Source: a virus. From it: a stretch of 64,000 nucleotides of DNA. How positions within the stretch are numbered: position 1 is the first letter of the stretch; each line of letters starts with the position of its first letter. A model generated the notes under the pieces. That model had not been told where the DNA came from. It did not search any database and saw nothing but the letters and a program-made list of their open reading frames with translations. The DNA lies in IMG/VR virus record IMGVR_UViG_3300045988_180522, one strand, 5' to 3'. Positions 1 to 64,000 of the stretch are shown here, one piece after another. Both the position numbers and the translations under genes were made by a program.

Positions 1-192
1 ATTATTCCTGACAAGTACACTCTGGCTGATGTATATGTGGCTATTAATTCCCAGTATCATGATTATGCAGTCCTGTTCAAGTCATGGTTCGGAAATAGTT
101 CCGACCATAAGATTATAGAGTCAGCTGTCAACTTCTGGTTCCGGGATGATGATTGCCCGGAATGTAAAGTGTGGGACCATTTCAAGGACTAA
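1..192 (+). CDS. 3' end (63 codons) of an upstream gene entering the window, ending ...CPECKVWDHFKD*
   Basis: Frame 1 is open from base 1 to TAA at 190..192 and is followed by a hairpin terminator. Product unknown. Confidence 0.4.
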   Translation: MIPDKYTLADVYVAINSQYHDYAVLFKSWFGNSSDHKIIESAVNFWFRDDDCPECKVWDHFKD

Positions 193-200
193 CAGGTCCG

Positions 201-226
201 GGGACAGGAAACTGTCCCTTTTTCTT
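201..226 (+). terminator. Rho-independent terminator
   Basis: Stem GGGACAG (201..207), loop GAAA, stem CTGTCCC (212..218), then CTTTTTC T-run, immediately after the stop at 192. Confidence 0.65.
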
Positions 227-304
227 TATCCATGCAGATAACACCTGTAATTATACCTTATATATCCTGCCAGTTAAGTAATTGGCAGGTAACTGATCTG
301 CCCA

Positions 305-312
305 TATATTTG
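305..312 (+). promoter_or_regulatory. Candidate Bacteroidetes-type -7 box (TAnnTTTG)
   Basis: TATATTTG lies 28 nt upstream of the ATG at 340. An identical octamer recurs at 17120..17127 ahead of the gene at 17183. Confidence 0.3.
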
Positions 313-339
313 TATATATTATATAAATAGGAGAACAAT

Positions 340-1524
340 ATGGATTTTGACATTAGTAATGTAAGTAGTATGATTGTCGATTCAGAAGATCTGTTCGGAC
401 AATCATCCTCTCCCGGACCTGACGAGACTCAGGATCCTGTCAGTGAAGAGAAGACAGGGGGCCGGGAGGAGGAAAAAAAAGAAACAGAAGAAATTAAAAC
501 ACCCGTTGAGAGTGGCCCTGTAGAATCATCAGAACTATTCGGCGACCCGGAGGAAGTAGATGGGGAACAAGATAAACAGGAGAAGGAAAATACCAATTCT
601 GGTGATCCAGCAGGTAGTTCTCCGACGGTTTATTCTTCCATAGCCTCCGGGTTACAAGAAGAAGGTATTTTCCTGGATCTTGAAAATGAAAAACCAGAAA
701 ATATAAAGTCTGTAGAAGATTTTGCCAGGTACTTTGAAAAGCAGATTGAAGCCAGACTCAGTGATGAACAAAAAAGGATACAGAATGCCCTGAATGCAGG
801 AGTGGAACCTGAGGAGATCCAAAGGTATGAAAGCTCACTGAAGTTCCTGAATGGTATTACTGAAGAACAGATATCAAAAGAGGGGGATGACGGTGATACT
901 CTCAGAAAAAGAATCATATATCAGGACTATATCAACAATGGTGCATCACGTGAGAAGGCTATCAGGATGACAGAGATGTCATTTACCAATGGCACTGATG
1001 TTGAAGATGCTAAGGAAGCATTGAAATCTAATATCAAGTACTATCAGGGTAATTATGACTCTATCATCAAGGAACAGGAGGAGGAGAGGAAATCTGCTGA
1101 GCTGGCCTATAAGGAATCTGTTGAAGCCTTGAAAAAGACCATGTTATCCACTGAGGAACCTATCAAAGGGTTAAAGGTAGGAAATAAGGTAAGACAGAAA
1201 GCTTATGATGCTGTGACAAAGCCTGTTTACCAGGATAAGGAAACAGGTAATTATTACACGGAGGTTCAGAAGTACCAGATGGATCATCCTGAGGAATTCA
1301 GGCATAAGATCGGAATCCTTTATGCCATTACCAATGGATTCCAGTCACTTGACGGTGTTATAGACAAGAAAGTATCTGCTGAGACAAAGAAAGGTCTGAA
1401 AGAGATAGAGACAAAGTTGTCAGGGGTACAGGTAACACAGGATGGGACATTGGATCTGAGTCCTTTCTCAGGAGCTGAATCTTCATTCAGACTGGCTAAG
1501 GAAGTAGACCAAGTGTTTTATTAA
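340..1524 (+). CDS. Acidic, coiled-coil-rich protein; scaffolding-protein-like assembly factor
   Basis: 394 aa with an ATG start. The N-terminus is very acidic and low-complexity (EEKTGGREEEKKETEE...) and the central part is heptad-like. The gene sits directly upstream of the capsid candidate. Product assignment is inferred from composition and position only. Confidence 0.45.
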   Translation: MDFDISNVSSMIVDSEDLFGQSSSPGPDETQDPVSEEKTGGREEEKKETEEIKTPVESGPVESSELFGDPEEVDGEQDKQEKENTNSGDPAGSSPTVYSSIASGLQEEGIFLDLENEKPENIKSVEDFARYFEKQIEARLSDEQKRIQNALNAGVEPEEIQRYESSLKFLNGITEEQISKEGDDGDTLRKRIIYQDYINNGASREKAIRMTEMSFTNGTDVEDAKEALKSNIKYYQGNYDSIIKEQEEERKSAELAYKESVEALKKTMLSTEEPIKGLKVGNKVRQKAYDAVTKPVYQDKETGNYYTEVQKYQMDHPEEFRHKIGILYAITNGFQSLDGVIDKKVSAETKKGLKEIETKLSGVQVTQDGTLDLSPFSGAESSFRLAKEVDQVFY

Positions 1525-1536
1525 AAATAGATTAAT

Positions 1537-3033
1537 ATGGCAATGCAATTAGCAAAGTACCAGATGGTCAATGTTCAGGGCTGGAAGGGTCTGACGAAGG
1601 ATAATCATCTCGGTATGATTTACAATCTTGAGCCGCAAAGGGCTACTAATTTATGGGTTAGACTGTTAGCAAACAATTACGGTCCTACCTTGGATACTTA
1701 CCTGAGAAGGTTCCCTAAAAAGAGTTTCCAGGATGACTCTGAATATTACTGGAATATTATCGGCTCTTCAAGGAGGAATATTCCTATCATTGAAGCCCGT
1801 GATCTGGATGGTACTGTTATTACTGCTGGTATGGCAGGTGCCGGAACTGCTCCTTTCTATGTAGTATTTGCTGAGGATTGGTGGGCAGACGGGAATGTGA
1901 TCGTAGGAGAGAAAAATGAGCTTTATATGCTCCGTATCCTGGGAGAACCCCGTATGGAGGGAACCCGTGCAGTGTATAAAGTAGAGCTTATGGGAGGCAA
2001 CACCAAAGGTATGCCTGCTGAGGAGCTTGCTGCTGGCAAGAGGTTCTCTGTAGAGTATTCTCCGGTTGAAAAAGGCCTGTCCCGTAAGGTAGGTGACATC
2101 AGGTTCTCATCTCCTATCGCTATGAGGAATGAATGGTCTACCATTCGTATCCAGCATAAGGTACCGGGAAATATGCTGAATAAGAAAGTGGCTGTCGGTA
2201 TTCCCTATGAAGATCAGAATGGGAATGTCAAAGTTGCAAATATGTGGATGCACCACGTAGAATATCAGCTCGAAGTACAGTTCAGTGAAGAGAAGAACAA
2301 CCTGATTATGTTCGGTCGGTCGAACAGGAATGCCAACGGAGAGTATATGAACTTCGGCAAATCAGGTGAGGTTATCCGTATGGGTGCTGGTCTTAGGGAA
2401 CAAATGGAGGTAGGTAATACTATCTATTATACCAGATTCTCCCTGAAACTGGTTGAAAAAGCCCTGCTTGAACTGTCTGCCGGAAAATTAAAAATGAAGA
2501 ACCGGATCTTCGTATTGAAGACTGGTGAGTGGGGAGCTATCCAGTTCCACAATGCTGTAGTCAATGATGTTGAAAGGAGATGGGGAGCATTTATCATCAA
2601 TGCTGACCAGCTGGGTATGGTAAAAAGGGTTACTTCTGAACTGAATGCCAATTCATTGTCGGCCGGATACCAGTTTACTGAGTACAGGGCTCCGAACAAT
2701 GTTGTTGTAAAGGTTGAGATTGACCCCCTGTATGATGATCCGGTGAGAAACAAATTAATGCATCCGGATGGTGGTGTTGTGGAATCATACAGGTATGATA
2801 TCCTGTACATCGGTGATATGGATCAGCCGAATATTCAGTTGGCTACTATTGATGGTGACACTGAATACCGCGGATATGAATGGGGTATGAGGAATCCTTA
2901 TACAGGAGCAAAATTCAACCCGAACATGTCTTTCAGTGAAGATGCTGCTGTTATCCACAGGATGTGGACCGGAGGAGTATTCATCCTCGATGCTACCAGG
3001 ACAATGTCACTGATTCCGGACATTTTATCATAA
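1537..3033 (+). CDS. Candidate major capsid protein (size class of crAss-like HK97-fold MCPs)
   Basis: 498 aa, ATG 12 nt after the previous stop, first large ORF after the scaffold-like gene. The assignment rests on size and position; no motif check was possible. Confidence 0.4.
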   Translation: MAMQLAKYQMVNVQGWKGLTKDNHLGMIYNLEPQRATNLWVRLLANNYGPTLDTYLRRFPKKSFQDDSEYYWNIIGSSRRNIPIIEARDLDGTVITAGMAGAGTAPFYVVFAEDWWADGNVIVGEKNELYMLRILGEPRMEGTRAVYKVELMGGNTKGMPAEELAAGKRFSVEYSPVEKGLSRKVGDIRFSSPIAMRNEWSTIRIQHKVPGNMLNKKVAVGIPYEDQNGNVKVANMWMHHVEYQLEVQFSEEKNNLIMFGRSNRNANGEYMNFGKSGEVIRMGAGLREQMEVGNTIYYTRFSLKLVEKALLELSAGKLKMKNRIFVLKTGEWGAIQFHNAVVNDVERRWGAFIINADQLGMVKRVTSELNANSLSAGYQFTEYRAPNNVVVKVEIDPLYDDPVRNKLMHPDGGVVESYRYDILYIGDMDQPNIQLATIDGDTEYRGYEWGMRNPYTGAKFNPNMSFSEDAAVIHRMWTGGVFILDATRTMSLIPDILS

Positions 3034-3079
3034 CATACAGGGAGTATATCTCCCTGTTTCTTAAAAGGAGAACTTAAAT

Positions 3080-4135
3080 ATGGCAAACACAAAGAATAAA
3101 CCTACAGAAAATACAACAATGGCAGAAGAGAGTACAACTGATATGGCATCACGTATAGTAACAGATGATGATCTTCCTATAGCAATGGACATTCCTTCAA
3201 CTGATTCTGTTTCTGCACCGCAGGCTCAGAAAGGTAATGAAATCAGACCCTCCGGGCCCCGGAGGGAAGGAGGTTCAGCAAAGGAAGAACCTGTCATCTC
3301 ATGCCTTACCAATAAGAGGGTATTTGTACGCCTCATTCCTAAGGAATCAGGGATGTTTACTAATCCAAAGCATGAATATGCCGGAAATATGGCCCCTACG
3401 TCAAAAAGGGTTTTTACGGTCCCTATGGACCGGAAAGGTCAGCTGGTAAATGTCCTTACTAATTCCGAAAAAGCTTTCCTTGAAGAAGCTATGGGACTGG
3501 ATCCTAATGCATTGTCAGTCTATAAAAAGCAGGACAATTTCTGGGAAAACTATGAGGTAATCCTTCATAAGGAGGATAATATCCTTGATCTTTCAGTTCC
3601 GAGCCAGTATATTGACTACAAGGTATTGCTTGCAAATAAGGATACGATCTGTCCTTCACTGGAAGATCTGGATCAGTGTTTCAAAGCATCATATATGTAT
3701 GTCATCGTACAGGAAAATGAGGAGATCAAGAAGAGTTATACTTCTACCAACGTCAATATGAGGGCATATATGGCTCTTGGAGCTATCAGAGATGATAAGT
3801 CTAAGCTTGCATATGCTATCAGGGTAATGGACGGCCGTAAGATCTCAGGAGAGCCTAATGAGCTTCTCCCTGTGGCTGAATCTCTGATGCAGATGAATCC
3901 CAACCTGTTTCTCAGCATAGTGGAAGATCCGTATATGAATACCAAAATACTCATCTATGATGCTGTAAAAGAGAGAATTATTTCAAGATCCGGGGAGTAT
4001 TATTATCTCGCCAGTGATAATTCTCCTCTCTGTGAGGAAGGACAGGAGCCTATCCTCAGCAATGCTGCCAAGTTCCTGAATGCTCCGAGGCATCAGGAGA
4101 TCAAGTTTTCTATCGAGGCCAAATTAAACAGATAA
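3080..4135 (+). CDS. Hypothetical virion-module protein
   Basis: 351 aa with an AAGGAG RBS 8 nt upstream of the ATG. It lies within the structural block. Confidence 0.5.
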   Translation: MANTKNKPTENTTMAEESTTDMASRIVTDDDLPIAMDIPSTDSVSAPQAQKGNEIRPSGPRREGGSAKEEPVISCLTNKRVFVRLIPKESGMFTNPKHEYAGNMAPTSKRVFTVPMDRKGQLVNVLTNSEKAFLEEAMGLDPNALSVYKKQDNFWENYEVILHKEDNILDLSVPSQYIDYKVLLANKDTICPSLEDLDQCFKASYMYVIVQENEEIKKSYTSTNVNMRAYMALGAIRDDKSKLAYAIRVMDGRKISGEPNELLPVAESLMQMNPNLFLSIVEDPYMNTKILIYDAVKERIISRSGEYYYLASDNSPLCEEGQEPILSNAAKFLNAPRHQEIKFSIEAKLNR

Positions 4136-4139
4136 TGCT

Positions 4140-4838
4140 ATGAACAATACTGAATTTCTGAATGAATTCAATCTGTTATACAATAATGCTATGAGCAACC
4201 AGGCTCCTCCCCTCAATGAATATGAGATATCATTGTTTCTGACAGAGGGCCAGGAGGTGGTAGTAAAAGAGTATTATTCGGGGAAGAATGCATTCAGGGA
4301 TTCATTTGAGAGAAGTGAGGAGGTGACAAGAAGCCTCAGTTCCCTTGTAAGGACAGAAGTACTGACAGAAGAATATAATCCTGAGTATATTTCCGATATA
4401 GTAGAAACTATAGGATCTTCTTCATATCTGTACAAGATCCCGCAGGATGTATGGTATATAGTGAAAGAATCAGTAAAGTTTACTGAAGATGCTATGTGCG
4501 GATATGGTTCCTATGTGGATGTTATCCCTACCACCCATGACAAGGTGGGGAGGATAATGGAAAATCCTTTCAGGGGGATGAGTAACAGGAGGGTACTAAG
4601 GCTGAGCCTTGGAAATAATATCAATGAGCTTCTGTCCAAATATCCTGTCCATTCTTACCTGATCAGGTATCTGGTACAGCCTTCTCCTATTGTTCTGGTA
4701 AATCTTGACAGCCTGGGATGTTCTGTTGATGGTGTGTCGGAGGAAACAGAGTGTAAACTACATCCGCTGATACACAGGGTTATCCTTGAAAGGGCTGTCA
4801 GGATAGCCTCAGAAGCTTACAAATTTCAAAAACAATAA
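4140..4838 (+). CDS. Hypothetical virion-module protein
   Basis: 232 aa, ATG 4 nt after the previous stop, consistent with translational coupling. Confidence 0.5.
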   Translation: MNNTEFLNEFNLLYNNAMSNQAPPLNEYEISLFLTEGQEVVVKEYYSGKNAFRDSFERSEEVTRSLSSLVRTEVLTEEYNPEYISDIVETIGSSSYLYKIPQDVWYIVKESVKFTEDAMCGYGSYVDVIPTTHDKVGRIMENPFRGMSNRRVLRLSLGNNINELLSKYPVHSYLIRYLVQPSPIVLVNLDSLGCSVDGVSEETECKLHPLIHRVILERAVRIASEAYKFQKQ

Positions 4839-4850
4839 AGAAGTTATATT

Positions 4851-5891
4851 ATGGCAACTTTTTCTACCAACCAGAACCGTAACCTATATGTGGTGAATGC
4901 TGTAGGTGATCCTACTGCTCAGGATGCCAAGGTAGGTACTATTCAGTTCAAATCTACTCCGGAAGGGGAAATCTTCGGAGTATATCTGGGTGCAGGAGGG
5001 ATTACCCGTACTGACCTGATCAAAGTAAAGAATATCAGATGGTCTAAAGGATCTACATATGCAGATCTCCGCAGGGGATTGCAAAAATGGGAGGTATCCC
5101 TGAATGACCAGTTGAATGATGGTGATGTAATCGGGAAGCAGGAATATATCCTGAGGTTTACTCTTCGTGAATACGGGGCAATGACTCCTGAAAGCTACAT
5201 CAACAAATACGGGTATGTATATGCTACTACTGGCATGTCTACCTCCGACTTCTATAAGGCTATGCTGGCCAGTCTGAAACAGGCCTTTAAAAACAGTGAG
5301 ATCGAATATTTCACCTTTAAGCTGGACAATGATTCTACTCCTACCAAGATTATTATCCAGGAAGTAGAACAGCCGTGGGTACTGGGAACAAGGTCTTCAG
5401 ATCCTATTTATGCACAGATCGACACTGCTATTGTGACAGCAGAAGACGGAGAGTCTTCTCACTGGGGAATTGTGAAGAAGGTAGCATCTGACACCTTTGT
5501 AAATGATGGTCATAAAATGGCTGATCTGGAATACTTCTGCATGGGTGAAAGAGGTGATTTCTACCGTAACATGAGATGGCCGTATGTTATCCATACCCAA
5601 TATCTGGTAGATCCGTCAAAAGAATACAATGTAGTGGATATGCACCATTTCTTCCAGGGAGAAGGTGTGGACAATCAGGCTTCTGAAAAGGATATTACCT
5701 TTGTAGTTCCGGCAGAAGGTGATACTGCTGCTGCCAAGATCGTACTGGCAAATTCTTTAATCACTGCCATCAACACTGCTACAGGTGAAACTACTGTGAA
5801 AGCTCTTGTTGCTCCTACACAGAGAATGGCTGCAAGGTCAAAAAAGGCAGAATCTACAGTTGAGGAGGTACCTGCTAACCAGGATAAGTAA
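4851..5891 (+). CDS. Abundant structural protein candidate (alternative MCP, head-fibre or tube candidate)
   Basis: 346 aa. It is followed directly by the strongest intrinsic terminator in the window (5915..5942), which suggests high expression. Confidence 0.45.
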   Translation: MATFSTNQNRNLYVVNAVGDPTAQDAKVGTIQFKSTPEGEIFGVYLGAGGITRTDLIKVKNIRWSKGSTYADLRRGLQKWEVSLNDQLNDGDVIGKQEYILRFTLREYGAMTPESYINKYGYVYATTGMSTSDFYKAMLASLKQAFKNSEIEYFTFKLDNDSTPTKIIIQEVEQPWVLGTRSSDPIYAQIDTAIVTAEDGESSHWGIVKKVASDTFVNDGHKMADLEYFCMGERGDFYRNMRWPYVIHTQYLVDPSKEYNVVDMHHFFQGEGVDNQASEKDITFVVPAEGDTAAAKIVLANSLITAINTATGETTVKALVAPTQRMAARSKKAESTVEEVPANQDK

Positions 5892-5914
5892 CAGTCTATA
5901 ACTGGTTTAATAAA

Positions 5915-5942
5915 AGGGATACTATGAGTATCCCTTTTTTTC
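5915..5942 (+). terminator. Rho-independent terminator
   Basis: Perfect 9-bp stem AGGGATACT/AGTATCCCT with a 3-nt loop ATG, followed by a T8 run. Confidence 0.75.
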
Positions 5943-5976
5943 GTATATTTACCACAACTAAAATATTAATACTGCC

Positions 5977-6543
5977 ATGATAGATATAATAAGTGCCTAT
6001 CTGTGTAAGGACACCGGGACCCTGAGAATAAGTGTAAAGATAAAGGGTGATTCCTACTATAAAGATGTTTTTATAGACAAGATTATCATTGACAATAATA
6101 ACACTTTCTCACCTCAAGGCCCTGGCGAGAATCCGGTATATACAGCAACAGTAAAGGAGGATCTGAAATTCTACCATATAGATATTCCTGCTTCTATGAT
6201 AGCCGGGGGTATATACAGAAAAATCCTGTACATATATGCTATAGCACGTGGAGTACCAGGCTCTGACACACCATGCGGGGCAGATGATAATACTACTCTG
6301 AAAGTGGTGGCTGATTTTGAGTCCTTCTATAAGAGATTGCTGAGGTTTCTTCCGGAGATGGAGAAGAAATGTGACATTCCGATGGAATTCACAGATTCAT
6401 ATCTTAGAATGACAGGAGTGAAGCTTGCTCTTACCACATGTAATTATGCCTATGCTAATTATCTGTGGGGAATGTTCAATGTAGAAAAGAGTGATTGCGG
6501 AGATAATCTGTTAATCTCAAAACCATGCGGATGTAATGGATAA
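5977..6543 (+). CDS. Cys-containing small structural protein
   Basis: 188 aa; the C-terminus reads ...SDCGDNLLISKPCGCNG. Overlaps the next gene by 8 nt. Confidence 0.45.
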   Translation: MIDIISAYLCKDTGTLRISVKIKGDSYYKDVFIDKIIIDNNNTFSPQGPGENPVYTATVKEDLKFYHIDIPASMIAGGIYRKILYIYAIARGVPGSDTPCGADDNTTLKVVADFESFYKRLLRFLPEMEKKCDIPMEFTDSYLRMTGVKLALTTCNYAYANYLWGMFNVEKSDCGDNLLISKPCGCNG

Positions 6544-6874
6544 TCAGGTTTCAATAATAATATTGAGAGGGATACTGGCTTACTATAAAAGTCTGTCAGT
6601 GAAGGGTTCTGCTCCTTACAGTGAAGTAAGGAAGCTTATAGCTCTGTGTGCCCTTAATGAGATGTTGTGCTGGACTGATGAGTGTAACAGAAAAAGGATA
6701 TATAATATCATGATGTGTATGATAGGGAAGTCATGTTTCCTGCCATTCCCTGGAACAGGAGGGGAATGCACCGGAAGGGATATTGATCCCAGGATTACGC
6801 AGGACAGTATAGAAAGAGTAACAGAAGATGAGGATTTCTGGAGACGTATAAACACAGAATTACAAAATATTTAA
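6536..6874 (+). CDS. Cys-rich small protein
   Basis: 112 aa with 9 Cys (CALNEMLCWTDECNRK...GGECTG). Confidence 0.4.
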   Translation: MDNQVSIIILRGILAYYKSLSVKGSAPYSEVRKLIALCALNEMLCWTDECNRKRIYNIMMCMIGKSCFLPFPGTGGECTGRDIDPRITQDSIERVTEDEDFWRRINTELQNI

Positions 6875-6883
6875 TACAAGGAT

Positions 6884-7285
6884 ATGGGATGTAACTGTAA
6901 TAATTCCGGCCTGTTCAATACTGAATTTGATCACACCTTCGACAAACATAACAGCAGGTGTCAGGATACGGATATAAATGAGCTGGAAGAGCTTAAAAAG
7001 CTTATTGAGGAACTTCTGGACGGAATGCTGGATGAAGCCCTTAAGGATAAGCTAAAGGATCTGGAAAACAAGATTACCCAGATATACAACAAGCTGGATA
7101 GCCTTGAACAGAGAGATGAAGAACTCTATCAGATGATAAGAAACATCCTTGATGTTATTATCCCTGGTATCAGAAATGATATTACTAACCTGACAGAGGA
7201 CTACAATACTCTCAATTCCAAGGTTGAGAATATTTTGAACCAGATAGAAGACGGTACTATAGGGGGGGGGGGTAAAAGTTATTAA
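6884..7285 (+). CDS. Coiled-coil protein ending in GGGGKSY, encoded across a G11 homopolymer
   Basis: 133 aa. The N-terminus is MGCNCNN, the body is a long heptad coiled coil, and the C-terminus is encoded by the G run at 7262..7272. Confidence 0.45.
   Translation: MGCNCNNSGLFNTEFDHTFDKHNSRCQDTDINELEELKKLIEELLDGMLDEALKDKLKDLENKITQIYNKLDSLEQRDEELYQMIRNILDVIIPGIRNDITNLTEDYNTLNSKVENILNQIEDGTIGGGGKSY
7262..7272 (+). repeat. Homopolymeric G11 tract
   Basis: Direct reading gives a, 11 g, t at the 3' end of CDS 6884..7285. Confidence 0.9.
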
Positions 7286-7345
7286 ATCCCCTGATGAACC
7301 TGAGGAGAAATCAGAAGGTATTATATGGATTAAAACAGACACCGA

Positions 7346-8467
7346 ATGATTATAAAGTGTAAAGACATATCAGTTTCTGACGGAACCAGTTACCATTCAT
7401 TGATAGACAATAAGGTAGCTGATGGGAATTCATATGTTCCTATGCAAATGGAGAAGTTCGGTGTATGCCATGGTAATGATTACTATGTACCTTATGCATC
7501 TATCATGGATAATCCTGGAACAGTCAGGATATGGGCAGCTAATGGAGAGATAGGATTTGAAGTAAGATTCCAGTATCCTATTGCTTCCAGAATTGTCATG
7601 CAGCTTTATGATATGACTAATGATGAGGAGTATCTGTATAGTCTGGTCGCTGAAGCAGGTCAGCAAAATATAAGTACTCTGTCTAATCATTCTTCAGGCA
7701 GGAACGGGCATACCATCAGAGCTTCAATAGTAGGTATTGGGGATCCTGAGATAGTAGGTGTATTCACTGACCACATATACAGGTATTATCTGATTAATCC
7801 TGAACAGGTACTTACAGTAGATCTTATCCCTGTTATGATATACAGGGAGATCCTTTATGATGAGGGAGTGCTCCTGTTCAGGTCCACGGCTTCTGTCCTT
7901 ACTCCATTTACTATAGGTTTGTACAGTACAGATAAACCTGGAACTCTTATTGCTGAGGGGACTATGCCTGATCCTGAGGAAAGTGATCCTTCCCGGAGTA
8001 TGAGAATAAATCTGAGTCTTATTCCCAGGAACACGCAATATTACATACGATTTAATGGTCAGGACAGCAATTATTCTGATGGAGTAAACAGATACTACAT
8101 GAATGTAGAGTTGGTTACAGTCCTTGAATCTCCTGAGACTTTGCTTACGAATACAGGTAAAGTGTCATTTTCAAGATCGGAGGATCTCCTGACATATAAT
8201 ATCCGGTTTGACAGGATGATCGAGACTCTTGTCAATATAGCCATTATAGATATAACCAGTAGTGGATATAATTGGGTTGGGCAAGCAGTTATGACCAGCC
8301 CAAGTGACACCTTTGAAGATTCAATACGTCTGTCTGATGATATGAACGGACATACTATAAAAGTAATGCAGTATACCCAGGATGCAGGTGTTAAGACTCC
8401 TGTAGATTCGTATTCATATGAATCCTATACCTATGTGTTCGAAGGAAATGAATATATTGTGACATAA
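7346..8467 (+). CDS. Hypothetical virion protein
   Basis: 373 aa with an ATG start. Confidence 0.5.
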   Translation: MIIKCKDISVSDGTSYHSLIDNKVADGNSYVPMQMEKFGVCHGNDYYVPYASIMDNPGTVRIWAANGEIGFEVRFQYPIASRIVMQLYDMTNDEEYLYSLVAEAGQQNISTLSNHSSGRNGHTIRASIVGIGDPEIVGVFTDHIYRYYLINPEQVLTVDLIPVMIYREILYDEGVLLFRSTASVLTPFTIGLYSTDKPGTLIAEGTMPDPEESDPSRSMRINLSLIPRNTQYYIRFNGQDSNYSDGVNRYYMNVELVTVLESPETLLTNTGKVSFSRSEDLLTYNIRFDRMIETLVNIAIIDITSSGYNWVGQAVMTSPSDTFEDSIRLSDDMNGHTIKVMQYTQDAGVKTPVDSYSYESYTYVFEGNEYIVT

Positions 8468-8502
8468 AAATTTATCTTTGTAATAGCTTTAATTAATGAA
8501 CC

Positions 8503-10137
8503 ATGGATGTAATCTCAGTATTAAAGGTTATAGATCAGATAAAGAAAACACAATCCTGTACAGCTTCTGTGCTATGCAGGATAGGCTGTATACTTGAATA
8601 TCTTCTTGGTCTCCTCAAGAAAAATGACGAATCTGACCAGAAGGTTATTAAGGATCTCAGTGATCTGAAAGAGATTGTTGATAAGGCAGTCAGTGATCTG
8701 TCAGGCCTTACTGTCAGGGTATCTACTCTGGAATACAGGATGGATATTGAGATTCCGGCCAAATTCCATGAGCAGCTGTTACTGATACAGAATAACAGTA
8801 AGGAGATAGACACCAACAGGATTAACATAGCTGACAATCTGAACAGTATTAACCTGTTATGGGATGCTCTCGCTGCTACTGACACAAGTATAGGAAACTG
8901 GGGTGATATAGTAGCTGGTATAAATAACAGGATAGACAATATAATGTCCCTGACCACTAATCTACAGACCCAGATAAATAATCTTTCCACAAGGATAACA
9001 GAATTGTCTAATTCTGTAGATACCAGAATCTCCAATATTAATACCACTCTCCAGGACCACTCCGGACGAATAGAAAATCTTGAAGATGAGGACAGGAATA
9101 TACATGATGCTTTAGATGATATCAGGGCTGACATAGCAGAGCTTACCGGAGGATCAGGTACTCTGTCACAGGATATATCTGAACTTCAGAACAGAGTATC
9201 TGTCCTTGAATCTTCTCTTGCAAATCTTGATAACTATGTAGTAACCTCTGTTTTGCTTGAGGGAGCCAGATTTACGGTAAATCTCAGGAATCTTAGTACC
9301 GGGACTGTCCAGACAAGTGTACTTGACCTGCCTATAGCTTCTGAACAATATCCTGGATTAATAACAGCCGAGGGATTCACCAAGCTTGAAGGGATAGAAG
9401 AAGGAGCTCAGGTAAATGTACAGTCTGACTGGAATGAGAGTGCTGCTGATTCAGATGCTTTTATAAAGAATAAGCCGAACCTGGCCCCTGTGGCTACCTC
9501 AGGTAGTTACAATGATCTTACAGATAAGCCTTCTGCTCCTGAGATTCCTGATCAGGTTAATGCGGACTGGAATGCTACGTCAGGAGTAGCACAGATCCTT
9601 AATAAGCCTAATCTCGCTACTGTAGCTACTTCAGGACAGTATAATGATCTTGAGGGTAAGCCTGCTATACCTCCTGCTGTAACCCTTCCTGGAGTTAATG
9701 TAGTGGATTCATTTCCTGATAGTGTATCAGGAGTACAGGACGGTACTGTGTATATTGTGCCTGGATCAGGTGGAGGAGGCGGTGTAGTTACTCCATCAAA
9801 GCCATACATGGCTTGTGGATATATTGGCCTTAGTTCAGGGGGGGATGTCTATCAAACCAATATACACCTGAATAATGACTATCTATCTGAGGCTAGTGTG
9901 GTAGCTAATAGTAAGTCTTCTATACGTATAGAATTTACTCTTGCATCTGGAGTATCTAAAGATGATATATACGATTCTTTTGTTTGTACTTTAGTATCTT
10001 CTCCGTCAGATATTCCTGCTATTATAAGTCCTATGTATGTGTGGTCTAGTCCTAAAGCAATATTGAATATTGTAGGGACGTCAGATGATCCCAGCTACTA
10101 TATGTTAGTATCCTTTTTTATACCTCTATTAGTATAG
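8503..10137 (+). CDS. Tail fibre protein with a long coiled coil and two phage tail-fibre repeats (PF03406-like ...NKPNLAxVATSGxYNDLxxKP)
   Basis: 544 aa. Residues about 40 to 260 are heptad-rich. The repeats are ...DWNESAADSDAFIKNKPNLAPVATSGSYNDLTDKP and ...DWNATSGVAQILNKPNLATVATSGQYNDLEGKP, followed by a Gly-rich segment SGGGGGVVTPSKP. Confidence 0.6.
   Translation: MDVISVLKVIDQIKKTQSCTASVLCRIGCILEYLLGLLKKNDESDQKVIKDLSDLKEIVDKAVSDLSGLTVRVSTLEYRMDIEIPAKFHEQLLLIQNNSKEIDTNRINIADNLNSINLLWDALAATDTSIGNWGDIVAGINNRIDNIMSLTTNLQTQINNLSTRITELSNSVDTRISNINTTLQDHSGRIENLEDEDRNIHDALDDIRADIAELTGGSGTLSQDISELQNRVSVLESSLANLDNYVVTSVLLEGARFTVNLRNLSTGTVQTSVLDLPIASEQYPGLITAEGFTKLEGIEEGAQVNVQSDWNESAADSDAFIKNKPNLAPVATSGSYNDLTDKPSAPEIPDQVNADWNATSGVAQILNKPNLATVATSGQYNDLEGKPAIPPAVTLPGVNVVDSFPDSVSGVQDGTVYIVPGSGGGGGVVTPSKPYMACGYIGLSSGGDVYQTNIHLNNDYLSEASVVANSKSSIRIEFTLASGVSKDDIYDSFVCTLVSSPSDIPAIISPMYVWSSPKAILNIVGTSDDPSYYMLVSFFIPLLV
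9427..9663 (+). repeat. Two tandem ~40-aa tail-fibre repeat units (protein-level; DNA copies diverged)
   Basis: Repeated WN...NKPNLA.VATSG.YNDL..KP motif within CDS 8503..10137. Confidence 0.6.
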
Positions 10138-10140
10138 TAT

Positions 10141-10701
10141 ATGCCTACACAGTCAGAGATAAAGATAACAAAATCATCCCTGTATCCATTTCAGGACGGA
10201 AAAATAGTAAAGTCAGGGACTTTATATTCCCTGTCTGATGCTGCTATTGTAAAAAATGGAGTACTATATGGGGTTTCAGGTACTTCCGGTATCTCTCTTA
10301 TGAGGGCAATGGAAAGGGGCCAGGAGAGTGGATGCATTATGGTTACAGTGGTGAAGACAGATAAAGATACAGGAGATGCTATATCCTGTGATGTGAAAAT
10401 AGGAATCGGGAATTCTTCACTGGCTGTTTCAGGATTTAATAATGCCGAAAATATTATCCTTGGATATTATGATTTTTCAGATACATTAAAGCTTAGTATT
10501 GAAAATCAGGGAATCACAGGATTCAGGATAACAGGATGTTATATTGCACAGGATAATACTGTTACAGAGCCTCTGGAAGGTTTTAAGGGAGCCTATGAGC
10601 CTGGAAAGGTAATAGAATGGGATCTTGACTTATCAGGATTCTATGATGCCGGAAAACAGGATAATTCTGTTGTTATAAAGATTTATATTCAAAATGTATA
10701 G
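10141..10701 (+). CDS. Hypothetical tail-module protein
   Basis: 186 aa, ATG 1 nt after the previous stop. Confidence 0.45.
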   Translation: MPTQSEIKITKSSLYPFQDGKIVKSGTLYSLSDAAIVKNGVLYGVSGTSGISLMRAMERGQESGCIMVTVVKTDKDTGDAISCDVKIGIGNSSLAVSGFNNAENIILGYYDFSDTLKLSIENQGITGFRITGCYIAQDNTVTEPLEGFKGAYEPGKVIEWDLDLSGFYDAGKQDNSVVIKIYIQNV

Positions 10702-10703
10702 AT

Positions 10704-11426
10704 ATGTCTACATACAGGGAAATAGTATATATGGTTCTTGATGAACTGAAGCTGGAAAGTGATGATGCCTACTATACACAGGATCATGTTATCTTCCTGA
10801 TAAATAAATACAGAGCTCTTCTTCTCAAGCAGAGGTATTCTGATCTTCGAAGGACAATTCCATTGTCTAATTTTAATACTCTGTGTCTTACACTGGGTAC
10901 ATTCGGTGGTGATGTTTGCGGGAGTGGTACTTATCTCCGCAGCCTTGATACAATACCCCATCTCCTGGACCTGTCCGGCATATACAGCCTTACCAAGGTA
11001 GTACCGGACCTTATGGTAGAGAAGGAGATAGCTTTTGTCAATGAGGGAAGATTCAAGTATGTAGGGAATAACAAATGGACATCAAGATACCTGTATGCGA
11101 CATTATCCAGGGATCATTATCTGTATATAAAATCAGCCAATCCTCAATTCAGGTACCTGTCATCTGTGAAGTTCTCATCTGTATTTGAGAATCCTATAGA
11201 AGCAGCAAGATTCAGCTGTGGTGCCGATGAGTGTGGATGTAACCCTGAACCATGTGATATTATGGATAGGGATCTGAGATTACAGGAAGACCTTGTTCCT
11301 CAGGTAATAAGCCTGTGTGTCAATGAGTTGGCTAAAGGGGTGTATAATCCTGAGGATAAAATGAATAATGCTTCCGATGACTTGTCGGAAGTAAATATGA
11401 AAGTAAGAAATGAGACAGTGGACTAA
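10704..11426 (+). CDS. Hypothetical tail-module protein
   Basis: 240 aa with an ATG start. The C-terminal part is Cys-containing (CGADECGCNPEPC). Confidence 0.45.
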   Translation: MSTYREIVYMVLDELKLESDDAYYTQDHVIFLINKYRALLLKQRYSDLRRTIPLSNFNTLCLTLGTFGGDVCGSGTYLRSLDTIPHLLDLSGIYSLTKVVPDLMVEKEIAFVNEGRFKYVGNNKWTSRYLYATLSRDHYLYIKSANPQFRYLSSVKFSSVFENPIEAARFSCGADECGCNPEPCDIMDRDLRLQEDLVPQVISLCVNELAKGVYNPEDKMNNASDDLSEVNMKVRNETVD

Positions 11427-11961
11427 GCTGAGATCAGATGTTCCTAATTATTGTATAGGAGCTGAGGACATGTATCTTACATACAGGAAGGAAGCTTTTA
11501 AGAGGAAGAACAGGGTATTTTACAGGCTTTCAGAGACTGTATACAGGAGGATATTGTCATTTCTTATAGATAAGATGGTAGAGGAGTTGTGTGAGACAGG
11601 ATATCTGATATTACCTAATGATCTTGGTACCTTGTGTATACATACGGGAGACAGGATTATTCCTCATTATTCGAAGAGGGGAGATCTTATACTGCCTTAT
11701 GTAAGTTGGGTTAAAACCAAGAAGTTATGGAAGGAAGACCCTTCGGCTGCTGATGACGGGATAGTGGTAAGGGATGAGAATGCCATACGTCTGGGAGTGG
11801 CATGGAGGCCGGGGAGATATCCATATTCTGATTATACAGTATTCCATCTGTCACAGGATCTGTTCATAAGAATATATCATCTGGTATATAATGAAGGAAA
11901 AAGATATATAAAACTAGATAAGACATGGCGGAGAAGAACACAAGCATATACACCCTCATAG
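11410..11961 (+). CDS. Hypothetical protein
   Basis: 183 aa; overlaps the neighbours by 17 and 37 nt. Confidence 0.4.
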   Translation: MRQWTKLRSDVPNYCIGAEDMYLTYRKEAFKRKNRVFYRLSETVYRRILSFLIDKMVEELCETGYLILPNDLGTLCIHTGDRIIPHYSKRGDLILPYVSWVKTKKLWKEDPSAADDGIVVRDENAIRLGVAWRPGRYPYSDYTVFHLSQDLFIRIYHLVYNEGKRYIKLDKTWRRRTQAYTPS

Positions 11962-12632
11962 ACAGGCTCAGGAGGCATCCACTGATAGCAGATGTTCCTG
12001 AGGAGACTATATTGAGTTATGTCATTGAATTCATAGGAATCACAGGGGTCCCGGAGAGCTATGAGAATAAAATAGCAGAACTTGAGGTAAAGGATTATGT
12101 AGCTGAATTACCATGTGATTTTGAAAGTATCATACAGGTAATGCCTGAAAAGGGATTGTCTATGGTAGAGTCTTCGGACAGTTATTTCACAGATCCTAAG
12201 AGGCATAAGCTTCATGAGCATCCATCAAAGAGTAGTTTTCTGGGTAACTCGTACAGGATTCAGGGAAACCTGATTTATTTCTCTTTTGAGAAGGGAAAGG
12301 TAACATTATCATATAAGGCTATCCCTGTAGATAGTGATGGTATTCCACTTATCCCTGACAATCAGAATTTCCTTATGGCTATGGAATGGTATGTGAAGGT
12401 GAGGGTATTCTCAATTATGGCAGATCTTGGAAAACTGCCTGTACAGTCACTGAACCGTGCTGAGCAGGAGTATGCATGGTATGTAGGTAAATATCAGACA
12501 TCTATGAAGATGAATTCCCTTGGCAAGGCAGAAAGACTGCTAAACTCCCTTAATACTCTTGTAATGAAGACCCATGAGTTCCAGAATGGTTTCAGGAGGA
12601 CGGCTGATGGGGAAGTTATAAAAATACATTGA
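11925..12632 (+). CDS. Hypothetical protein
   Basis: 235 aa with an ATG start. Confidence 0.4.
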   Translation: MAEKNTSIYTLIDRLRRHPLIADVPEETILSYVIEFIGITGVPESYENKIAELEVKDYVAELPCDFESIIQVMPEKGLSMVESSDSYFTDPKRHKLHEHPSKSSFLGNSYRIQGNLIYFSFEKGKVTLSYKAIPVDSDGIPLIPDNQNFLMAMEWYVKVRVFSIMADLGKLPVQSLNRAEQEYAWYVGKYQTSMKMNSLGKAERLLNSLNTLVMKTHEFQNGFRRTADGEVIKIH

Positions 12633-12634
12633 TT

Positions 12635-15600
12635 ATGAGGAAGTCACAGGAATTTATAATAAAAGGGATGAACAGGGACTTGTCACTGTCTAAGTTCAGT
12701 CCTGAGCTGGCTTATGAGAATATGAATCTCCGTATTACCGTTCTGAACAGTAATACACTTCTTTCTGTTACAAATGAAAAGGGTAATACGAGAGTCAGCA
12801 TATCCGGAGATAGTATTGAAGGAGAGTGTATAGGAAGATGTGTTCTGGGAAAATACCTCGTACTCTTCACTGTATCAGGAAATGTAAGCCGTATTTACAG
12901 ATTGAATGTCAGCGATTCAGAATCTTTTGAAAGCCTGCTTTTGTATAGTGGTGATCTTGGATTTGACAGATCACATCCTATTGAATGTCTTGGTATTGTA
13001 GAAACAGAGAATATACAGAAAGTTTACTGGATAGATGGTATTCACCAGCTCAGATCTGTAAATATAGTAGCAGATGAGGAGCACAGGGCATTATGGTCGG
13101 ACATTTCATTTGATTCTGTACTGCCTTTACAGTTAAAGGAGGAATGCAGTGTTACAAAATCTGTGGGTACAGGAATATTTCCATCCGGTGTGGTACAGTA
13201 TGCAGCTACTTATTTCAATAAGTACGGACAACAGTCCAATATATTTTACACATCCCCGTTGTTTTATATAAGCGGTGATAACAGGGGCCTTTCTCCTGAG
13301 GAGAGTTACGGTACTTCTTTCAGAATAAATATAAAAAATATAGACACGAATTTTGATCATATACGTGTATATAGTATTCTGAGAACAAGTGAAGAAGGTA
13401 CTCCTGTGGTTAAGATTGTAGGAGATATTGATATTACCAACTATTCTGATTTATCTAAAGGAATAGAAGTTGAATCTATACAGTTTACTTCACCTACAGG
13501 ATCCTTTTCATATAAGGAAATGGGAGGAGATCAGACTTCTCTTCCATTAGGACCGTCTTATTTCAATGTACGTGCCGGAGAGTATATAACCTTTTACAGG
13601 TCACTGTATTCTGCTGAAACAGGACAGGTAGATTCTGTAAGAGTAGGCAGTGATGAGCTGTTATTCCTGAAGACTGACAATCATAACAGCATTCTGACTA
13701 TCACAGGACAGGCATCAGGGACAAAATTCATAGTATCTGCTGATTCTGACGGAGTGTCTGTCACAGACACCAACACAGGAGTTTCCATAGACCCTACAGA
13801 GCTGTTATATGTAGGGGGTGAAGATATCATAGCCGGAGCTATTACATATAAGGACAATACTCTGTTCCTTGGTAACCTGAAACTGAATACTTCTGTTATT
13901 CCTGACAGTATAAAATTTGCTTCCCGTGGATTCCAGATGTCTTACAAGGACAAGGAACTTCCTGTTCAGGATGATGGGTCTGCCACAGGATATGCCTATA
14001 AATCATCCCTCTCCTGGTCCCTGGATGATATAACCACATTCATGGGATCCGAATACTATAGGATTGGTGTAAGATTCCAGCATGAATCAGGAAGATTTTC
14101 GGAGATAGTATATATCAGGGACTGGTATATGAATTACAGGCCTGAAATCACCTCATCCGGTGGTATTGTCAGCATCTCATGTAAGATGCCGTATATTACA
14201 ATTCCGGTAAATGTACAGAAGGAACTGCGTGCACTGGGATACGTAAGGGCCCAAGGGGTGGTGGTATTTCCTAACCAGAATACAAGAAGGGTAGTATGTC
14301 AGGGGATTCTTCAGCCCACGGTATTTAATCTGGGAAACAGAATAAGCGGAGGATCTCCGTATGCACAGGCAGGATGGAAGATGAGGTTCCTGAAAAATGA
14401 TCCTCTTCCATATGATATAATTTATCCGTCTGCTGACACTCACGGTAATGTAGGCTACCTCGGAGAGATACAGTCTGATATATGGTACGTAGAGCCTATT
14501 GTGAATAAAGATAAGGCGGATAATCTTAGGAATCTGAATACCAACAAATATTTTATAGACAATACTATTCTTACTCTGGAATCTCCTGACATTACATTTG
14601 ATGACAGGGTACAGGCACTAGATTTGTCGAATACACAGCTCAGGGTAGTAGGTATAGCAACCTTTACAGCTGCTGTTCCTGATTATATTATTACCCTCAG
14701 TAAAGCTGCCTATAGGCCTACAGGAGGATTCAGGAAGGTTCCTCCAAAGGAATCTTCATACCTGAATGGCATAGCCACCCCATTTGTAAACTGGCCTATG
14801 TATGTGGATAAGTTTTCTGTAGGTACCAATTCAAGTGCTTTTGAAGATGATGACGCTCTATTTCCCTTATACATGTGGCACAGAGCCGGGTCATTGAATA
14901 ATAGTAAGGGGCTTGATAATGACTCCCAGGGATTCGGGATACTGAATAAGAAGATATTTACACAATTATTCTACTCCAATAAGGTAACTTATATGGAGGC
15001 TCCTTTAAGAAACCTGAGAACCTCTGATATAAAGCTGTTTAACAGCAATGAGGTAACAGCTGTAAGGCTATCCAGGGAAACAGGGGATATAATCACTTAT
15101 TATGGTAATATAGATACCATGGTTCCTCCTCCTCCATATCATCCGTATGTAATGGGAGAATATGGATTTGAGTGGGATAATGATTCAAATTATAAAGTTC
15201 CCGGATATTTTCTTACCTATGTAGTAAGGACCGGATTGAACTATTCCTCTGACTCAGCAGGCCACGGGCCTATAGTAGATGATGATTTCCATAGCTTCGA
15301 AAGGCGTATTATAGGATCCTCCAAGGTTCCTTCTGATTCCTATCAGAACAGGTCCGATGATTCACTTCAGCATGTAAAGATTACGGATGGCATCAGGATG
15401 ACTTATAAAACATCTCCTCATATAGTAGTTACATTAGGTATTACAGGGTCTTTATCTTCCTCATTGCAGAAAGATATGCAGGTAGTATTGCCGTCATGGA
15501 ATAAGGGAGAAAAGTTTTACAGTACTGGCAATATGGAGTCTTTAAGTCCTGACGAAACTGATGGATGGGTAAACAATATTTCCCTCAAGGAAATAGTACC

Positions 15601-17068
15601 TGATACCTCATCTGTATCAGTGGTAATGGCAGAATTATACAGACCCGGAACTCCTGATTTCGGAGGGTATGATGAGGCTGCTCTTCAGGCTAACAGATGG
15701 CTGACAGCTGGTCCTACAGTATATATGGATGGCGAGGGCAGCGTGAATGTAGAGTATACAAGAGGGGATACATTCGTACAGAGATATGATCACCTGAGAA
15801 CATATCCATTTACCAGTGATGACCTTAACCAGAATATAGAAATAGCCTCATTCCTGTGTATGACCCGTGTAAATATAGACGGCAGGTATGACGGGAACAG
15901 GGGATTACCTGTAAATATGTCGACAACTCCTTCTATATTCAATCTGTATAACCCTGTATATTCACAGAAGGATGATTATTTTCTTCCTTCATATCTCAGC
16001 AGTGACCTGTTAAAGACAGATTACTTTCCAAGTACCATAACATGGTCAAGGACAAAGACATATGGGGAGGATATAGATACGTGGTCCTCCGTAAGTATGA
16101 CTTCTGTACTGGACATGGACGGAGGGTTAGGACCTGTCAGGGCTTTGAAATTCTACAATAATGACATTCTGTCATTTCAGGATAATGGTATAGCTAAGGT
16201 ACTTTTCAATTCCAGGGTACAGGTAGGTACTTCCGACCAGGTTCCTATTGAAATAGCCAATAGTGGGAAAGTAGACGGGAAAGTATATTTATCCAGACAT
16301 ATAGGAACTGTAAATAAGTTTTCTATCACAGAGACTAATATGGGGCTATATTTTATGGATAATAATTCTACTTCCATATACCTGTATAATGGGCAGTTCA
16401 ATGACCTGTCTGATCATTTGGGATTCAAATCATGGTGCGCAAACAATATCATGCCTGATGAGTATGATAAGCCTCTTACTGAGGTGTTTACATCACATTA
16501 TGACAAAGCTAACGGGGATATATACTTTAATAACAAGGACTGGTCATTGTGCTATTCCCAGCTGTTAGGGCAATTCATGTCCTTCTACAGTTACAACGGT
16601 GTTCCTCATATGTTTAATATATCAGGGGATTTCTATTCTGTAGATGCTTCCGGTAATGCAGGCTTATGGAAACAGCATAGTGGTCTTCCATGCCATTTCT
16701 ACGGCTCATATAAGCCCTTTTACACACACATCATTGCCTGCCCTGATATGATATATGATAAGGTATTCGACACTCTTGATTTCAGGGCTGACAGCTTTAC
16801 ACAGGAAGGAAATCTTACAGAAGATACCTTTGATACCCTTGAATGCTGGAATGAATATCAGAGAGGCACTTCTTCACTTACCTTTGAAAAAGGCAGGCCT
16901 TCCACACTGAAGAGGCTGTACCGGGTATGGAGGGCTAATATTCCCAGGGAGGACAATAATCCTCTCGGAAGGTTAAGGAATACATGGCTTAATATCAGGC
17001 TGTCAAAGAATACAGCTAATGAGTATAGTACTGTATTACACGATCTTACCTTACATTATACATTATAA
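12635..17068 (+). CDS. Large tail, muzzle or fibre-like structural protein (about 1477 aa)
   Basis: The track start at 12629 is TTG; the first ATG, at 12635, is 2 nt after the previous stop. The long ORF is rich in S/T/N/G/Y, as in beta-rich tail proteins, and a terminator follows at 17074..17113. Confidence 0.5.
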   Translation: MRKSQEFIIKGMNRDLSLSKFSPELAYENMNLRITVLNSNTLLSVTNEKGNTRVSISGDSIEGECIGRCVLGKYLVLFTVSGNVSRIYRLNVSDSESFESLLLYSGDLGFDRSHPIECLGIVETENIQKVYWIDGIHQLRSVNIVADEEHRALWSDISFDSVLPLQLKEECSVTKSVGTGIFPSGVVQYAATYFNKYGQQSNIFYTSPLFYISGDNRGLSPEESYGTSFRINIKNIDTNFDHIRVYSILRTSEEGTPVVKIVGDIDITNYSDLSKGIEVESIQFTSPTGSFSYKEMGGDQTSLPLGPSYFNVRAGEYITFYRSLYSAETGQVDSVRVGSDELLFLKTDNHNSILTITGQASGTKFIVSADSDGVSVTDTNTGVSIDPTELLYVGGEDIIAGAITYKDNTLFLGNLKLNTSVIPDSIKFASRGFQMSYKDKELPVQDDGSATGYAYKSSLSWSLDDITTFMGSEYYRIGVRFQHESGRFSEIVYIRDWYMNYRPEITSSGGIVSISCKMPYITIPVNVQKELRALGYVRAQGVVVFPNQNTRRVVCQGILQPTVFNLGNRISGGSPYAQAGWKMRFLKNDPLPYDIIYPSADTHGNVGYLGEIQSDIWYVEPIVNKDKADNLRNLNTNKYFIDNTILTLESPDITFDDRVQALDLSNTQLRVVGIATFTAAVPDYIITLSKAAYRPTGGFRKVPPKESSYLNGIATPFVNWPMYVDKFSVGTNSSAFEDDDALFPLYMWHRAGSLNNSKGLDNDSQGFGILNKKIFTQLFYSNKVTYMEAPLRNLRTSDIKLFNSNEVTAVRLSRETGDIITYYGNIDTMVPPPPYHPYVMGEYGFEWDNDSNYKVPGYFLTYVVRTGLNYSSDSAGHGPIVDDDFHSFERRIIGSSKVPSDSYQNRSDDSLQHVKITDGIRMTYKTSPHIVVTLGITGSLSSSLQKDMQVVLPSWNKGEKFYSTGNMESLSPDETDGWVNNISLKEIVPDTSSVSVVMAELYRPGTPDFGGYDEAALQANRWLTAGPTVYMDGEGSVNVEYTRGDTFVQRYDHLRTYPFTSDDLNQNIEIASFLCMTRVNIDGRYDGNRGLPVNMSTTPSIFNLYNPVYSQKDDYFLPSYLSSDLLKTDYFPSTITWSRTKTYGEDIDTWSSVSMTSVLDMDGGLGPVRALKFYNNDILSFQDNGIAKVLFNSRVQVGTSDQVPIEIANSGKVDGKVYLSRHIGTVNKFSITETNMGLYFMDNNSTSIYLYNGQFNDLSDHLGFKSWCANNIMPDEYDKPLTEVFTSHYDKANGDIYFNNKDWSLCYSQLLGQFMSFYSYNGVPHMFNISGDFYSVDASGNAGLWKQHSGLPCHFYGSYKPFYTHIIACPDMIYDKVFDTLDFRADSFTQEGNLTEDTFDTLECWNEYQRGTSSLTFEKGRPSTLKRLYRVWRANIPREDNNPLGRLRNTWLNIRLSKNTANEYSTVLHDLTLHYTL

Positions 17069-17073
17069 GTAAC

Positions 17074-17113
17074 CAGCAGACAAGTAATTTATTTGTCTGC
17101 TGTAACTTTTTTA
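17074..17113 (+). terminator. Rho-independent terminator
   Basis: Stem CAGCAGACAA (17074..17083), 9-nt loop, stem TTGTCTGCTG (17093..17102), then TAACTTTTTTA. Confidence 0.55.
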
Positions 17114-17119
17114 CTATCC

Positions 17120-17127
17120 TATATTTG
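17120..17127 (+). promoter_or_regulatory. Candidate -7 box TATATTTG (TAnnTTTG)
   Basis: Same octamer as at 305..312, located 55 nt upstream of the ATG at 17183 and just after a terminator. Confidence 0.25.
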
Positions 17128-17182
17128 GTTTTTCAGGTATTTATATGACATTTGTAATAAGATACATATAAATAATTTCTTT

Positions 17183-19633
17183 ATGGCTAGAAATAAGAGA
17201 AAGAACCCTATTCTTGAATACTTCAATACGAGGGGAAATAAATTTCCTTATGGAGGAGTGGTTCAGGGAGCTGGTCCTGTATATACAGGTGTTCAGTCTC
17301 CAGGTCTCAACTATTCCCTTGCTCCAATGAATACTGCCTCTCCTGGCCCTGTTACATCCCAGCTCTCAGGATTTGGATCAGGGGCAAATGCCATATCAGG
17401 AGCTGTAGGAGGATTAGCAGGACTTGCATCAGGAATAGCTTCCAATGTTCAGAATACCGGAGATCTTAGTAGTACCTACAGTGGTATTTCAGATCAGTTT
17501 TCAGGATCAGAAAGTACCGGATATGATGCACTGGCTGATGAATGGTCTTTATTTGAGCCTCAGGAACATGTGTCATGGAGGGATGTACGTGGTAAATCGG
17601 GAGGAATAGGTGGTATTGCTGGTACTACAGCAGCAGGGGCAGCTATCGGAAGTATTGTTCCGGGTATAGGGACAGCTATAGGTGCAGCTGCCGGAGCCTT
17701 AATAGGTGGTATAAGTAATATATTCGGCAAGAGAAAGGCTAAAAGAAAAGCCAGACGTATAAATAAACAGATTGACAGGGCAAATCAATTTGCTGTCAAT
17801 GACTTAATAAACAGAGCAGATATGATAGATACGGAGCAGGACCTGGATGTTATGGGTAATTATTCTGCTTACGGAGGTCCTCTTAACCTTTACAGGTCCG
17901 GGGGAGGGATAAAAATAGATCCTTCTAAGAGAGGTACATTCAGGGCACAGGCATCAAGAATGGGCATGGGAGTGCAGGAAGCTGCAAGAAAGATATTATC
18001 TGCCCCCAAGGGGAGATATTCGGCGGCAATGAGGAAGAAAGCCAATTTTGCAAGGAACTTTGCCCATAAGCATGGGTATGGCGGATATTTATTCTATCCT
18101 GATGAATTTACTGAATTTAATACCGGAGGAACCCATGAGGAGTCCCCGCTGGGAGGAATACCACAGGGTATGGATAATGAAGGTACTCCTAATCTTGTTG
18201 AGGAGGGTGAGTCCAGGTATAAGGACTATATATTCAGTAACAGGCTGTATCTGGATAAGGATATGCTCAAATCAGCCGGATTACCTTTATCCCTCGACGG
18301 AAAGACATTTTCACAGGCTGCTAAGTTTATAGCAAGGGAACCTTCTGAGAATCCCTTCGATCCTATTTCGAGAAGATCACTGAAAGACGGTATGACAAAA
18401 CTTATGGTGCTACAGGAAGGTCTTAAATCTTCTGATACAGGTAATACCTTTGCTATAGGAGGATTTATGGATTATCCACCTGCCGGAAGCTGGAAGAGTA
18501 TCAATATTGGCCCTCCCGACAGTCTTACTGTACTGAGAAGGAATGATATTCCTGTATCTTCCGGATCATGGAAGAGTATTGATATTTCTTCTCCGTCTGA
18601 GTTTCCTGTAACAGGATCTGATATTCCTTTCAGGAGCTGGAAGAGTATTGATATCTCACCTGTAGTAACACCTTCTCCTGTAACATCAGGTTCTGTTACT
18701 GCCGGAAATGTTCCTGTATCAAAAACTGTAAGGAAGAAGTCTCCTGTAAGAAGTGAAGATCCCGGACTAATGACTGTAAGGGGCCGGGAGAGTGGTATTA
18801 ACAATGGTGATTTTGAGTACAACCTCATGCCTATGAATACAGAAACAGATGCTTACATTTCCCCGTCAGGCAGACAGGGAGGATTACCTGACAGAGACTG
18901 GACACTGGGAATAGATTCCAGTATCCTGAGGTATGCTCCTGCATTAGGATCTGCTATAGGAGCATTCATGAACAATGGTCCTGATTACAGTAATGCTGAC
19001 AGGATAGAAAGGGCTGTCAGGAATGTAGATTTTGATCCTGTAGGAAACTATCTGGCATATACTCCTCTTGACAGAAATTATTATCTGAATAAGCTGGGAT
19101 CACAGGCAGGAGCTACAAGAAGGGCTATTGTGAACCAGTCAGCAGGAAACAGATCCACAGCTTTAGCCGGATTACTGGCAGCTGACTATAATTATGGTAA
19201 TGCCATGGGACAGCTTGCAAGACAGGCAGAAGAATATAATTTAGGGCAAAGGGAGAGGGTCGAAGCTTTCAACCGTGGCACTAACCAGTTTAATTCAGAG
19301 GGTAAGCTTAAAGCTGACTCTTTTAATGCTGAGCTTGGGTTGAAGGCAGCCATGGCAGCAGCCCAGATGAGGGAAGCTGAAAGGAATAATACAGATGCTG
19401 CCAGATCAGCTAATCTGACCAGATTCTTTGATAACCTTGGTGAGATAGGCAGGGAATCATTCAGCAGGAATATGGTAAATTTCAATCCGGCGAACTACTA
19501 TACCATTGACAGTTCAGGTAAGATAAGATATAAGGGAATGGATGATCTGGATGAGGATCAGAAAGAATCAGTAAGGAAACAAGCCCGGGCCAGAGCCAGG
19601 AAAAAGTCTCATGGAGGGTTCTTAAATATATAA
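17183..19633 (+). CDS. Gly/Ala-rich virion protein with a hydrophobic GxxxG segment and a triple SWKSI[ND]I repeat; candidate ejected or membrane-interacting protein
   Basis: The track start at 17093 is TTG and lies inside the terminator hairpin; the first in-frame ATG is at 17183 (MARNKRKNP...). The protein has long GGIGGIAGTTAAGAAIGSIVPGIGTAIGAAAGALIGGI stretches followed by a basic KRKAKRKARR patch. Confidence 0.5.
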   Translation: MARNKRKNPILEYFNTRGNKFPYGGVVQGAGPVYTGVQSPGLNYSLAPMNTASPGPVTSQLSGFGSGANAISGAVGGLAGLASGIASNVQNTGDLSSTYSGISDQFSGSESTGYDALADEWSLFEPQEHVSWRDVRGKSGGIGGIAGTTAAGAAIGSIVPGIGTAIGAAAGALIGGISNIFGKRKAKRKARRINKQIDRANQFAVNDLINRADMIDTEQDLDVMGNYSAYGGPLNLYRSGGGIKIDPSKRGTFRAQASRMGMGVQEAARKILSAPKGRYSAAMRKKANFARNFAHKHGYGGYLFYPDEFTEFNTGGTHEESPLGGIPQGMDNEGTPNLVEEGESRYKDYIFSNRLYLDKDMLKSAGLPLSLDGKTFSQAAKFIAREPSENPFDPISRRSLKDGMTKLMVLQEGLKSSDTGNTFAIGGFMDYPPAGSWKSINIGPPDSLTVLRRNDIPVSSGSWKSIDISSPSEFPVTGSDIPFRSWKSIDISPVVTPSPVTSGSVTAGNVPVSKTVRKKSPVRSEDPGLMTVRGRESGINNGDFEYNLMPMNTETDAYISPSGRQGGLPDRDWTLGIDSSILRYAPALGSAIGAFMNNGPDYSNADRIERAVRNVDFDPVGNYLAYTPLDRNYYLNKLGSQAGATRRAIVNQSAGNRSTALAGLLAADYNYGNAMGQLARQAEEYNLGQRERVEAFNRGTNQFNSEGKLKADSFNAELGLKAAMAAAQMREAERNNTDAARSANLTRFFDNLGEIGRESFSRNMVNFNPANYYTIDSSGKIRYKGMDDLDEDQKESVRKQARARARKKSHGGFLNI
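18488..18655 (+). repeat. Three tandem ~19-aa units containing SWKSI[ND]I
   Basis: The units are SWKSINIGPPDSLTVLRRNDIPVSSG, SWKSIDISSPSEFPVTGSDIPFR and SWKSIDISPVV. Confidence 0.7.
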
Positions 19634-19637
19634 CATT

Positions 19638-21278
19638 ATGGCTGTAGTAATAGGAAGTACTTTCAAACCATTTAATTATTCAGACCTCCTGGCCCCCGTA
19701 CAGCAAGCCACACAGTCTCACCAGGCTGTAGAGAATGCTTACGGGGAACTGGATACAAAAGCCAGTGTATGGGAAGGGCTGGCTAACCAACAGACTGATC
19801 CTGTAGCATACAACACCTATATGAAGTATTCACAGGATCTGAGGGAAAAAGCCGGAATGCTTGCATCACAGGGCCTTACCCCATCTACTGCAAGAGCTCT
19901 TAATAATATGAGAGCCAGATATGCCAGTGAGATAGTACCTATAGAAAATGCCTATAAGAGAAGGGAAGAGTTAGGTAAAGAACAAAGAGAGTACAGGATG
20001 AAAAATCCTTCTGCCATATTTGACAGGGATATGTCTATGGCTTCTCTTGATGAGCTGGTATCAAATCCTTCACTACAATACAGGAGCCTCAGTGGCAAGG
20101 ATATTATGGAACAGGTATCCTCAGCTGCCAAGAATCTGACAAGGCAGGTAAGGGAAAACCCTGCGCAGTGGAAGAGCATTCTGGGAGGACAGTATTATGA
20201 ACTGCTCAGGAACACAGGATTCCGGGATAGTGATGTACTTGCTGTATTATTGCAGTCTGAGGGAGCTTCCCCTGTTCTGAATAAGATTATGGAAGATGCT
20301 GTTGTTTCAAGTGGTGTAATGGATTGGGGATCTCCTCAGGCTCTGAAGGAAGTAAGGAAATGGGCAGGGCAAGGATTATGGTCAGCTATAGGAAGTGAAG
20401 ACAGGAAACAATTACAGAACAGAATGTGGGATCTGGATATGAAGCAGAGATTAGAAGGACCACAGGAACCTGATATCCCGCAATTGCCATTTTCCAGAAG
20501 GCCTCTGGCAAAGGTGGAGATTGAGGAGAGCACATCAAGAATGAAGAAGGAGCTTGATCTTATAAAAGAAGCTGTAAAGGATCCTTCCAAGCTGAATAAG
20601 ATTCCTGCCGGGACTGATATAATAGGAGTAGGTCCTATGCGTGTAGGTTCTATGGGAAGCATTGATTCTGACCATTACAAGGCTCTTAAGAAGTGGAGTG
20701 AAAGGGCAGGGTCAAAAGATCCTAAAGTCATAGAGGACTATATTAACAGGGAAATAAGGAATTCAGCCAGGTTATATGCTGATGATATTTATACTCCGGC
20801 AGACAATAAATTCCTTGTAAGGACTCTTTCTGATAGGCTGACAGCCCTGAAAGATTCTGACAGTAAGACTACTCTCATCAGGGAATATGACCCGAAGAAC
20901 AGGGAAGTCGGCAGTAAGCCTAAGAAATTCTCCGACATAGAAGAATACCTTAATGATTCCACTACCCTGGCCCTGGATTATAATGATAACCTGATCATCA
21001 CAGGGAGGAACAAGAAAGGAAAGACAGAATCCTTTGCACTGGATCCTACTGTATTCGATAATTCCCTTACAGGAGTGAATATTTCTGGTATTCTTGATGA
21101 AATCAGGGCCAGGAGGGCAGATAATAACAGCCGTGCCTATATGGCAGGAAGAATGGCTTTATTCAGCCAGTTGAATGCTTTGCTGAACAGCTATTCAAAA
21201 ATACAGGGAAACACTTTGGGAACTAAGGATCCTGTTCCGGGAGAAGAATCTTATTTAAGTGCAATTGTTAATCCTTAA
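19638..21278 (+). CDS. Hypothetical virion protein
   Basis: 546 aa, ATG 5 nt after the previous stop. Confidence 0.5.
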   Translation: MAVVIGSTFKPFNYSDLLAPVQQATQSHQAVENAYGELDTKASVWEGLANQQTDPVAYNTYMKYSQDLREKAGMLASQGLTPSTARALNNMRARYASEIVPIENAYKRREELGKEQREYRMKNPSAIFDRDMSMASLDELVSNPSLQYRSLSGKDIMEQVSSAAKNLTRQVRENPAQWKSILGGQYYELLRNTGFRDSDVLAVLLQSEGASPVLNKIMEDAVVSSGVMDWGSPQALKEVRKWAGQGLWSAIGSEDRKQLQNRMWDLDMKQRLEGPQEPDIPQLPFSRRPLAKVEIEESTSRMKKELDLIKEAVKDPSKLNKIPAGTDIIGVGPMRVGSMGSIDSDHYKALKKWSERAGSKDPKVIEDYINREIRNSARLYADDIYTPADNKFLVRTLSDRLTALKDSDSKTTLIREYDPKNREVGSKPKKFSDIEEYLNDSTTLALDYNDNLIITGRNKKGKTESFALDPTVFDNSLTGVNISGILDEIRARRADNNSRAYMAGRMALFSQLNALLNSYSKIQGNTLGTKDPVPGEESYLSAIVNP

Positions 21279-21283
21279 TAACT

Positions 21284-24200
21284 ATGCCTGATAAATCCAA
21301 GAAAAAAATAGATACCAGTAAATATGTGGCACATTACGGGGGGTTCGGACCATGGAATAGTCTTATAAATCTGGGAGATGGGATGAATCATGTTACCTTT
21401 GCCGAGAGAAAGGATCTTACTCCTGCTGATGCAGAGAAGGAAAGGAAATATCTTTTGGACTGGTACAGTAATCCGGCTACCCTGGATAGAGTAACTGCAT
21501 TGATGGGGCGTATACCTGAGTCATTGAACAGGGGAACATTTGTAAATGAACACCAGAGAACATATATACAGGAAGAGCCTGATGATATGCTGGAAAGACA
21601 TGGAGGGGCTTATTCTATTAGTGGAAACAAACTGTTCAGGGATCAGAACTATGTAGTATTTTCCCCTGATGCTTATGACCGTGACCAGTTGAGGGTACAT
21701 GAACTCAATCATGCCTATAGTGATTTCCATGAAGATATGTTCAGCAGATTGCCGGACAGGAAATATGATCCCGCCAGTTACGGAGTACTTAATATCCCTG
21801 CTATAAGCAGTTCCTATCCTCAGCCTGATATTGAATATTTACAGGATCCAAGTGAAATCCACAGCAGGTTAATGGAGATAAGGCATTATTTAAGGAAAAA
21901 ACCAGGAGAAAAAATAGATGGGAATGAACTCAGAAAGGCATTGGATGACTTGGACGGTGATAATTTCTACAGGCAGATGAGATATTATAATGATGATGCC
22001 CTGTTATACTGGTTAAACACAGTAGCAGATAATAATACCGGGAAACCTGATGTAAATATAGCTGCTGAAGGAGGTGATCTGAATGATATGGGTATTCAGG
22101 ATCCTTCTGAAATTGGAGTAGGAGGTCTTAAAGGACTTAAAGGGGTAGACAGGGAACAGGGAGAATATAGCAGACTGGTACAATCAGGCAGTCCTCTTAC
22201 AGCAGAGGCTTTGTCCGGGAATTTCAGAAGGAGAACTTTCAATACTTACATTAATGAACCTATAGACGTCTCTGTAGGATTCACAGGAGTAGGAGACAGC
22301 AGGTATGACAAGGAAATAGAAACTGTTTCACAACTGGATAATCTTAGCAATACCCGCGGTGAGTTACAGAGTGGTATTGTACAGCTCGGATCTGGACTTG
22401 CCAAGGCAGGAGTACTGGCAGGCACCACTTTCCTTGATGGTATTCTGGGAACCATTGTGGGTATAGGTACGGCAGCTTCTGAGGGAAGATGGTCAGGATT
22501 ATGGGACAACCAGTTCTCCAGAGTCATGAACAGTATCAATGAATGGTCTGAGGAAGCCCTCCCGAATTACTATACAGACAAGGAACTTGAAGACCCATGG
22601 TATAAGAATATCTTTACTGCCAATTTCATAGGAGATAAGGTAATAAAGAATCTTGGATTTGCTGTAGGAGCCGCATATTCAGGTCGTGTAGGAGCCGGAG
22701 TCCTTTCTAAAGTATCAGGATTAAACAAGGTGAGAAATGCTTTCAAAGGGGCTGTATCAGCCTCAGGAGAAGGATTTAAATCTGTAAATGATGCTTTGTC
22801 GGCAGCAAGGTCAGGAAAAGATATATTTCTGAATGGTGTAAGGATCACAGAGGCACTGGCAAATGATGCTAAGAAACTCAGATATGCCAGTCCTGTATTG
22901 AAGATTACAGGTGCATTTTCCGGTGCTCTTGGAGAAGCCAGGATAGAGGCTATACAGAACAGTAATGACTGGGAAGAGACACAGATACGTAACCTTACTG
23001 AAGCTTATAATAATGTAAAACAGGAAGAAGCAGCCAGACTCATGTCCGAAAGGCCTGACCTGTTTACATATGAAAATGATGGTAATGGTGGATTTGTTCC
23101 TGTTCCCACTGCTCAGGGAAGTGCCCTGATAGAAGGCAGGGCATCTGCAAGATTCGACTATAATGGGGGCCTTGCTAAAATACAGGAGGATAAGCTGAAG
23201 ATGGGTAATATTGATTTCCTTCTTAATATCCCTCTCCTCACATTATCTGACATGTGGCAGTTCGGTAAATTCTATGCCGGAGGATATAAGGCAGCCAGAA
23301 AGACGGCGGGTCTTACCAGAAAAGTTATAGACGGGAAAGTGGTATACGAGCCTCATAAAGCAGGTATTGCTGAGACTGTAGGCCGTACATTACAGAAGAG
23401 TATAGCAGAAGGTCCTTTTGAAGAAATGGGGCAATCGGCTATATCCAGAGGAGCAGGATATAAATACGGAAGTGAGCTTAATTCTTTCTACGGAGCTAAG
23501 ATAGATCCTGTATCTGAGGAAGAATCTGTAGGATTTATAAAAGCTATGGGAGATGCTATTCTGGATACCTATGGTAATGTGGAGAACTATGAGGAGGGAT
23601 TTATAGGTGCTATGACTGCCGCTCTTGGTATCCCTACAATAAGAACTACGGAAAGGGGAATCCGTCCGGGCCTGGAGGGTGGTGTAAGAGAAGATATCAG
23701 GGAGATGCAGGCAGAAAACCGCAGAAACAGGGAAGTGGCAGATGCTTTGAATAAAAGGATACAGTCTCCGGAGTTCCTGAATTACTACCAGGGAATGGTA
23801 AGACATAATAAGTATCAGAGGGATATGGACAGGGCAGCCGAAGAGGGAGATGCCTTTGAGTTCAAGAATGCAGAACATTCACAGCTTATCAGTGATGTGA
23901 TGATGTTTGAAGATGCAGGGAGGATACAGGACTTTTATGATATACTTGAAGAAGCAGGAACTATCAGTGACAGTGATATAGAATCATTAAGGGAAATAAC
24001 AGATGATGGTACCGATGCTTCAAGATACAGGAATATGACTGATTCAGAAATCAGGGAATCAGTCCAGAAGGAAGTAGAGGATACAAGGAAGAAAGCAGAT
24101 TCATACAGAAAGATAGCTTCTGACCTGATGACAAAGGCGGGTACTGAGTTTAGTTCTGATGAGCTGAAAGAGCTTACATGGATGATGACCAGGATAGATG

Positions 24201-27200
24201 ACTGGGAAAAGAGATTTACTGAAATGTACTCTTCTTTCAGGACAGGATTGTCTACAGCAGCTGAAATAGCTAAGAGTACAGGAAATACAGGAGCATATGA
24301 TGATATACAGGAGCTGTCGTCGAAGTCTCCTATGGAAGCACTGGTAACACTGGCAGAGAATGATAAGATATCTGAGTCCCTGTTATCCATGGCAGAGCTT
24401 GCAGGTCCTTCAGGCATAGGTATTCTTGAGGATGTCAATGATATGGTAAAGATGGCTAAGGCCCGTAACACCTTCCTTGCCAAATATAATTCCTATCTCC
24501 GGGACCCCGATAGTCTTAGAAAAATGATGTCTGAGGAGGAGGAGAAAGCCGTAGAGGATAAAAAACAGATGGATACAGAGACTGTTATGGAAGAGGCTGG
24601 TAAGGCAGAAACTCCGTCAGATCTTGAAGAAGCCCTTAGTAATGCCCCTACAGAGGAGATCAGGACTGAGGTGGAAAAACAGCTCAGGAAGGAAGGAAAT
24701 CCTGTTATAACAGAGAAGGATAAAAAGGAAAATCTTACCGAAGATGTATCTTCTATAATTGATAATTTGTCTCCTGATGAGAATATAAGGAATAAGGCCC
24801 GGATTATATTCGACAGGATGGTTCAGTCAGAAGCCACTGCTGATGAGATACTGGATCCTGACAATACTTCATACAAGGAGGGCCTGGAGGATGATGATAA
24901 TATTGAAGCCGCCTTTATTGTAGAGGAGGCACTGAGAAGGGAAAGGGAAAATAATGACATAAAAGACAGGATGTCTGTAACTGAGGAAGACATCAATCCT
25001 GCCGGGCATGAGGAAGAGGTGGTAGAAGAGCCTGAAATGCCTGTGGGGGTGACCTCAAAGGAATCCATGGATAATGAAAACAGTTCCTCTGCTACAGAGG
25101 GATTACCGGAAGGATCCTATTATGCCCCTGCTATATCAGAGTTTTCTATCAACGGACAGAGGATAGGAGATTTCACACCATTCGGAGATACCATTGAAGG
25201 GAAAAAGTATAAACCACTATATGATTTTCTGGTAAGAAAAGGAGCCTTTGACTATGTAAATCAGGGAAAACTGAAAAAAGGAGACAGGGTACATTTTCTC
25301 ATATCTGAGGAATTCAATGAGATAGCAGCAGAAAATCCTGATTTCAACAGTACTACCATATTTATGGCAGTCCTGAATAATGACGGATCCTACCAGATAG
25401 TGGGATCATTACCTGCAAGGGAAATATCTGACAGGTATGAGGGTCTTTCAGAGCTTGAAGACCGTATAATTGAATCCTATAACAAAGGAAAAGGAGACTA
25501 TATATCATCAGAGAGCATCTCTGTATCTAAAATTATGGTAGGAAGGGTTCCTACAGGTATTGAAGAGAAAAACCTGTCTGATATCCCGTACGTAGATCCT
25601 TCAAATGCTACATTAGGAGTTGTAAAACAGGGAGCACTGCTGGTACCCAACAAAAGTGGTATGGTACTGGCAGGATTCAGTACTGAGGGAAGGAATGCCA
25701 ATCTTTACCTTATGCTTCCGGATGGTGCAGGGAAGTACCGTCCTGTAAATGTAAGGGTAAGATATCTGTCTGAGTATGATATAAATGATGTAACAAAACA
25801 GAATACTCCCGTATATAAGGATCTCATTAAGGGACTGACATCACTGGCTGAAGCCAGGAACCAGGATGATATGTTCAAAGCTAAGAAAATGCTTGAGAAT
25901 GTATTATATCTTGGTGGTGTATCTTTCTATCCTGAGATAAGAGGTTCAGAGTCCTTTATCAAGATAGTAAAAGTTCCTGTCGATGCCGGAGGTACTCCCA
26001 TTGAAGGGGGCCAGAAGGTGGAAAATTATATACATACAGGCAGTCTTCCTGCTCTTCTGACACTGGGATCAGGAGGATCTTCATCTCCCTCAACACCACC
26101 ACCCTCCAGGCCCCGGGAAGATGTTGTCAGGGACATTGTAGCTGTCTTACAGAATATGAATGTGCCTTTCCAGGTATCACACAGATTACTCAATTCCAGG
26201 GGATATAATAAACGTATCATAGACTCAGGTATAGTAACATCCAATATACTGGAAGCAAGATTCAGGGGAACATGGTTTACTACAGACTATTTCTCTCCTG
26301 AGGGTACTGAAAAGAATAGTGTTCCGCCTGCTGAAGGAAAAGCAGGGGCCAGGGAATCCAATAGTGTTGGAGGTATAGAAGTAGATCTCAGGGGGGACAA
26401 ATTCTATGTAGACGGATCCACAGTCAGGGATAAGAACGGACGTATAGTAAAATCTCCTGATCCTGTATTACAGGCAGAAGCATATGCCTTACAGGTATAC
26501 GGCGATGCTATGAATGGTTCAGGACAGGTAAATGGTGTGGTACTTCTTCCTAATGGTGACCTGTATAACAGGAAAAGCAGAAAGATTATCCATCCGGGAG
26601 ATGACGGATATTCAAATCTGAAGAAACAGTTCGACCCTCCTGTGAAAACAGATAATAATACCATAATCGCCGATATAGAAGAAAATCAGAGAAAGGTAGA
26701 CAGGGTAAATTCTACAGGCGATACATACAGTATCATGGAGGAGGATGGCCAGTATCATGAATATAAAAGTGTACGGTCTGTGATGGGTGGATTGTGGATA
26801 GAGAATCCGAAAGTACATGACACCATCTCTGCTGTGAGTGCATCTCTGGCTGAGAAGAGCAGCCAACCTGAGCAGTATAATAGGTACCTTGATTTCCTGA
26901 AAGGGAAATACGGCATAGATCTTACTGAGTATAAAGGACGTACCACATCACAGGACAGGGATATGATCCTGTCTCTTCTCAGGGAATCATTGTCAGAAGC
27001 AAATCCTCCTGTAAAGGCCTCTGATCCTTTCAGGCTCATTACAAGAAATTTCTTCATGGGCCGGGAGGTAGTTAAGCCTGATAATGTCAGTGAGGAAGCT
27101 TTTCAGTCCTACCTGTCTTCCCTTGGAAATATAAGAAACAGTCTGAATGAGGCAGGGGAAACAGTAATTTCTTCCGGAATAGTAGTATTCAGGAAATATG

Positions 27201-28708
27201 ATGACGGGTCCAGAATAGCAGGAGAAGCCGATATCATAGCTGTAGACAGGAAGGGAAATATAAAGATGTATGATATTAAGGCCGGAAAATACTCATTCCA
27301 TCCGTTTATGGACAGATATGGCCGTACTGTAGATTATTTTACATCCAAACACAGGTTACAGACTATGTCTCTGTCAGAGTATACAGGAAGACAGATGTCT
27401 ATACTGAAAGATCTGTTCGACAGTCAGTATAGTACTCCTGTATCTTCTATGGGACTGCTGCCAGTAGTGGTAGAGTATAATGACAGTATAATCAGTTCTG
27501 TATCCCTTGAGAAAGGAATACCTGTGAAATATACTCCTTACATTCCTTCTCCTGTACAGGATAAACCTGTAAACAATGATGCTGTCTTCAATTCTTCACT
27601 TGAGACGGGAAATCCTGAGAACCTGGCTATTGAGAATAACAGGCTTGAAGGATCGGTGATAGGATACTATACAAGGAAGGATAAACTGTATAAGAACTAC
27701 CTGAAACTGATAGGATCCGTCAATGGAGTAAAGGTATATCTGGTAAAGGAAGCCAGGATGTCAAGAGGGTTCGACAAGAAAGCAGAACCTAAGGAAATAG
27801 GGGCTTATTACAGGGTAGTCTTCGGAAACAATGGTGCTACTCTTAACCTTACTCCTAATGACCTGACTGTTTCAGTAACTGTGTCTCCTGAACAGGCCAT
27901 GAGACTTGTAGAGTCAAGTCCTGATATAGTAAAGGAGGTTTCATCAAGAAATACTATAATCTCTTCATTTACTACAGGAGGAGAGAGTAAATCTTCAAGA
28001 TCCAATAAGGATATGAAATCAATCAGGACTACCCTGAAAAGAAGACCTATGACAAGGATGGCAGACAGTAATCAGGCTAAAGCAGATCTCAGAAGTGAGA
28101 TTTCCTGGCTTAATACTGTTTTACCTCAGATGTCGGAAGATGGAAGGTTAAGGGTCCAGGAGGGCCTTATTAATGTAGCAGAGGGAGGAGCTGAGGCCTG
28201 GGGAGTATATGATGAAGGAGTGATAAGGCTCAGTAATATAGCTGCCGAAGGAACAGTATATCATGAGGCTTTTCATGCTGTAATGGACCTTATGGCTTCT
28301 GAAAAAGAGAAGAATAACCTGATGAGTGAGGCCAGACAGAAATGGGGAGACCTCACGGATACTGAGCTTGAGGAGAAGATGGCTGAGGAATTCAGGGAGT
28401 ATGTGATGGGAGTAAGGAAAAAGGGACTCGGAAGAAGGATTCTTGATTTTTTCAGTAAACTGTTAGACATTGTAGCAAACTGGAGAAATATAAGACCTTA
28501 CACATATTCATTCTACAATAAGATTAACAGCGGAGGTTTCTCCTCTGTCAGTATTAACCCACTCTCCCGGCCCGGGACTGATCTTAGCTTCGGATCATTG
28601 AAAGGGGGGATAAGGGATATGCTGGAAGCAAAGGGATGGAAAAAAGAGATCTGGGATGCTATGACATACGAAGAAAAACAACACGCTGTGAGATGTGCTT
28701 CTATATGA
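21284..28708 (+). CDS. Giant virion (cargo-type) protein with two zincin-like HExxH motifs
   Basis: 2474 aa. HELNH is encoded at 21698..21712 and HEAFH at 28261..28275; the second is followed about 20 residues later by MSEARQ, a gluzincin-like Glu. It is the first of three contiguous giant ORFs typical of crAss-like phages. Confidence 0.55.
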   Translation: MPDKSKKKIDTSKYVAHYGGFGPWNSLINLGDGMNHVTFAERKDLTPADAEKERKYLLDWYSNPATLDRVTALMGRIPESLNRGTFVNEHQRTYIQEEPDDMLERHGGAYSISGNKLFRDQNYVVFSPDAYDRDQLRVHELNHAYSDFHEDMFSRLPDRKYDPASYGVLNIPAISSSYPQPDIEYLQDPSEIHSRLMEIRHYLRKKPGEKIDGNELRKALDDLDGDNFYRQMRYYNDDALLYWLNTVADNNTGKPDVNIAAEGGDLNDMGIQDPSEIGVGGLKGLKGVDREQGEYSRLVQSGSPLTAEALSGNFRRRTFNTYINEPIDVSVGFTGVGDSRYDKEIETVSQLDNLSNTRGELQSGIVQLGSGLAKAGVLAGTTFLDGILGTIVGIGTAASEGRWSGLWDNQFSRVMNSINEWSEEALPNYYTDKELEDPWYKNIFTANFIGDKVIKNLGFAVGAAYSGRVGAGVLSKVSGLNKVRNAFKGAVSASGEGFKSVNDALSAARSGKDIFLNGVRITEALANDAKKLRYASPVLKITGAFSGALGEARIEAIQNSNDWEETQIRNLTEAYNNVKQEEAARLMSERPDLFTYENDGNGGFVPVPTAQGSALIEGRASARFDYNGGLAKIQEDKLKMGNIDFLLNIPLLTLSDMWQFGKFYAGGYKAARKTAGLTRKVIDGKVVYEPHKAGIAETVGRTLQKSIAEGPFEEMGQSAISRGAGYKYGSELNSFYGAKIDPVSEEESVGFIKAMGDAILDTYGNVENYEEGFIGAMTAALGIPTIRTTERGIRPGLEGGVREDIREMQAENRRNREVADALNKRIQSPEFLNYYQGMVRHNKYQRDMDRAAEEGDAFEFKNAEHSQLISDVMMFEDAGRIQDFYDILEEAGTISDSDIESLREITDDGTDASRYRNMTDSEIRESVQKEVEDTRKKADSYRKIASDLMTKAGTEFSSDELKELTWMMTRIDDWEKRFTEMYSSFRTGLSTAAEIAKSTGNTGAYDDIQELSSKSPMEALVTLAENDKISESLLSMAELAGPSGIGILEDVNDMVKMAKARNTFLAKYNSYLRDPDSLRKMMSEEEEKAVEDKKQMDTETVMEEAGKAETPSDLEEALSNAPTEEIRTEVEKQLRKEGNPVITEKDKKENLTEDVSSIIDNLSPDENIRNKARIIFDRMVQSEATADEILDPDNTSYKEGLEDDDNIEAAFIVEEALRRERENNDIKDRMSVTEEDINPAGHEEEVVEEPEMPVGVTSKESMDNENSSSATEGLPEGSYYAPAISEFSINGQRIGDFTPFGDTIEGKKYKPLYDFLVRKGAFDYVNQGKLKKGDRVHFLISEEFNEIAAENPDFNSTTIFMAVLNNDGSYQIVGSLPAREISDRYEGLSELEDRIIESYNKGKGDYISSESISVSKIMVGRVPTGIEEKNLSDIPYVDPSNATLGVVKQGALLVPNKSGMVLAGFSTEGRNANLYLMLPDGAGKYRPVNVRVRYLSEYDINDVTKQNTPVYKDLIKGLTSLAEARNQDDMFKAKKMLENVLYLGGVSFYPEIRGSESFIKIVKVPVDAGGTPIEGGQKVENYIHTGSLPALLTLGSGGSSSPSTPPPSRPREDVVRDIVAVLQNMNVPFQVSHRLLNSRGYNKRIIDSGIVTSNILEARFRGTWFTTDYFSPEGTEKNSVPPAEGKAGARESNSVGGIEVDLRGDKFYVDGSTVRDKNGRIVKSPDPVLQAEAYALQVYGDAMNGSGQVNGVVLLPNGDLYNRKSRKIIHPGDDGYSNLKKQFDPPVKTDNNTIIADIEENQRKVDRVNSTGDTYSIMEEDGQYHEYKSVRSVMGGLWIENPKVHDTISAVSASLAEKSSQPEQYNRYLDFLKGKYGIDLTEYKGRTTSQDRDMILSLLRESLSEANPPVKASDPFRLITRNFFMGREVVKPDNVSEEAFQSYLSSLGNIRNSLNEAGETVISSGIVVFRKYDDGSRIAGEADIIAVDRKGNIKMYDIKAGKYSFHPFMDRYGRTVDYFTSKHRLQTMSLSEYTGRQMSILKDLFDSQYSTPVSSMGLLPVVVEYNDSIISSVSLEKGIPVKYTPYIPSPVQDKPVNNDAVFNSSLETGNPENLAIENNRLEGSVIGYYTRKDKLYKNYLKLIGSVNGVKVYLVKEARMSRGFDKKAEPKEIGAYYRVVFGNNGATLNLTPNDLTVSVTVSPEQAMRLVESSPDIVKEVSSRNTIISSFTTGGESKSSRSNKDMKSIRTTLKRRPMTRMADSNQAKADLRSEISWLNTVLPQMSEDGRLRVQEGLINVAEGGAEAWGVYDEGVIRLSNIAAEGTVYHEAFHAVMDLMASEKEKNNLMSEARQKWGDLTDTELEEKMAEEFREYVMGVRKKGLGRRILDFFSKLLDIVANWRNIRPYTYSFYNKINSGGFSSVSINPLSRPGTDLSFGSLKGGIRDMLEAKGWKKEIWDAMTYEEKQHAVRCASI

Positions 28709-28740
28709 TTTGTAGTATCTTTGGTAAAAATTTGTAATAT

Positions 28741-31700
28741 ATGTCATACTGTATTCCTATAAATCAAGAAATAAGAGACCTGGCATCCTCCATAGGAGAG
28801 GATGTACAGGTAGTAGCCAATCTTGCAGGTATGTGGGTGGAAGAGAACCCTGATGAGAGGAGTGGAATGTACCCATCTGCCGGTGTTCTCAGAGGAATGA
28901 TAGAACACTTTAAACAACAACTGAATGTTGAAAAGCTCAGCCTGAAGGATATTTCCGGAAGTATACAGCCTGAGGTAGTATCAGGAGTATTTGATGATGC
29001 CGGAATCAGACAGAAGGCTTCCGGAAGTATGAACTATATGGAAAAGGCTGACAGGGAATTTTCTTCTGAGGTCAGGAGAGACAGGGCTATGTTGTTATCG
29101 AGATTATTTTCCATGATACTCACAAGAGAGGAAGAGAAAAAGGCTGAGGAGCTGAGGATGATGGTAGAGGAAGAGTTATCCCTGGAAAGGAAGGCAGATC
29201 TTGAGAGGCAATTATCTTCACTGGACAGGGGACAGATAATTATGTCTGAATCCCCGGCATCACTGTTCATGAAAGTACGTGATATATTTAAATGGTATAT
29301 AGAGGATACTGTCGATAATAATATAGAATCAGAAAAGGAAGACCTGGCCCAATATGGGCTGTCAGGAACCCGCCTGGACCAGGAGGCCAGAAGAGTAGCT
29401 AGATACAAAAGGGACCAGTATAAAAAAATACTGGATAACTTTAAAGCACTGGCTGAGGAAGCATCTGTCTATCTTGTCACTACCGAAGGGGTAAGAATAG
29501 ACCTTGATTCAGGTACTATAAGTCAGGACACGGTTACAGAGACAGATGAGGATGGGAATCAGATAGATACAAACAGTACTGACGGACTTGGCAGGGAGGA
29601 AAAGCAGTATGAGAACTGGATGATAAACTATACTATGGTCCCTTCAAATATGTCCCTGACAAAGGAAGTAAGAAAGATTATAGGTACTATTCCACAGGTA
29701 GATAATGAGGGATATGCTGTTACTGATGATCTGGGATTTGAAAAATATCTTGATCCTAACAGGGTGCATGCTTCCATTATCGAGGCTCTCAGATATATGA
29801 CTGACAGCAGGGATATGATACCACTGATGGAGAAACTGTCTAAATCACAGCCATGGATATCCTCTGTAATAGATATGATAAAGAATGATCCTGTACTGGA
29901 ATCTCAATTCTATACCAGTTACAGGAAAGACTTCCTCCCGTATTATATCCAGAGATCATCCAGGAATGCAGATGGTTCTGTATCATATAAGACTGTAGCT
30001 ATAAATCTTCCAGGAGCTTCAGACACTCTGATGAACAGGTGGAAAGACAATATCTCGGCAGCTCTTAAGCTATCCCCTGATAGTATATATACCTCCTCCC
30101 GGACCCTTTCCATGGAAAATATAAAGAAGGGATTTAAGACACTGGAAAGCTTATCAGGACAGTTTGGCAAGGCGGAGGATAAACAAGCCTTCATAGGAGA
30201 GAAAAAGGTAGCTGAGGATATTACCAACCTGCTGAGATCTATCGGAATTGACACAGACAGTGATTCTGTATCATCCCTGCTATCTGATACAGGGGCCTTT
30301 TACAGGATTACACGGCCACTGCATAATATCTTCAATATATTGAAGGATGCTAAGGGTAAGCAGGAAAATGACATCCTGATGAAAGAGTTCAGGGGATCAT
30401 ATAAGAAACTGGCGGCAGAGATTGGAAAGGTATCAGAAAACAGTATAGAAAGCAGCAGTAATGAAAGGGGAAAGACCTATTACGGACATGTACAGCCTTC
30501 ATATATAGGTACTCTATTCAATAAACTGAAAAATGAAGTGGGGAATGATGAGAAGTACGAGGAATTCATACAAAGGGAATTCGGTCAGTACAAATGGTTT
30601 AAGAATGGAGATGTATGGCTATGTCCATGGATTGAATGGTTATATAAGGATAAGAGTATAAGAGAAGGGTTGCAGCATAAGGTATTGTTACATTCTGATG
30701 GTGTGGAGTATAAGGACATGACCTCTCCTCAATATACTATAACTGTGATAAATGAGTATGCCTCCGATCCTTCCGGAGAATGGGCCTACTATGTAGTGCC
30801 TGTGATGTCTAATGCTCCCATAGCCAGGTTTATCAGGATGCCGAGATTCTCAGAAAGCTCCTTTTATAAGGGAGAATTCAGAAGTTTCGAGTATATCATA
30901 CCTGATCTGATGGTTAATATAGCAGAACAGGAAATAGGAAGGATAAAGCTTGTAAATAAGAGATCGGAACTTATAAAGAAAGGCCTTATTAAACCTATAG
31001 AAAACTTTGATGTTACCTATAATCCTGACGGGTCTGTAAAGAATATAGGAGGAGCTGAGTTTAAGTTCATACCATACCTGAATACTGTCAGGTACAATGG
31101 AAATTCCTTTCTTGAAAAGCTTGTAGAACTATCTGATAGTAATATAAGCTCCATGAAATTCAGAAACTTTGTGAGAGATGCTGTTTCTGAATCTCTGAAT
31201 CAGGGATTTGAAAGGATGATGGATAGGTTCAATACTCTCGGCCTGCTTAATAAAGTAAGGCCCTCCAGGCCCGGGGAGGTTATAGATTCAATACCTTACC
31301 AGTATTTTCCGGGTATAAAAACGGAGGAAGGACTGAGAAGATTCCTGAAGGAATATTATTATAACTCAGCCTTCGCCACATCACAGATTATAGAAATAAC
31401 TACTACTGACCTGGCTTTCTATAAGGGGATGACTGATTTCCAGAAGAGGTTTAAGGAAATAAACTCACCTGCACAGAGACTGAATACAAGGGCATTATTC
31501 AATAATGAAGTAGTTGGAAGAGAATATGAAAGGGCTATATATGTAAAAGACCTGCATATTACCTCTACAGCCATTAATGATATTGAAAAAGTACTGGATG
31601 AAAAGGTAAAGGATCATACTATTACAAAGCTTGATAAAGAAGCTATTATCTCAAAGTACAGGACTAAAGACGGGAAGGGAGGAATAAATGTGACTGATGG

Positions 31701-34700
31701 ACAGGCTTTCAGGTCATTATCTTCATACAGAGCAGTAATGGCTATGATGGGGAAATGGGATAATAAGAAAGAACAGGCCTATGAAAATATCAGATCCGGA
31801 AGATGGGATATGGAGGATTTCTGGACAGTATGGCAGACTATAAAACCATTCGTATATAGTCAGACTTCTGTAAAAAGCGGAGAAGGAAATAATATAAAGG
31901 TACCTGTACAGCATAAGAATTCTGAGTTTCTGATTATGGCTATACATAGCATGGTTGCCGGGGAGACAGGATCATCCTCTGTTCTGAGAGCCATAAACAG
32001 ATTTATGGAAGAGAATCAGATAGATGTGGTACAGTTCGACTCTGCTGTAAAAGTAGGGATACAGGGGGCTATAGATATCCCCCAGGGCCTGGAGGAGGAT
32101 AATGTTTATGATCTGCTGATGAAGGCCACAGGAATAAGTGAGGGGGAAGAAAATACGGATGTGATACATACTATAGATTATAATGACTATGGGGAACAGC
32201 AGGAAAATCCGGAACACTTCCTTGATGCACAGGGACTGGTGGGAGTACAGATCAGAAGACTGATATCTGCTGATATGTCACCGGAAGCAAATATTAAAGT
32301 AGGTGACAGAACAATACCATTTACTGAATGGATGAATGAATATAATGCCCTGAATGTAGAAAATGTGCTTCAATCATATATGGCTACAAGTGAGATATTC
32401 AGCGATAAGGCCATACTGAGCAGGATTCTTACAGAAGAGGCCAGAGGAGGGGCAAACTATAGCAATGAGCTTGTAAAATCCCTGAAACTGAATAGTAACG
32501 GGGAATTCAGGATTCCTCTGTATGATGAATCTATGTCTAATAAGGTACAGCCTTTGCTGAACAGTATTATCAAGAACAGGATTACAAGACAAAAAATAAA
32601 GGGGGGAGCCTGTGTACAGGTAAGTAATTACGGGCTTACAGATTCCCTGAATATAGTATTCGAAGGGGAAGGAAAAGACAGACATATCAAATATATTGAA
32701 TGTTATATGCCATGGTATTCCAGAACACTGGTAGACGGAATGATGAAGGAAGGCTCACATGTACTGGATATCAGTAAAATACCTGATAGTATGAGAAAGA
32801 TTATAGGATACAGGATCCCTACAGAGGATAAGTATTCTATGCTTCCGCTTTATATAAAAGGATTCCTTCCCCAACAGAGTGGAGGGGCTATTATGCTTCC
32901 GTCCGATATTACTACAATCACAGGTAGTGACTTTGACGTAGATAAGATGTACCTTATGATTCCTGCATTCAGTGTCAGGGAAAAGCTTGACAGAAAAGCT
33001 GTTAAAAGGGACCTCAAAGAAAGATACAAGAGTATGAAGGACTATAATAACCAGATGGATATAGTCCTGGATGAGATAGTAAATGGAAAGATAGCCTTTA
33101 GTGAGGACTCCTTTGAGATGCAGGTGTATGATCATATCATGGATAACTATGATATATATCATACAAAATATGTTGATGCCGTAAAATACAATGATAACCT
33201 GTCGCCGAAGGAAAATGGTACTGATGCCAGGAATAACAGGATCATAGAACTGATGTGGGGTATACTTACGAATCCTGAGACAGCATTTAAGATGTTAAAT
33301 CCGCAAGGATTTGATAAGATCAAGGAGGCTGCAAGGGTAGCTGTCCTGCTTAAGACAGGAATAAGCCGTGAAGCTCTGAGAAAAGAACTGGGGAATGATC
33401 TTGTCTCAGGACTGAAAAACCTGAGTGTCAGAGAGCTGGATAACATGGTAGAGAAATATAAGATTCCGTATGATCCTTTAAGCCCTCTGACACAGATAGA
33501 GTTCCATAAGAATAATATGACAGGTCTCGGAATGGTTGGGATATATGCAAATCATAATACCCATCATGCCATATCACAATTCACAGATGTGTCTCTGAAT
33601 CCTGTGAATGGGGCCTTTCCTCTGTTAGGACATACTCTCACATCATTACACAGTCAGAAAGCTTTGGATGGTACCTATATAAGCAGGAATGTGTCAGGAT
33701 TTCTGGCTGCTTCTGTGGATAATGCTAAGGACCCTGTCCTGGAGGATTTAAATCAGAATACTTTTACATCTGATGCTTCCATGCTGTTATCAAGGCTCGG
33801 ATACTCAGCATTTCAGGTATCACTGATAATGAATCAGCCTATAGTCAGGGAAATGGCTGATGAATATATCAGGGCCTCCAGGACCGGGGAGGGACGCATG
33901 GATGTAGTAAACAGGATCAGCAATGACTGGATAAAGAGTGCTGACATAAAGAATCCTTCGAAGCTGAATATCAGTGATATTACAGAGGAAGAACTAATAT
34001 ACAATATTATGCAGTCGGTTCTTCCTGCTGATAAAAGATCTGCTTCATATGTAAGGAAACAGGCAGAATTTTCTAAGCTGTTCTCAAAGATAATGAATAC
34101 TGCTGAGGCCCTTGGAATGCTTGTAAGGGCTTCAAGATCAGACACACAGTCAGGAAGTGCCGGACCTTATATTGCTGATACCGAGATAAAGCTGAGAAAT
34201 ATTACATTACTCAGGGAGAAGATAGACTCAGGAAAATTTCCTCTTGATAACGCTGACTTTCTTAAAGATATACCAGTACTGGATGAAGATTCTTTAAGAA
34301 GAGATATACTGAACAGTAAAGTACCTATATTGCAGGCATTTTATACTCTCGGGATATTCAGTACAGGTAATATACTGTCAAGATATATGCCTCACCATCA
34401 GGATAATTTCAGGCAGGTTGTAAACAGTGTCGAATCCATGACTAAGACAGGGAGACTGAATAAGAAGACCCTGAAAACATTATATTCGGATCTGTTTACC
34501 TATATAATGAGTAAGACAGAGTTCTTTAATGAAAAATACAGAAAGGACTTTATCATGAACTTTCCTAACAGATTCAGTAATATAGTCAGTTCTGATCCTG
34601 AGATAGGTAATCTGGGATTTATAAAAGCTCTGAAGACAGATAAACCCTTTGAGAATTCAGATCTGTCAGTTCTTGGTATCTCCGGTGTAGGCAGGCTTAA

Positions 34701-35484
34701 TACTACTATGAAAGAGAATTTTTCACGGGACTGGGCCAACCTTCTTTATATGAATAATCCTTCTGCCAACAGACTTGCCCTTGATCTGTTCAGGTATGGT
34801 TATTTCAGGGGAGGATTCGGGTTCAGTCCTTCATCTTATATGCATCTGGCTCCTGTGGTACTTATAGAGAATATCCCCGGGTATATAGAGGCAGAGAGAG
34901 GGATTCTGGGATCTGAAGATGATTATTCTGCGTTTGTTACCCAGTTTGTCCGCAACCATCTGTCCAATAAGCTGCTGGTTCCTCAGACACTGGAGGGAAA
35001 TATAAAATTCACCGATAATAAGGGGGAATTCCTTAATACTGTACCCCTCAATACCAGGGATAAGATTACAGGAGATGATATGGGTATGGTGAAGGAGATA
35101 ATCAGGGATAAAAATAAGGTCAGGTATATATTCATGGACTTCATATCCAAGGAAAATAGTTCAGGTGATATAGCCTACTACAAACTGTCTGGTGATGGTA
35201 CATCCTATGACCGTATACAGCCACTGGGAGCAGATGGTATGTTCCCTGAGTACTCCTATGGAATAAATGGGGAAGTAATGTCTTCAACTGTTTCTGAAAT
35301 AGCCGACCTCCTGGACCTGAACAATTCGGAATATCAGGAAGATATGGATGACAGGAACTATAATCCATTATCCCAGCCGGAGGAAACCTATGAGAAAGTG
35401 TTACAGACAGAGAATAACAGATCTGAAATCATGAGATATGAACCAGTTGAGGTAATTACTTCAGATAATAAAAAGTTGTGTTAA
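28741..35484 (+). CDS. Giant virion-packaged RNA polymerase candidate (two-barrel RNAP-like, DxDxD catalytic motif)
   Basis: 2247 aa. GSDFDVDKMY is encoded at 32929..32943 (aspartate triad DFDVD). The gene is the central one of the giant-gene triplet. Confidence 0.55.
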   Translation: MSYCIPINQEIRDLASSIGEDVQVVANLAGMWVEENPDERSGMYPSAGVLRGMIEHFKQQLNVEKLSLKDISGSIQPEVVSGVFDDAGIRQKASGSMNYMEKADREFSSEVRRDRAMLLSRLFSMILTREEEKKAEELRMMVEEELSLERKADLERQLSSLDRGQIIMSESPASLFMKVRDIFKWYIEDTVDNNIESEKEDLAQYGLSGTRLDQEARRVARYKRDQYKKILDNFKALAEEASVYLVTTEGVRIDLDSGTISQDTVTETDEDGNQIDTNSTDGLGREEKQYENWMINYTMVPSNMSLTKEVRKIIGTIPQVDNEGYAVTDDLGFEKYLDPNRVHASIIEALRYMTDSRDMIPLMEKLSKSQPWISSVIDMIKNDPVLESQFYTSYRKDFLPYYIQRSSRNADGSVSYKTVAINLPGASDTLMNRWKDNISAALKLSPDSIYTSSRTLSMENIKKGFKTLESLSGQFGKAEDKQAFIGEKKVAEDITNLLRSIGIDTDSDSVSSLLSDTGAFYRITRPLHNIFNILKDAKGKQENDILMKEFRGSYKKLAAEIGKVSENSIESSSNERGKTYYGHVQPSYIGTLFNKLKNEVGNDEKYEEFIQREFGQYKWFKNGDVWLCPWIEWLYKDKSIREGLQHKVLLHSDGVEYKDMTSPQYTITVINEYASDPSGEWAYYVVPVMSNAPIARFIRMPRFSESSFYKGEFRSFEYIIPDLMVNIAEQEIGRIKLVNKRSELIKKGLIKPIENFDVTYNPDGSVKNIGGAEFKFIPYLNTVRYNGNSFLEKLVELSDSNISSMKFRNFVRDAVSESLNQGFERMMDRFNTLGLLNKVRPSRPGEVIDSIPYQYFPGIKTEEGLRRFLKEYYYNSAFATSQIIEITTTDLAFYKGMTDFQKRFKEINSPAQRLNTRALFNNEVVGREYERAIYVKDLHITSTAINDIEKVLDEKVKDHTITKLDKEAIISKYRTKDGKGGINVTDGQAFRSLSSYRAVMAMMGKWDNKKEQAYENIRSGRWDMEDFWTVWQTIKPFVYSQTSVKSGEGNNIKVPVQHKNSEFLIMAIHSMVAGETGSSSVLRAINRFMEENQIDVVQFDSAVKVGIQGAIDIPQGLEEDNVYDLLMKATGISEGEENTDVIHTIDYNDYGEQQENPEHFLDAQGLVGVQIRRLISADMSPEANIKVGDRTIPFTEWMNEYNALNVENVLQSYMATSEIFSDKAILSRILTEEARGGANYSNELVKSLKLNSNGEFRIPLYDESMSNKVQPLLNSIIKNRITRQKIKGGACVQVSNYGLTDSLNIVFEGEGKDRHIKYIECYMPWYSRTLVDGMMKEGSHVLDISKIPDSMRKIIGYRIPTEDKYSMLPLYIKGFLPQQSGGAIMLPSDITTITGSDFDVDKMYLMIPAFSVREKLDRKAVKRDLKERYKSMKDYNNQMDIVLDEIVNGKIAFSEDSFEMQVYDHIMDNYDIYHTKYVDAVKYNDNLSPKENGTDARNNRIIELMWGILTNPETAFKMLNPQGFDKIKEAARVAVLLKTGISREALRKELGNDLVSGLKNLSVRELDNMVEKYKIPYDPLSPLTQIEFHKNNMTGLGMVGIYANHNTHHAISQFTDVSLNPVNGAFPLLGHTLTSLHSQKALDGTYISRNVSGFLAASVDNAKDPVLEDLNQNTFTSDASMLLSRLGYSAFQVSLIMNQPIVREMADEYIRASRTGEGRMDVVNRISNDWIKSADIKNPSKLNISDITEEELIYNIMQSVLPADKRSASYVRKQAEFSKLFSKIMNTAEALGMLVRASRSDTQSGSAGPYIADTEIKLRNITLLREKIDSGKFPLDNADFLKDIPVLDEDSLRRDILNSKVPILQAFYTLGIFSTGNILSRYMPHHQDNFRQVVNSVESMTKTGRLNKKTLKTLYSDLFTYIMSKTEFFNEKYRKDFIMNFPNRFSNIVSSDPEIGNLGFIKALKTDKPFENSDLSVLGISGVGRLNTTMKENFSRDWANLLYMNNPSANRLALDLFRYGYFRGGFGFSPSSYMHLAPVVLIENIPGYIEAERGILGSEDDYSAFVTQFVRNHLSNKLLVPQTLEGNIKFTDNKGEFLNTVPLNTRDKITGDDMGMVKEIIRDKNKVRYIFMDFISKENSSGDIAYYKLSGDGTSYDRIQPLGADGMFPEYSYGINGEVMSSTVSEIADLLDLNNSEYQEDMDDRNYNPLSQPEETYEKVLQTENNRSEIMRYEPVEVITSDNKKLC

Positions 35485-35485
35485 T

Positions 35486-38400
35486 ATGGCTTTAAGTTGT
35501 GCAATAATCCCGACTATCAAGGATAGTACAGGGAAAGAAAGAGAAAGTACATTATTTAAGGATCTGTTGAAGTATACAGGCTATAACAGGCCTGTTACGA
35601 AGGATATATACAGCCGGGTAAAAAATCCGGCTTTCACAGAAGATACAAAATCTGTACTCAGTTTTGATGATCTGGGGGAACCTACCATATCCTCACTGTA
35701 TGAGAAAGCAGGATTGGATAAGCTTCTGGATAAAGGAGCCGTAATGAAGGAAATGAAAAGGGGCCTGGAGGCTGTGGATTCAGAAGGAAGGGAGAGAGAA
35801 TTTGAAAGAAGGGAATATGATTCACTGATAAGAAGGGTAAATAAATTTAACAGGGAAAATCCTTTCAGAAGGGATTATGTGGCCGATGTTATGCCTGTAG
35901 AAGGAGGAACTCTGAAAATTACTGTAGAACCCAGAACAGAGCAGAATAAAGACAGGGAAGCAATTCTTGGGTATGATGAAGCCCTTAATAACAGACTGAG
36001 GGATATTATGGCGGAAGCAGGGGTTACATATGGGACCCTTACAGAACTTGAAGAGAGAAGAGGATTAACAGGTATTACTGATTTCAGTGTTGCAAGAGAT
36101 GCTGCCACAGGAATAGCAGAATTGATAAGAATTGCCAGAGGAGAAAAGGGACAGGCCGCATTACCTGAGGAATTTGCACACTTTGCACTGGCTGCATTAG
36201 GAAACAATCCACTGGCTGTGAGACTTATAAACCTGTCTTCTGATCCTGATATACAGAAAAGTGTATTCGGAGACCAGTTTGATAATTACAGGACAGTCTA
36301 TAAAAATGACAGTAGTATGATGGCTAAGGAGGCAGCCGGGAAATTACTGGCAAAACATCTCCTTAAGGGAGAAAAAACTGAAGGCCCGTATAAATCTCTT
36401 ATAGACCGTGTTATAAGTGCTGTAAAGAATTTATTCAGTAAGATCACTTCTTCAAAGATAGAACAGGCCATCATTGAAGCTGACAGGGAAGCAGGAGCTT
36501 TGGCAGGGAAAATCCTTACAGGAGAAATGAATAAGGAGATGAAACTGGAGAATATATCAGAAAGCAGTCAGTTCTACTCTCTGTCCGAAAAGGTGGATAA
36601 GGAGATTCCTGTAATCCAGAGAATTATAAACAGTGAGATTAAAAGACTTGCTATATATAAGAGGAGAAATCCCAATGACAAGCTTACGAGGGACCAGCTG
36701 TTACTTATAGATAACCTTGAAAGGTCAAGGGATGCCCATATGGAAAAGAAAGGTATTTTCCTGTTTATGAAGAATGCTTTAAACTACATGAAAGAAGCTG
36801 ATAAGGCCCTTAATGACCTGAACAGGGACAGTACTCTTACTACGAAGGATAAAGCATCAGGACTGAGAGATCTGAGGGAAACTATCAGTTCCTATAACAC
36901 GCTGATACAATATATACAGGATGATATCTCTCAGGAAGAGATAGGAGGAGAAGAGGCGGAGTATACCAGTGAGATGAAAGCTTATATAAATGAGCTGTCA
37001 GGGATTTCCGGTAAGGTATTCTCTAAATACAGAAAAATGGCTATAGCCTTGTTTACTGAAACTATGAGACCCGTTATAGGTGATAAGATAGTAGTCCCTA
37101 TAGGAAAGTTCAGGGATAGGGAGTACACTCTTGAAGAGCTGATAGCTTCTTCTGACTCAGATATATCAGTATTCAGCAGATGGCTTGACAGTATGGCAGA
37201 TAGCTCTGACATTATACATCAGGGAATAGACCGTATAGTAAAGAGACAGAGGGACAAAGCCAGAAAGAAGACTATTGAGTACCAGAAGGAGCTTGTCAGG
37301 GAGGGACTTATACTGGAACAATCCGGAACTAAGGGATTTGATTTCATGTTCAAGAAGGATAAGAATGGTAATCTCACAGGAAAGTATATTACAGAGGCAG
37401 ATCAGGATAAGTATTCAGAGGCTAAAAAGAAAATGTATTCCAGCCTTCATGAGAAGTATAAGGAGACCCGGTTCGGAATAAATAAAAAAGCTTACTGGGA
37501 TGAAGTGAATGCCTGGTATGACCAGAATACTGACATAGTAGGGGATACAAGAGTTCCTAAATTATCCATATATGGTGATCCGGACTTTAAGAAAATGACT
37601 GCTCCGCAGAGAAGATTTTATGATAAGGTAATGGAGATAAAAGCAGATCTTGACAGCATGCTTCCTGAAGGAGTGACCAGTATAGATAATGCTGTTCAGA
37701 TACGTAAGGATCTTGTGGAAAGGATACAAAATGCTTCAGGGGTAAAAGGAGGGGTCCGGGAGGTGGTAAAAAGTATCAAGGATTCTTTTGTCTCCCGTGT
37801 TGATGACACTGGCTTCTCCAGGACCCTTATTGATTCAGGAGGAAACGAGATACAGGAATTACCTATATATTATGTCAGTAAACTTGAAGATCCTTCACAG
37901 ATATCTACAGATGTGGTATCCACACTGTCTGCATATGCTTCTATGGCTCTGGATTATAATTATATGGGAGAGATACTGGACGAGATAGAAATAGGAAGGG
38001 ATGTACTGTATGAAAGGGAAATACAGCAGACAAAAGGAGGTAATCCTGTAATGGAATCATTCAGATCTGCCGGAAGGGAAGTGGTAAATAAACTGACAAA
38101 AAGGGGCCGGGGGGTGACTAATTTCACAGGAAGGCTGGACGACTATTTCCAGATGCAGGTATATGGAAAATATATGAATGATGAGGGGGACGTACTGGGA
38201 GTAAGCCTTGCTAAGCTGGCCAACAATATAAACAGGTATACATCTGCAAATAATCTCGGACTTAACCTGCTTGCAGGTATATCCAATGTTACCACAGGAT
38301 CTGTGATGATGAATATAGAATCCTTTACAGGTGAGTTCTTTGGAGCTAAGGATACAGCTACGGCAGACAGAAAATATATGAAGCTCCTGCCTGAACACCT

Positions 38401-39481
38401 GGCTGGTATAGGTAACAGGGTAAAGACAGACAAGCTGTCCCTGTGGGATGAGTACTTTGATGTAATGCAGGACTTTGATGAGAAGGTATATGACACAGGA
38501 TTCAACAGGAGAAACTGGTTTACAAAGCTGTTGGGATCGAATGCTGTATTTTTTATAAACACAGCAGGAGAACACTGGATGCAGAACAGAACATCGATGG
38601 CTCTGGCTAATAAGATAAAGGTAAAGGATGAAAGAGGTAATACTATACCATTATTCGATGCTTATGAAGTAGTCACTGAGAAGAAGGATGGAAAAACCGT
38701 AAAGGCATTCCTGAGGCTGAAGAAAGGGATTACAAAGGAAGACGGGACAAAATGGACTGAGGAAGATGAATTCAATTTCAAACAGAAGGCAGCTGCTATA
38801 AACCAGGGAATGCATGGTATTTATAATAAGGCTGACAGGTCTGCCATACAGAAACTGGCAGTAGGAAGACTGGCTATGCTGTACAGGAAATGGATCAGAC
38901 CTAACTATATGAAAAGATTTAAGGCGGCACGGTATAATATGGACCTGGGCCAGTGGACACAGGGGTATTACAATACTGCATTCGGGTTTATATATACTCT
39001 GATGAAGGATCTCAGAAGAATGCAGTTTCATCTGGCAGCACATTACCAGGAGCTTACAAAAGAGGAGAAATATAATCTGAGAAGGGCTGCTATAGAGGTA
39101 GGGCACTTTATAGGACTGGTAGCCTTCCTGGGTCTTATGGACTGGGAAGATGATAAGGAAAGACCCTGGCATATGCAGATGCTTGAATACCAGTCAAGGA
39201 GGTTATATACAGAACTGGGTGCCCAGATTCCCGGATTACAGATGATTGAAGAAGCTGGTAAAATTCTGAAACAGCCTGCCGCAGGTATAAATACTATTCA
39301 GAATATTATCAACACATTCAAGATAGTGATGCCGGGATCACTGGAAGAGATACAAACAGGAAGATATAAGGGATATACGAGAGCTGAGAAGTATTTACTT
39401 GAACTTATTCCTATGAGAAGGACTGTTATGAATGCTCTGAATCCTGATGAGACACTGGCTTTCTTTAAGTCTTCGTGGTAG
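35486..39481 (+). CDS. Giant virion (cargo-type) protein
   Basis: 1331 aa, ATG 2 nt after the previous stop. It is the last + strand gene before the convergent hairpin. Confidence 0.55.
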   Translation: MALSCAIIPTIKDSTGKERESTLFKDLLKYTGYNRPVTKDIYSRVKNPAFTEDTKSVLSFDDLGEPTISSLYEKAGLDKLLDKGAVMKEMKRGLEAVDSEGREREFERREYDSLIRRVNKFNRENPFRRDYVADVMPVEGGTLKITVEPRTEQNKDREAILGYDEALNNRLRDIMAEAGVTYGTLTELEERRGLTGITDFSVARDAATGIAELIRIARGEKGQAALPEEFAHFALAALGNNPLAVRLINLSSDPDIQKSVFGDQFDNYRTVYKNDSSMMAKEAAGKLLAKHLLKGEKTEGPYKSLIDRVISAVKNLFSKITSSKIEQAIIEADREAGALAGKILTGEMNKEMKLENISESSQFYSLSEKVDKEIPVIQRIINSEIKRLAIYKRRNPNDKLTRDQLLLIDNLERSRDAHMEKKGIFLFMKNALNYMKEADKALNDLNRDSTLTTKDKASGLRDLRETISSYNTLIQYIQDDISQEEIGGEEAEYTSEMKAYINELSGISGKVFSKYRKMAIALFTETMRPVIGDKIVVPIGKFRDREYTLEELIASSDSDISVFSRWLDSMADSSDIIHQGIDRIVKRQRDKARKKTIEYQKELVREGLILEQSGTKGFDFMFKKDKNGNLTGKYITEADQDKYSEAKKKMYSSLHEKYKETRFGINKKAYWDEVNAWYDQNTDIVGDTRVPKLSIYGDPDFKKMTAPQRRFYDKVMEIKADLDSMLPEGVTSIDNAVQIRKDLVERIQNASGVKGGVREVVKSIKDSFVSRVDDTGFSRTLIDSGGNEIQELPIYYVSKLEDPSQISTDVVSTLSAYASMALDYNYMGEILDEIEIGRDVLYEREIQQTKGGNPVMESFRSAGREVVNKLTKRGRGVTNFTGRLDDYFQMQVYGKYMNDEGDVLGVSLAKLANNINRYTSANNLGLNLLAGISNVTTGSVMMNIESFTGEFFGAKDTATADRKYMKLLPEHLAGIGNRVKTDKLSLWDEYFDVMQDFDEKVYDTGFNRRNWFTKLLGSNAVFFINTAGEHWMQNRTSMALANKIKVKDERGNTIPLFDAYEVVTEKKDGKTVKAFLRLKKGITKEDGTKWTEEDEFNFKQKAAAINQGMHGIYNKADRSAIQKLAVGRLAMLYRKWIRPNYMKRFKAARYNMDLGQWTQGYYNTAFGFIYTLMKDLRRMQFHLAAHYQELTKEEKYNLRRAAIEVGHFIGLVAFLGLMDWEDDKERPWHMQMLEYQSRRLYTELGAQIPGLQMIEEAGKILKQPAAGINTIQNIINTFKIVMPGSLEEIQTGRYKGYTRAEKYLLELIPMRRTVMNALNPDETLAFFKSSW

Positions 39482-39490
39482 AAATTTTTT

Positions 39491-39513
39491 GGCAGGAGAG
39501 AGAATCTCCTGCC
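39491..39513. terminator. Convergent-gene hairpin (bidirectional terminator candidate)
   Basis: Stem GGCAGGAG, loop AGAGAAT, stem CTCCTGCC, lying between the + gene stop at 39481 and the minus gene stop at 39514. T6 on the left flank, TTATTCC on the right. Confidence 0.4.
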
Positions 39514-40161
39514 TTATTCCTTACTAAGAATTTTAATTTTACAGTCATTCAGTTCTTTACTGAATATGGAAAAGGCCATAGAAATCTCTTTCGGATTCAT
39601 AGACGACACATCCATATCTGCCAGTCTTTTCATTAGCTGTACAGATATGTTTCTTACAGATACTATACATTGATCGTATACAGCATTCATACCTATATTT
39701 GAGGCCTCCTGGACCCTTTTGGCGTATTCCTGAGTCCTGTTTATTTCCAGTGATGATAACATATAGACCATAGTAATATTGGCCAGTACGTAGGACATAT
39801 GAGGTTTTACCTTGTCCAACTCTCTCTTCACCGAATAGAACAGTACCTTCAAATGTTTTCCGAATTCCTCATCAAAGTGTTCCAGCATATACGGAGTGTG
39901 CCTGTAGGCATATCCCCCCATCAGACTTCTTACTTTCGACCAATACAGACTGACATTGGAAATCATATTACATATATCCATCTTATTTTTCTGACGAAAA
40001 ATGCCGAGGCTTATACATCCTGATTTGATATCAGCTACATAGTTCCCTATTACATCTGCCAGGAACATATTACCATATACATAATTTGTCCGGATATCCT
40101 CACTAATAGCATCTGTGGCTTCTTTTATTATCTGAGTAGGTTTCATTTTTAATATCTTCAT
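39514..40161 (-). CDS. Hypothetical protein
   Basis: The track start at 40179 is GTG; the first ATG is at 40161 (MKILKMKPTQ...). Confidence 0.45.
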   Translation of the reverse strand: MKILKMKPTQIIKEATDAISEDIRTNYVYGNMFLADVIGNYVADIKSGCISLGIFRQKNKMDICNMISNVSLYWSKVRSLMGGYAYRHTPYMLEHFDEEFGKHLKVLFYSVKRELDKVKPHMSYVLANITMVYMLSSLEINRTQEYAKRVQEASNIGMNAVYDQCIVSVRNISVQLMKRLADMDVSSMNPKEISMAFSIFSKELNDCKIKILSKE

Positions 40162-40339
40162 CAATTTTCCTAATAGCACCTCTTAAGGAAAAAGAGTGGG
40201 CGAAACCACAGCCATTCTTGTCTACAGCTTCCCATACCACTCTTTTTTCCGGAGGATAATACCCAATGCAGTTTATATGGATACCTTTATAAGTATAATG
40301 ACCCTTACTGATTTTAATAAGATTCTTATTATTTCTCAT
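40103..40339 (-). CDS. Small hypothetical protein
   Basis: 78 aa with an ATG start. It overlaps the downstream gene, so it may or may not be real. Confidence 0.25.
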   Translation of the reverse strand: MRNNKNLIKISKGHYTYKGIHINCIGYYPPEKRVVWEAVDKNGCGFAHSFSLRGAIRKIDEDIKNETYSDNKRSHRCY

Positions 40340-41048
40340 GTTCCTCCTTTACTTCAAGTAATAAGTAATCCCTATATAGATCAATAAAATGAGTTCCTAT
40401 GTAAAAAGCATCATCTCTTTTGCCACAACATAATTTAGGATCATAGGAGACACTGTATAAAGTATGACATATATCACCACATACAAGTTTACCTTTCTTC
40501 CACGTAAAAGATGGGTAAAATGCACATTGAGTACCAAGAGGGGTAAGCTTCCAATTATTGTTCAATATATTAGAGGCTTTATAGATCTGTATCAGTTTTA
40601 AACGTGCCAATCCAGATCTGTCATCACATTCTATATCAGGAACTGATCCTGTAATTTTACATGCATCCTCATAGGTCTTCACCAGTTCCTGGAAACTCAA
40701 TGTAAGTCTTTCTATTCCGAAGGTATCTTCAAGCTTTTTCTTAAATTCTCCGGATACACTTGAATAAATCATCCTAGCCTCTGATTCTGTTATTAGTAAT
40801 GTTTTCATCTCGTCGTTTCTTTCTAATCCTTTTAGGAATACGTAACCTATTTTAGAAGGGGAATAAACTCTCATGGGATCTATATGGGTTCCTAAATGTT
40901 GAACTCTGGATAATACCATCCATTGATCACTAGGGATACTCCCTTCATTTAACTCTTTAATGGCTTCATATATTTTAAGACAGTTTCTGGCGTCCTCTGA
41001 ATAGTCTGTCTCTAATTGCTTTAATAATCGGTCCTTTAGTTCACTCAT
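40329..41048 (-). CDS. Hypothetical protein
   Basis: The track start at 41057 is TTG; the first ATG is at 41048 (MSELKDRLL...). Confidence 0.45.
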   Translation of the reverse strand: MSELKDRLLKQLETDYSEDARNCLKIYEAIKELNEGSIPSDQWMVLSRVQHLGTHIDPMRVYSPSKIGYVFLKGLERNDEMKTLLITESEARMIYSSVSGEFKKKLEDTFGIERLTLSFQELVKTYEDACKITGSVPDIECDDRSGLARLKLIQIYKASNILNNNWKLTPLGTQCAFYPSFTWKKGKLVCGDICHTLYSVSYDPKLCCGKRDDAFYIGTHFIDLYRDYLLLEVKEEHEK

Positions 41049-41185
41049 AGTCTTCAATTTTATTCATGCCATACTACCCTAATAGTATCAATATAATCAT
41101 CTTTATCTGCACTCTCCATAGCTTCTTCCCTTGTATTGTAGATACACCGGGCTGACACTATTCCAGCATTCCTATATATATTAAC

Positions 41186-41869
41186 CTATCCTTCATGTTC
41201 TTCCAGAGGCATCACAAGGTCTATATTACGAATATTACCTCTCAAGTATTCACCTTTATCGGAAAAGTAATATGCAGCCTCATATATTGAGTTATCTGCA
41301 TTTTCAACCAGGGCTATTATAGGATAATCACACAATGTTTTAGCATTAAAACAAATAATCCTTGCTTTGCGCCCATCTCTTGTGCATACGGGCTTACCTG
41401 CCTTGGCTGCTTCAAGGTCAAAGGGTTTCAAATTAGACTTAGATGGTTCTCTATCAAAGAAACAATCATAATGTTGTATTTTCTTTTCTTCCATATCTTC
41501 TTTGTTTTGTTTTATTTCTACCCAAAATCCATTATCATCACAAATACCTTCTATATAACTATTTTTACAACATGCTTTATTTGGAACATTAAAAACACAT
41601 TCTTTACAAGAATTATTATCAGAAGTAAGTTTTTGAAATATTCTACCTTTTACAGTAATAAGCTCTCCTATCTTTTCAAGTTTTTTGAAGATAACAGATT
41701 TATGGTCTGTTCTTAAAGAACAATGGCAATTTCCAAAATTGGTACTTCCAATAGTGGTAATGTTCTTGCAAACAGTATCATAGTAAAAGCTACAATTTCT
41801 GCAAGTACCTCCTACGCACTGATACCACTCGCCATTAACTTGCTTTATTTCTCCTATTTTCCATTCCAT
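41186..41869 (-). CDS. Cys-rich (zinc-binding-like) protein
   Basis: 227 aa with many CxxC and CxC pairs: CVGGTCRNC, CHC, CKEC, KACCKN. Confidence 0.5.
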   Translation of the reverse strand: MEWKIGEIKQVNGEWYQCVGGTCRNCSFYYDTVCKNITTIGSTNFGNCHCSLRTDHKSVIFKKLEKIGELITVKGRIFQKLTSDNNSCKECVFNVPNKACCKNSYIEGICDDNGFWVEIKQNKEDMEEKKIQHYDCFFDREPSKSNLKPFDLEAAKAGKPVCTRDGRKARIICFNAKTLCDYPIIALVENADNSIYEAAYYFSDKGEYLRGNIRNIDLVMPLEEHEG

Positions 41870-42139
41870 AACTTAAGCAATATAGATTTTTACCGTATTT
41901 TCGCCCTCTTCTACCGTATGAATATCATAAGTAATTGTTTGAGGGTCTTCACATTCTATTACTTTCGACTTATCTTCTACCTTGAGAAGTTCATCAATTA
42001 ATTCCTGTACTGTTATCATGTTTAACTTTAAGTTTACCACATTTCTTACATATCAATAACACCCTATCACAAGTAGTATATTTTGTAATATGAGATATTT
42101 GCCACTCATGACAACAAAATAATTTCTTTAGCCACATCT

Positions 42140-42379
42140 TCATAGCTCTTTAAATTCTTTTTCTAATGCTTCAATTTTAGAATCAATGTATGCAAGAGTT
42201 CTATTCTTTAACTCTTTGAAGTCGATTAGAGAAGTTGTAATTACATATTTATGATTTCCATCCCAAATTTCTGTTCCAGAACAAAAACTCGTAGCACCTT
42301 CCCAAATATCCTTCTCATTTCTTAACTCCTCTAACTCCTCTTGAATTGTCTTAGCTCTACTGAATGTATATATATCCAT
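42140..42379 (-). CDS. Small hypothetical protein
   Basis: The track start is GTG; the ATG is at 42379, overlapping the upstream stop as TGATG. Confidence 0.35.
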   Translation of the reverse strand: MDIYTFSRAKTIQEELEELRNEKDIWEGATSFCSGTEIWDGNHKYVITTSLIDFKELKNRTLAYIDSKIEALEKEFKEL

Positions 42380-42852
42380 CACAATAAAATTTTAGCTGTT
42401 TCACATAAATCTCTAAAGCAATTGAGAAATTCTTTTGCCATTTCTAAGATTGGGAAAGAAAGAGTACAACTACCCCAAAAATTACCACTTGCTAATCTGA
42501 CTTTATTTGTATCAAGGTCATATTTAATTACATAAGTAATAGAATGACTATTAGGTTGTTCCCAATCACCTACCCATGCTTTCCTCAACTGTCTTAATTG
42601 CATAAGAGCTAAGAATGCTTCTGCTTCTTGTTTAGAAGTACACCAATTCTTTTGGATTCTTGTGTCACAATTTCCAAATGTTGTGTGGTATTTTCCGGTG
42701 CTATTAATATAACACTCATTAACCCTTACAGGATAATTTTCACAAAATTCCTTCCAAGTTCTTGGCTTATCATTCTTCTTCCCTTTTACTATGTATGTGT
42801 CCCCATCTTTGATGAGTTCACAATTGTCTGGTATTTGAATCTTTACTTCCAT
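42379..42852 (-). CDS. Member A of a duplicated small-protein family (paralog of 45851..46321)
   Basis: 157 aa with an ATG start. Shared motifs with its paralog are IPD..ELIK.G..Y, TWEEFC, EAEA.LAL.QL..LRKAW.G.W and F..CFRDL. Confidence 0.55.
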   Translation of the reverse strand: MEVKIQIPDNCELIKDGDTYIVKGKKNDKPRTWKEFCENYPVRVNECYINSTGKYHTTFGNCDTRIQKNWCTSKQEAEAFLALMQLRQLRKAWVGDWEQPNSHSITYVIKYDLDTNKVRLASGNFWGSCTLSFPILEMAKEFLNCFRDLCETAKILL

Positions 42853-42993
42853 AATTAATGATTACTATTAGTTTTTGAATAATTCTTTGATATACACCAA
42901 AAATCTTCATCATAAATTTCTACTCTATTATAATATGGTTTAAATTTGTTATTTTCTTTTGTTTCCATATTCTTTAGTGTTATTTTTCATTTA

Positions 42994-43377
42994 CTATATA
43001 ATTTCAGGCGCTTTCATCCAATGAGTGACCCCATAGACTACCTCTCCGGAGCAAGAAGTATACCATAATTTTTCCTCTTTTACATAGTAAGCTATATTTA
43101 CTCCTCTTCCATATTCATTTGTCACAATACAATTAAAGTCATCTTCTGGTAATCTTTCTGTAACCCTGACCCATGAAGATTCTGTATGTTCATCTGCCTG
43201 TTCGAGTATCAGTCTTTTGGGTTCTTTATCCGTCCATTTGACATATTTAAACTCCTTCATATAACAACTAAGTGGTGATTTCTCCTGTACATCATCACTA
43301 TCCCAGTTATGTTCCTTTTTTACGGGCTTATTCTTGTAAACCCATAAACAGTCATCTTCATCTCTGGCTATCCACAT
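42994..43377 (-). CDS. DUF551-like phage protein
   Basis: 127 aa; the C-terminal region WVRVTERLPEDD...VTHWMKAPE matches the DUF551 pattern (...RLP...V.HWMPLPEPP). Confidence 0.5.
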   Translation of the reverse strand: MWIARDEDDCLWVYKNKPVKKEHNWDSDDVQEKSPLSCYMKEFKYVKWTDKEPKRLILEQADEHTESSWVRVTERLPEDDFNCIVTNEYGRGVNIAYYVKEEKLWYTSCSGEVVYGVTHWMKAPEII

Positions 43378-43423
43378 AATATTGTTATTTAGTTATTAAT
43401 AACTTAGGCTCTTTGTCTTCCCT

Positions 43424-43663
43424 TCAATCCTTCTTTAATTCTATAGATTCATCATTCCAAGTTAAATCTTTACCTGTAAGTTTCTTGATAGAACCCTTAG
43501 GTAAAATAATCCCAGTATCTTCGTTATCATACTCACTACTGTTCTCATCACTCCAATATTCAGGTTCCCATAATTTACAACGTGATGTATCAGGGTCTTT
43601 TCTAAAGGGTCTAAAAGCAAATATACTTTCACTGCCATTTTTATTTACTGCTACAAATGCCAT
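43424..43663 (-). CDS. Small acidic hypothetical protein
   Basis: 79 aa with an ATG start. Confidence 0.35.
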   Translation of the reverse strand: MAFVAVNKNGSESIFAFRPFRKDPDTSRCKLWEPEYWSDENSSEYDNEDTGIILPKGSIKKLTGKDLTWNDESIELKKD

Positions 43664-43666
43664 AAC

Positions 43667-43867
43667 TTATAATTTATAATAATTAGTATCACATCTTACA
43701 ACTTCACCATTCTCATAGATTTGGTTTACTTCTACTCTCACTTTACCATGAATATAATCTTCTATAGTAGGTGTAATTATAGTATTGATTAACATTCCTA
43801 AGAAAATAGATAACAATAGAATTGCAAGTGCTGATGATATTCTAATATCTCTATCTTCCTGTGTCAT
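43667..43867 (-). CDS. Small single-pass membrane protein
   Basis: 66 aa; hydrophobic helix ISSALAILLLSIFLGMLINTII. Confidence 0.35.
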   Translation of the reverse strand: MTQEDRDIRISSALAILLLSIFLGMLINTIITPTIEDYIHGKVRVEVNQIYENGEVVRCDTNYYKL

Positions 43868-43877
43868 AACTTTTTAC

Positions 43878-44015
43878 TTAAGTATTCAAACTAAAATTAT
43901 ACCAAAACATACTTCCACAATCACAACATCTACAGTTAACTCCAGATGTAAAATACCCTACTTCATAATGGTAGGATCCACAATAAGGACATCTACATAA
44001 ATTTACCGTATACAT
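43878..44015 (-). CDS. 45-aa seven-cysteine peptide (zinc-ribbon-like CPxCG...CxCCxCG) immediately downstream of the radical SAM gene
   Basis: Hand translation gives MYTVNLCRCPYCGSYHYEVGYFTSGVNCRCCDCGSMFWYNFSLNT*. It is absent from the supplied track because it is under 60 aa. Confidence 0.3.
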   Translation of the reverse strand: MYTVNLCRCPYCGSYHYEVGYFTSGVNCRCCDCGSMFWYNFSLNT

Positions 44016-44039
44016 TTCTATCTATTTTTTTTAACTTTA

Positions 44040-44981
44040 TTAATATTGTAAGTCAAGAATATTATTCTCATTCCAAGAGAGAGAAATATCCCCGCTTACA
44101 AGACATTTAAATGTATTTATCTTCCTGTTCCTGATATCATTTTCGCAGATCTGGTCTGAAACTTTACTTCCCAGATTCCAGTTAATAATAATAGGACACT
44201 TAGCTGGAATTAAAAGATACCTGACAAATCCCAGCGTGTCCTTATTATCTATAATAGTATACGAATCTTTATATGCCTCTATCAGACTTGTGAACAGAGA
44301 TATATACTGCTTATCGGAGAGGATTAAATGGGTTCCCTTATTTTTGGTATTAACAGAGAAACTATCCTTTGGTATAATATTACTTATCCTGATCTCATCC
44401 ACAAAACTTATTTTACGTATGTGGTCAGTCAGTGAATTTATAGTATCCAGATTCCCTCTCCATATATTCGTATTAACTCTTACTTTTATAGCCGGATTAT
44501 AATATTTAATGGTATTGTAAATTCTTCTTAAGTCCTTCAGTGTGATAAAGTCCTCATTATGAAAGGATATATTTATACCCTGTATCCCTATATCCTCTCT
44601 TACAAGCTCCTTTATGAATGCTTCGTTATCTTTTAGTCTTATCCCATTAGTAGTCAGTCTGACCATATTCAATCCGGTATCAAGTCTTAGTGTAGATATG
44701 AACCCTAATATATTCGGATGCAGCAAAGGCTCTCCCCCAAGTAAAATAGCTTCTTTTATATTATACTTTTCAACCAGGTATCTGATATTACCTAAGGCTT
44801 TACCACAAGGCAAATCAAGGGATCTGTCTGTCTCTGAATTTATACAATAGGCACAATTACACTGACATTTATTTGTGACTACAATGCTTAGGTAAGCATT
44901 ATCGGATACTAATCCTATATCAGTAGGATAGTACCTGTTTTGCTTAAATATTTCAAGTGAATCTATTTGGATTATACTCAT
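44040..44981 (-). CDS. Radical SAM enzyme of unknown specificity
   Basis: 313 aa. It has a CxxxCxxC motif (NKCQCNCAYCINSE), a GGE SAM-binding motif (LLGGEPLLHP) and three additional C-terminal Cys (CPIII...C...C). Confidence 0.75.
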   Translation of the reverse strand: MSIIQIDSLEIFKQNRYYPTDIGLVSDNAYLSIVVTNKCQCNCAYCINSETDRSLDLPCGKALGNIRYLVEKYNIKEAILLGGEPLLHPNILGFISTLRLDTGLNMVRLTTNGIRLKDNEAFIKELVREDIGIQGINISFHNEDFITLKDLRRIYNTIKYYNPAIKVRVNTNIWRGNLDTINSLTDHIRKISFVDEIRISNIIPKDSFSVNTKNKGTHLILSDKQYISLFTSLIEAYKDSYTIIDNKDTLGFVRYLLIPAKCPIIINWNLGSKVSDQICENDIRNRKINTFKCLVSGDISLSWNENNILDLQY

Positions 44982-45014
44982 TTTTTTTCTCCTTTTCTTT
45001 TACCTATATCCTGT

Positions 45015-45398
45015 TTATACCTTAGCCTCACCGACATCTAAATATTCATAATGTACCATCCAGTATCTGCCATCTTTCAGAGGGAACAGAAAATAGCCGA
45101 AATGGCAGTACTTAAATACTGTCTTTTTATCAACAAAACAATGAAAATTATCTTCGTCATTGTCGCCTTCCCTTTTTAAGAAAAGGTCGGGCCTCCCTCT
45201 TACTGCACAGTAAGTATCTCCGTGTAATGTATATTTTTCAACGTATACATATCCAGAGTGCTCCTTAGTATCTGCATACTCCAGATATCCGGATATTTTG
45301 TCAAACGGGTAGTCAATATTACTTTTCACGTAAGAAACGGCTTCTGAGAATTCCTTTATCATAGCCTCCTTTTTTATATAGTCTTCAATATATCCCAT
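45015..45398 (-). CDS. Hypothetical protein
   Basis: 127 aa with an ATG start. Confidence 0.4.
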   Translation of the reverse strand: MGYIEDYIKKEAMIKEFSEAVSYVKSNIDYPFDKISGYLEYADTKEHSGYVYVEKYTLHGDTYCAVRGRPDLFLKREGDNDEDNFHCFVDKKTVFKYCHFGYFLFPLKDGRYWMVHYEYLDVGEAKV

Positions 45399-45425
45399 GT
45401 TATCAGTCCTCCTTCGTCATAATTT

Positions 45426-45854
45426 CTATTTTTTAAGTAAATTATTTTCAGCAAGATAACAAAGCATTTCATAGGCGGCTTCTAGTAACGTATCCCCATA
45501 AATTGGAGTGGAAAGTTTACTTCCGTCACTATCCTCAGTAGTCCCATAGTATACTCCCCACTCATCTATACATCTTTCTATTCTAAGAGAAAATACTTCA
45601 TTTGATCTAGAGGATACCCTGGGAGGGATAACATTCAATAAATCTTGGAGGGTAAAAGTTGGAATCACTTCATAAGACATAAATCCAATTACCTGAAACT
45701 CTTTCTGTAGACTAAGAAACCACTCTCCTGTAGAATCGTCGTCAATTTTACATCCATGACAATGACGTGTCCAATATAAAGTAGCTTCGCTAGTATCAAT
45801 ATCTAAGTCTTTTAGATGTTTCATTTGATCTATTGATAAAACCTGATCTCTCAT
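45426..45854 (-). CDS. Hypothetical protein
   Basis: 142 aa; its start overlaps the stop of 45851..46321. Confidence 0.4.
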   Translation of the reverse strand: MRDQVLSIDQMKHLKDLDIDTSEATLYWTRHCHGCKIDDDSTGEWFLSLQKEFQVIGFMSYEVIPTFTLQDLLNVIPPRVSSRSNEVFSLRIERCIDEWGVYYGTTEDSDGSKLSTPIYGDTLLEAAYEMLCYLAENNLLKK

Positions 45855-46321
45855 GCTAAAAATCTATTGGCTATATTTAATAAATCTCTAAAGCATTCCA
45901 TAAATTGCGTTGCCATACTTTTAGATGGGAACGTAAGAGTATGACAGTATACATAACGTGATATAAATGATACTGTTAATTCTCCATCTATCGTACTTTG
46001 GATATAATAAATATTCGCGCATGTTTTCTCTGGATCCCATTCACCTATCCAAGCTTTTCGTAACCTTATCAGTTGAATAAGAGCTAATGTGGCTTCTGCT
46101 TCTACTTCTGATGCATGTAAATTTCTATCCCCATAAGGAGTTCTGCCTTTATTCTCTCTTAAATTTATTTTTGAATCATAACCTATAAAATACTCCTGTC
46201 TAATAGGTGTTCTATTACAAAATTCTTCCCAAGTTTTAGGTATTACCCGACAAATTTTATAGATATTTCCTTCTTTTATAAGTTCTGAATCATCAGGAAT
46301 TTCAATAGTTATTACTTTCAT
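45851..46321 (-). CDS. Member B of the duplicated small-protein family (paralog of 42379..42852)
   Basis: 156 aa, clearly alignable with 42379..42852. Confidence 0.55.
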   Translation of the reverse strand: MKVITIEIPDDSELIKEGNIYKICRVIPKTWEEFCNRTPIRQEYFIGYDSKINLRENKGRTPYGDRNLHASEVEAEATLALIQLIRLRKAWIGEWDPEKTCANIYYIQSTIDGELTVSFISRYVYCHTLTFPSKSMATQFMECFRDLLNIANRFLA

Positions 46322-46328
46322 ATACTTT

Positions 46329-46562
46329 CTATTTTATAATTTCATACTCATCCGGGTGGAACATATAACATGTTCCTAATCCCATTACACTTATACCCAC
46401 CCGATATTCTCCATCATCTACGCAAGATTCATCCTGGAACACTAATAGTCCTCCTCTATGGAAATCAGGATGACATTCCACATTATCCTTTATTCTGACT
46501 TTTGTTCCCGCTGGATATTTATAAATATCAGGTCTGTCTTGTTTTCTCACTTTCTCTTTCAT
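46329..46562 (-). CDS. Small hypothetical protein
   Basis: The track start at 46592 is GTG and sits inside a GC-rich palindrome; the first ATG is at 46562, with AGGAAAA upstream. Confidence 0.35.
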   Translation of the reverse strand: MKEKVRKQDRPDIYKYPAGTKVRIKDNVECHPDFHRGGLLVFQDESCVDDGEYRVGISVMGLGTCYMFHPDEYEIIK

Positions 46563-46589
46563 TTTTCCTAAATTTAATGTATTTATATA

Positions 46590-46612
46590 CACCTCCCCCG
46601 GGCCGGGAGGTG
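46590..46612. repeat. GC-rich palindrome CACCTCCC-CCGGGCC-GGGAGGTG (representative of a dispersed CCNGG-containing palindrome family)
   Basis: The 8-bp arms are CACCTCCC and GGGAGGTG around CCGGGCC, in an intergenic 216-nt AT-rich spacer. Confidence 0.6.
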
Positions 46613-46808
46613 GATAATTTATAGGGAAATCTTTCTACTGAAATTACTGTATAACTTTTATAAATCCATACATAGTAAATAAAAATCCTACTGTAGAGAG
46701 TATTCCTCCCCAGATCTTGAAGAATGAAAAATCATCATAATCCTCATCTGATTTGTAAAAAGTTACCCCTATTATAAATAAAACTACTCCTATTAATATT
46801 GCCATGAT

Positions 46809-47036
46809 TCATATTTGTATATAAGACTCTCCTATCGTCCATCCCTGATCCTTTAATTCCTCCAGAACAGGCCTTATGGACTCAAGGGCCTCTTCTGTTG
46901 TATAGTCTTCAGGGAGGACAGATGTTACCTCCCTGAAAGCTTCAATAACTACAGTTATTTTCTGTTTTTTTGTCATATTCTGATTCCACGGTGCTGCATG
47001 ATCATAATCAGATCCTATAGGACAATTTTCACTCAT
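46809..47036 (-). CDS. Small hypothetical protein
   Basis: 75 aa with an ATG start. Confidence 0.3.
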   Translation of the reverse strand: MSENCPIGSDYDHAAPWNQNMTKKQKITVVIEAFREVTSVLPEDYTTEEALESIRPVLEELKDQGWTIGESYIQI

Positions 47037-47068
47037 ATTGTTTTGTTTCTTTTAGTAACCATACTTTG

Positions 47069-47386
47069 TCACTCATATTCATTATTAATATCAGAACACA
47101 ATTGTCTTATTTTTCTTTCAATTTCCAGTAACCGACTATCTGACATTTGTCTTGCTCTTAGAAGAATAGTACCCATATTCTCTCTTAAAGCATCTCCGAT
47201 ACATCTTATAGCCATACCTGTACTATTTGCCAGCTGACCGTGATATGTAAAAGATATCTCATTAGGGTTTACCTTAAGAATATCCGATTTTTCAGCTTCC
47301 TGATACTCCTCTATCAGCTTCCTGAGATTTTCTATATCTCTTCCAAAGTTTCTTTCTTTCATAATTACACTTATTAATGAATCCAT
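47069..47386 (-). CDS. Small hypothetical protein, possibly a relic of the polymerase C-terminal region
   Basis: 105 aa. It overlaps the candidate polymerase exon 3 in another frame. Similarity to the PolA C-terminus is weak. Confidence 0.3.
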   Translation of the reverse strand: MDSLISVIMKERNFGRDIENLRKLIEEYQEAEKSDILKVNPNEISFTYHGQLANSTGMAIRCIGDALRENMGTILLRARQMSDSRLLEIERKIRQLCSDINNEYE

Positions 47387-47526
47387 CTGTCTCCAATATT
47401 GACATCCACATCTATATGCAGTACAGATGTAAACAGATCACCTGCTTCTCTCATACACTTGGTCAGCAGGTCTGAAGCTTCCTGTACTATATCCTTTGAA
47501 GCTCCTATGTTTACCTCCATTTTGTG
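47374..47526 (-). CDS. Candidate third exon of the family A DNA polymerase (motif C region)
   Basis: Hand translation of an unlisted frame gives (HK)MEVNIGASKDIVQEASDLLTKCMREAGDLFTSVLHIDVDVNIGDRWIH*. The NIGASKDIV..A stretch resembles the PolA ..INAPMQGTAADIIKRA region. The expected HDE is replaced by HIDVD, and the ORF ends 9 codons later. Confidence 0.3.
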   Translation of the reverse strand, partial: HKMEVNIGASKDIVQEASDLLTKCMREAGDLFTSVLHIDVDVNIGDRWIH

Positions 47527-47585
47527 TTACGAATATATCGATTCCATATATTCTCTTATCCTTTCAGATAAGGCCGGACTATCTC

Positions 47586-48344
47586 TTATAAAGAAATTTC
47601 TCTCCATATACATCCGAGTTTTACTCCGGACATACTATTAATTTCTTTACCTGTGCGTTTCAATTCCTCTTGGAACTTACACCATTTCTGGTTAGTCTCT
47701 GAGCTCCACCTCTTATAGGAATAACAATTTAATGGGTATCTTGACAGTATATCAGACAAAATCTTAGCTCCTTTATATTTTTTGATCCTTAGATAATAGA
47801 AAATTCTTCCATCCTTTTTTCTTTCAACCTCGATCTCAGGGAATACTCCTATCCTGTTAAAAAATGGGATAAAAACCTGTTCCTGATCCTCCCTGCTAAA
47901 TCTATGAGTACTGATATTATAGTACATCTCATTTTTATGAAGGGATCCATTATCATATATCCATAGAGCTATTCCTAAGTCATCTATTTTATCCATAGCA
48001 TCTTTAAGACTAAGAGACCTTATAGAAGGCAGTATACGGCAGGACCTGGACCTCATACAATATATACTGGTCCTTGAATATCCGTTTTCTTCTACAAAAG
48101 TCTTACTCTTAAACAAATCTCCCAGTAATTGTGATTTGAAGTCTATATACTCCTCATACTTACAATTAGTACAGTAATAGGTGCTATTACTATTTGATGT
48201 ATATATACCTCCATCACCGATCTTTGCTGTCAAAAACACCTGTAATTGTTCTCTACTTAGAGAGTAAAGTTGCTGATTTTCCATTATTGTAGATTTATAG
48301 TATCGTACAAATATAGATAATATTATCAAGCATTCAACAGACAT
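47586..48344 (-). CDS. LAGLIDADG homing endonuclease (double-motif)
   Basis: Motifs FLTAKIGDGGI and GIALWIYDNGSLH. Confidence 0.6.
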   Translation of the reverse strand: MSVECLIILSIFVRYYKSTIMENQQLYSLSREQLQVFLTAKIGDGGIYTSNSNSTYYCTNCKYEEYIDFKSQLLGDLFKSKTFVEENGYSRTSIYCMRSRSCRILPSIRSLSLKDAMDKIDDLGIALWIYDNGSLHKNEMYYNISTHRFSREDQEQVFIPFFNRIGVFPEIEVERKKDGRIFYYLRIKKYKGAKILSDILSRYPLNCYSYKRWSSETNQKWCKFQEELKRTGKEINSMSGVKLGCIWREISL

Positions 48345-48547
48345 TTCTGTCTGTTTGTAGCTATTATCTCTTTAGGAGTTCCCAGCAGTTAACACAGTTT
48401 TACTACGACAAGGTTTTTTAGGTCCATCGTAGGGTGTTATATAAAACTCCACTTTATCATACAGCCATCCTCTGCTCCTGCATTCTCTGAACATATTGAT
48501 CAATGCGAATCTAAGTATCTGAGCTCCGGTGCCTTGTATCGTATTTA

Positions 48548-49282
48548 TTAATAATTATTTAATATGTAATTTGCAAATGATTTTAAATCTTCTACGGATG
48601 CGTTCTGTTTCATAGAATTAGCTAGCTTGGAAATAACCTGAACATTGCCTTTTACATATCCTTTATCAGGATCTATTCTATCTAAAGATATAGAATAGTC
48701 AGATCCTCCTAGCACACCAACAATAAAAGGTTTCCCAAGTATAGGGCATCTGTCAGGAATATAAATATCCTCAGGAGTAAGATTAAATTCAATATTATAC
48801 ATAGAGGCCCTCTTTCTGGCATTATTTAATAATGACATAATCTTACCACGTTCAGACTGCTGATATTTTACATCAATCCTCTTTAGATGTTCTGCATAGT
48901 CAGGATTATGAGTTTTTCTTATTTTCTTATTTATGTTAGATCTTAAGATAGTAATCTCTCTATTCGGACATCTTTGTACTCTCTTCACAGCACAAGGTTT
49001 ACAGACAGAATTTATTCTTCTTCTCTTTTTACTATAAGACCACCCAAATTCAGATAATGGAAGAAATCTATGACATTCATTACACCATTTTAAAGATGGA
49101 TCTGACGATCTTACATAATGGCCTCTAGGATTATAGGAAATTCCATTTTCCTCTGCTAGCCTCTTTAATCTCTCTACTTTCTGATTGTATACTCTTTCTT
49201 TTACGCATTCCTTACATACTACCTTATTAGTAGAGTAGAATTCAGAACTATCCTTTTCTTTTCCACAAATTTTGCAAATCAT
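48548..49282 (-). CDS. HNH-family homing endonuclease with N-terminal Cys zinc knuckles
   Basis: Zinc knuckles CKICGKEK...CKEC and CNECHRF...CKPCAVKRVQRC, and a C-terminal SLDRIDPDKGYVKGNVQVISKLANSMK motif (LDRID...GN.Q..S..AN..K type). Confidence 0.5.
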   Translation of the reverse strand: MICKICGKEKDSSEFYSTNKVVCKECVKERVYNQKVERLKRLAEENGISYNPRGHYVRSSDPSLKWCNECHRFLPLSEFGWSYSKKRRRINSVCKPCAVKRVQRCPNREITILRSNINKKIRKTHNPDYAEHLKRIDVKYQQSERGKIMSLLNNARKRASMYNIEFNLTPEDIYIPDRCPILGKPFIVGVLGGSDYSISLDRIDPDKGYVKGNVQVISKLANSMKQNASVEDLKSFANYILNNY

Positions 49283-49525
49283 ATCTATTATATTTTCTTT
49301 TCACAAACATAATAAGATATATACACAAAAGCAAATTATTAATTATCATTTTCATGATAGATCGGACTATATCATCTCCCTTCTCTTTTTAGAGGATGGG
49401 GAGTGGGATGCTGTGGGCTCATCGTAATGTCCCTAGTCTCTGAACCTTCCTCAGTCTTCCCTGAGGCTCGGCTGCTGATTATCATACAGTTTTCTGCTTA
49501 GATTCCCAGCAATTCTTCCCATTAT

Positions 49526-50062
49526 TCAAGCAATATTCCTATTGCAGGCTGCATACATTCTACAGTAGTTCACCGAAAATTTCTCAGCTTCCGACTTTCT
49601 TTTAAAGTAGTGTCTTACCTTTTTCACCATATCTCTCTCCTCCTGGTCCCTGGGGGACTTCTTTCCGGATCTGTCCTTTGGTATCTCTCTGTACTTGTTC
49701 CAGAATTCCTCTGTAAAGCTTTCTTTCAGCTCACACAGATCATCGAAATCATAGATATGGGCTCTGTGTCCGGTCTTAGGATTTATAATTACATATCCCA
49801 GTCTCATAACTTCCTCTTTCCTCATATTCTGCCACGCTATAAGCCCTTTGAAACCAGATCTGTACCTGTTATCCAGTTCCTTTGCTCTTTCTTCAGAGAG
49901 ACCGAAGTTCTGCATAAGGGTAGTCCATCCTCCCAGATAATTCCACAGGAACTCATACTTCTTTGCTGTATCTCTAAGATCACTGTGATATTTCTTAATA
50001 TCTGCCGTGGACAGGCCTTCCAGTTCTTTGAATACCATCCGGCCAGTCAGTGAGTGCATCAT
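49526..50062 (-). CDS. polA: Family A DNA polymerase, exon 2 (motif B and fingers/palm region); the ORF tail after about residue 110 is probably intron read-through
   Basis: RDTAKKYEFLWNYLGG corresponds to RRxAKxxNFGxxYG. ...LSEERAKELDNRYRSGFKGLIAWQNMRKEEVMRLGYVIINPKTGHRAHIYD aligns with E. coli Pol I [49 protein letters not shown]. Confidence 0.65.
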   Translation of the reverse strand: MMHSLTGRMVFKELEGLSTADIKKYHSDLRDTAKKYEFLWNYLGGWTTLMQNFGLSEERAKELDNRYRSGFKGLIAWQNMRKEEVMRLGYVIINPKTGHRAHIYDFDDLCELKESFTEEFWNKYREIPKDRSGKKSPRDQEERDMVKKVRHYFKRKSEAEKFSVNYCRMYAACNRNIA

Positions 50063-51129
50063 ATTTTGTTATCCCAAAGGCTTTTTATCCTCTGGTTCTA
50101 TAAGTACTGGTAACCTCCTTATAGTTCGGCATATATTTTCACCCTCTTTAAGAGGGGCTGAGAACTCGTGGGCTGTTATATTTATTCAAGCCTATGCTCT
50201 ACAATACTTATAACCCTATTCGCAATGTTATAAGTTATCTCGGTGTTGAATAAGTTACGCTTTCTTGAAAGAAAAATAGTAGCATCTTTATACAAGAAAT
50301 CATATATACATTTCTTTACCTTATCAGAAGCATTTATAATTACTTTCCAATAATCGGTAGTTTTTCCTTGAATATGATATATTCTATATGAGAAATTTTT
50401 AAACCAACCCATTATCTGCTTCATAAAATGTTCTGAATTAAACACAAATTCAACAATACTACATCCCACATGGCCGTCTCCATCAAAGAAGCCTCTTATA
50501 AAATGTCTCCACAATTCCTCAGGTATAGAATCTTCAGGAATATAAAAACTTTTGTCTAAAGTTTTTAGTGGTCTGATATTATACTTAGCTCCTAATGTAT
50601 CGAACATATGTTCAGAAGTCCATTGTAATGTGTAACAAGGTTTTTTCTTTCTGTTATGAGTGTAATTTTTAACTAGTAATGAAGAATCAGGACATATATT
50701 ACTATGTAATGCTTCTATAGCTTCCTTGTCATCTATAGTATTATTAAATGCTATCCTTTTCGTATAGTGTAAATTCCTCTTTTCTAATCTACAACACCCA
50801 TCTGCTACTAAAAATCCAAGTAAGTAGGCTTTCAGTTCGGAATCTATATTATCAAAGAAATAGTCGTTAATTCTAAGTCCTCTTCTATCAAACTTAATAT
50901 TATAGTACTTAAAACAATCACTTACTCTTTGGGAAGAAATACCAAACCGACTTCCTATTTCTCTCTGATTTTTACCTTCTCTCATCATTTGACAGGCTAT
51001 TTCTATGTCAAATCTCTCTAAGCACTCTTTTTTAGTCATTTTATTTATCTATGGCAGTTATTAACTATGCAATAGTATAAATAAAAATCACCATTACCAT
51101 ATTTTTCACCGATTTTTCTCAGTTTTTTA
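50063..51129 (-). mobile_element. Group I intron-like insertion carrying a LAGLIDADG HEG between polymerase exons 1 and 2
   Basis: Exon 1 ends ...GDRLH(VSLYSNI*) and exon 2 resumes (MMH)SLTGRMVF..., matching the PolA DIHT.TA..FG position. The HEG ORF is in the same frame as exon 1 but is separated from it by a stop, so an intein is unlikely. Confidence 0.45.
50182..51039 (-). CDS. LAGLIDADG homing endonuclease
   Basis: Two canonical dodecapeptides, AYLLGFLVADGCC and RHFIRGFFDGDGHVG. Confidence 0.8.
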   Translation of the reverse strand: MTKKECLERFDIEIACQMMREGKNQREIGSRFGISSQRVSDCFKYYNIKFDRRGLRINDYFFDNIDSELKAYLLGFLVADGCCRLEKRNLHYTKRIAFNNTIDDKEAIEALHSNICPDSSLLVKNYTHNRKKKPCYTLQWTSEHMFDTLGAKYNIRPLKTLDKSFYIPEDSIPEELWRHFIRGFFDGDGHVGCSIVEFVFNSEHFMKQIMGWFKNFSYRIYHIQGKTTDYWKVIINASDKVKKCIYDFLYKDATIFLSRKRNLFNTEITYNIANRVISIVEHRLE

Positions 51130-52653
51130 CTATATATTACTATATAGGGAGACATGCAATCTATCTCCACTTCCTTCCAGGAACTCACTGATCATAGCCT
51201 CATCCCTTGAAGCATCAGCCATAAGAACAGACTCTTCCCCTTTAACATCCTGTGATATCCACAGCCATCCCTCCCTTGGAATGAAGCATGATCTGGTTCT
51301 TTCATTCTTAGGAAGATTCAAAAGGTTCGGGTCTGTGGAACTGAATCTGGTGGTATCTGTTCCAAGCTGATGATAATTAGTATAGACCCTCCCGGTCCGG
51401 GGGTGGATATTTTCAAGGAATTTAGGCCCGTAAGTACTGACTACTTTCTCCAGTTTCTTGTATTTACAGTAGAGATCTACAATTTTATGGATATACCTCT
51501 GCGGCTTTATTTTCTTGGCATCACAGGTCTTTTTAAATCCTGTGGGACTATCCTTGTCTTCTACCATAACATCACATCCCAGCTCCTCCAGCAGAGGGAT
51601 TACCTGTCCTGAACTGGACCAGTTGATATCACATACATATCTTTCGGATTCATGAAACATATCGTACTGAGGATCCTCATAGATGTACGGATATTGCGAC
51701 ATTCTCTCATAGGCTATTTTCCTGTATTCCAGATTCCCGTCCTTAACTACCTTGTCCAGATCCGGCCTCCTCTTAAGTCTTTTCCTTTTTACAGGAACAG
51801 TCTTTCCTTTTACTTTCTTTGTCTTGTTGGAATCCTGGACATTGTTTGTAACCCATTCTTTCTGTTCCTCTTTGGACATGGAATAAGGATCGAAATAAAG
51901 GATTTTCCCCGGAGACGGATGTTCCAGTGAATATTCTATTACAGCCTTATTAAGAGCTTCTACAGACTCCTTAAGATCCCTCATATCATCTTCCGCCTTC
52001 TCCATCCATTTTTCCCGGCTTACAATCACTCCGCACCATTCCATATAAGACAGAGGGGCAATAGTCATTCCTTCTATAGCAGCAGCAGTATACAAATCCT
52101 GTCTTCTAAGCTCCTCTTCCTGCTTATCAGCTATCATAAGAAGATATTTCACATCATCACATGCATACACTATTACCTCAGGAGTAAGGCCTCTGGAAGC
52201 TATCTCCGTACGTACGGACTTATCCATACTGACTCCTGCATATCTGTGGGCCAGTCCCTGTAAACTTGCTGAAGGATAAGAAGGGTACCCTAGATATATC
52301 AGCTGTTCATTCAGGAACAGGTCATACATATTCATAATACATATTCTGTGATTATGCAGGTATTTGGCATCAAACTTACCATTAACTACTATAAACTGTA
52401 TGTCCTCAGATTCCAGCAACTCCTTATATAGTTGTATATCAATAGTATAAGTGTCAACAAGGATTTGTATATCAAAGTTTCCAAACTGTATACACCTGAT
52501 ATTCCCTGAATGACAGTCCAGTGAAGTAGTCTCAGTATCGAATCCTATTCTTTTCATACTGCGGAGGATATCCAGGGATTTCTCCACAGACATCCTCCCG
52601 TATTTATCAGAGGTTCCGAACAGGTCAGTATTATTACTTACTACATACCTCAT
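51130..52653 (-). CDS. polA: Family A DNA polymerase, exon 1 (3'-5' exonuclease and N-terminal polymerase domain with motif A)
   Basis: Exo I motif IGFDTETTSLD; TGRV...HQLGTDTTRFSSTDPNLLNLPK corresponds to TGRLSS.DPNLQNIP; motif A-like ISQDVKGEESVLMADASRDEAMISEF follows. The ORF then terminates. Confidence 0.8.
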   Translation of the reverse strand: MRYVVSNNTDLFGTSDKYGRMSVEKSLDILRSMKRIGFDTETTSLDCHSGNIRCIQFGNFDIQILVDTYTIDIQLYKELLESEDIQFIVVNGKFDAKYLHNHRICIMNMYDLFLNEQLIYLGYPSYPSASLQGLAHRYAGVSMDKSVRTEIASRGLTPEVIVYACDDVKYLLMIADKQEEELRRQDLYTAAAIEGMTIAPLSYMEWCGVIVSREKWMEKAEDDMRDLKESVEALNKAVIEYSLEHPSPGKILYFDPYSMSKEEQKEWVTNNVQDSNKTKKVKGKTVPVKRKRLKRRPDLDKVVKDGNLEYRKIAYERMSQYPYIYEDPQYDMFHESERYVCDINWSSSGQVIPLLEELGCDVMVEDKDSPTGFKKTCDAKKIKPQRYIHKIVDLYCKYKKLEKVVSTYGPKFLENIHPRTGRVYTNYHQLGTDTTRFSSTDPNLLNLPKNERTRSCFIPREGWLWISQDVKGEESVLMADASRDEAMISEFLEGSGDRLHVSLYSNI

Positions 52654-53221
52654 TTTTTTTTATTTTATGCCATACTATATACTTATCAAAATCTATCTTC
52701 CACTTGTGCTTGTCGAAGAATTCACTTCCGAGGATTCCTGTAACATTAAGGCCCTCCCTGTTGCTGAACTCTCTCAGTCCTTTCAGGTCTGAGACCAGAA
52801 AGTCCTCATTGAATTCCATATTCCTGATATTAAATCTGACCTGCATACCATAGGAATCCATAATAGCTCCGTTCCCCACCTGTATCTTATCTCCTTCGGC
52901 TATTGTCTTCCCTTTCAGCTTATCCTTTATAGTATACAGGAATTGAATATCAAGGCAGTTCTGGTGAGCTCCGGAATCCAGAAGGAACCTGCATTTCTTA
53001 CCATACAGGTGAACAATGATCATCGGAGTCTTTGTCCTTTCGAAATAATCCTCAAAAGAGAAAAACTCCCATTCTTTTGTATTCTCATTGTTCCTGTTCA
53101 GATCCCTTGAGATTCTCAGGGTAATAAGATATACCGGCCACAATGCCAGTAATAAAAATGCCAGACATACCATCCCCATATTACCTCCTTCCGGTGGAGC
53201 CGAATCCTCCTCTGGACTCAT
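52634..53221 (-). CDS. Membrane-anchored retropepsin-like (clan AA) aspartic protease
   Basis: The track start at 53251 is TTG; the first ATG is at 53221. It has a TM helix ([21 protein letters not shown]), a catalytic [12 protein letters not shown] motif (D-S/T-G-A) and a C-terminal [12 protein letters not shown] motif (ILGxDFL type). The stop overlaps the polymerase start by 20 nt. Confidence 0.6.
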
Positions 53222-53389
53222 TTCCCAGATGTTGTACTTCCACAAACTCAATTTTCTTTGTGAACAACCACTTTATCTTCTGCCATGGTGTTGCAAACTG
53301 GTTAGGCTGTATCCTGAACTGTGCTATCCAGTCCCCTTTTTTATCTATATACATCTCTGTTCTGGCAGAATGCAGTTTGTATCTTATTT

Positions 53390-54418
53390 TCATATTACAT
53401 TAATGTTAGTAATTTCTCTTCTGTAATTATTTACATATGTGTCATAGGAATAGTTGAATATTCCTGTACTGATATGCCATCGGCATTCCCTATACAGCCG
53501 TACCCATCCCTTGTATACTGTGCCTTTATCGTCCACAAATCCGTTTGTATTCAGTGACATCCTGAAATCCCACTGTATAGGGCCGGGAGAGCTGGTATTA
53601 ATAGTGATGAAGGAGAATACAGGGTCTACAGTATATTCCCTGAAATCAGGATCCTTCTCTATAATACTCTTCAACCCTTGTACATACATGCAGGCCTGGA
53701 TGTAATACCCGTACCTGGTTACAGAGTCAGGGAAATATTCTTCCCATTTTCCTGTAGTTTTCAGGTCATAGATCTTTATGGTTTTCCTGATATGGTTGAC
53801 GATGATAAGGTCAGGCATAAATTTATACTCACCGACATGTTTCACATTGGCTATAAACTTCAGCTGGGTAAACATTTCTGTTTCTCCGTTGTTACTGCAA
53901 CGGGGATATACAGGGCTGTCAAGGAGTATCTCGGAAGCTCTCAGCAATGACTCATACTGATCTACTGACAGTATCTTCTTTCCCTCAGTCAGCAGGCTGT
54001 AATACTTCCCCGCAGACTTTACTATCTTATCCACCCTAGTGTCATCCTTCCAGTTAGTTTGATAGTCATGCATATTTGCAGCAGTGACAATAACCTGTTT
54101 CGGGATTGAATCCAGTGCTTTACCCGGAAAGGCATTGTGAATGGAATCTGCTATACTTTTAAGTTTGTCTCCCGGCATATCACAGTCGGCCAGGAAAGAA
54201 AAGTTCTTCCTGATGTATACAGGGCCTTCAAATACTATTCTGTCCATCAATGCCCCTCTCTCCAGATACCTGTCTGTATCCGTATCATGGTCAAGGTATT
54301 TCTTTATAGCCTGAGGTCCTTCCCTGTTGTAGGCACTGAGCATTGAATAGGATATCAGATCCATAGATCTGTATTCCTCATCTGTTATATTTTTTGACAG
54401 GTCTTTAAAGCTTTTCAT
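53390..54418 (-). CDS. PD-(D/E)xK superfamily nuclease (YqaJ/lambda-exo or Cas4-like recombination nuclease candidate)
   Basis: 342 aa; the core is ...[26 protein letters not shown] (PD ... D-L-K). Confidence 0.5.
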
Positions 54419-54633
54419 ACTAATTGTTTTAAAATGTGTTCAGCTCTGTCCAGGGCATCCATATCCACACTGATATGCAGATCAGGATTCCTGTTGAATT
54501 TCTCTCTGATCAGGCTGATAATATTGATTACGGTCTCATATTCCCTGTTTTTCAGGGAATCCACTGATGCTCTCAGGTAATTTACTGGCATTGACTGTAT
54601 CAGGCTGATGATTTTCCGTTCTTCTTCATTCAT
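54415..54633 (-). CDS. Small hypothetical protein
   Basis: 72 aa with ATGA overlaps on both sides. Confidence 0.3.
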   Translation of the reverse strand: MNEEERKIISLIQSMPVNYLRASVDSLKNREYETVINIISLIREKFNRNPDLHISVDMDALDRAEHILKQLV

Positions 54634-55124
54634 GTCTTCATTTTGTTTTTAATTTCTTCAATACACTTCTTCATGCTGTGTACCGTCGTTACTTCAAAAA
54701 ACCTCACCTCCAGGCCCTGATGGTCTGATTTGTTCAGGTAATCTATAAACAGTTTTCTCTTTACAGGGTATACATCATTCCTGAATCCTTTTACCTCTAT
54801 AATATCCAGAACATTACCATGCCTGTATACAAAATCAGGGGTATATGTAAGGTCACGGAGTTTCCTGATATCAGGCTGAAAGACAGCTGCCTGTCCTCTT
54901 CTGCTGTATGTACTCCATACCTGTACATTATCAGGGTAGTCCCCTTTCATGAGTATTATCTTTTCAGGCTCATACTCCAGTCTTATTCCTTCTCTCAGGG
55001 CATACCTGTACATATTCAGTTCAGCCTTCGACTTAAACTGTATACCATCGAAGAATCCGGGGGTGGCATTTTTAATCTTCCTGTTCTTATCAGAATGGGA
55101 GATCGTCTGTTTCTTCTTCATCAT
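54630..55124 (-). CDS. T7 endonuclease I-like Holliday junction resolvase
   Basis: 164 aa; YTPDFVYRHGNVLDIIEVKG matches the T7 gp3 signature YTPDF....EVKG. Confidence 0.6.
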   Translation of the reverse strand: MMKKKQTISHSDKNRKIKNATPGFFDGIQFKSKAELNMYRYALREGIRLEYEPEKIILMKGDYPDNVQVWSTYSRRGQAAVFQPDIRKLRDLTYTPDFVYRHGNVLDIIEVKGFRNDVYPVKRKLFIDYLNKSDHQGLEVRFFEVTTVHSMKKCIEEIKNKMKT

Positions 55125-55803
55125 ATTCAGGTAATAACCATTTGAATTCAGTCCCCATATTCTCCTTCATGAACCTGTTTATCCTGGCAAACGGATCATC
55201 TGTCATTCTGGTATTACTACGGGCAAAATAAGCAGGATGTTCACATTTCAGTATACATGCCGCATTCTGCACTGCCGGAATGAAGGAGGCTGCCTGAGCC
55301 CCGAAGAACAGCCATATTACATCTGTTCTGTCGGAAGAAAACATTCTGATAAAGGTATCTGTAAATTCCCTCCAGGCAGCCTGATGGCTACCCGGGGAAT
55401 TTACCTTTACAGTAAGGGCTGAATTTATCATCAGTATTCCCTGAGACACCCATGACTCAAGAGTGGGATCGAATCTGGCTTCATCAGAAGGCCTGTAAGA
55501 AGAGATCTCAGGATGCAGGATACATTCCTTCAGTATCTTTAAAGAAGGACTTAAATCTTCGGATTTGGTACCTTCTTTATTGCCGAACAATATTCCCGTA
55601 GCTACTCCTTTTTGAGGGTAGGGATCCTGTCCCACTATAACAAGCCAGGTCCTGGAGGGGTCTGTAAGATGAAAGGCACGGAATACCTTATCTATTTCCG
55701 GACACATATTATCTGTATCCTTATCTATAGATGTGAGGGTATTCATGAGCACCTGTTCATTCATATAGACTCCCCATTTACCTAATAATTCATTTTTGAT
55801 CAT
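55090..55803 (-). CDS. ung: Uracil-DNA glycosylase, family 1-like
   Basis: FRAFHLT...[22 protein letters not shown] corresponds to [36 protein letters not shown] corresponds to the water-activating loop GVLLLNAVLTV; and ...LFFGAQAA...LKCEHPA corresponds to HPSP. Confidence 0.85.
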   Translation of the reverse strand: [237 protein letters not shown]

Positions 55804-56365
55804 ACAATTGATTGATTATAACATTATAATTCTTACTGAGATACGCAGTTACAAACTGATCTGCATTCTCCAGAGCCTTCATCTTTACTGAAGGGGTCAC
55901 AACAGTATACTGTTCCTTATCGACAGCCTTTACAGAAAGAGTAGTATAGACGGAATGGATAGTGTATTCTAACGATACAGCTGTATTTATCAGTCTTGTC
56001 ATATCTGCTTTTGATAATACAGGAGCATCATAATTTATATAAATCTCTTTTTTATCAATAAAGACAGAGAGGATGACCTCCTTGTCATATATAGCTGTCC
56101 CTGCTATACACAGCATATTGGATCCTTTATACTGTAGTATGTATGGACTATTCCTACTACTACTTATAGTGTGTATAGCCTCCTTCAGAGATTTTGCCAC
56201 CATTATACGATCTATACATGGAATGTAGTACTTACCTTCATTGTTACCGACCTGTATCAGGTAATCATGCATATCGTTATTATTCGCATGATATACACGT
56301 ATTAGTGGAGAGGTGTTACAGTAAGCTCCATCCAGTATATTGCTTAATGTATACATTTCCATCAT
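55790..56365 (-). CDS. Hypothetical protein within the Ubl-cassette operon
   Basis: 191 aa with ATGA overlaps on both sides. Confidence 0.35.
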   Translation of the reverse strand: MMEMYTLSNILDGAYCNTSPLIRVYHANNNDMHDYLIQVGNNEGKYYIPCIDRIMVAKSLKEAIHTISSSRNSPYILQYKGSNMLCIAGTAIYDKEVILSVFIDKKEIYINYDAPVLSKADMTRLINTAVSLEYTIHSVYTTLSVKAVDKEQYTVVTPSVKMKALENADQFVTAYLSKNYNVIINQLYDQK

Positions 56366-57057
56366 TCGATAAATTTAGTGGTCATCAAAGGACCGTGATA
56401 CTCCATAAAGAAGGGGGCATATCTTTCCGACTGCATGTATACCTGACACAGCTTGTTGACAAATACATTGGCTATCATTCCTCCTATCTGCATAGCCATA
56501 AATGCAGTCTGTTTATAGGAGCAGATCTGTTCCTCAGCCTCTGCATCACTGAAAAGATACTGCTCTTCATATCTTTCCATATTCTCCTTCTCACTGCTTT
56601 CCATACATATAATCTGATACATTTCGGCACTTAGTCTGCCATCTATAAACACAGACTTACTTTTGCTATCAACATTACGTTTCCAGGCTTCATAAACTTC
56701 CCTTCTTGATTCCATATTATCAAGGCATGATATAACATGTCCTGAGAATACTTTGTTCCTGGTTACCCTCTCCCTGTAGCATCCTGTCCATGGTATAACC
56801 CTGAATGCCTCCAATACTCTCTTCATAGATACAGCCTTACTTTGTCCTATAAGACTATCGAAATACATCTGTCCGGCCATATTCTCAGGAGAAACTACAT
56901 CGGGGTCTATAAGATTCATACTCTTTACACCGAGCTTTCCTATAGCAAAAGAGGTCCAGCTTCCTATACCTCCGAGTCCTACAATATTCGCATGTTGGTA
57001 TTTTAACATTTCGAACCATACAGCCCCGGAGAATCTTTGTGTACAATTTTCATTCAT
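56362..57057 (-). CDS. E1-like enzyme (ThiF/MoeB/HesA family, minimal adenylation domain)
   Basis: ANIVGLGGIGSWTSFAIGKLGVKSMNLIDPDVVSPENMAGQMYF is a Rossmann GxGxxG followed by the ..D.D.V..SN..RQ pattern of E1 and ThiF proteins. Confidence 0.75.
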   Translation of the reverse strand: MNENCTQRFSGAVWFEMLKYQHANIVGLGGIGSWTSFAIGKLGVKSMNLIDPDVVSPENMAGQMYFDSLIGQSKAVSMKRVLEAFRVIPWTGCYRERVTRNKVFSGHVISCLDNMESRREVYEAWKRNVDSKSKSVFIDGRLSAEMYQIICMESSEKENMERYEEQYLFSDAEAEEQICSYKQTAFMAMQIGGMIANVFVNKLCQVYMQSERYAPFFMEYHGPLMTTKFIE

Positions 57058-58070
57058 AATGTCTTCAATTTACTTTCAACTAATTCAAGGATAGGATCCA
57101 GACTGTCATCCTCATAATCACATATATACCTGATTACCTTTTCCAGGATCTCCTTCTTCTTATACTTAGGATCTATATCCTCCCACATCCTGTAGTACGG
57201 CGGATTACTGTCGGCCTCATCGATAAGTTCGGATACTATACTGTCTACATTATCCAGACGCAGGAATCCGGATAATACCTTACATACTCCTGTATCAATG
57301 TCATTGTTCTGGCAGGAAGCTCTTTGTATAATACCCTGTGATATATCGGTGCTTTTCATATAAGCTGAGGGCCGGTATGGTATAATACTCTTATAGTCCC
57401 GATGTTCAGAAAGCCAGTCTCTGTTTGCTGTCATACATGGTGCCTTACGTCTTGATATTTCCCTTGCCGTAGATAAGGGAGATTCAGGGAATTTAAGGAA
57501 GGATTTCGGATATTTTACATCCAGTGAGTAAGTCTCTATCTGAGTAGAGGTAAACTTCTTCTCACCTGTATATATGGTATTTCCGTCAGGATCTGTGTAT
57601 GATCCTTTCAAAGTACCATTATAAACTACTTTCCTTGTTATTCTGGCCTCGTAGGTATGACTTGAATCTACCACCAGTGACAGGAACCAGTTCTTTTCCT
57701 TCCCTTCACTTGCCAGGGTCTGCATATCTTCCCCTGAGAAGAAAGCCCCCATGCGGTGATGTGAGTGTATGAGCCCTATACTGCTGCCCTCAAGTTCATT
57801 ATCAGATATGAAAGCTGCTATGTACCTGTTAACATCATTACTGTCATATTGAGTATGTACGGATGTTCCTATATCAAGTATGAGAATATCCTTTACTACA
57901 GCGGAAATCTTTCCTTTTCTGTCTTTAATACTGTAAAACAAAACTCCTGACCACTCAGTGTCAGGAAGTTCGAAGATAGCCCAATCTATCTTATTCTGAA
58001 TGTCCCTGGGAATTTCTATATTTCCTATATTTCTCAGGGATTGCTCGTTCTGATGTATATTTTTCTGCAT
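57054..58070 (-). CDS. JAB/MPN+ (JAMM) metallopeptidase with a ~190-aa C-terminal extension
   Basis: Perfect JAMM motif in GLIHSHHRMGAFFSGEDMQ (H-x-H-x7-S-x2-D) with an upstream Glu in FELPDTEWSG. The start overlaps the 3' end of the E2-like gene by 80 nt. Confidence 0.8.
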   Translation of the reverse strand: MQKNIHQNEQSLRNIGNIEIPRDIQNKIDWAIFELPDTEWSGVLFYSIKDRKGKISAVVKDILILDIGTSVHTQYDSNDVNRYIAAFISDNELEGSSIGLIHSHHRMGAFFSGEDMQTLASEGKEKNWFLSLVVDSSHTYEARITRKVVYNGTLKGSYTDPDGNTIYTGEKKFTSTQIETYSLDVKYPKSFLKFPESPLSTAREISRRKAPCMTANRDWLSEHRDYKSIIPYRPSAYMKSTDISQGIIQRASCQNNDIDTGVCKVLSGFLRLDNVDSIVSELIDEADSNPPYYRMWEDIDPKYKKKEILEKVIRYICDYEDDSLDPILELVESKLKTL

Positions 58071-59112
58071 AAGCGGTTAATAAAGATTCAACAATATCGA
58101 CGAATACACTATACACCTTTGGTTGTATAAAGTATCGGAAATCGGGAATAATATCATCTTTCGGTTCTACACGGAGTCTTACAGGACTGCCTTTAAACAT
58201 GAACAGTATACGTTCAATATCCGGGTCAATGTCAGTTATTTCAGGTGCATTATACCTATATATATATCCGAAACTATCCTGAAATCCTCTATATAAGGGT
58301 ATATCCAAGTAACAGTCCTCAGCTAAATCTGATAATATAACTGCCAGTTCTTCCGGTGTATAACTGAGCTTTACCCTTCCGTCACATTCTGCAAGCTTTA
58401 TATTACCTGATACCAGAAAGGTTTTTACAAGATACTTTATATCCGGTATACTTACAGATACGTTACTTGTATCCGAATACTGTGTATATATAAGTCTGTC
58501 GGACTTTTCTATATTCAGATCTGCCATATACTGATAGGGGCCTCCGGATACAGACTCCACATGTATGTACTGATCCAGTAATACAGGAAGAGTCTCTGTA
58601 AATCCAGGTTCCCATATAGATTTCATAGTACTTATTACAGTACTCAGGGCTGTTTTCCCAAGACAACATGTCCTAAATGCCCCTGACAGGTCTAAGTTAC
58701 TGTGACAATGTGAATGGATATACCCTCTGCATGCCTCGATATATGAGTAGGTACCTCTGTTCATTCTTATGCCTTCTACGGACAGCATAAGGTTGTTAAA
58801 TGTAAGTTTGATATACAGATCCTTTATAGTATGCGTTTCTTCTACTTCATTCTGTATAATAACCTCCGGGCGGTATATAATAATTGTAAATGCTGGTGTG
58901 TTCAAACCTTCGCTATGTCTACTCAGTATCTCGTTTATGGCATCATCGAATGTGTCACATTTCTGTATAATATCTTCATACATAGAAAGTAATTTTATCC
59001 TTTCAGAACAGACATCCTCATCTACATACTCCTCCCCGAAATAATCATTAAAGGAGGAGAGGAGGCTATCGAATCTCCGATATACCTCCTCAATGGCCTC
59101 ATCTACTGTCAT
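57991..59112 (-). CDS. UBC/E2-like protein with N- and C-terminal extensions
   Basis: Central segment YIHSHCHSNLDLSGAFRTCCLGKTALSTVISTMKSIWEPGFTETLPVL set against the UBC signature HPNI...G.ICLDIL...WSPALTISKVLL: an HxN motif, a Cys 10-11 residues downstream, then W.P. Confidence 0.55.
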   Translation of the reverse strand: MTVDEAIEEVYRRFDSLLSSFNDYFGEEYVDEDVCSERIKLLSMYEDIIQKCDTFDDAINEILSRHSEGLNTPAFTIIIYRPEVIIQNEVEETHTIKDLYIKLTFNNLMLSVEGIRMNRGTYSYIEACRGYIHSHCHSNLDLSGAFRTCCLGKTALSTVISTMKSIWEPGFTETLPVLLDQYIHVESVSGGPYQYMADLNIEKSDRLIYTQYSDTSNVSVSIPDIKYLVKTFLVSGNIKLAECDGRVKLSYTPEELAVILSDLAEDCYLDIPLYRGFQDSFGYIYRYNAPEITDIDPDIERILFMFKGSPVRLRVEPKDDIIPDFRYFIQPKVYSVFVDIVESLLTAYAEKYTSERAIPEKYRKYRNSQGHSE

Positions 59113-59792
59113 CTCAGGTACTTAAGTTCTTCCTTCAATTCTGACAGAAGGTTTTCGGTTTCATTCTTCCTGACAGATCCCTCCCTGATACTATTAATGT
59201 CAGTATCACTCAGGATTCCCTTATTATACAGGCAATTCAGCAGGCTATCCAGTCTGGCTGCGGACCATACAGATTCTGTACCACAGGGTTCCGGCTTATT
59301 TTCTTCCTCTTTGTCCTTCTCCATAGTATCATACACTGCCTCCAGGACCTCCTCCTTCTTATCCTGTACCTTTTTCTTATTACCTGATGTACGTTCCATT
59401 TTTGTTATGAAGGCTGTAAGGTTATCACTTGATACCTGTGTGTAATTCCTTCCAAATTCTTTTTTCACATCCTCCTGTAAACCTCTTGAGACAATCATTT
59501 GGTTAATTTCTTTTCTGGATAATGTTCCGGAAGATACTTTCTTGTTCGGAGTCATTAGGATAATAGACAATTCACGTGTAGGATTCCCACGGAACATCAC
59601 AGTGTCAGGAAGAAGGCTCTGGTCATCCGTAAGCATAGTTCTTGATCTTCCTTCATGGAATTCCTTACCACTATAATTGATTCCGGCATTATCCAGCTCC
59701 CTTTTCAGTTCTCCAAGGGTTCCTGCTGTACTTTCAATCTGTTTTGCCCAGCTAACTGTCTCATCTGTAATTCTGATAATTCTACTTTCCAT
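59109..59792 (-). CDS. Protein with an N-terminal ubiquitin-like (beta-grasp) domain candidate and a ~130-aa C-terminal extension
   Basis: The N-terminal 95 aa is MESRIIRITDETVSWAKQIESTAGTLGELKRELDNAGI...SIILMTPNKKVSSG. TLGELKRELDNAGI is set against the ubiquitin alpha1 DTIENVKAKIQDKEGI, and the domain would end near SSG. The protein does not end in GG. The call is by inference. Confidence 0.35.
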   Translation of the reverse strand: MESRIIRITDETVSWAKQIESTAGTLGELKRELDNAGINYSGKEFHEGRSRTMLTDDQSLLPDTVMFRGNPTRELSIILMTPNKKVSSGTLSRKEINQMIVSRGLQEDVKKEFGRNYTQVSSDNLTAFITKMERTSGNKKKVQDKKEEVLEAVYDTMEKDKEEENKPEPCGTESVWSAARLDSLLNCLYNKGILSDTDINSIREGSVRKNETENLLSELKEELKYLR

Positions 59793-59817
59793 AATCTGAT
59801 TGTTTTAATATTGATTG

Positions 59818-60849
59818 TTAAAATGGTATATCATCCGGGTCCTGGGGGAGTCCTATCATATCCCTGAGTACCCGGGTGGCCAGTTTCCTTCCATGATTTT
59901 TTGTAAGGTCACTGGGATCTTTTGATTTGTATAAAGACGGGATTTCTATCTGATGCAGGCTATATTCATCACACAGCTTCTCAGAGTACATCCTGCCGTA
60001 ATTGATTTCCTTATTGAAATCATTGTCGAACAGCACATGTATATTTTCGAACCTTTGTTTCAGTGAAGATATAACATGAGGCTTAGGGACATATCCTTCA
60101 CCTTGCAGACTTGTCGAGGGTATACCTGTGCAACACCATACACACATGGCATCCTTCCGTGAGGAAGTGATTACCAGATGGTTTCCTCTTTCAGGAAGCA
60201 GTGTCCACAGGTCCCATACAGACCTGTCATGCTTGCTTATCCATTTAAGATGGTCACTGAAAGGCTGGTAAATCTTAATGGTAGGATTTCCGTCCTTGAA
60301 TTCAACATATACATAGGCATATTTATCGGCAGGCATAGAAGTAGTCTTTCCTTCCCTGATAAAGAATATGGTGCTGATAGGATAGGTATTCGAGATATCC
60401 AGAAACCACTTATCCACTCCCTGCTTTTCCCAGAACTCATAGTCATAGGGCCTCCAGTCTCTGGTTTTCACCCTGACATCCGACCCCTGGTGTGACAGAG
60501 GGGATCCCTGTTTTCCGGAAACAGATCCTGACAATTTTTTTTTGTCAGGAACCCTCCTGATATCAGACAAATCCCTGCATAACCTCCTGAATGCCTCCTG
60601 TGCAGTACAGGCCCACATCAGGCTCAGGAGATCCAGTACCCTGCCTGAATCTCCTCTTGCCTGGTCTTTGAACCTGATATGCCCGTCCATACCCTGAAAG
60701 ATGCTCAGTGAGGGTTTCCTGTCAGGTCTGTACGGCGCATTTATTATACATGGAAGTTCCGTGATTCCCAGGTAATATGAGATTATCTGAAATTCACTTG
60801 CTATTCTGTATAGACTGTTAAGATCATCAGGACGGGCAGTCAGTATCAT
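59818..60849 (-). CDS. DnaG-like primase with a degenerate (Cys-less) zinc-binding domain and a TOPRIM-like region
   Basis: The N-terminus APYRPDRKPSLSIF...GHIRFKDQARGDSGRVLDLLSLMW..QEAFRRL is set against the CHC2 finger CPFH.EKTPSF...YHCFGCG.GGDVIDFVM..EA, with all four ligand positions substituted. A later VLFDNDFNKEG matches the TOPRIM DxD. Confidence 0.5.
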   Translation of the reverse strand: MILTARPDDLNSLYRIASEFQIISYYLGITELPCIINAPYRPDRKPSLSIFQGMDGHIRFKDQARGDSGRVLDLLSLMWACTAQEAFRRLCRDLSDIRRVPDKKKLSGSVSGKQGSPLSHQGSDVRVKTRDWRPYDYEFWEKQGVDKWFLDISNTYPISTIFFIREGKTTSMPADKYAYVYVEFKDGNPTIKIYQPFSDHLKWISKHDRSVWDLWTLLPERGNHLVITSSRKDAMCVWCCTGIPSTSLQGEGYVPKPHVISSLKQRFENIHVLFDNDFNKEINYGRMYSEKLCDEYSLHQIEIPSLYKSKDPSDLTKNHGRKLATRVLRDMIGLPQDPDDIPF

Positions 60850-60865
60850 ATTATGCTGTTTTTTT

Positions 60866-61729
60866 TTATTTTTTCACCCACTTTGATTTTACTTCTTCCA
60901 CTGTGGCGGCTTTTGTTTCAGGAGCCTTGAATGTGGTAGGAGTCTCTGTATATTCCTTAAACACTTCATCTCCGAACTCCACATTCTGGTACATTCCCGC
61001 TGCCTTACATCTGGTGATGTTATTCAGGATGAAAGAACAGTTACGGGCTGCTTTTCTGCCGAATTTAGCAGGGAAGAAAGTCTGATAGTTATTGTTGTTA
61101 CTGTCTTTCTGTACTCCGAACCACACCTTGGTACAGTTATCAGGGAACAGGGAAAGAGCTTCCACTACTTCTGAGACATCCCCGGAGAAATAGTCACCGA
61201 TTCTTTCCAGTTGCAGAAGTGCAGTTTCAGGATCTTCAATCTCCTTCCATTCCTTATCCTGCGTCATATACATACGGGAGGGCACATTCAGGTGGGTACG
61301 GATAAATTCCAGTAATGAATCCTCCCCTGAATAGGCCTGTCTTACCCCCTCAGGTGAGAAATTCATATTACCGGGGATAACACAGTTGTCATAGTCTTCC
61401 TGTGACAGCCATGCTGTTTCCCCGTAGGCATTTACGCACTGACACTTATTTCCGGCAGAATTGAGCCTTGCTGTATCCCTCAGGAAGAATTTCACAGGCA
61501 GGATATCCTCTACCCCTTCAATATCAGGCTTGGTATACAGGGTAATATTCACCCATCTCACACCATCCTTTTCCCCGGTATATACAGGTTCCTTATCAAC
61601 CTTCCACCCGAATTCCTTTTCCAGCTCGTCCTTTGAAGGATTTACCAGCAGCACCTTCACCGGAGCCACTCCGGTATATAACTTCCTTGATACAGATTCT
61701 TTCGACTCTTGTGCTTGTCCTATTTTCAT
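60866..61729 (-). CDS. Hypothetical replication-module protein (possible ssDNA-binding or annealing partner of the AAA_24 ATPase)
   Basis: 287 aa. Assigned from position only, between the primase and the AAA_24 ATPase. Confidence 0.3.
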   Translation of the reverse strand: MKIGQAQESKESVSRKLYTGVAPVKVLLVNPSKDELEKEFGWKVDKEPVYTGEKDGVRWVNITLYTKPDIEGVEDILPVKFFLRDTARLNSAGNKCQCVNAYGETAWLSQEDYDNCVIPGNMNFSPEGVRQAYSGEDSLLEFIRTHLNVPSRMYMTQDKEWKEIEDPETALLQLERIGDYFSGDVSEVVEALSLFPDNCTKVWFGVQKDSNNNNYQTFFPAKFGRKAARNCSFILNNITRCKAAGMYQNVEFGDEVFKEYTETPTTFKAPETKAATVEEVKSKWVKK

Positions 61730-61748
61730 ATCTTCTTACTTTAAACTG

Positions 61749-62156
61749 TTAGTCTATTCTGATCCATTTTGATGCTACTGTTTCTTCTGAAGCCTGTTCT
61801 TTTTCCCCTGCTTCCGGCTCCTCCTTACTATTTTCTGTTTCTTCTGCCGGGGCTTCCTCTTTACTTTGTTCCTGTGGCTCTCCTTCTGTTTTATTCTCCA
61901 CCTCCCGGGCCTGGGGAGTGGGTGTTTTAAGCATTTCGAAGATCAGGGCTTCTACTTCATCGGTAAATTCATTTCCTGCAAATGCAATAATGGCCTTGTT
62001 AATAGAATCCATGCTTTTGACTACTTCTTCTTTCTCTGCCATCAGATCTTCAATCTTTTTGTTCAGGGAATCAATTTTGCGGCATAGTGGTTTCAAACCT
62101 AAAATCATTCTCTTAACCTGGGCTTTCTTATAAATACCCATTTTCTTTTCTTCCAT
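61749..62156 (-). CDS. Small acidic coiled-coil protein
   Basis: 135 aa with an E-rich C-terminus. Confidence 0.35.
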   Translation of the reverse strand: MEEKKMGIYKKAQVKRMILGLKPLCRKIDSLNKKIEDLMAEKEEVVKSMDSINKAIIAFAGNEFTDEVEALIFEMLKTPTPQAREVENKTEGEPQEQSKEEAPAEETENSKEEPEAGEKEQASEETVASKWIRID

Positions 62157-62215
62157 AATTTAAAGCTTTAAATAATTAATAATAAATATATAACTCTGAG
62201 TTATCTGAGTACAGT

Positions 62216-62893
62216 TTAATAATATTCCTCAATAGCCTTGAACACGATATTCAGGTCATTCGGGATGGTATCTTCTGAGAACATATCTTCCGGTGTCTTG
62301 GCAGGAATTTCCACTCCATTCAGTCTCATTTTGTGGGTATAGAATTTAAATTCCGGCTTTCCGTCTTTCCCGAATGAAGGGGAGCAATACAGGCAGATGG
62401 CCACTACCTCTAATGGATTATAGTGCTCATCCACCATCCGGCCCACAGTTTTACATTTCTTTCCTACTATGGCCTTGTCATTCACTACGTCATCATCATG
62501 CATCATCATACATACGATGAGGTCCCTGCGTGCATTCTCCACTGTTTCCATAATAGTCTGGAAGTGCAGTGCTATCTCCGTGAATTTCGAGTATCCCACC
62601 ACATTGACTTTCTGGAACAGTTCCTTCTCCATGATGTATCTGGCATCATCAATAATGATATATTTGATGTGCGGGCCTTCATCAGAAATGGTCTGTATAG
62701 TGGATGCTATACTATCCCATGCTGTCAGGTGAAGGAGGTTATCCTTGTCTTCCGAGAAGATTTTCTCCGATCCTCTGAATGGCAGTGGTTTGTTTGTCAC
62801 ATTAATAATTACCGTACTTTCCGGATTGAGGTTCTTTACTGACCGGGTTTTCCCGGACCCTGTAGGACCTACTACAATCATCATTTTTCCCAT
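62216..62893 (-). CDS. P-loop ATPase, AAA_24/Sak4-like
   Basis: Walker A at the N-terminus (IVVGPTGSGKTRS) and Walker B-like YIIIDDARY. It is 225 aa and sits next to the helicase. Confidence 0.5.
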   Translation of the reverse strand: MGKMMIVVGPTGSGKTRSVKNLNPESTVIINVTNKPLPFRGSEKIFSEDKDNLLHLTAWDSIASTIQTISDEGPHIKYIIIDDARYIMEKELFQKVNVVGYSKFTEIALHFQTIMETVENARRDLIVCMMMHDDDVVNDKAIVGKKCKTVGRMVDEHYNPLEVVAICLYCSPSFGKDGKPEFKFYTHKMRLNGVEIPAKTPEDMFSEDTIPNDLNIVFKAIEEYY

Positions 62894-64000
62894 AACTGTT
62901 TTACTTTTTCAGATATTAAAAAACTCATTCTTCTTATTTTATACCATATACTTACCGGTGTTGATTTCCTCATGAAAGACAGCATTCCTGGCATGGAATC
63001 ATGGGCCTCCGCATACCTGTAGAAATCTTCCATTTCCTTTTCCTGAAAGGACTTGGGCATCTCGTCGAAGATGGATACAGCACCGTCGAACAGGAGTGGA
63101 AGTATTTCTCCTGTAGCATCCCCATCCCTGTCTTCAAGGACCTTCACAAACCTGGCATAATTTCTCAGACGTGATATGTCATATCCCTTGTATCCTGACA
63201 GTCCCATCTTAAATGGTGAGTATATCCCGAACAGCATATTCAGGTCCCTGCATATCTCCTTACTGTTACCAAGCCCTGCGGAAGTAGGTTCTCCCTTATT
63301 AAACTTAAAGGAATCCTTATCTTCTACAGACTGGGCCTGATGCTGTATGACAATAAAGGTATAGTTCAGCAGATCCCTTGCTGCAACAATATACTTCGAC
63401 AGCTTGTTTATATTCTGTCTCTCTGTAAACTCCCTTTCAATGGACAGGTTAGCCAGGTTATCTATAATAATTATCTCATAGATATCCTCATTATCAGGTT
63501 TATACCCTATTACTCCTTCCTGTTTCTCAGGATCCCTGAAGATATAATGCCCGTGTGCCAGAGCTCTCTCCTTTATAGCCTTATTGATACCTGTAGGATT
63601 CCTCTGGTCGGTAATATATTCTACTGTCTCCTCCCATTCTTCACATATATGCCTGAACTCATCGGATTCCATTACCTTCATAGCCTCATCCGGGAATCTC
63701 ACTCCTTTTCCCACACTCTTGGCCTGTCTGGGAGAATACCTCATAGATCCTCCTGATATCCTGTACAGGGCATGGCACATAAATTCCAGCATCTTATATG
63801 AAGGGCTCATCTCCAGGGTGAAATACATACAATGTATCTCAGGCCCGTTGTTTTCTATCATATCGAAGAAAGGCTCATACAGGAAGGTATAATCAGTCCA
63901 CTTTGATTTGGCTGATTTCTGGTTCCCCGTAATACCATAATACTTACCCTTCTCCTGGCCCGGGAAACATCCCCTGAATCTTTCATAAGGGAAAACTATA
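62881..64000 (-). CDS. DnaB-like (SF4) replicative helicase, C-terminal part; the gene continues beyond the window end
   Basis: ...GITGNQKSAKSKW...EIHCMYFTLEMSPSYKMLEF (H1a FSLEMS-type), Walker B IIIIDNLANL and FIVIQHQAQSVE (H3-like). Hand translation shows the frame stays open upstream of 63861 through to base 64000. Confidence 0.55.
   Translation of the reverse strand, partial: IVFPYERFRGCFPGQEKGKYYGITGNQKSAKSKWTDYTFLYEPFFDMIENNGPEIHCMYFTLEMSPSYKMLEFMCHALYRISGGSMRYSPRQAKSVGKGVRFPDEAMKVMESDEFRHICEEWEETVEYITDQRNPTGINKAIKERALAHGHYIFRDPEKQEGVIGYKPDNEDIYEIIIIDNLANLSIEREFTERQNINKLSKYIVAARDLLNYTFIVIQHQAQSVEDKDSFKFNKGEPTSAGLGNSKEICRDLNMLFGIYSPFKMGLSGYKGYDISRLRNYARFVKVLEDRDGDATGEILPLLFDGAVSIFDEMPKSFQEKEMEDFYRYAEAHDSMPGMLSFMRKSTPVSIWYKIRRMSFLISEKVKQLWEK

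Follow-up and report, generated by a model that had tools for sequence, protein, structure and literature searches.

A phage radical SAM enzyme and the cysteine-rich mini-protein beside it probably belong to two independent cassettes

A radical SAM (rSAM) gene followed by an ORF for a 45-aa peptide with seven cysteines and by a gene for a small membrane protein raises the question of whether the three form a RiPP system, in which the enzyme would place thioether or other crosslinks in the peptide, as in sactipeptides, ranthipeptides or SCIFF-like products, and export or immunity would fall to the membrane protein. The first-pass annotation of this DNA had regarded the pairing of the rSAM with the Cys-rich peptide as the signature of such a system. 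The window, that is, the whole 64-kb stretch of DNA that was analysed, comes from a crAss-like phage whose structural genes were 97% identical to those of crAss-like Dulem virus 41. The three ORFs were confirmed on the minus strand at the positions previously assigned to them (Table 1), and none of them occurs by chance: the rSAM had a Pfam match and homologues, the peptide ORF was under purifying selection (pN/pS ~0.25) and is annotated as a protein in public assemblies, and the membrane ORF recurred on many contigs with 97% identity. The description of the latter as a single-pass membrane protein was also borne out, with one strongly hydrophobic segment (mean Kyte-Doolittle 2.54). A promoter and terminator scan gave no signal above background.

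Table 1. Positions of the features discussed in the text, in window coordinates
Feature	Position	Strand	Basis
rSAM, 313 aa, uncharacterised phage/MGE family	44040..44981	-	ORF confirmed
CxxxCxxC (CQCNCAYC, residues 39-46; C39, C43, C46), SAM-binding [4Fe-4S] cluster motif	44844..44867	-	alignment
GGEP SAM-binding motif, residues 82-85	44727..44738	-	invariant in family alignment
beta-5 R168-x-N170 motif	44472..44480	-	profile alignment to MoaA, viperin
C279...C293 pair, C-terminal domain	44103..44147	-	family alignment
C-terminal G-x-(I/L)S-x-SWN signature, residues 297-304, superfamily marker	44070..44093	-	invariant in alignment
Cys-rich mini-protein, 45 aa, probably 4-Cys zinc ribbon	43878..44015	-	ORF confirmed
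Single-pass membrane protein, 66 aa	43667..43867	-	hydrophobic segment, residues 13-31
Block 96.6% identical to rSAM-less relatives	43627..44005	.	blastn of window vs L137
Two conserved genes upstream of variable cassette site, 127 aa and 142 aa	45015..45854	-	

The enzyme matched the Pfam family Radical_SAM (48.5 bits, E=1.5e-12), Fer4_12 being the only other Pfam domain found in it. Residue conservation was counted over 121 family members and 13 distant relatives, and ~90 positions of the family alignment were invariant. The CxxxCxxC motif was kept in 120-121 of the 121 members and, without exception, in the 13 distant relatives, and GGEP was aligned with the GGEP of both MoaA and viperin; C39, C43 and C46 make up the canonical motif of a single [4Fe-4S] cluster and GGEP is the SAM motif. 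These two motifs had been recognised from the outset, together with extra C-terminal cysteines. The latter were present (C262, C279 and C293, among eight cysteines in total), but only C279 (120/121) and C293 (116/121) were conserved in the family, C262 appearing in 27/121; with C39, C43 and C46 they were the only conserved cysteines, and no third one was found outside the core. In the distant relatives the C279 segment was deleted and C293 was replaced by Leu, Met or Ile. Since only two cysteines outside the core were conserved, and these were lost in the distant relatives, an auxiliary Fe-S cluster seems unlikely. All 13 distant full-length relatives retained S300 and W303 of the C-terminal signature, and R168 was present in 121/121 members and in 12/13 distant relatives. 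The AF2 model (pLDDT 86.7) showed a predicted partial TIM barrel of the MoaA/viperin branch, and its nearest folds were MoaA, viperin and Tes, with a resemblance at the level of the core only.

The features of a RiPP maturase were searched for in the same protein. No Pfam match to a SPASM/twitch domain was obtained at E up to 1, and no match to an RRE/PqqD-like element was found in Pfam or NCBIfam, the ~30 residues N-terminal to the core leaving no room for an RRE. As for the peptide, the count of seven cysteines was correct, but only four of them were conserved among its relatives, C9, C12, C28 and (C33), along with H16; the CPYC of residues 9-12 and C28...C33 were maintained while C7, C30 and C31 varied. 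The family is small (15 clusters) and confined to the phage lineage of the window. There was no Pfam match and a weak one to PHROG 31134 (E=3.5e-4), and the AF2 model consisted of two beta-hairpins with low confidence (pLDDT 59). The conserved pattern suggests that the peptide is probably a 4-Cys zinc ribbon-like protein and a putative metal binder, in line with the plain zinc ribbon that had been offered as an alternative to a RiPP precursor.

The co-occurrence of the genes was evaluated by sampling rSAM neighbourhoods in 31 lineages. A peptide homologue adjoined a full-length rSAM only in the lineage of the window (rSAM at least 96% identical) and was absent beside the rSAM in the other 30 of the 31 lineages, its closest relatives being located in rSAM-less genomes; the membrane gene was likewise absent from all rSAM loci outside the lineage of the window. 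Six contigs of 21-166 kb (L135-L140) had an intact seven-Cys peptide (89-91%) with the membrane gene (97%) directly downstream and no trace of the rSAM, and at 22 loci the peptide was next to a mere 3' scrap of the rSAM gene. When the window was compared with one of these six contigs (L137) by blastn, they were 96.6% identical from 44005 to 43627. This block begins ~10 nt inside the peptide ORF, pointing to a recombination junction between rSAM and peptide at ~44005, a few codons into the peptide ORF, whose start reads MTSINL in rSAM-less genomes and MYTVNL in rSAM-bearing ones. Compared with the nearest rSAM-bearing genomes, pS was 0.42-0.55 for the peptide and 0.12-0.15 for the rSAM. In its inheritance the membrane protein follows the peptide rather than the rSAM. 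Several rSAM-less genomes carried degenerate peptide copies, which might reflect decay once the partner had been lost; this reading is disfavoured by intact copies without rSAM (L135-L140, as well as L040) and by a locus (L003) in which the rSAM was 97% identical but the peptide had lost its second Cys knuckle.

Non-homologous Cys-rich precursors at the other rSAM loci were also considered and rejected, because small Cys-rich ORFs flanking the rSAM were not enriched (10/107 vs a background of 41/601, p=0.23). Nor were such ORFs conserved even in sister loci, since a Gly/Cys-rich 58-aa ORF found at L023 was missing from L030 and L024. The lack of SPASM/twitch and RRE, the loss of both non-core cysteines in distant relatives, the four conserved cysteines of the peptide, its absence from 30 lineages, the intact peptide and membrane genes in rSAM-less genomes and the junction separating enzyme from peptide together make a RiPP system highly improbable. 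The phage RiPP system proposed for this locus thus almost certainly does not exist, and a false lead is avoided.

The arrangement of the site itself suggested another explanation. The two genes upstream of it (127 aa and 142 aa) were kept in relatives whichever cassette filled the site (the rSAM, a DUF7666 repeat protein or other), and in close relatives the place of the rSAM was occupied by other cassettes. We consider, with a probability of about 0.8 for the explanation as a whole, that the locus is a hypervariable accessory island with two adjacent but unrelated cassettes, a stand-alone rSAM and an independent peptide/membrane cassette. The peptide and the membrane protein would move as a pair whether or not the rSAM is present, and would here have become linked to it by recombination in the conserved opening codons of the peptide gene. 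The locus would then be a clean case of cassette exchange in crAss-like phages, in which displaced genes have left recognisable remnants and the joint for recombination may have been the short, conserved start of a gene.

We obtained 398 word-indexed homologues of the rSAM, and its family comprises several hundred proteins of ~310 aa that are 45-72% identical between unrelated phages and common in gut and rumen viromes. It was not found in GenBank phages, PHROGs or BFVD, nor in the literature on phage rSAM, crAss-like, anti-defence and viperin-like topics. The family is highly conserved, uncharacterised and metagenome-only, an orphan within the radical SAM superfamily. One bacterial member of 2,149 aa (P0174) contained no informative extra domain. 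Neighbour clustering gave no conserved partner gene; the sole recurrent neighbour was the 142-aa ORF family, homologues of which were found in the vicinity of the rSAM in 8 context groups, on either side and at varying distance.

The rSAM was then compared with named enzyme families, and it reached no curated NCBIfam cut-off. The highest scores were those of the MoaA profiles (TIGR02666, 59.6 with a cut-off of 284; NF001199, 46 with a cut-off of 231), whose matches covered residues 29-190 only, and of TIGR04317 (W_rSAM_matur; 53.1 bits, cut-off 380), followed by NF038283 (viperin_w_prok; 41.6 bits, cut-off 180, residues 35-267), QueE (25.3, cut-off 260) and NrdG2 (24.7, cut-off 131). The PADLOC pVip models gave 44 and 35 bits, the former over residues 33-284. 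Membership in the QueE, NrdG, MoaA, viperin or tungsten cofactor maturase families was rejected, all scores being far under the cut-offs, so that the enzyme continues to be a phage-borne rSAM of unassigned function, as it had been described. An earlier suggestion that it might modify nucleosides or nucleotides found support: MoaA and viperin, which act on nucleotides, are its nearest, though distant, relatives, but it belongs to neither the QueE nor the viperin family. In hhalign, MoaA reached 98.5% probability and viperin 95%, with only the core aligned (residues 31-189 for MoaA).

In MoaA, the residues R17, K69 and R71 bind GTP; their positions were confirmed on the 1TV7 sequence, and in hhalign their counterparts in the rSAM were S32, E77 and I79, all of which are invariant. 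According to the structures of viperin with CTP, K120, N122 and S124 are the nucleotide-binding residues of its beta-2 strand, and these were mapped to E77, I79 and L81. The sole substrate-side motif common to the three enzymes was R168/N170, which corresponds to K163/N165 in MoaA and K220/N222 in viperin. Because the residues with which MoaA and viperin bind the triphosphate are not kept, the rSAM is unlikely to bind a nucleoside triphosphate in their manner.

These comparisons bear on two proposals. One is that the rSAM is an auxiliary metabolic gene for cofactor biosynthesis, either a MoaA-type GTP 3',8-cyclase or a maturase of tungsten-cofactor oxidoreductases. MoaA and W_rSAM_matur were indeed the best HMM matches, MoaA topped the Foldseek matches, the spacing of C279/C293 is that of MoaA C264/C278, and IMG and NCBI use both names for the family. 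However, the scores and the extent of the alignment fell far short, the cysteine motif of MoaA is incomplete in the family and wholly gone in its distant relatives, the GTP ligands are replaced, and neither moaC nor any other Moco gene was present in the scanned neighbourhoods. This proposal is hardly tenable, and the public-database names for the family are a mis-naming.

The other proposal is a phage analogue of viperin, which would convert an NTP into a 3'-deoxy-3',4'-didehydro chain terminator directed against the polymerases of the host or of rival phages and would spare the phage's own, unusual RNA polymerases. The crAss-like and jumbo phages encode their own RNA polymerases, and both are among the carriers of the rSAM. 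In addition, the family consists of one gene with one cluster and ~310 aa, as in pVips, the pVip and viperin_w_prok models were aligned over the residues given above, and the beta-5 K/R-x-N motif is common to both. On the other hand, the viperin score was less than the cut-off and MoaA scored equally or higher, the nucleotide-binding C-terminal half was left unaligned by hhalign, and none of the three beta-2 residues is retained, which makes a viperin-like activity improbable.

A third proposal arises from genes linked to the rSAM. A second rSAM-like gene was found close to it in 5/31 lineages, in varied arrangements, and in one fusion protein. In the latter (P0123) a member of the rSAM family was fused to DUF1848 (38.3 bits, over the cut-off), and in L066 a DUF1848 homologue abutted the rSAM; a DUF5131/PA0069-like protein adjoined it upstream in L009-11 and downstream in L056/57, and other second rSAM-like genes were close by in L027 and L023. 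The rSAM may therefore work as half of a pair in some phages. The linked genes and the fusion would agree with an enzyme that modifies or repairs DNA or RNA, for instance by a restriction-evading base or sugar change, helped in some phages by a DUF1848, DUF5131 or SplB-type partner. Yet most lineages have no rSAM-like partner, including the window, in which no other ORF of 120 aa or more has a CxxxCxxC motif; homology between the partner types is not clear, no function of DUF1848 was found in the literature, and no nucleic-acid-binding domain was detectable in the rSAM. We regard a role on nucleic acids as unlikely.

Other neighbours were restricted to few lineages. In the jumbo-phage loci L023 and L030, a PRPS-like and NAMPT-like pair resembling NARP1 (bioRxiv 10.1101/2024.02.11.579819; PMC12774641) was directly downstream of the rSAM; a link of the rSAM to an NAD cassette was rejected, because this involved one jumbo-phage lineage only. 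Distant relatives of the rSAM were found in early-gene arrays with Gad2, an RNA ligase and a pentapeptide-repeat protein, and bacterial copies adjoined KilA-N/ANT or T5orf172 genes. The anti-defence neighbours could be coincidental co-residents of accessory islands.

Within the two-cassette explanation, the rSAM would be self-sufficient and bind a single cluster, cleaving SAM to a 5'-deoxyadenosyl radical that takes a hydrogen from the substrate. The substrate would be supplied by every host cell or every infection and, judging from the fold neighbours and the charge pattern, would most likely be small and anionic, nucleotide- or sugar-phosphate-like, with the invariant R108, R168, N170, R198, K205 and K292, plus E77, D179 and E280, as putative contacts. 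The neighbourhoods suggest that its product may help the phage early in infection, in counter-defence, host takeover or competition between phages. The gene stands alone in early or accessory islands where cassettes are readily swapped, in some cases next to an anti-defence or a second rSAM-like gene; since it is solitary and mobile and has such neighbours, it is reasonable to consider the family a candidate for new radical chemistry in the conflict between phage and host. More specifically, and only tentatively, the family could represent the first radical-SAM tool of phages for offence or counter-defence, converting a ubiquitous nucleotide-type metabolite (an NTP, an NAD/ADPR-derived compound or an immune signal) into a new product. 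This product would act as a block on host immunity, on host transcription or on rival phages. A role of this kind would account for the movement of the gene, on its own, among crAss-like, jumbo and other gut or rumen phages and for its place beside NARP1, Gad2 and RNA-ligase genes.

Among known systems, the SPASM/twitch RiPP maturases SkfB, SuiB, CteB and PapB share with the rSAM the Radical_SAM core, the CxxxCxxC and the GGE motif, but the rSAM has no SPASM/twitch domain, auxiliary-cluster cysteines, RRE or co-conserved precursor peptide. The peptide is similar to phage zinc-ribbon mini-proteins such as PHROG 31134 (function unknown) in having two putative CxxC-type knuckles ~15 residues apart, and differs from them in its restriction to one lineage and in its extra, variable C7, C30 and C31.

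MoaA (PDB 1TV7) has a CX2CX13C auxiliary-cluster motif, whereas the rSAM lacks the first cysteine (position 276 is D, E or K), and the C279/C293 pair, equal in its 14-residue spacing to C264/C278, is missing in the distant relatives. The C-terminal halves are not alignable in sequence, and the rSAM is phage-borne, solitary and outside any Moco gene context. Viperin and the pVips (PDB 5VSL, 9DGW) were aligned to it over the core alone, with 27% identity, and their C-terminal domain is unlike that of the rSAM, which bears the G-x-LS-x-SWN signature; moreover, pVips are located in bacterial defence islands whereas this family is phage-encoded. Ophion is a three-gene defence system (rSAM, PHP and PRTase) of Gammaproteobacteria, and its OpnA is an rSAM related to but distinct from the viperins that takes part in phage-bacterium conflict with a proposed nucleotide chemistry (bioRxiv 10.1101/2025.09.30.679545). 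The likeness to OpnA is one of description only, and the rSAM family presented here is found on the phage side of such conflict, as a solitary gene in gut or rumen settings of Bacteroidales or Firmicutes.

The first-pass annotation had described a radical SAM (rSAM) gene followed by an ORF for a seven-Cys peptide and by a gene for a small membrane protein; this layout was correct, all three ORFs being present on the minus strand. Giant ORFs typical of crAss-like phages and a structural block 97% identical to Dulem virus 41 show the window to be such a phage. No match to the rSAM region was found among 50,697 GenBank phage records. The rSAM protein was already present in NCBI nr (DAE22393.1, CrAss-like virus sp. 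ctDAq1; UniRef100_A0A8S5QU63).

The same small-gene block carried, about 2.6 kb upstream of rSAM, an ORF of 252 aa that matched the LAGLIDADG_2 homing-endonuclease domain at 26.6 bits. After the membrane gene came a 79-aa ORF; rSAM-less relatives have a second, tandem copy of it as a paralogue (about 36% identical), and distant homologues lay upstream of rSAM at two other loci (L045 and L057). A DUF551-containing 127-aa ORF was located downstream of rSAM; at L001, one of the loci collected for comparison, its C-terminal domain was joined to a different N-terminal segment, and the peptide was directly followed there by this DUF551-type ORF, the membrane gene not lying between them.

Features of the rSAM locus in the window and of the loci compared with it
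Feature	Locus	Coordinates	Strand	Remarks
rSAM ORF, 313 aa	window	44040..44981	minus	CQCNCAYC and GGEP
Peptide ORF, 45 aa	window	43878..44015	minus	seven Cys; 24 nt downstream of rSAM ORF
Membrane ORF, 66 aa	window	43667..43867	minus	after peptide ORF; one strongly hydrophobic segment
79-aa ORF	window	43424-43663	minus	
DUF551-containing ORF	window	42994-43377	minus	
LAGLIDADG_2 ORF	window	47586-48344	minus	
DUF551-type ORF, 139 aa	L001	7147-7566		
Tandem paralogue of 79-aa ORF	L136	4205-4647		
3' remnant of rSAM	L031-L041, L116-L129			codons about 272-313; close crAss-like relatives
PRPS-like and NAMPT-type pair	L023	5927-8327		contigs of 345-411 kb (with L030)
PRPS-like and NAMPT-type pair	L030	5966-8320		
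Isochorismatase gene	L030	4185-4730		
58-aa Gly/Cys-rich ORF	L023	4807-4983		
Distant superfamily locus	L130	4401-5366		early-gene array
Distant superfamily locus	L134	4132-4977 and 8163-8819		early-gene array
Second rSAM-like protein	P0123			
Second rSAM-like protein	L066	1271-1933		
Second rSAM-like protein	L009	5014-5847		
Second rSAM-like protein	L056/L057			
Second rSAM-like protein	L027	3991-4986		
Second rSAM-like protein	L023	3502-4323		

A QueE-like or viperin-like identity, proposed earlier for rSAM, was not upheld. Pfam matches were limited to two generic domains, Radical_SAM and Fer4_12, and HMM classification against NCBIfam reached no curated cut-off, every match being far below it: MoaA (59.6 bits, cut-off 284), tungsten-cofactor maturase (53.1, cut-off 380), viperin (41.6, cut-off 180), QueE (25.3, cut-off 260) and NrdG (24.7, cut-off 131). 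All five identities were rejected on these scores. PADLOC returned weak matches to prokaryotic viperin (44 and 35 bits), and PHROGs held no family for the protein. The public names, 'tungsten cofactor oxidoreductase radical SAM maturase' in NCBI nr and 'MoaA' in IMG, rest on sub-threshold similarity and are probably wrong.

A word-indexed search returned 398 homologues, mostly of about 310 aa and 58-72% identical, and an exhaustive profile search gave 32 representatives at <1e-30 plus a halo of distant full-length relatives. About 90 positions were invariant in the family alignment (35 sequences). The branch of the radical SAM superfamily to which rSAM belongs is an orphan one, metagenome-only and strongly conserved. 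Full-length superfamily domains were also embedded in two giant bacterial proteins, P0174 (2,149 aa, GCA_041674705.1), where no further Pfam domain was recognisable, and P0176 (7,560 aa).

The annotation had read the locus as a RiPP signature, in which rSAM would modify the neighbouring Cys-rich peptide; neither the enzyme nor its distribution supported this. The conserved Cys among 121 family members were C39, C43, C46, C279 (120/121) and C293 (116/121), C262 being kept in just 27. The 13 full-length distant relatives lacked the C279 segment and had Leu, Met or Ile in place of C293; R168, N170, K292, G251, S300 and W303 were retained. The family thus lacks a conserved set of three Cys that could bind an auxiliary cluster, the only conserved non-core Cys being C279 and C293, which the distant relatives have lost. 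About 30 residues precede the rSAM core, therefore leaving no room for an RRE.

Full-length family members were collected from IMG/VR, GTDB genomes, metagenomes and exact look-ups, giving 73 loci that formed 31 lineages at 90% identity. A peptide homologue adjoined rSAM only in the window's own lineage, and the membrane protein only in the window itself. Small Cys-rich ORFs were not enriched beside rSAM (10/107, versus 41/601 in the background; p=0.23). Look-up of the membrane protein led to six contigs of 21-166 kb in which its gene (97%) comes immediately after an intact peptide gene with all seven Cys (89-91% identical); none of the six retained any part of rSAM. Between 44005, which lies about 10 nt within the peptide ORF, and 43627 the window was 96.6% identical to these rSAM-less contigs; therefore the adjacency of rSAM and peptide in the window is a recombination product, and its joint lies in the first codons of the peptide gene, which are conserved. 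When the nearest rSAM-bearing genomes were compared with the window, synonymous divergence was 0.42-0.55 for the peptide versus 0.12-0.15 for rSAM. The peptide is not a partner of rSAM, and a RiPP maturase with its precursor was rejected, since peptide and membrane gene were intact without rSAM and the junction fell inside the peptide ORF.

At 22 loci the peptide stood beside only a 37-42-codon non-coding 3' scrap of rSAM, the gene having been swapped for DUF7666 plus a Gly/Ser-repeat protein. Other close crAss-like relatives kept only a 5' remnant, codons 1-72, fused to unrelated genes (L004-L008, L107-L108). The replacement cassettes at truncated sites comprised a 211-aa gene with zinc-ribbon genes, or DUF7666 with (G/S)SGD-repeat proteins (200-475 aa). 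With only truncated ends of rSAM left and other cassettes in place of the remainder, the site is marked as a hypervariable accessory island.

A pN/pS of about 0.25 showed the peptide ORF to be a genuine gene. Its family comprised only 15 clusters, all in the window's phage lineage, and intact as well as degenerate variants occurred both with and without rSAM. C9, C12, C28, (C33) and H16 were conserved, C30 was frequently Tyr and C31 was restricted to the window sublineage. A low-confidence model (pLDDT 59) placed the Cys motifs in the turns of two beta-hairpins, which would fit a four-Cys zinc ribbon. The fallback reading of the annotation, a zinc ribbon beside a nucleotide-type rSAM without assigned function, was supported.

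The rSAM gene was nearly always solitary; it stood either in arrays of small phage genes of early or accessory type or, in MAGs of Bacteroidales and Firmicutes, within mobile regions. A second rSAM-like gene (DUF1848, DUF5131/PA0069, 331-aa or NrdG-like) lay within about 2.5 kb in 5 of the 31 lineages, and P0123 (540 aa) was a fusion of the family rSAM with DUF1848, suggesting that some phages have a radical pathway with two enzymes; the window had no second CxxxCxxC ORF. Distant superfamily members neighboured a Gad2-family (anti-Gabija) protein, an RNA ligase and a pentapeptide-repeat protein in phage early-gene arrays. In one jumbo-phage lineage (L023, L030), an isochorismatase (nicotinamidase-like) gene lay upstream of rSAM, and directly downstream came a diverged ribose-phosphate diphosphokinase-like (PRPS-like) gene, then a NAMPT-type gene (421.9 bits, above cut-off), a pair resembling the NARP1 NAD-reconstitution counter-defence pathway. 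These neighbourhoods hint at a role in phage-host conflict and at a nucleotide-like or nucleic-acid substrate.

In L023, an ORF of 58 aa rich in Gly and Cys (MCGYSNFRTSGGCGSSGCG...; eight Cys) ended 18 nt upstream of the start of rSAM, but the sister loci L030 and L024 lacked it. Two near-identical bacterial contigs (L014 and L015) differed at one position about 2-4 kb upstream of rSAM, with Metallophos and a 261-aa gene in one versus a 243-aa gene and a 426-aa ABC_tran-type ATPase in the other, which may be a variable defence hotspot.

The AF2 model of rSAM was confident (pLDDT 86.7), its agreement with solved structures was limited to the rSAM core, and none of the viral predicted structures was close (top identity 22%). 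The sequences of MoaA (1TV7) and mouse viperin (5VSL), confirmed against the PDB, were each aligned to the family profile. The alignments spanned only rSAM residues 31-189 for MoaA (30% identity, probability 98.5%) and 35-192 for viperin (27%, 95%). The C-terminal domain, ending in G-x-LS-x-SWN, is the family's own. Judged from these alignments, rSAM belongs to the MoaA/viperin branch with a different substrate pocket: the counterparts of MoaA R17, K69 and R71 and of viperin K120, N122 and S124 were the invariant S32, E77, I79 and L81, and on the substrate side MoaA, viperin and rSAM had only the K/R-x-N motif of beta-5 in common (R168 and N170 in rSAM).

What the first reader, a model, noticed from the sequence alone, without database searches (positions are those of the whole stretch)
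47374..52653. Family A DNA polymerase gene fragmented by three homing-endonuclease genes (two LAGLIDADG, one HNH) in two intron-like insertions
Exon 1 (51130..52653) carries the exonuclease FDTETT motif and motif A, then stops. After a LAGLIDADG HEG (50182..51039), exon 2 (49526..50062) carries motif B and the ...GYVIINPKTGHRAHIYD block. After an HNH HEG (48548..49282) and a second LAGLIDADG HEG (47586..48344), the QG.AAD/motif C region reappears in an unlisted frame (47374..47526). At both junctions the upstream exon tail and the downstream exon head duplicate the same PolA position (DRLH|SLTG and FSVN|VNIG), as expected for intron insertion sites. The first HEG shares the exon-1 frame but is separated from it by a stop, which argues against an intein. 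This would be a multi-intron essential gene requiring RNA splicing in a Bacteroidales phage.
Basis: partly seen in the sequence, partly recalled or inferred. Interest (0 to 1): 0.65.

Follow-up and report, generated by a model that had tools for sequence, protein, structure and literature searches.

The report
Three self-splicing introns in phage polymerase
The DNA polymerase gene of this crAss-like gut phage is interrupted by three separate mobile group I introns, each carrying its own homing endonuclease gene; this is a clear example of a phenomenon already known in phages, not a new kind of system.

Summary
There are three insertions and four exons, not two and three. A 114-nt exon (48426..48539, QGTGAQIL…ITPYD) lies between the HNH-like gene and the second LAGLIDADG gene.

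Exact boundaries come from near-identical phage genomes (97-99%) that lack one, two or all three insertions. The uninterrupted alleles encode a 748-aa PolA that is 744/748 identical to my predicted spliced product.

All three insertions have group I intron hallmarks:
- a U·G wobble at the 5' splice site in P1;
- an adjacent P10 guide strand;
- a terminal G.

Evidence for each ribozyme core:
- **Intron 2** passes Rfam RF00028 (71.7 bits, threshold 50).
- **Intron 3** gives a partial hit (32.4 bits, E 3e-6) plus a compensatory change in P8.
- **Intron 1** is invisible to Rfam. It belongs to a widespread phage RNA family whose group I-type fold is strongly supported by covariation (95% paired against 30-42% in controls).

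Relatives carry HEG-less versions of introns 1 and 2, as expected from the homing cycle. Multi-intron polymerase genes are already reported in Bastillevirinae, and multi-intron core genes in crAss-like phages. This is a new member of a known kind. Splicing itself is inferred, not shown.

The parts
51163..52653 (-). PolA exon 1 (497 codons): 3'-5' exonuclease domain, the start of the polymerase domain, and motif A. Ends ...GGA GAU.
   Evidence: Pfam PF01612 and PF00476. The boundary is set by the intron-less alleles L002, L004 and L005.
50060..51162 (-). Intron 1 (1103 nt): a group I intron of an IA-like family that Rfam misses. The LAGLIDADG gene sits in the P5 loop.
   Evidence: Absent precisely in L002, L004 and L005; a 361-nt HEG-less copy is present in Dulem virus 41. 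Family covariation supports the fold. No RF00028 hit.
51148..51158 (-). Intron 1 internal guide sequence. UGCAU (P10) pairs with the exon 2 start AUGCA. GUCUCC (P1) pairs with the exon 1 end GGAGAU, with U·G at the splice site.
   Evidence: 11 contiguous base pairs, reached by 7 of 20000 shuffles. Compensatory A-U to G-C change in P1 between the window/Dulem and L003.
50182..51039 (-). LAGLIDADG homing endonuclease gene 1 (285 aa, with an N-terminal HTH-like region). Its last ~22 codons are also the ribozyme P4', P6, J6/7 and P7. Its stop codon lies in the conserved P7.1 loop.
   Evidence: PF14528 at 39.2 bits against a 22.5 cut-off; phrog_4645 endonuclease at E 4e-41. Overlap read from alignment A1 and the coordinates.
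50060..50244 (-). Intron 1 3' core: P4' (50240..50244), P6, J6/7-P7 (GUAGAGCAUA), P7.1, P3' (UUCUCAG), P8, J8/7-P7' (GAAAAUAUAUGC), P9, P9.1, and the tail GAUAACAAAAUAUG ending in the terminal G.
   Evidence: Alignment A1 and the pair counts. Coordinates. This is the part that the HEG-less Dulem copy retains.
49562..50059 (-). PolA exon 2 (166 codons): motif B region. Ends ...AAC UAC UGU.
   Evidence: PF00476 profile positions 198-278. Boundaries from the intron-less alleles.
48540..49561 (-). Intron 2 (1022 nt): a group I intron. The ribozyme core is at the 5' end and the HNH-like gene lies downstream of P9. Only 8 nt separate the stop codon from the 3' splice site.
   Evidence: Absent precisely in L002, L003 and L005. 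HEG-less copies of 278 nt (Dulem) and 257 nt (L004) have different deletion end points.
49343..49571 (-). Intron 2 ribozyme core, P1 to P9, including 10 nt of exon 2 in P1.
   Evidence: Rfam RF00028 at 71.7 bits against a gathering score of 50, E 3.6e-17, covering the full model 1-253. The identical score is found in the Dulem copy.
48548..49282 (-). Intron 2 endonuclease gene (244 aa), HNH/endonuclease VII-like.
   Evidence: PHROG 3322 (E 2e-30), 1035 endonuclease VII (E 1e-26), 3118 and 3377 HNH. No significant Pfam match and no PDB sequence match.
48426..48539 (-). It ends on the motif C aspartate codon GAU.
   Evidence: Translation. Contiguous with exon 4 in Dulem, L002, L004 and L005. Aligns to QGTCADIL…VHD of apicoplast PolA.
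47518..48425 (-). Intron 3 (908 nt): a group I intron inserted between the Asp and Glu codons of motif C. It carries the second LAGLIDADG gene.
   Evidence: Absent precisely in Dulem, L002, L004 and L005; present in L003. P1 CUACGAU/GUCGUAG plus P10 ACCUU/GAGGU give 12 bp, reached by 4 of 20000 shuffles.
47586..48344 (-). LAGLIDADG homing endonuclease gene 2 (252 aa). Its 3' part overlaps P4', P7, P7.1, P7.2, P3' and most of P8.
   Evidence: PF03161 at 26.6 bits against a 25 cut-off. Overlap.
47518..47804 (-). Intron 3 3' core: P7 (GACUA 47693..47697 with UAGUC 47577..47581), P7.1, P7.2, P3' (CACAG), a long P8, P9, P9.1 and the terminal G.
   Evidence: Rfam RF00028 partial match at 47555..47804, 32.4 bits, E 2.8e-6, below the gathering score. 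Between the window and L003 there is a compensatory A-U to G-C change in P8 (intron nt 780 and 834) and G·U-preserving changes in P7 and P9.
47374..47517 (-). PolA exon 4 (47 codons plus stop): EVNIGASKD…DVNIGDRWIH*, the motif C glutamate and the C-terminus.
   Evidence: Translation. Aligns to DEIIIEVNK…VKIAENW of apicoplast PolA.

Best explanation
The region is one intact family A DNA polymerase gene (3'-5' exonuclease plus polymerase, 748 codons) of a crAss-like phage. It is interrupted at three sites by three independent mobile group I introns, each carrying its own homing endonuclease gene.

**Splicing (inferred).** After transcription each intron folds into a ribozyme. Its internal guide sequence pairs with the end of the upstream exon (P1, U·G wobble) and the start of the downstream exon (P10). 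Two transesterifications, started by a free guanosine and completed at the intron's terminal G, remove the intron and join the exons in frame. This restores GD|MHSLT, NYC|IQGTGA and the catalytic motif C YD|E.

**Homing (inferred).** When an intron-plus and an intron-minus phage co-infect a cell, the endonucleases (two LAGLIDADG, one HNH/EndoVII-like) cut the empty site. Repair then copies in the intron together with nearby exon bases.

**Shown here:** the exact insertion boundaries, the intact spliced reading frame, the guide pairings, the ribozyme cores (Rfam and/or covariation), and independent presence/absence of each intron and each endonuclease gene among near-identical phages.

**Inferred, not shown:** that splicing and homing actually occur.
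For: - **Boundaries.** Near-identical genomes lack the insertions exactly at the predicted splice sites. L002 and L005 lack all three, L003 lacks intron 2, L004 lacks introns 1 and 3, and Dulem virus 41 lacks intron 3. The uninterrupted 748-aa ORFs are 744/748 identical to the predicted spliced product.
- **Spliced protein.** It matches PF00476 as a single stretch, residues 343-746 on profile 30-379/381, at 168 bits. The fragments alone score 87 and 25.5. The alignment to apicoplast PolA crosses all three junctions without gaps.
- **Splice-site signatures.** Every 5' exon ends in U opposite a G of the guide strand, and every intron ends in G. P1+P10 is 11 bp in intron 1 (7/20000 shuffles) and 12 bp in intron 3 (4/20000).
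- **Intron 2.** RF00028 at 71.7 bits, above the threshold of 50.
- **Intron 3.** RF00028 at 32.4 bits, E 3e-6, over the 3' half of the core. There is a compensatory change in P8 between the window and L003.
- **Intron 1.**
  - Its core signature recurs in 44 viral contigs.
  - On a sequence-only MAFFT alignment, a P2-P9.1 group I-type structure including the P3/P7 pseudoknot is 95.3% paired, against 30-42% for slid controls.
  - 45 of 60 pairs change on both sides, covariation is 0.686 against at most 0.127, and 0 of 500 shuffles reach the observed values.
  - A sister subfamily with the same architecture differs by two compensatory pairs in P7. Rfam calls it group I at the matched sites, at 64.8, 59.9 and 52.5 bits.
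  - P1 shows an A-U to G-C compensatory change between the window/Dulem and L003.
- **HEG-less copies.** They keep exactly the ribozyme parts, including the ORF 3' end that encodes P4'-P7 of intron 1.
- **Composition.** The introns are 31-34% GC and the exons 42%.
Against: - There are no transcript data, so splicing is not demonstrated.
- Rfam does not detect intron 1 at all, even in its HEG-less form at E up to 10. It detects intron 3 only below the gathering score.
- P4-P6 of intron 3 and the P5 closure of intron 1 are only hand-assigned.
- The P7 helix of the intron 1 family was held constant by my search pattern. Its support comes only from the comparison with the sister subfamily.
- Both LAGLIDADG ORFs overlap core helices, which might slow folding.
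- The HNH-like protein has no Pfam or PDB support. By eye, it has Arg where many HNH proteins have His, so its activity is uncertain.
Confidence: 0.9

Rival explanations
1. Gene in pieces. The endonuclease genes are free-standing and have split the polymerase into separately translated polypeptides that assemble after translation, as in the split nrdA or gene 43 of some T4-like phages. No RNA splicing is involved.
For: Exon 2 happens to be preceded by AUGAUG, and exon 4 by an AUG that straddles the junction, so the ORF finder lists them as ORFs with start codons. Rfam sees no ribozyme in insertion 1.
Against: - Exon 3 (38 codons) begins AUA with no start codon. It would have to supply the motif C aspartate on its own, with the adjacent glutamate on another peptide.
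- All three insertions have guide sequences, a U·G wobble, a terminal G and ribozyme cores.
- HEG-less derivatives still keep 257-361 nt of structured non-coding RNA. A free-standing endonuclease gene would have no reason to leave that behind.
Confidence: 0.04
2. Decaying gene. The introns, or some of them, no longer splice, and the polymerase in this particular genome is a pseudogene carried by a defective or helper-dependent phage.
For: Splicing is untested. The LAGLIDADG ORFs overlap core helices. The neighbouring dUTPase carries an internal deletion in this genome.
Against: - The exons carry no frameshift or stop and are 99.5% identical in protein to the uninterrupted alleles.
- Substitutions within the introns are compensatory or wobble-preserving, which indicates selection on the fold.
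- The same intron 1 plus intron 3 arrangement occurs in an independent contig, L003, cut from an 80-kb contig.
Confidence: 0.04
3. Inteins. The insertions are removed at the protein level.
For: LAGLIDADG domains also occur in inteins, and LAGLIDADG-1 is in the exon 1 frame.
Against: - Stop codons separate every exon from the following ORF.
- The Pfam scan of the three endonuclease ORFs returned no intein or Hint-type family.
- Insertions 2 and 3 begin with non-coding ribozyme sequence.
- The HEG-less copies are non-coding.
Confidence: 0.005
4. Assembly artefact or chimera of several strains.
For: The relatives come from metagenomes where intron-plus and intron-minus strains appear to co-occur. 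All four IMG/VR relatives come from dataset 3300045988.
Against: - Each junction is supported by independent assemblies. Introns 1 and 3 with their endonuclease genes are in L003, and the cores of introns 1 and 2 are in the Dulem virus 41 complete circular genome and in L004.
- The boundaries coincide with functional splice sites to the nucleotide.
Confidence: 0.01

Closest known systems
Multi-intron DNA polymerase genes of Bacillus phages (SPO1, Bastille and other Bastillevirinae)
   Same: A phage DNA polymerase gene interrupted by group I introns, mostly IA-like, with homing endonuclease genes in loops. [quoted passage not shown] The SPO1 and Bastille polymerase introns are cited in PMC3984707.
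   Different: The host lineage here is crAss-like, with a probable Bacteroidales host rather than Bacillus. Here two of the three endonucleases are LAGLIDADG, whereas most Bastillevirinae intron proteins fall in HNH-annotated PHROG clusters. Splicing has been verified experimentally there and not here.
Intron-rich core genes of crAss-like phages (Yutin et al. 2021, PMC7886860)
   Same: The same phage order. Core genes are fragmented by several group I introns with LAGLIDADG and other endonucleases, such as MCP in five fragments and PolB in four.
   Different: That report concerns the Delta and Zeta groups and the genes PolB, MCP and primase, and it recognised the introns by their protein domains. 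Here the gene is PolA, whose nearest named relatives are cr111_1, IAS virus and crAss001. The ribozymes and exact splice sites are defined, and empty-site and HEG-less alleles are available.
T4 td / nrdB / nrdD introns (subgroup IA2 phage introns)
   Same: Group I introns in essential phage nucleotide-metabolism genes. They have P7.1/P7.2-type extra hairpins between P7 and P3', endonuclease genes in peripheral loops, and homing with co-conversion of flanking exon sequence (general knowledge; reviews PMC3984707 and PMC2988022).
   Different: The resemblance of P4-P6 and the 3' tail to td is from memory and was not tested against the td sequence. The T4 introns are in three different genes, not three in one gene.
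Staphylococcus phage Twort introns
   Same: Several self-splicing group I introns within single phage genes. [quoted passage not shown] Three in one gene (orf142) is from my own knowledge of Landthaler & Shub 1999.
   Different: A different host, different genes and, from memory, a different intron subgroup. This was not tested here.

Membership tests
Group I intron (Rfam RF00028) | The covariance model of the conserved core (P1-P9) scores above the curated threshold. | tested here: inconclusive
   Intron 2 meets it at 71.7 bits against 50. Intron 3 is below threshold at 32.4 bits, E 2.8e-6, covering the 3' half. Intron 1 gives no hit at E up to 10, even in its HEG-less form. Its sister subfamily with the same architecture scores 52.5-64.8 bits.
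Group I intron | The 5' splice site follows a U that forms a U·G wobble in P1 with an internal guide sequence. The adjacent guide bases pair with the 3' exon (P10). | tested here: met
   Intron 1: GGAGAU/GUCUCC plus UGCAU/AUGCA. Intron 2: CUGUA/UGCAG plus UGUAU/AUACA. Intron 3: CUACGAU/GUCGUAG plus ACCUU/GAGGU. P1 of intron 1 shows a compensatory change in L003.
Group I intron | The last intron nucleotide is G. | tested here: met
   All three introns end in G immediately before the exon. The boundaries are fixed independently by the intron-less alleles.
Group I intron | A core fold with a P4-P6 domain and a P3-P7-P8 pseudoknot, supported by covariation. | tested here: met
   Intron 1 family (19 sequences, sequence-only MAFFT alignment): 95.3% paired, and 45 of 60 pairs change on both sides. 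P3 is 99% paired with 6 of 7 pairs covarying. Controls are 30-42% paired, and 0 of 500 shuffles reach the observed values. P7 covaries only between subfamilies. For introns 2 and 3 this rests on the Rfam alignments.
Group I intron | Guanosine-dependent self-splicing of the RNA. | not testable with these tools
   This needs in vitro transcription and splicing, or RNA-seq.
Subgroup IA group I introns | Extra hairpins P7.1 (and P7.2) between the P7 5' strand and the P3 3' strand. | tested here: met
   Intron 1 family: the P7.1 stem is 98.9% paired, and 3 of its 5 pairs change on both sides. Intron 2 has a 28-nt insertion at this position in the Rfam alignment. Intron 3 has two hairpins, ACCA-GAAA-UGGU and UUCC-AAGA-GGAA, read by eye. 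Assignment to IA1, IA2 or IA3 was not tested.
LAGLIDADG homing endonuclease | A LAGLIDADG domain profile match above the curated cut-off. | tested here: met
   ORF 50182..51039 matches PF14528 at 39.2 bits against 22.5. ORF 47586..48344 matches PF03161 at 26.6 bits against 25. Cleavage activity was not tested.
HNH / His-Me finger endonuclease | An HNH (beta-beta-alpha-metal) catalytic motif recognised by a curated profile or structure. | tested here: inconclusive
   There is no significant Pfam match (nothing at E up to 0.1; best E 0.11 for an unrelated family) and no PDB sequence match. PHROG profiles annotated endonuclease, endonuclease VII and HNH match at E 2e-30 to 2e-5. The fold was not predicted.
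Family A DNA polymerase | A full-length PF00476 match plus the exonuclease domain, with colinearity to solved PolA structures across motifs A, B and C. | tested here: met
   The spliced product matches PF00476 at 168.4 bits over profile 30-379/381, and PF01612 at 82 bits. It aligns to the apicoplast and Taq/Klenow polymerases.
Intein | An in-frame insertion without stop codons, carrying Hint splicing blocks. | tested here: not met
   Stop codons lie between the exons and the inserted ORFs. The Pfam scan returned no intein or Hint-type family.
crAss-like phages (Crassvirales) | Phylogenetic placement by conserved genes such as TerL, MCP and portal. | not tested
   The only lead is the polymerase. 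After Dulem virus 41, the best matches are crAss-like phages at 33-44% identity. Polymerase type is known to be exchanged among crAss-like phages (PMC7886860), so this is suggestive only.

The most novel reading that the evidence does not exclude
There are two modestly novel readings.

1. Intron 1 may represent a widespread, compact IA-like subfamily (P7 GCAUA/UAUGC, invariant P7.1 loop UGAAUAAAUAUAA, tail GAUAACA..UG). It is shared by crAss-like phages, Firmicutes phages and a cyanophage. The general Rfam model fails to detect it, and none of the listed phage records label it as an intron. Intron content of gut phage genomes would then be systematically undercounted.
2. This phage population holds, at one gene, every stage of the homing cycle for three different introns: empty site, intron with endonuclease gene, and intron without it. 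That would make gain and loss dynamics of introns and endonuclease genes directly measurable in a gut phage.
Probability: 0.35. Interest if true: 0.45.

Novelty: new member of a known kind. Interest (0 to 1): 0.33.

Why it matters
- **Annotation.** The closest GenBank record (Dulem virus 41) lists this polymerase as three separate 'polymerase/primase' CDSs plus hypothetical proteins. The true product is one 748-aa enzyme.
- **Detection.** Relying on Rfam RF00028 alone would have found one of the three introns. Comparing near-identical genomes and checking family covariation recovers the rest. The same intron 1-type RNA lies, with no intron annotation in the listed rows, in many phage records.
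- **Biology.** This is a clean natural series for studying homing in crAss-like phages. It does not change what is known about how such elements work.

Tried and rejected
- **Rfam on insertion 1.** I tried the window and the HEG-less Dulem copy at E up to 10 and found nothing. Rfam on ten loci of the intron 1 family at E up to 0.01 hit only other introns at other coordinates.
- **nhmmer with the intron 1 5' flank.** Against the family loci it gave only weak hits. The 5' halves were then found by conserved P4 motifs instead.
- **Search for close relatives of intron 3.** The pattern CAGAGACTA…AGAGATAGTCC returned a sister group of the intron 1 family, not intron 3 relatives. Intron 3 therefore has no family covariation, only the comparison of the window with L003.
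- **First hand model of intron 3.** My initial P4 (GCUG/UAGC) is contradicted by a G-to-A change in L003. I replaced it with UGGG/CCCA, by analogy with the intron 1 family. This remains an inference.
- **MFE folding.** Folding of the mini-introns cannot represent the pseudoknot and was not used as evidence.
- **P1+P10 shuffle test for intron 2.** It returned nothing because its P1 has only 4 exon base pairs, below the 5-bp minimum I had set. Intron 2 rests on Rfam instead.
- **Further elements in the window.**
  - tblastn with the three endonuclease proteins found no paralogues.
  - The only match to the intron 1 J8/7–P7' motif is intron 1 itself.
  - Apart from intron 2, nothing in the window passes an Rfam gathering threshold.
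- **HNH label.** PDB and permissive Pfam searches of the HNH-like ORF gave only noise.

Full report
**What is at the coordinates.**
- a 507-aa ORF (51130..52653);
- a 285-aa ORF (50182..51039);
- a 178-aa ORF (49526..50062);
- a 244-aa ORF (48548..49282);
- a 252-aa ORF (47586..48344);
- a 48-aa ORF (47374..47520).

Pfam confirms a 3'-5' exonuclease domain and the first half of PF00476 in the first ORF, and the middle of PF00476 in the third. It finds LAGLIDADG domains in the second and fifth, and nothing in the fourth. PHROG profiles annotated endonuclease, endonuclease VII and HNH match the fourth ORF at E 2e-30 to 2e-5. Permissive Pfam and PDB sequence searches give only noise. The 'HNH' label is therefore plausible but weakly based.

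**Anatomy corrected by a natural experiment.** A megablast against phage genomes found Dulem virus 41 (PP511520.1, a 92.9-kb circular genome from lemur faeces). It is 97% identical but about 2.1 kb shorter over this region. Four IMG/VR contigs encode a 99-100% identical exon 1.

Comparing all of them shows three independent insertions in the window. The entries give the insertion length in nt; HEG is the homing endonuclease gene.

| Genome | Insertion 1 | Insertion 2 | Insertion 3 |
|---|---|---|---|
| Window | 1103, with HEG | 1022, with HEG | 908, with HEG |
| L003 | 1103, with HEG | absent | 908, with HEG |
| Dulem virus 41 (L001) | 361, HEG-less | 278, HEG-less | absent |
| L004 | absent | 257, HEG-less | absent |
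| L002 | absent | absent | absent |
| L005 | absent | absent | absent |

The gene therefore has four exons: 52653..51163, 50059..49562, 48539..48426 and 47517..47374.

**The spliced product is an intact polymerase.**
- Joining the four exons gives a 748-codon ORF.
- The uninterrupted alleles L002 and L005 encode 748 aa that are 744/748 identical to this prediction.
- The spliced protein matches PF00476 as one stretch over profile positions 30-379 of 381, at 168 bits. The fragments alone score 87 and 25.5.
- Its alignment to the apicoplast PolA crosses all three junctions without gaps: GD|MHSLT with IDLHTLT, NYC|IQGTGAQIL with NYPVQGTCADIL, and YD|EVNIG with HDEIIIE.
- Intron 3 therefore sits between the Asp and Glu codons of catalytic motif C.

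**Splice-site signatures.** Each upstream exon ends in U and each insertion ends in G. Near its 5' end, each insertion has a guide sequence that pairs with the last bases of the upstream exon (P1, U·G at the junction). Immediately 5' of that, it pairs with the first bases of the downstream exon (P10):
- intron 1: GGAGAU/GUCUCC and UGCAU/AUGCA;
- intron 2: CUGUA/UGCAG and UGUAU/AUACA;
- intron 3: CUACGAU/GUCGUAG and ACCUU/GAGGU.

The contiguous 11-bp and 12-bp guides of introns 1 and 3 are reached by 7 and 4 of 20000 shuffles. In L003 the exon base at -4 is G instead of A, and the paired intron base is C instead of U. This is a compensatory change in P1 of intron 1.

The palindromic UGCA in the intron 1 guide explains why the read-through of exon 1 (…DRLH) looked like a duplicate of the exon 2 start (MH…).

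**Ribozyme cores.**

*Intron 2* contains a full RF00028 match at 49343..49571 (71.7 bits, gathering score 50). It is the only Rfam family above threshold in the whole window.

*Intron 3* gives a partial RF00028 match at 47555..47804 (32.4 bits, E 2.8e-6). It covers J6/7-P7, P3', P8, J8/7-P7' and P9. Between the window and L003, intron positions 780 (A to G) and 834 (U to C) turn an A-U pair of P8 into G-C. The changes in P7 and P9 give G·U pairs.

*Intron 1* gives no Rfam hit, even as the 361-nt HEG-less copy. The evidence for its core is as follows.
- Its J6/7-P7…J8/7-P7' signature occurs in 44 IMG/VR contigs. Many of these carry compact, ORF-less copies.
- I aligned 18 of these with the window intron, after cutting out its P5 insertion, using a sequence-only MAFFT alignment.
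- On that alignment I tested a group I-type structure: P2, P3, P4, P5, P6, P7, P7.1, P8, P9 and P9.1, with P3/P7 as a pseudoknot.
- The structure is 95.3% paired, against 30-42% when partners are slid.
- 45 of 60 pairs change on both sides, and the covariation score is 0.686 against at most 0.127. In 0 of 500 shuffles is any observed value reached.
- P7 could not vary in that set because my search pattern fixed it.
- A sister subfamily with the same block architecture has GACUA/UAGUC where this family has GCAUA/UAUGC. That is two compensatory pairs.
- Rfam recognises the sister subfamily as group I at the matched positions, at 64.8, 59.9 and 52.5 bits.

**Where the endonuclease genes sit.**
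- **Intron 1.** The LAGLIDADG ORF lies in the P5 loop. Its last ~22 codons (…NTEITYNIANRVISIVEHRLE*) are also P4', P6, J6/7 and P7, and its stop codon lies in the conserved P7.1 loop. The HEG-less Dulem copy has lost the body of the ORF but keeps exactly this 3' part.
- **Intron 2.** The whole core precedes the ORF. The two HEG-less copies keep intron nt 1-232/234 plus the last 23-46 nt, with different deletion end points.
- **Intron 3.** The second LAGLIDADG ORF overlaps P7 through most of P8. By analogy with the intron 1 family, it probably also occupies P5. This is inferred.

**Signs of mobility.**
- Each intron, and each endonuclease gene, is present or absent independently among genomes that are 97-99% identical.
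- Synonymous exon differences next to introns 2 and 3 co-segregate with intron presence.
- Exon 3, flanked by two introns, is only 91-96% identical to the relatives, against 97-99% elsewhere. This is what co-conversion during homing would leave.
- The introns are 31-34% GC against 42% for the exons.

**Which phage.** After Dulem virus 41, the best polymerase matches are crAss-like phages: cr111_1 at 44%, IAS virus at 41%, crAss001 and other Bacteroides phages at 33-40%. A Bacteroidales host is therefore plausible but was not tested.

**Comparison with what is known.**
- Group I introns with endonuclease genes in phage DNA polymerase genes have been known since SPO1 and Bastille (cited in PMC3984707).
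[quoted passage not shown] These are mostly IA-like, and the ribozyme signature is often detectable on only one side of the endonuclease loop (PMC11878797).
- For crAss-like phages, Yutin et al. described core genes (MCP, PolB, primase) split by several group I introns, recognised through their endonuclease domains (PMC7886860).
- The intron 1-type RNA itself is present in Bacillus, Clostridioides, Staphylococcus, Oenococcus, Leptolyngbya and several crAss-like phage records. None of the listed rows label it as an intron. In Bacillus phage PJN02 it lies between two RecD-like helicase CDSs, next to a 'mobile intron protein'.

The finding is thus a well-resolved new member of a known kind.

**Rivals.**
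- **Gene in pieces.** A split, multi-subunit polymerase without splicing is very unlikely. Exon 3 has no start codon and would separate the two motif C acidic residues. All three insertions carry ribozyme features that persist after loss of the endonuclease gene.
- **Pseudogene.** This is unlikely given intact exons and structure-preserving substitutions.
- **Inteins.** These are excluded by stop codons and by the absence of any intein or Hint-type family in the Pfam scan.
- **Assembly artefact.** This is excluded by independent assemblies that share each junction.

What remains unproven is splicing and homing activity. That needs RNA or biochemical data.

Noticed in passing
window 53181..53393 (-): The dUTPase gene just upstream of the polymerase region is reduced to a 70-aa ORF by an in-frame internal deletion. 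Residues 24-101 are missing relative to the 154-aa protein of Dulem virus 41, L002 and L003. L004 and L005 show no dUTPase match at all, so this locus is also polymorphic in the population.
   Followed up: partly
window 48426..48539 and the exon bases flanking 49562/48539 and 48426/47517: Exon 3, flanked by two introns, is only 91-96% identical to the relatives, against 97-99% for the rest of the gene. Synonymous SNPs beside introns 2 and 3 co-segregate with intron presence (for example TCGGTGAAC…GGCACCGGAGCT against TCAGTCAAC…GGTACTGGTGCT). This looks like co-conversion tracts or divergence of the target sites.
   Followed up: partly
L006-L049 (IMG/VR); L072 2501..2769 (Bacillus phage vB_BsuS_PJN02); L071 2501..2696 (crAss-like cr7_1): The intron 1-type RNA is a large family found in 44 viral contigs and in many GenBank phages, and none of the listed GenBank rows label it as an intron. 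In PJN02 it interrupts a RecD-like helicase gene at the Walker A codons GMGK|S, with the endonuclease ORFs lying upstream of the core in the P1 loop region. In cr7_1 it overlaps the end of the annotated terminase large subunit CDS.
   Followed up: partly
alignment A1 columns 4-9 (L006, L008, L012, L020, L025 and others): Many family members share 'UGCCGU' exactly where the guide sequence should be, although their host genes differ. In the two cases examined (L020 and PJN02), the 5' exon ends in a GGU glycine codon that pairs with the GCC. The conservation may therefore reflect repeated insertion after GGU codons. The trailing GU is unexplained.
   Followed up: partly
L043 1853..2094 and 3589..3803; L033 823..1080; L047 526..725: Additional RF00028 group I introns lie within a few kb of intron 1-type elements in other viral contigs. 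These genomes therefore also carry clusters of several introns.
   Followed up: no
window 50182..50244 (-): This stretch is dual-coding. The C-terminal ~22 residues of LAGLIDADG-1 are translated from ribozyme helices P4', P6 and P7, and the stop codon falls in the conserved P7.1 loop. An independent family member (L016) ends its ORF the same way (…NTEISFNLINRVIEIVEHRIE*).
   Followed up: partly
window 48548..49282 (-): The presumed catalytic stretch of the HNH-like protein reads SLDRIDPDKGYVKGNVQVISKLAN, with Arg where many HNH proteins have His. PHROG also matches families annotated 'Srd anti-sigma factor' and 'decoy of host sigma70' over the same region. Whether it is an active nuclease is open.
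   Followed up: no
window 52634..53251 (-): The ORF immediately upstream overlaps the polymerase start by 20 nt. Its counterpart in Dulem virus 41 is annotated 'retropepsin-like protein', an unusual neighbour for a replication module.
   Followed up: no
window 1..64000: ARAGORN found no tRNA or suppressor tRNA genes in the window. The polymerase exons contain no in-frame stop codons, so there is no sign of stop-codon reassignment in this gene.
   Followed up: yes

Follow-up and report, generated by a model that had tools for sequence, protein, structure and literature searches.

Four consecutive minus-strand genes in a 64,000-nucleotide stretch of viral DNA (IMG/VR virus record IMGVR_UViG_3300045988_180522; hereafter the window) probably constitute a self-contained phage pathway for ubiquitin-like (Ubl) protein conjugation, of which we infer the chemical steps, the cleavage site and the timing. 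The original prediction had read these genes as a complete cassette of Ubl, E2, JAB peptidase and E1; the E1, the JAB motif, the gene order and, as a predicted fold, the Ubl were all recovered, whilst the proposed UBC signature was not conserved and no canonical E2 profile was matched.

Gene order and distribution of the cassette

The presence and order of the genes, and the conservation of their catalytic residues, were established directly. All four open reading frames (ORFs) were located as predicted (Table 1), along with the ATGA stop/start overlaps at 59109-59112 and 57054-57057 and the 80-nt overlap of the E2-like and JAB genes; a third ATGA overlap, at 56362-56365, links the E1 gene to the next gene. 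The 80-nt overlap is forced, since the ATG at 58070 is the sole in-frame start upstream of the catalytic Glu39. At least 14 distinct phage lineages have orthologues of all four genes arranged identically, and pairwise dN/dS values against close strains were 0.09-0.53 for the Ubl, JAB and E1 genes, indicating that these are real genes and not chance ORFs.

Table 1. Features of the conjugation cassette and adjacent gene, in window coordinates
Feature	Position	Strand	Basis
Pre-Ubl protein gene, 227 aa	59109..59792	-	ORF
Predicted ubiquitin-like beta-grasp domain, aa 1-89, end ...NKKVSSG	59526..59792	-	AF2 model, Foldseek, conservation
Gly89 codon, predicted JAB processing site and mature Ubl C-terminus	59526..59528	-	Invariant Gly in disordered linker at fold end
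Conserved small helical domain, aa 93-135, R93...N116-Y-T-Q119...L125	59388..59516	-	AF2 helices, conserved columns
E2-like protein gene, 373 aa; predicted N-terminal helices, UBC-superfold core, C-terminal alpha/beta domain of no assigned fold	57991..59112	-	ORF
Putative UBC-like core, ~aa 70-200: three long beta strands, Y-I-H-S-H loop, Cys150, helices	58513..58905	-	
Y131-I-H133-S134-H135 motif, proposed HPN counterpart	58708..58722	-	Conservation
Cys150, candidate catalytic (thioester) cysteine	58663..58665	-	Conservation, position
Loop aa 137-148, from H-S-H to Cys150, hypervariable in close strains	58669..58704	-	Multi-allelic positions
JAB/JAMM metallopeptidase gene, 338 aa	57054..58070	-	ORF
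JAMM catalytic core, Glu39 (EWSG)...His102-Ser-His104...Ser112...Asp115	57726..57956	-	Conservation, coordinates checked
E1 gene, 231 aa	56362..57057	-	ORF
Cys179, candidate catalytic cysteine, crossover-loop region (LF-x-D...C-S-Y-K)	56521..56523	-	Conservation
Gene in slot 3' of E1, 191 aa	55790..56365	-	Translationally coupled to E1 via ATGA overlap

The phage is assigned to the Crassvirales (crAss-like) from its hallmark genes, including a major capsid protein matching phrog_11589 at 1e-108, its layout with three giant central ORFs, and its synteny with, and homology to, the Steigviridae phages crAss001 and DAC15. The segment 55000-61000 was 97% identical to Dulem virus 41. The four genes belong to the replication-stage ('middle') gene module of the phage, the timing being presumptive, and the order primase-(UDG)-Ubl-E2-JAB-E1 was fixed across the Steigviridae (crAss001, DAC15), FpV4-like Flavobacterium phages and diverse viral contigs. 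It is carried in complete phage genomes; in a pattern-based scan of limited sensitivity, only four metagenome-assembled genome (MAG) contigs were found among the genomes of 185,579 species. The E2-like family, comprising ~3,300 clusters at 50% identity, appears to be phage-restricted.

Predicted architecture of the four proteins

The first protein is predicted to consist of a ubiquitin-fold domain, a linker containing Gly89, a small helical domain and a disordered tail. In the AF2 model, residues 1-80 (pLDDT 81-92) adopt the beta-grasp order of elements, residues 84-89 are disordered and residues 93-135 form three helices (pLDDT 80-87). Foldseek searches with this model returned ubiquitin and Ubls, including BilA (8tyx_A), with TM scores on target of 0.55-0.74, in agreement with the N-terminal Ubl segment originally proposed. 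Alignments of 13 and 19 diverse orthologues, which include crAss001 gp79, DAC15 gp048 and Fpv20 gp58, revealed that G89 is invariant and S88 nearly so; the Fpv20 orthologue has KSGG at the corresponding Ubl end. The predicted fold with an invariant glycine at its end is that of a beta-grasp Ubl. No orthologue terminates at the Gly89 equivalent, hence processing would be needed in all, and by analogy with BilC/BilA and BubCD/BubAB the JAB protein is predicted to cleave after Gly89. The helical domain is possibly HeH/SAP-like, a candidate identity suggested by a weak HeH Pfam match (E 0.028) in one family member only.

The peptidase carries the perfect JAMM motif H-S-H-x7-S-x2-D noted originally, at aa 102-115, and E39, H102, H104, S112 and D115 were invariant in 11 intact orthologues. 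The Pfam Prok-JAB model matched at E 8.3e-5 with 22.9 bits, just under its cut-off of 25, a phmmer search reached CSN5 at 4e-4, the HSHx7SxxD motif being part of the alignment, and the family profile matched Pyrococcus furiosus JAMM1 (5lda; 0.0024), CSN5 and an Rpn11-like protein. The complete invariant motif and the CSN5 and JAMM1 matches place the protein amongst the JAB/JAMM peptidases, whilst its C-terminal extension is poorly conserved.

Assignment of the E2-like protein is less direct. A UBC signature of the form HxN...C...W.P had been proposed, and H137-S-N139, C150 and W168-E-P170 do occur in the sequence, but H137, N139, W168 and P170 are unconserved in the family. The conserved signature is instead Y131-x-H133-S134-H135...C150-x-G152...E186-S187..G190-x-P192, in which Y131, S134, H135, C150 and G152 are 100% invariant and H133 is present in 150 of 151 representatives (median identity 21%). 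From order and spacing, the H-S-H motif is proposed to be the counterpart of the HPN of E2 enzymes, with Cys150 the candidate catalytic residue. In departure from canonical UBC/E2 proteins, which match UQ_con (PF00179), none of 88 family members matched that model or any Prok-E2 family in Pfam, and hhalign gave a probability of 0.3% against canonical E2s, for which approximate sequences were used. The protein is a putative UBC-fold E2.

It is unlikely that tagging proceeds independently of this protein, as in archaeal SAMP or Thermus TtuB-like systems, with the Ubl, E1 and JAB at work, the E1 alone activating and transferring the tag, and the 373-aa protein serving as a scaffold, substrate adaptor or metal-dependent enzyme with a UBC/RWD-like core. 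SAMPylation is not known to use an E2. Against this reading, the invariant Cys150 lies where an E2 cysteine is expected, 15 residues past H135 of an H-x-H/N-type motif and immediately ahead of a helix, beyond which is a Pro-containing loop; two bacterial E2s from conjugation operons are among the hits listed for the protein; and its co-occurrence and order with the E1, JAB and Ubl genes hold strictly over identities of roughly 20-35%.

Among close strains, the rate of change of the E2-like gene exceeds that of neighbouring genes several-fold, and positions H137, S138, L140, D141, G144, A145 and T148 of the loop preceding Cys150 were multi-allelic among 21 sequences of at least 80% identity. 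Such rapid change in this and the adjacent gene with catalytic residues fixed is as expected at a host-virus interface, and might suit a counter-defence role for the same biochemistry. The phage would then block host Ubl immunity (Bil, type II CBASS Cap2/Cap3) or inactivate some other defence protein of the host by tagging it, the JAB stripping host conjugates and the Ubl, E1 and E2 acting as decoys or tagging host factors. Host Bil works through tags on phage tail proteins, which JAB enzymes can remove. Nonetheless, we regard this role as improbable: the JAB alone would suffice to undo host tags, and none of the proteins specifically resembles Bil, Bub or Cap2/Cap3. Anti-defence genes tend to have a patchy distribution in accessory regions, whereas this set is fixed in one order within the core replication module of very distant phages.

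The E1 is clearly a minimal ThiF-family adenylating enzyme by sequence, annotated as a 'thiamine biosynthesis protein' in the Steigviridae. It comprises a single ThiF-type adenylation domain (Pfam ThiF 1.9e-20, 73.5 bits against a cut-off of 28.1, aa 16-228), with no separate Cys domain, rhodanese domain or fusion partner, and includes at aa 27-32 the GLGGIG motif behind the original ThiF/MoeB-type assignment; N-terminal extensions in orthologues are of low complexity only. Profile matches in the PDB were led by UBA5 (4e-13), followed by PaaA, MccB, TcdA, UBA3, ThiF, Uba1, MoeB, Cap2 and BubCD, consistent with membership of the ThiF/MoeB superfamily. Residues R8, G27, G29, D51, D53, N59, Q63, K74, D113, R118 and R141 are invariant, as are Cys179, Y163, L168, F169, D171 and K182 in 13 orthologues; Cys179 presumably corresponds to MoeB C187 and ThiF C184, in an approximate by-eye alignment.

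The E1 is equally close to TcdA, MoeB, ThiF, MccB, PaaA and true E1s, the cassette lies among DNA-metabolism genes, and sulfur-assimilation operons with JAB, Ubl and E1 are known (Iyer et al. 2006), yet it is very unlikely that Gly89 is instead converted to a thiocarboxylate (as in ThiS, MoaD or TtuB) that serves to thiolate nucleic acids or a cofactor in replication, or undergoes an MccB/PaaA-type modification, given that the E1 has no rhodanese domain, its likeness to MccB and PaaA is limited to the nucleotide-binding half, and the large E2-like protein, with its strict linkage and invariant cysteine, would be left unexplained. Moreover, the module proteins scanned included no rhodanese, cysteine desulfurase, PP-loop thiolase, ThiG/ThiH or MoaE, and the ORFs scanned at 40-64 kb no ThiG/H/I, MoaE, rhodanese or desulfurase partner, though the host could encode one.

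Proposed pathway and relationship to known systems

In the conjugation pathway favoured here, the JAB would cut the precursor after Gly89 to yield a ubiquitin-fold tag of 89 residues whose C-terminal Gly is free, and the same cut would free a separate C-terminal fragment bearing the helical domain. The E1, probably a homodimer like MoeB, ThiF and UBA5, would adenylate Gly89 and take up the tag on its crossover-loop Cys179, from which it would move on to Cys150 of the E2-like protein, aided by the H-S-H motif. No E3 is present, hence the E2-like protein itself would choose the target lysine, relying on its C-terminal domain and the variable loop at its active site, a mode already suggested for Bil E2s; the JAB may additionally strip the tag from targets. 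The fast-changing E2-like gene and the fixed place of the set in the replication module together favour a protein of the host as target, or else one of the phage replisome or virion that host defences contest.

In its E1, its JAB peptidase and its predicted Ubl, the set agrees with the prokaryotic E1/E2/JAB/Ubl conjugation operons of Iyer, Burroughs and Aravind, its UBC-fold E2 being putative. Bil (BilABCD) shares several features of the proposed pathway: four separate proteins are encoded in the order Ubl-E2-JAB-E1, there is no E3, and the BilA Ubl, itself among the fold matches of the phage Ubl, needs JAB pre-processing to a bare C-terminal Gly, as we propose for the phage protein. However, BilD is a tandem IAD-AAD-CYS E1, whereas the phage E1 has only the one ThiF domain; the phage Ubl, unlike that of Bil, has a structured C-terminal domain; and Bil is a bacterial anti-phage defence, whereas the phage set is virus-carried and appears restricted to phages. 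A PDB search detected no sequence similarity of the phage E2-like, JAB and Ubl proteins to Bil proteins.

In Bub (6E/DUF6527) systems, the E2 and E1 lack a catalytic Cys and form Ser/Tyr oxyesters instead, and the proteins occur as fusions (Ubl-E2, JAB-E1 or E2-E1), invariably accompanied by the BubE/DUF6527 protease. The phage set differs in its invariant Cys150 and Cys179 and in its four unfused ORFs, and no DUF6527/PF20137 Pfam match was found in the cassette and module proteins scanned; oxyester chemistry could nevertheless still operate, since S134/H135 and Y163 are invariant too. Type II CBASS Cap2/Cap3 similarly combines E1, E2 and JAB chemistry in prokaryotes, and the E1 profile matched Cap2 in the PDB at 2e-7, with PADLOC Cap2 models matching its nucleotide-binding region only (aa 16-93). 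Cap2, however, is an E2-E1 fusion of a host defence system that conjugates the CD-NTase itself without a Ubl, whereas the phage proteins are virus-encoded, unfused and accompanied by a Ubl, and the module proteins scanned contained neither a CD-NTase nor an effector.

In the lambda/T1 pair of TAPI (Ubl) and TAPK (JAB), the Ubl domain of TAPI ends in a conserved Gly and is joined by a linker to a small C-terminal domain, with a predicted JAB cut, and the phage precursor matches this layout; TAPI and TAPK are likewise phage-encoded, but in a tail-assembly cluster without E1 or E2, whilst the present set lies in a replication module with both. Amongst cellular systems, UBA5/UFM1, with its minimal single-domain E1, and archaeal SAMP/UbaA/JAMM1 provided the best PDB matches of the phage E1 (UBA5) and JAB (JAMM1), a likeness at the superfamily level only.

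Implications and the slot adjacent to E1

The prokaryotic E1/E2/JAB/Ubl systems of the Bil, Bub and CBASS literature are host-encoded, and those of known function are anti-phage defences. Here, in contrast, the full set belongs to a virus, within the replication module of a phage group that is among the most abundant in the human gut, and no description of a phage-borne cassette was found in the literature searched. We give even chances to the broader proposition that a very large clade of Bacteroidota phages (Steigviridae, FpV4-like phages and metagenomic relatives in their thousands) has, as a core function passed on vertically, a complete ubiquitination-like pathway that is catalytically competent. 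The pathway would be expressed alongside the replisome genes and would covalently tag a host or phage protein, with the E2-like protein as a specificity factor in an arms race with the host. If so, protein 'ubiquitination' would be an offensive or developmental tool of bacterial viruses beyond its role in bacterial defence, four conserved 'hypothetical' or mis-annotated Steigviridae genes would gain functions, and a sequence-orphan E2 family of the size given above, with no sequence similarity to any known, would be added, together with a Ubl fused to a possibly DNA-binding domain. This would bear on the evolution of ubiquitin-type signalling and its transfer between viruses and cells. The cassette occurs in cultured, tractable phage-host pairs (crAss001 with Bacteroides intestinalis, DAC15 with B. 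thetaiotaomicron and FpV phages with Flavobacterium psychrophilum), so that what the phage ubiquitinates, and to what end, is directly testable.

The slot 3' of the E1 gene is never empty, some gene always abutting E1, and its occupants belong to several families without detectable mutual relationship. The 191-aa gene found there in the window had no match in a Pfam search and a dN/dS of 0.75-1.4 against close strains; the slot is thus variable, and its product a candidate member of the system at most. In Fpv20 and L011, the protein encoded in this slot has the C-terminus D-L-P-F, as do the primase and UDG.

Gene layout and genomic setting

An ORF check on the window recovered four minus-strand genes at exactly the coordinates of the original prediction, together with its two ATGA stop/start overlaps (59109-59112 and 57054-57057), and revealed an additional ATGA overlap (56362-56365) that couples the E1 gene to the next gene, encoding a 191-aa protein (p191). 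The predicted 80-nt overlap between the E2-like and JAB genes was also confirmed, and is forced because JAB has no in-frame start other than the ATG at 58070 ahead of its catalytic Glu39. At this junction (57991-58070 in the window) the two genes overlap in nearly all of the compared phage lineages L002-L020, the end of the E2-like gene running into the start of JAB by 11-170 nt and commonly by around 60 nt when the first ATG of each ORF is taken as the start; such a long, kept overlap could mean translational coupling. Intergenic gaps were 59 nt or less between all neighbouring genes from 62893 down to 53390, and matches to sigma-70-type promoters and intrinsic terminators, the scan excluding Bacteroidota and phage-RNAP promoters, were no commoner than in shuffled sequence; co-transcription of these genes is thus plausible at most.

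Coordinates of the cassette genes and of neighbouring features in the window
Feature	Coordinates	Strand	Length
Ubl precursor candidate	59109-59792	-	227 aa
E2-like candidate	57991-59112	-	373 aa
JAB candidate	57054-58070	-	338 aa
E1 candidate	56362-57057	-	231 aa
p191, gene after E1	55790-56365		191 aa
Primase	59818-60849		
UDG	55090-55803		
Aspartyl-protease-like (retropepsin-like) protein	52634-53221		
Polymerase stretch	47586-52653		
Exonuclease and polymerase start	51130-52653		
LAGLIDADG gene between polymerase pieces	50182-51039		
Polymerase, middle part	49526-50062		
HNH/EndoVII-like gene between polymerase pieces	48548-49282		
LAGLIDADG gene between polymerase pieces	47586-48344		
Radical-SAM/4Fe-4S protein	44040-44981		

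The assignment of the window to a crAss-like phage was upheld by several lines of evidence. Segment 55000-61000 shares 97% identity with Dulem virus 41 (circular, 92.9 kb, from lemur faeces), and the replication block is homologous to and syntenic with those of crAss001 and DAC15, Bacteroides phages of the Steigviridae (Crassvirales). On the plus-strand half lie a gene for a crAss-type major head protein (phrog_11589, 1e-108) and, centrally, three giant ORFs (2474, 2247 and 1331 aa), in agreement with the published layout of crAss001 (PMC8375218).

The replication and repair setting proposed for the cassette was likewise found, its neighbours encoding a primase, a UDG, a DUF1064/Holliday-junction-resolvase-like protein, an exonuclease VIII-like PD-(D/E)XK nuclease and a Sak4-like ATPase, with a family-A DNA polymerase nearby that is split by LAGLIDADG and HNH endonuclease genes. 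The polymerase stretch has the lowest G+C content of the window (31-36%) and is adjoined by the aspartyl-protease-like protein. The radical-SAM/4Fe-4S protein further downstream may be the activase of an anaerobic RNR, NrdD being encoded by a relative. Acidic D-[IL]-P-F tails terminate the primase (...DPDDIPF) and the UDG (...ETDDLPF) and no other protein of the window; they also occur on the primases of L012 and L013, on the UDG of L016, and on the variable gene after E1 in Flavobacterium phage Fpv20 (L004 7666-8754) and in L011 (7741-8466). These tails resemble the extreme C-terminus of bacterial SSB (DDDIPF), which suggests that replisome proteins of these phages share a docking site.

Assignment of the four proteins

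The prediction of a ThiF-type E1 was substantiated by a match to Pfam ThiF across aa 16-228 (1.9e-20; score 73.5 bits, cut-off 28.1 bits). A profile built from 13 orthologues matched UBA5 best (4e-13), followed by PaaA, MccB, TcdA, UBA3, ThiF, Uba1, UBA6, MoeB, SAE2, Cap2 (2e-7) and BubCD (3e-6), a spread of matches that marks the protein as a minimal E1-like superfamily protein of generic type and the orthologue of no bacterial conjugation E1 characterised so far. Among the invariant residues are R8, G27, G29, D51, D53, N59, Q63, K74, D113, R118, R141, Y163 and C179. We take R8, K74 and D113 to be the MoeB ATP/Mg ligands R14, K86 and D130, and the position of MoeB R73 is presumably that of an invariant Gly in the phage proteins (N-M-A-G-Q). 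Cys179 lies within 'LF-x-D...C-S-Y-K' and, from a by-eye alignment, is presumed equivalent to the crossover-loop cysteine of MoeB ('LFGENALTC187') and ThiF (C184). Beyond E1, no homologue of p191 could be detected except in close strains, and the equivalent slot of other phages is occupied by unrelated genes of 190-400 aa; as the occupants of this slot belong to several unrelated families, the post-E1 gene was rejected as an unproven fifth component.

The JAB candidate scored 22.9 bits against Pfam Prok-JAB, just under the 25-bit threshold. A phmmer search retrieved CSN5 (4e-4) with the predicted JAMM motif, H-S-H-x7-S-x2-D, in alignment, and the family profile matched P. furiosus JAMM1, CSN5 and a Caldiarchaeum Rpn11-like protein. 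With the catalytic residues E39, H102, H104, S112 and D115 invariant across all intact orthologues, the motif was borne out; the C-terminal half of the protein is weakly conserved. In Fpv20 (L004 4710-7002) and L016 (5839-8116) the JAB gene is split at its H-x-H catalytic motif by a gene on the opposite strand (L004 5226-5975, annotated 'endonuclease'; L016 6417-7058), in whose N-terminus a LAGLIDADG-type motif (LGFIAADG) was recognized by eye. The two halves constitute separate PHROGs families (phrog_21448 and phrog_16107), and the interruption may be an intron or may reflect a truly split enzyme. A close relative, L008, carries an insertion of approximately 1.3 kb between JAB and E1 (7060-8335) with a 370-aa opposite-strand ORF whose N-terminus (MKLTLKTKLIPSEEQ...) resembles, by eye, that of a TnpB/IS605-OrfB-type protein.

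The Ubl precursor had no informative sequence-family match in Pfam, PADLOC or PHROGs, and Pfam searches with 19 family members returned nothing relevant. Its AlphaFold2 model comprised a beta-beta-alpha-beta...beta unit at aa 1-80 (pLDDT 81-92), a disordered segment at 84-89 (KKVSSG), three helices at 93-135 (pLDDT 80-87) and a disordered remainder. Nearly all Foldseek matches of the model were ubiquitin or Ubls (TM on target 0.55-0.74, probability 1.0), including the bacterial BilA Ubl (8tyx_A) and B. fragilis ubiquitin, so that the proposed N-terminal ubiquitin-like segment is supported by predicted fold. Gly89 did not vary in sets of 13 and 19 diverse orthologues, Ser88 was almost invariant, and the Fpv20 orthologue has KSGG at this site; as the Gly89 equivalent is terminal in none of the orthologues, all would need processing. 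Most orthologues (L002 4893-5570, L003 5116-5856, L005 2577-3338, P0043, P0045, P0046 and P0050) end in an amphipathic motif of approximate consensus (Y/L)-S-x-x-E-I-x-x-M-F, preceded by a long acidic disordered stretch, which may be a docking peptide; the C-terminus of the window protein (...LLSELKEELKYLR) diverges from it.

The E2-like candidate is the weak point of the four-protein assignment. No informative family was found in Pfam, PADLOC or PHROGs, 88 family members gave nothing relevant against Pfam, the family profile matched none of the PDB sequences, hhalign against four canonical E2s (approximate sequences) found no match, and Foldseek of the model against the PDB gave nothing significant. 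The order of elements, with three long strands (75-119), Y131-I-H-S-H135, Cys150, helices and a conserved E-S-x-x-G-x-P loop, fits a UBC core in the predicted structure. Across 151 representatives with a median identity of 21% to the window protein, Y131, S134, H135, C150, G152, E186, S187 and P192 were 100% invariant, and H133 was retained in 150. The originally proposed 'HxN...W.P' signature was rejected as the active site, as H137/N139 and W168/P170 vary within the family. We infer instead that H-S-H is the HPN counterpart and Cys150 the catalytic cysteine; alternatively, H133, H135, C150 and E186 may form a metal site.

Distribution and strain-level variation

Matches to E1 and the E2-like protein were found in 76 and 74 GenBank phage records, respectively, essentially one set. 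These comprised Steigviridae (crAss001 and relatives, DAC15/17, cr85_1, cr106_1, cr111_1, cr112_1, cr126_1, cr128_1, Kolpuevirus and Kehishuvirus), two unclassified faecal viruses and FpV4-like Flavobacterium psychrophilum phages; absence from other Crassvirales families was judged by tblastn alone. The cassette is thus present in related crAss-like genomes, and the gene order primase-(UDG)-Ubl-E2-JAB-E1 was unchanged in all 20 fetched loci, at an E2-like identity of only ~20-35%. An exhaustive profile search placed 3,311 clusters (at 50% identity) in the E2-like family, of which 3,035 reached E<=1e-10, and nearly all of the best 150 were full-length.

Two pattern-based scans of 185,579 bacterial and archaeal species (one genome each) yielded just four matches, all on MAG contigs, one of which, at 94 kb, is the size of a whole crAss-like genome. 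Cassette-bearing crAss-like contigs (L021-L024) were binned into MAGs labelled Bacilli, Acholeplasmatales, Clostridium and Spirochaetia, probably through binning artefacts and not as host signals. The E2-like family thus appears phage-restricted, and the cassette reads as an ancient component of the replication module, passed on vertically. That a bacterial defence operon was captured recently was considered and rejected, given the fixed order in very distant phages, the huge family and its near-absence from the bacterial genomes scanned. GenBank labels the cassette genes 'thiamine biosynthesis protein/ThiF', 'metalloprotease domain' or 'hypothetical', and PHROGs lists all four families as of unknown function. 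No relevant account linking crAss-like phages or Crassvirales to ThiF, JAB or ubiquitin emerged from the literature searched, the coverage of which was incomplete, so that an earlier description elsewhere is possible.

Among close strains, the fastest-changing cassette member was the E2-like gene (dN 0.03-0.06, dN/dS 0.5-1.2); the corresponding values were 0.04-0.07 and 0.75-1.4 for p191, 0.018-0.049 and 0.33-0.53 for E1, and 0.004-0.018 and 0.09-0.45 for Ubl, JAB, primase and UDG. Variation in the E2-like protein was concentrated in three hot spots: aa 61-72, the loop that separates H-S-H from Cys150 (137-148), and residues 261-340 of the C-terminal domain. This pattern would fit a specificity factor under pressure, although all of these estimates are pairwise, made at low divergence and indicative only.

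Proposed pathway and related systems

We consider it reasonably likely that the four proteins constitute an autonomous phage Ubl-conjugation pathway, the folds being predicted and the chemistry proposed. JAB would cleave the Ubl precursor after Gly89, the new C-terminus would be adenylated by E1 and the tag then held on Cys179, from where it would be transferred to Cys150 of the E2-like protein; without an E3, target choice would fall to the E2-like protein, and JAB might also remove the tag. That a JAB enzyme pre-processes a Ubl fusion behind a conserved Gly is well documented in the BilC/BilA and BubCD/BubAB pairs, and was predicted long ago for phage TAPI/TAPK, the TAPI Ubl sharing with the phage precursor a Ubl-linker-small-domain layout.

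The same chemistry might serve counter-defence, a purpose consistent with the fast-evolving E2-like gene yet at odds with the core, fixed position of the cassette, and one that we regard as doubtful. Sulfur-carrier or MccB/PaaA-like C-terminal chemistry was judged very unlikely, as the module proteins scanned included no partner enzyme and the E2-like protein would be left unexplained.

For the conjugation pathway, the closest analogue in design is Bil, which likewise has four separate proteins in this gene order, processes its Ubl beforehand and lacks an E3. The original prediction of a Bil/Bub-type cassette was largely supported as regards a four-gene set of E1, E2-like, JAB and Ubl proteins, but not as regards membership of either system: the single-domain E1, phage carriage and lack of sequence affinity set it apart from Bil, and the lack of BubE and of fusions, with the Cys retained, from Bub. 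CBASS type II differs in having a CD-NTase and a fusion. From these comparisons the cassette was classed as a putative virus-carried variant of the prokaryotic E1/E2/JAB/Ubl conjugation systems, centred on an E2-like family that is a sequence orphan. The crAss001 genes for replication and recombination make up a 'middle' transcription class switched on at 10-30 min (PMC8375218), to which the cassette genes of that phage, gp76-79, would belong from their position.
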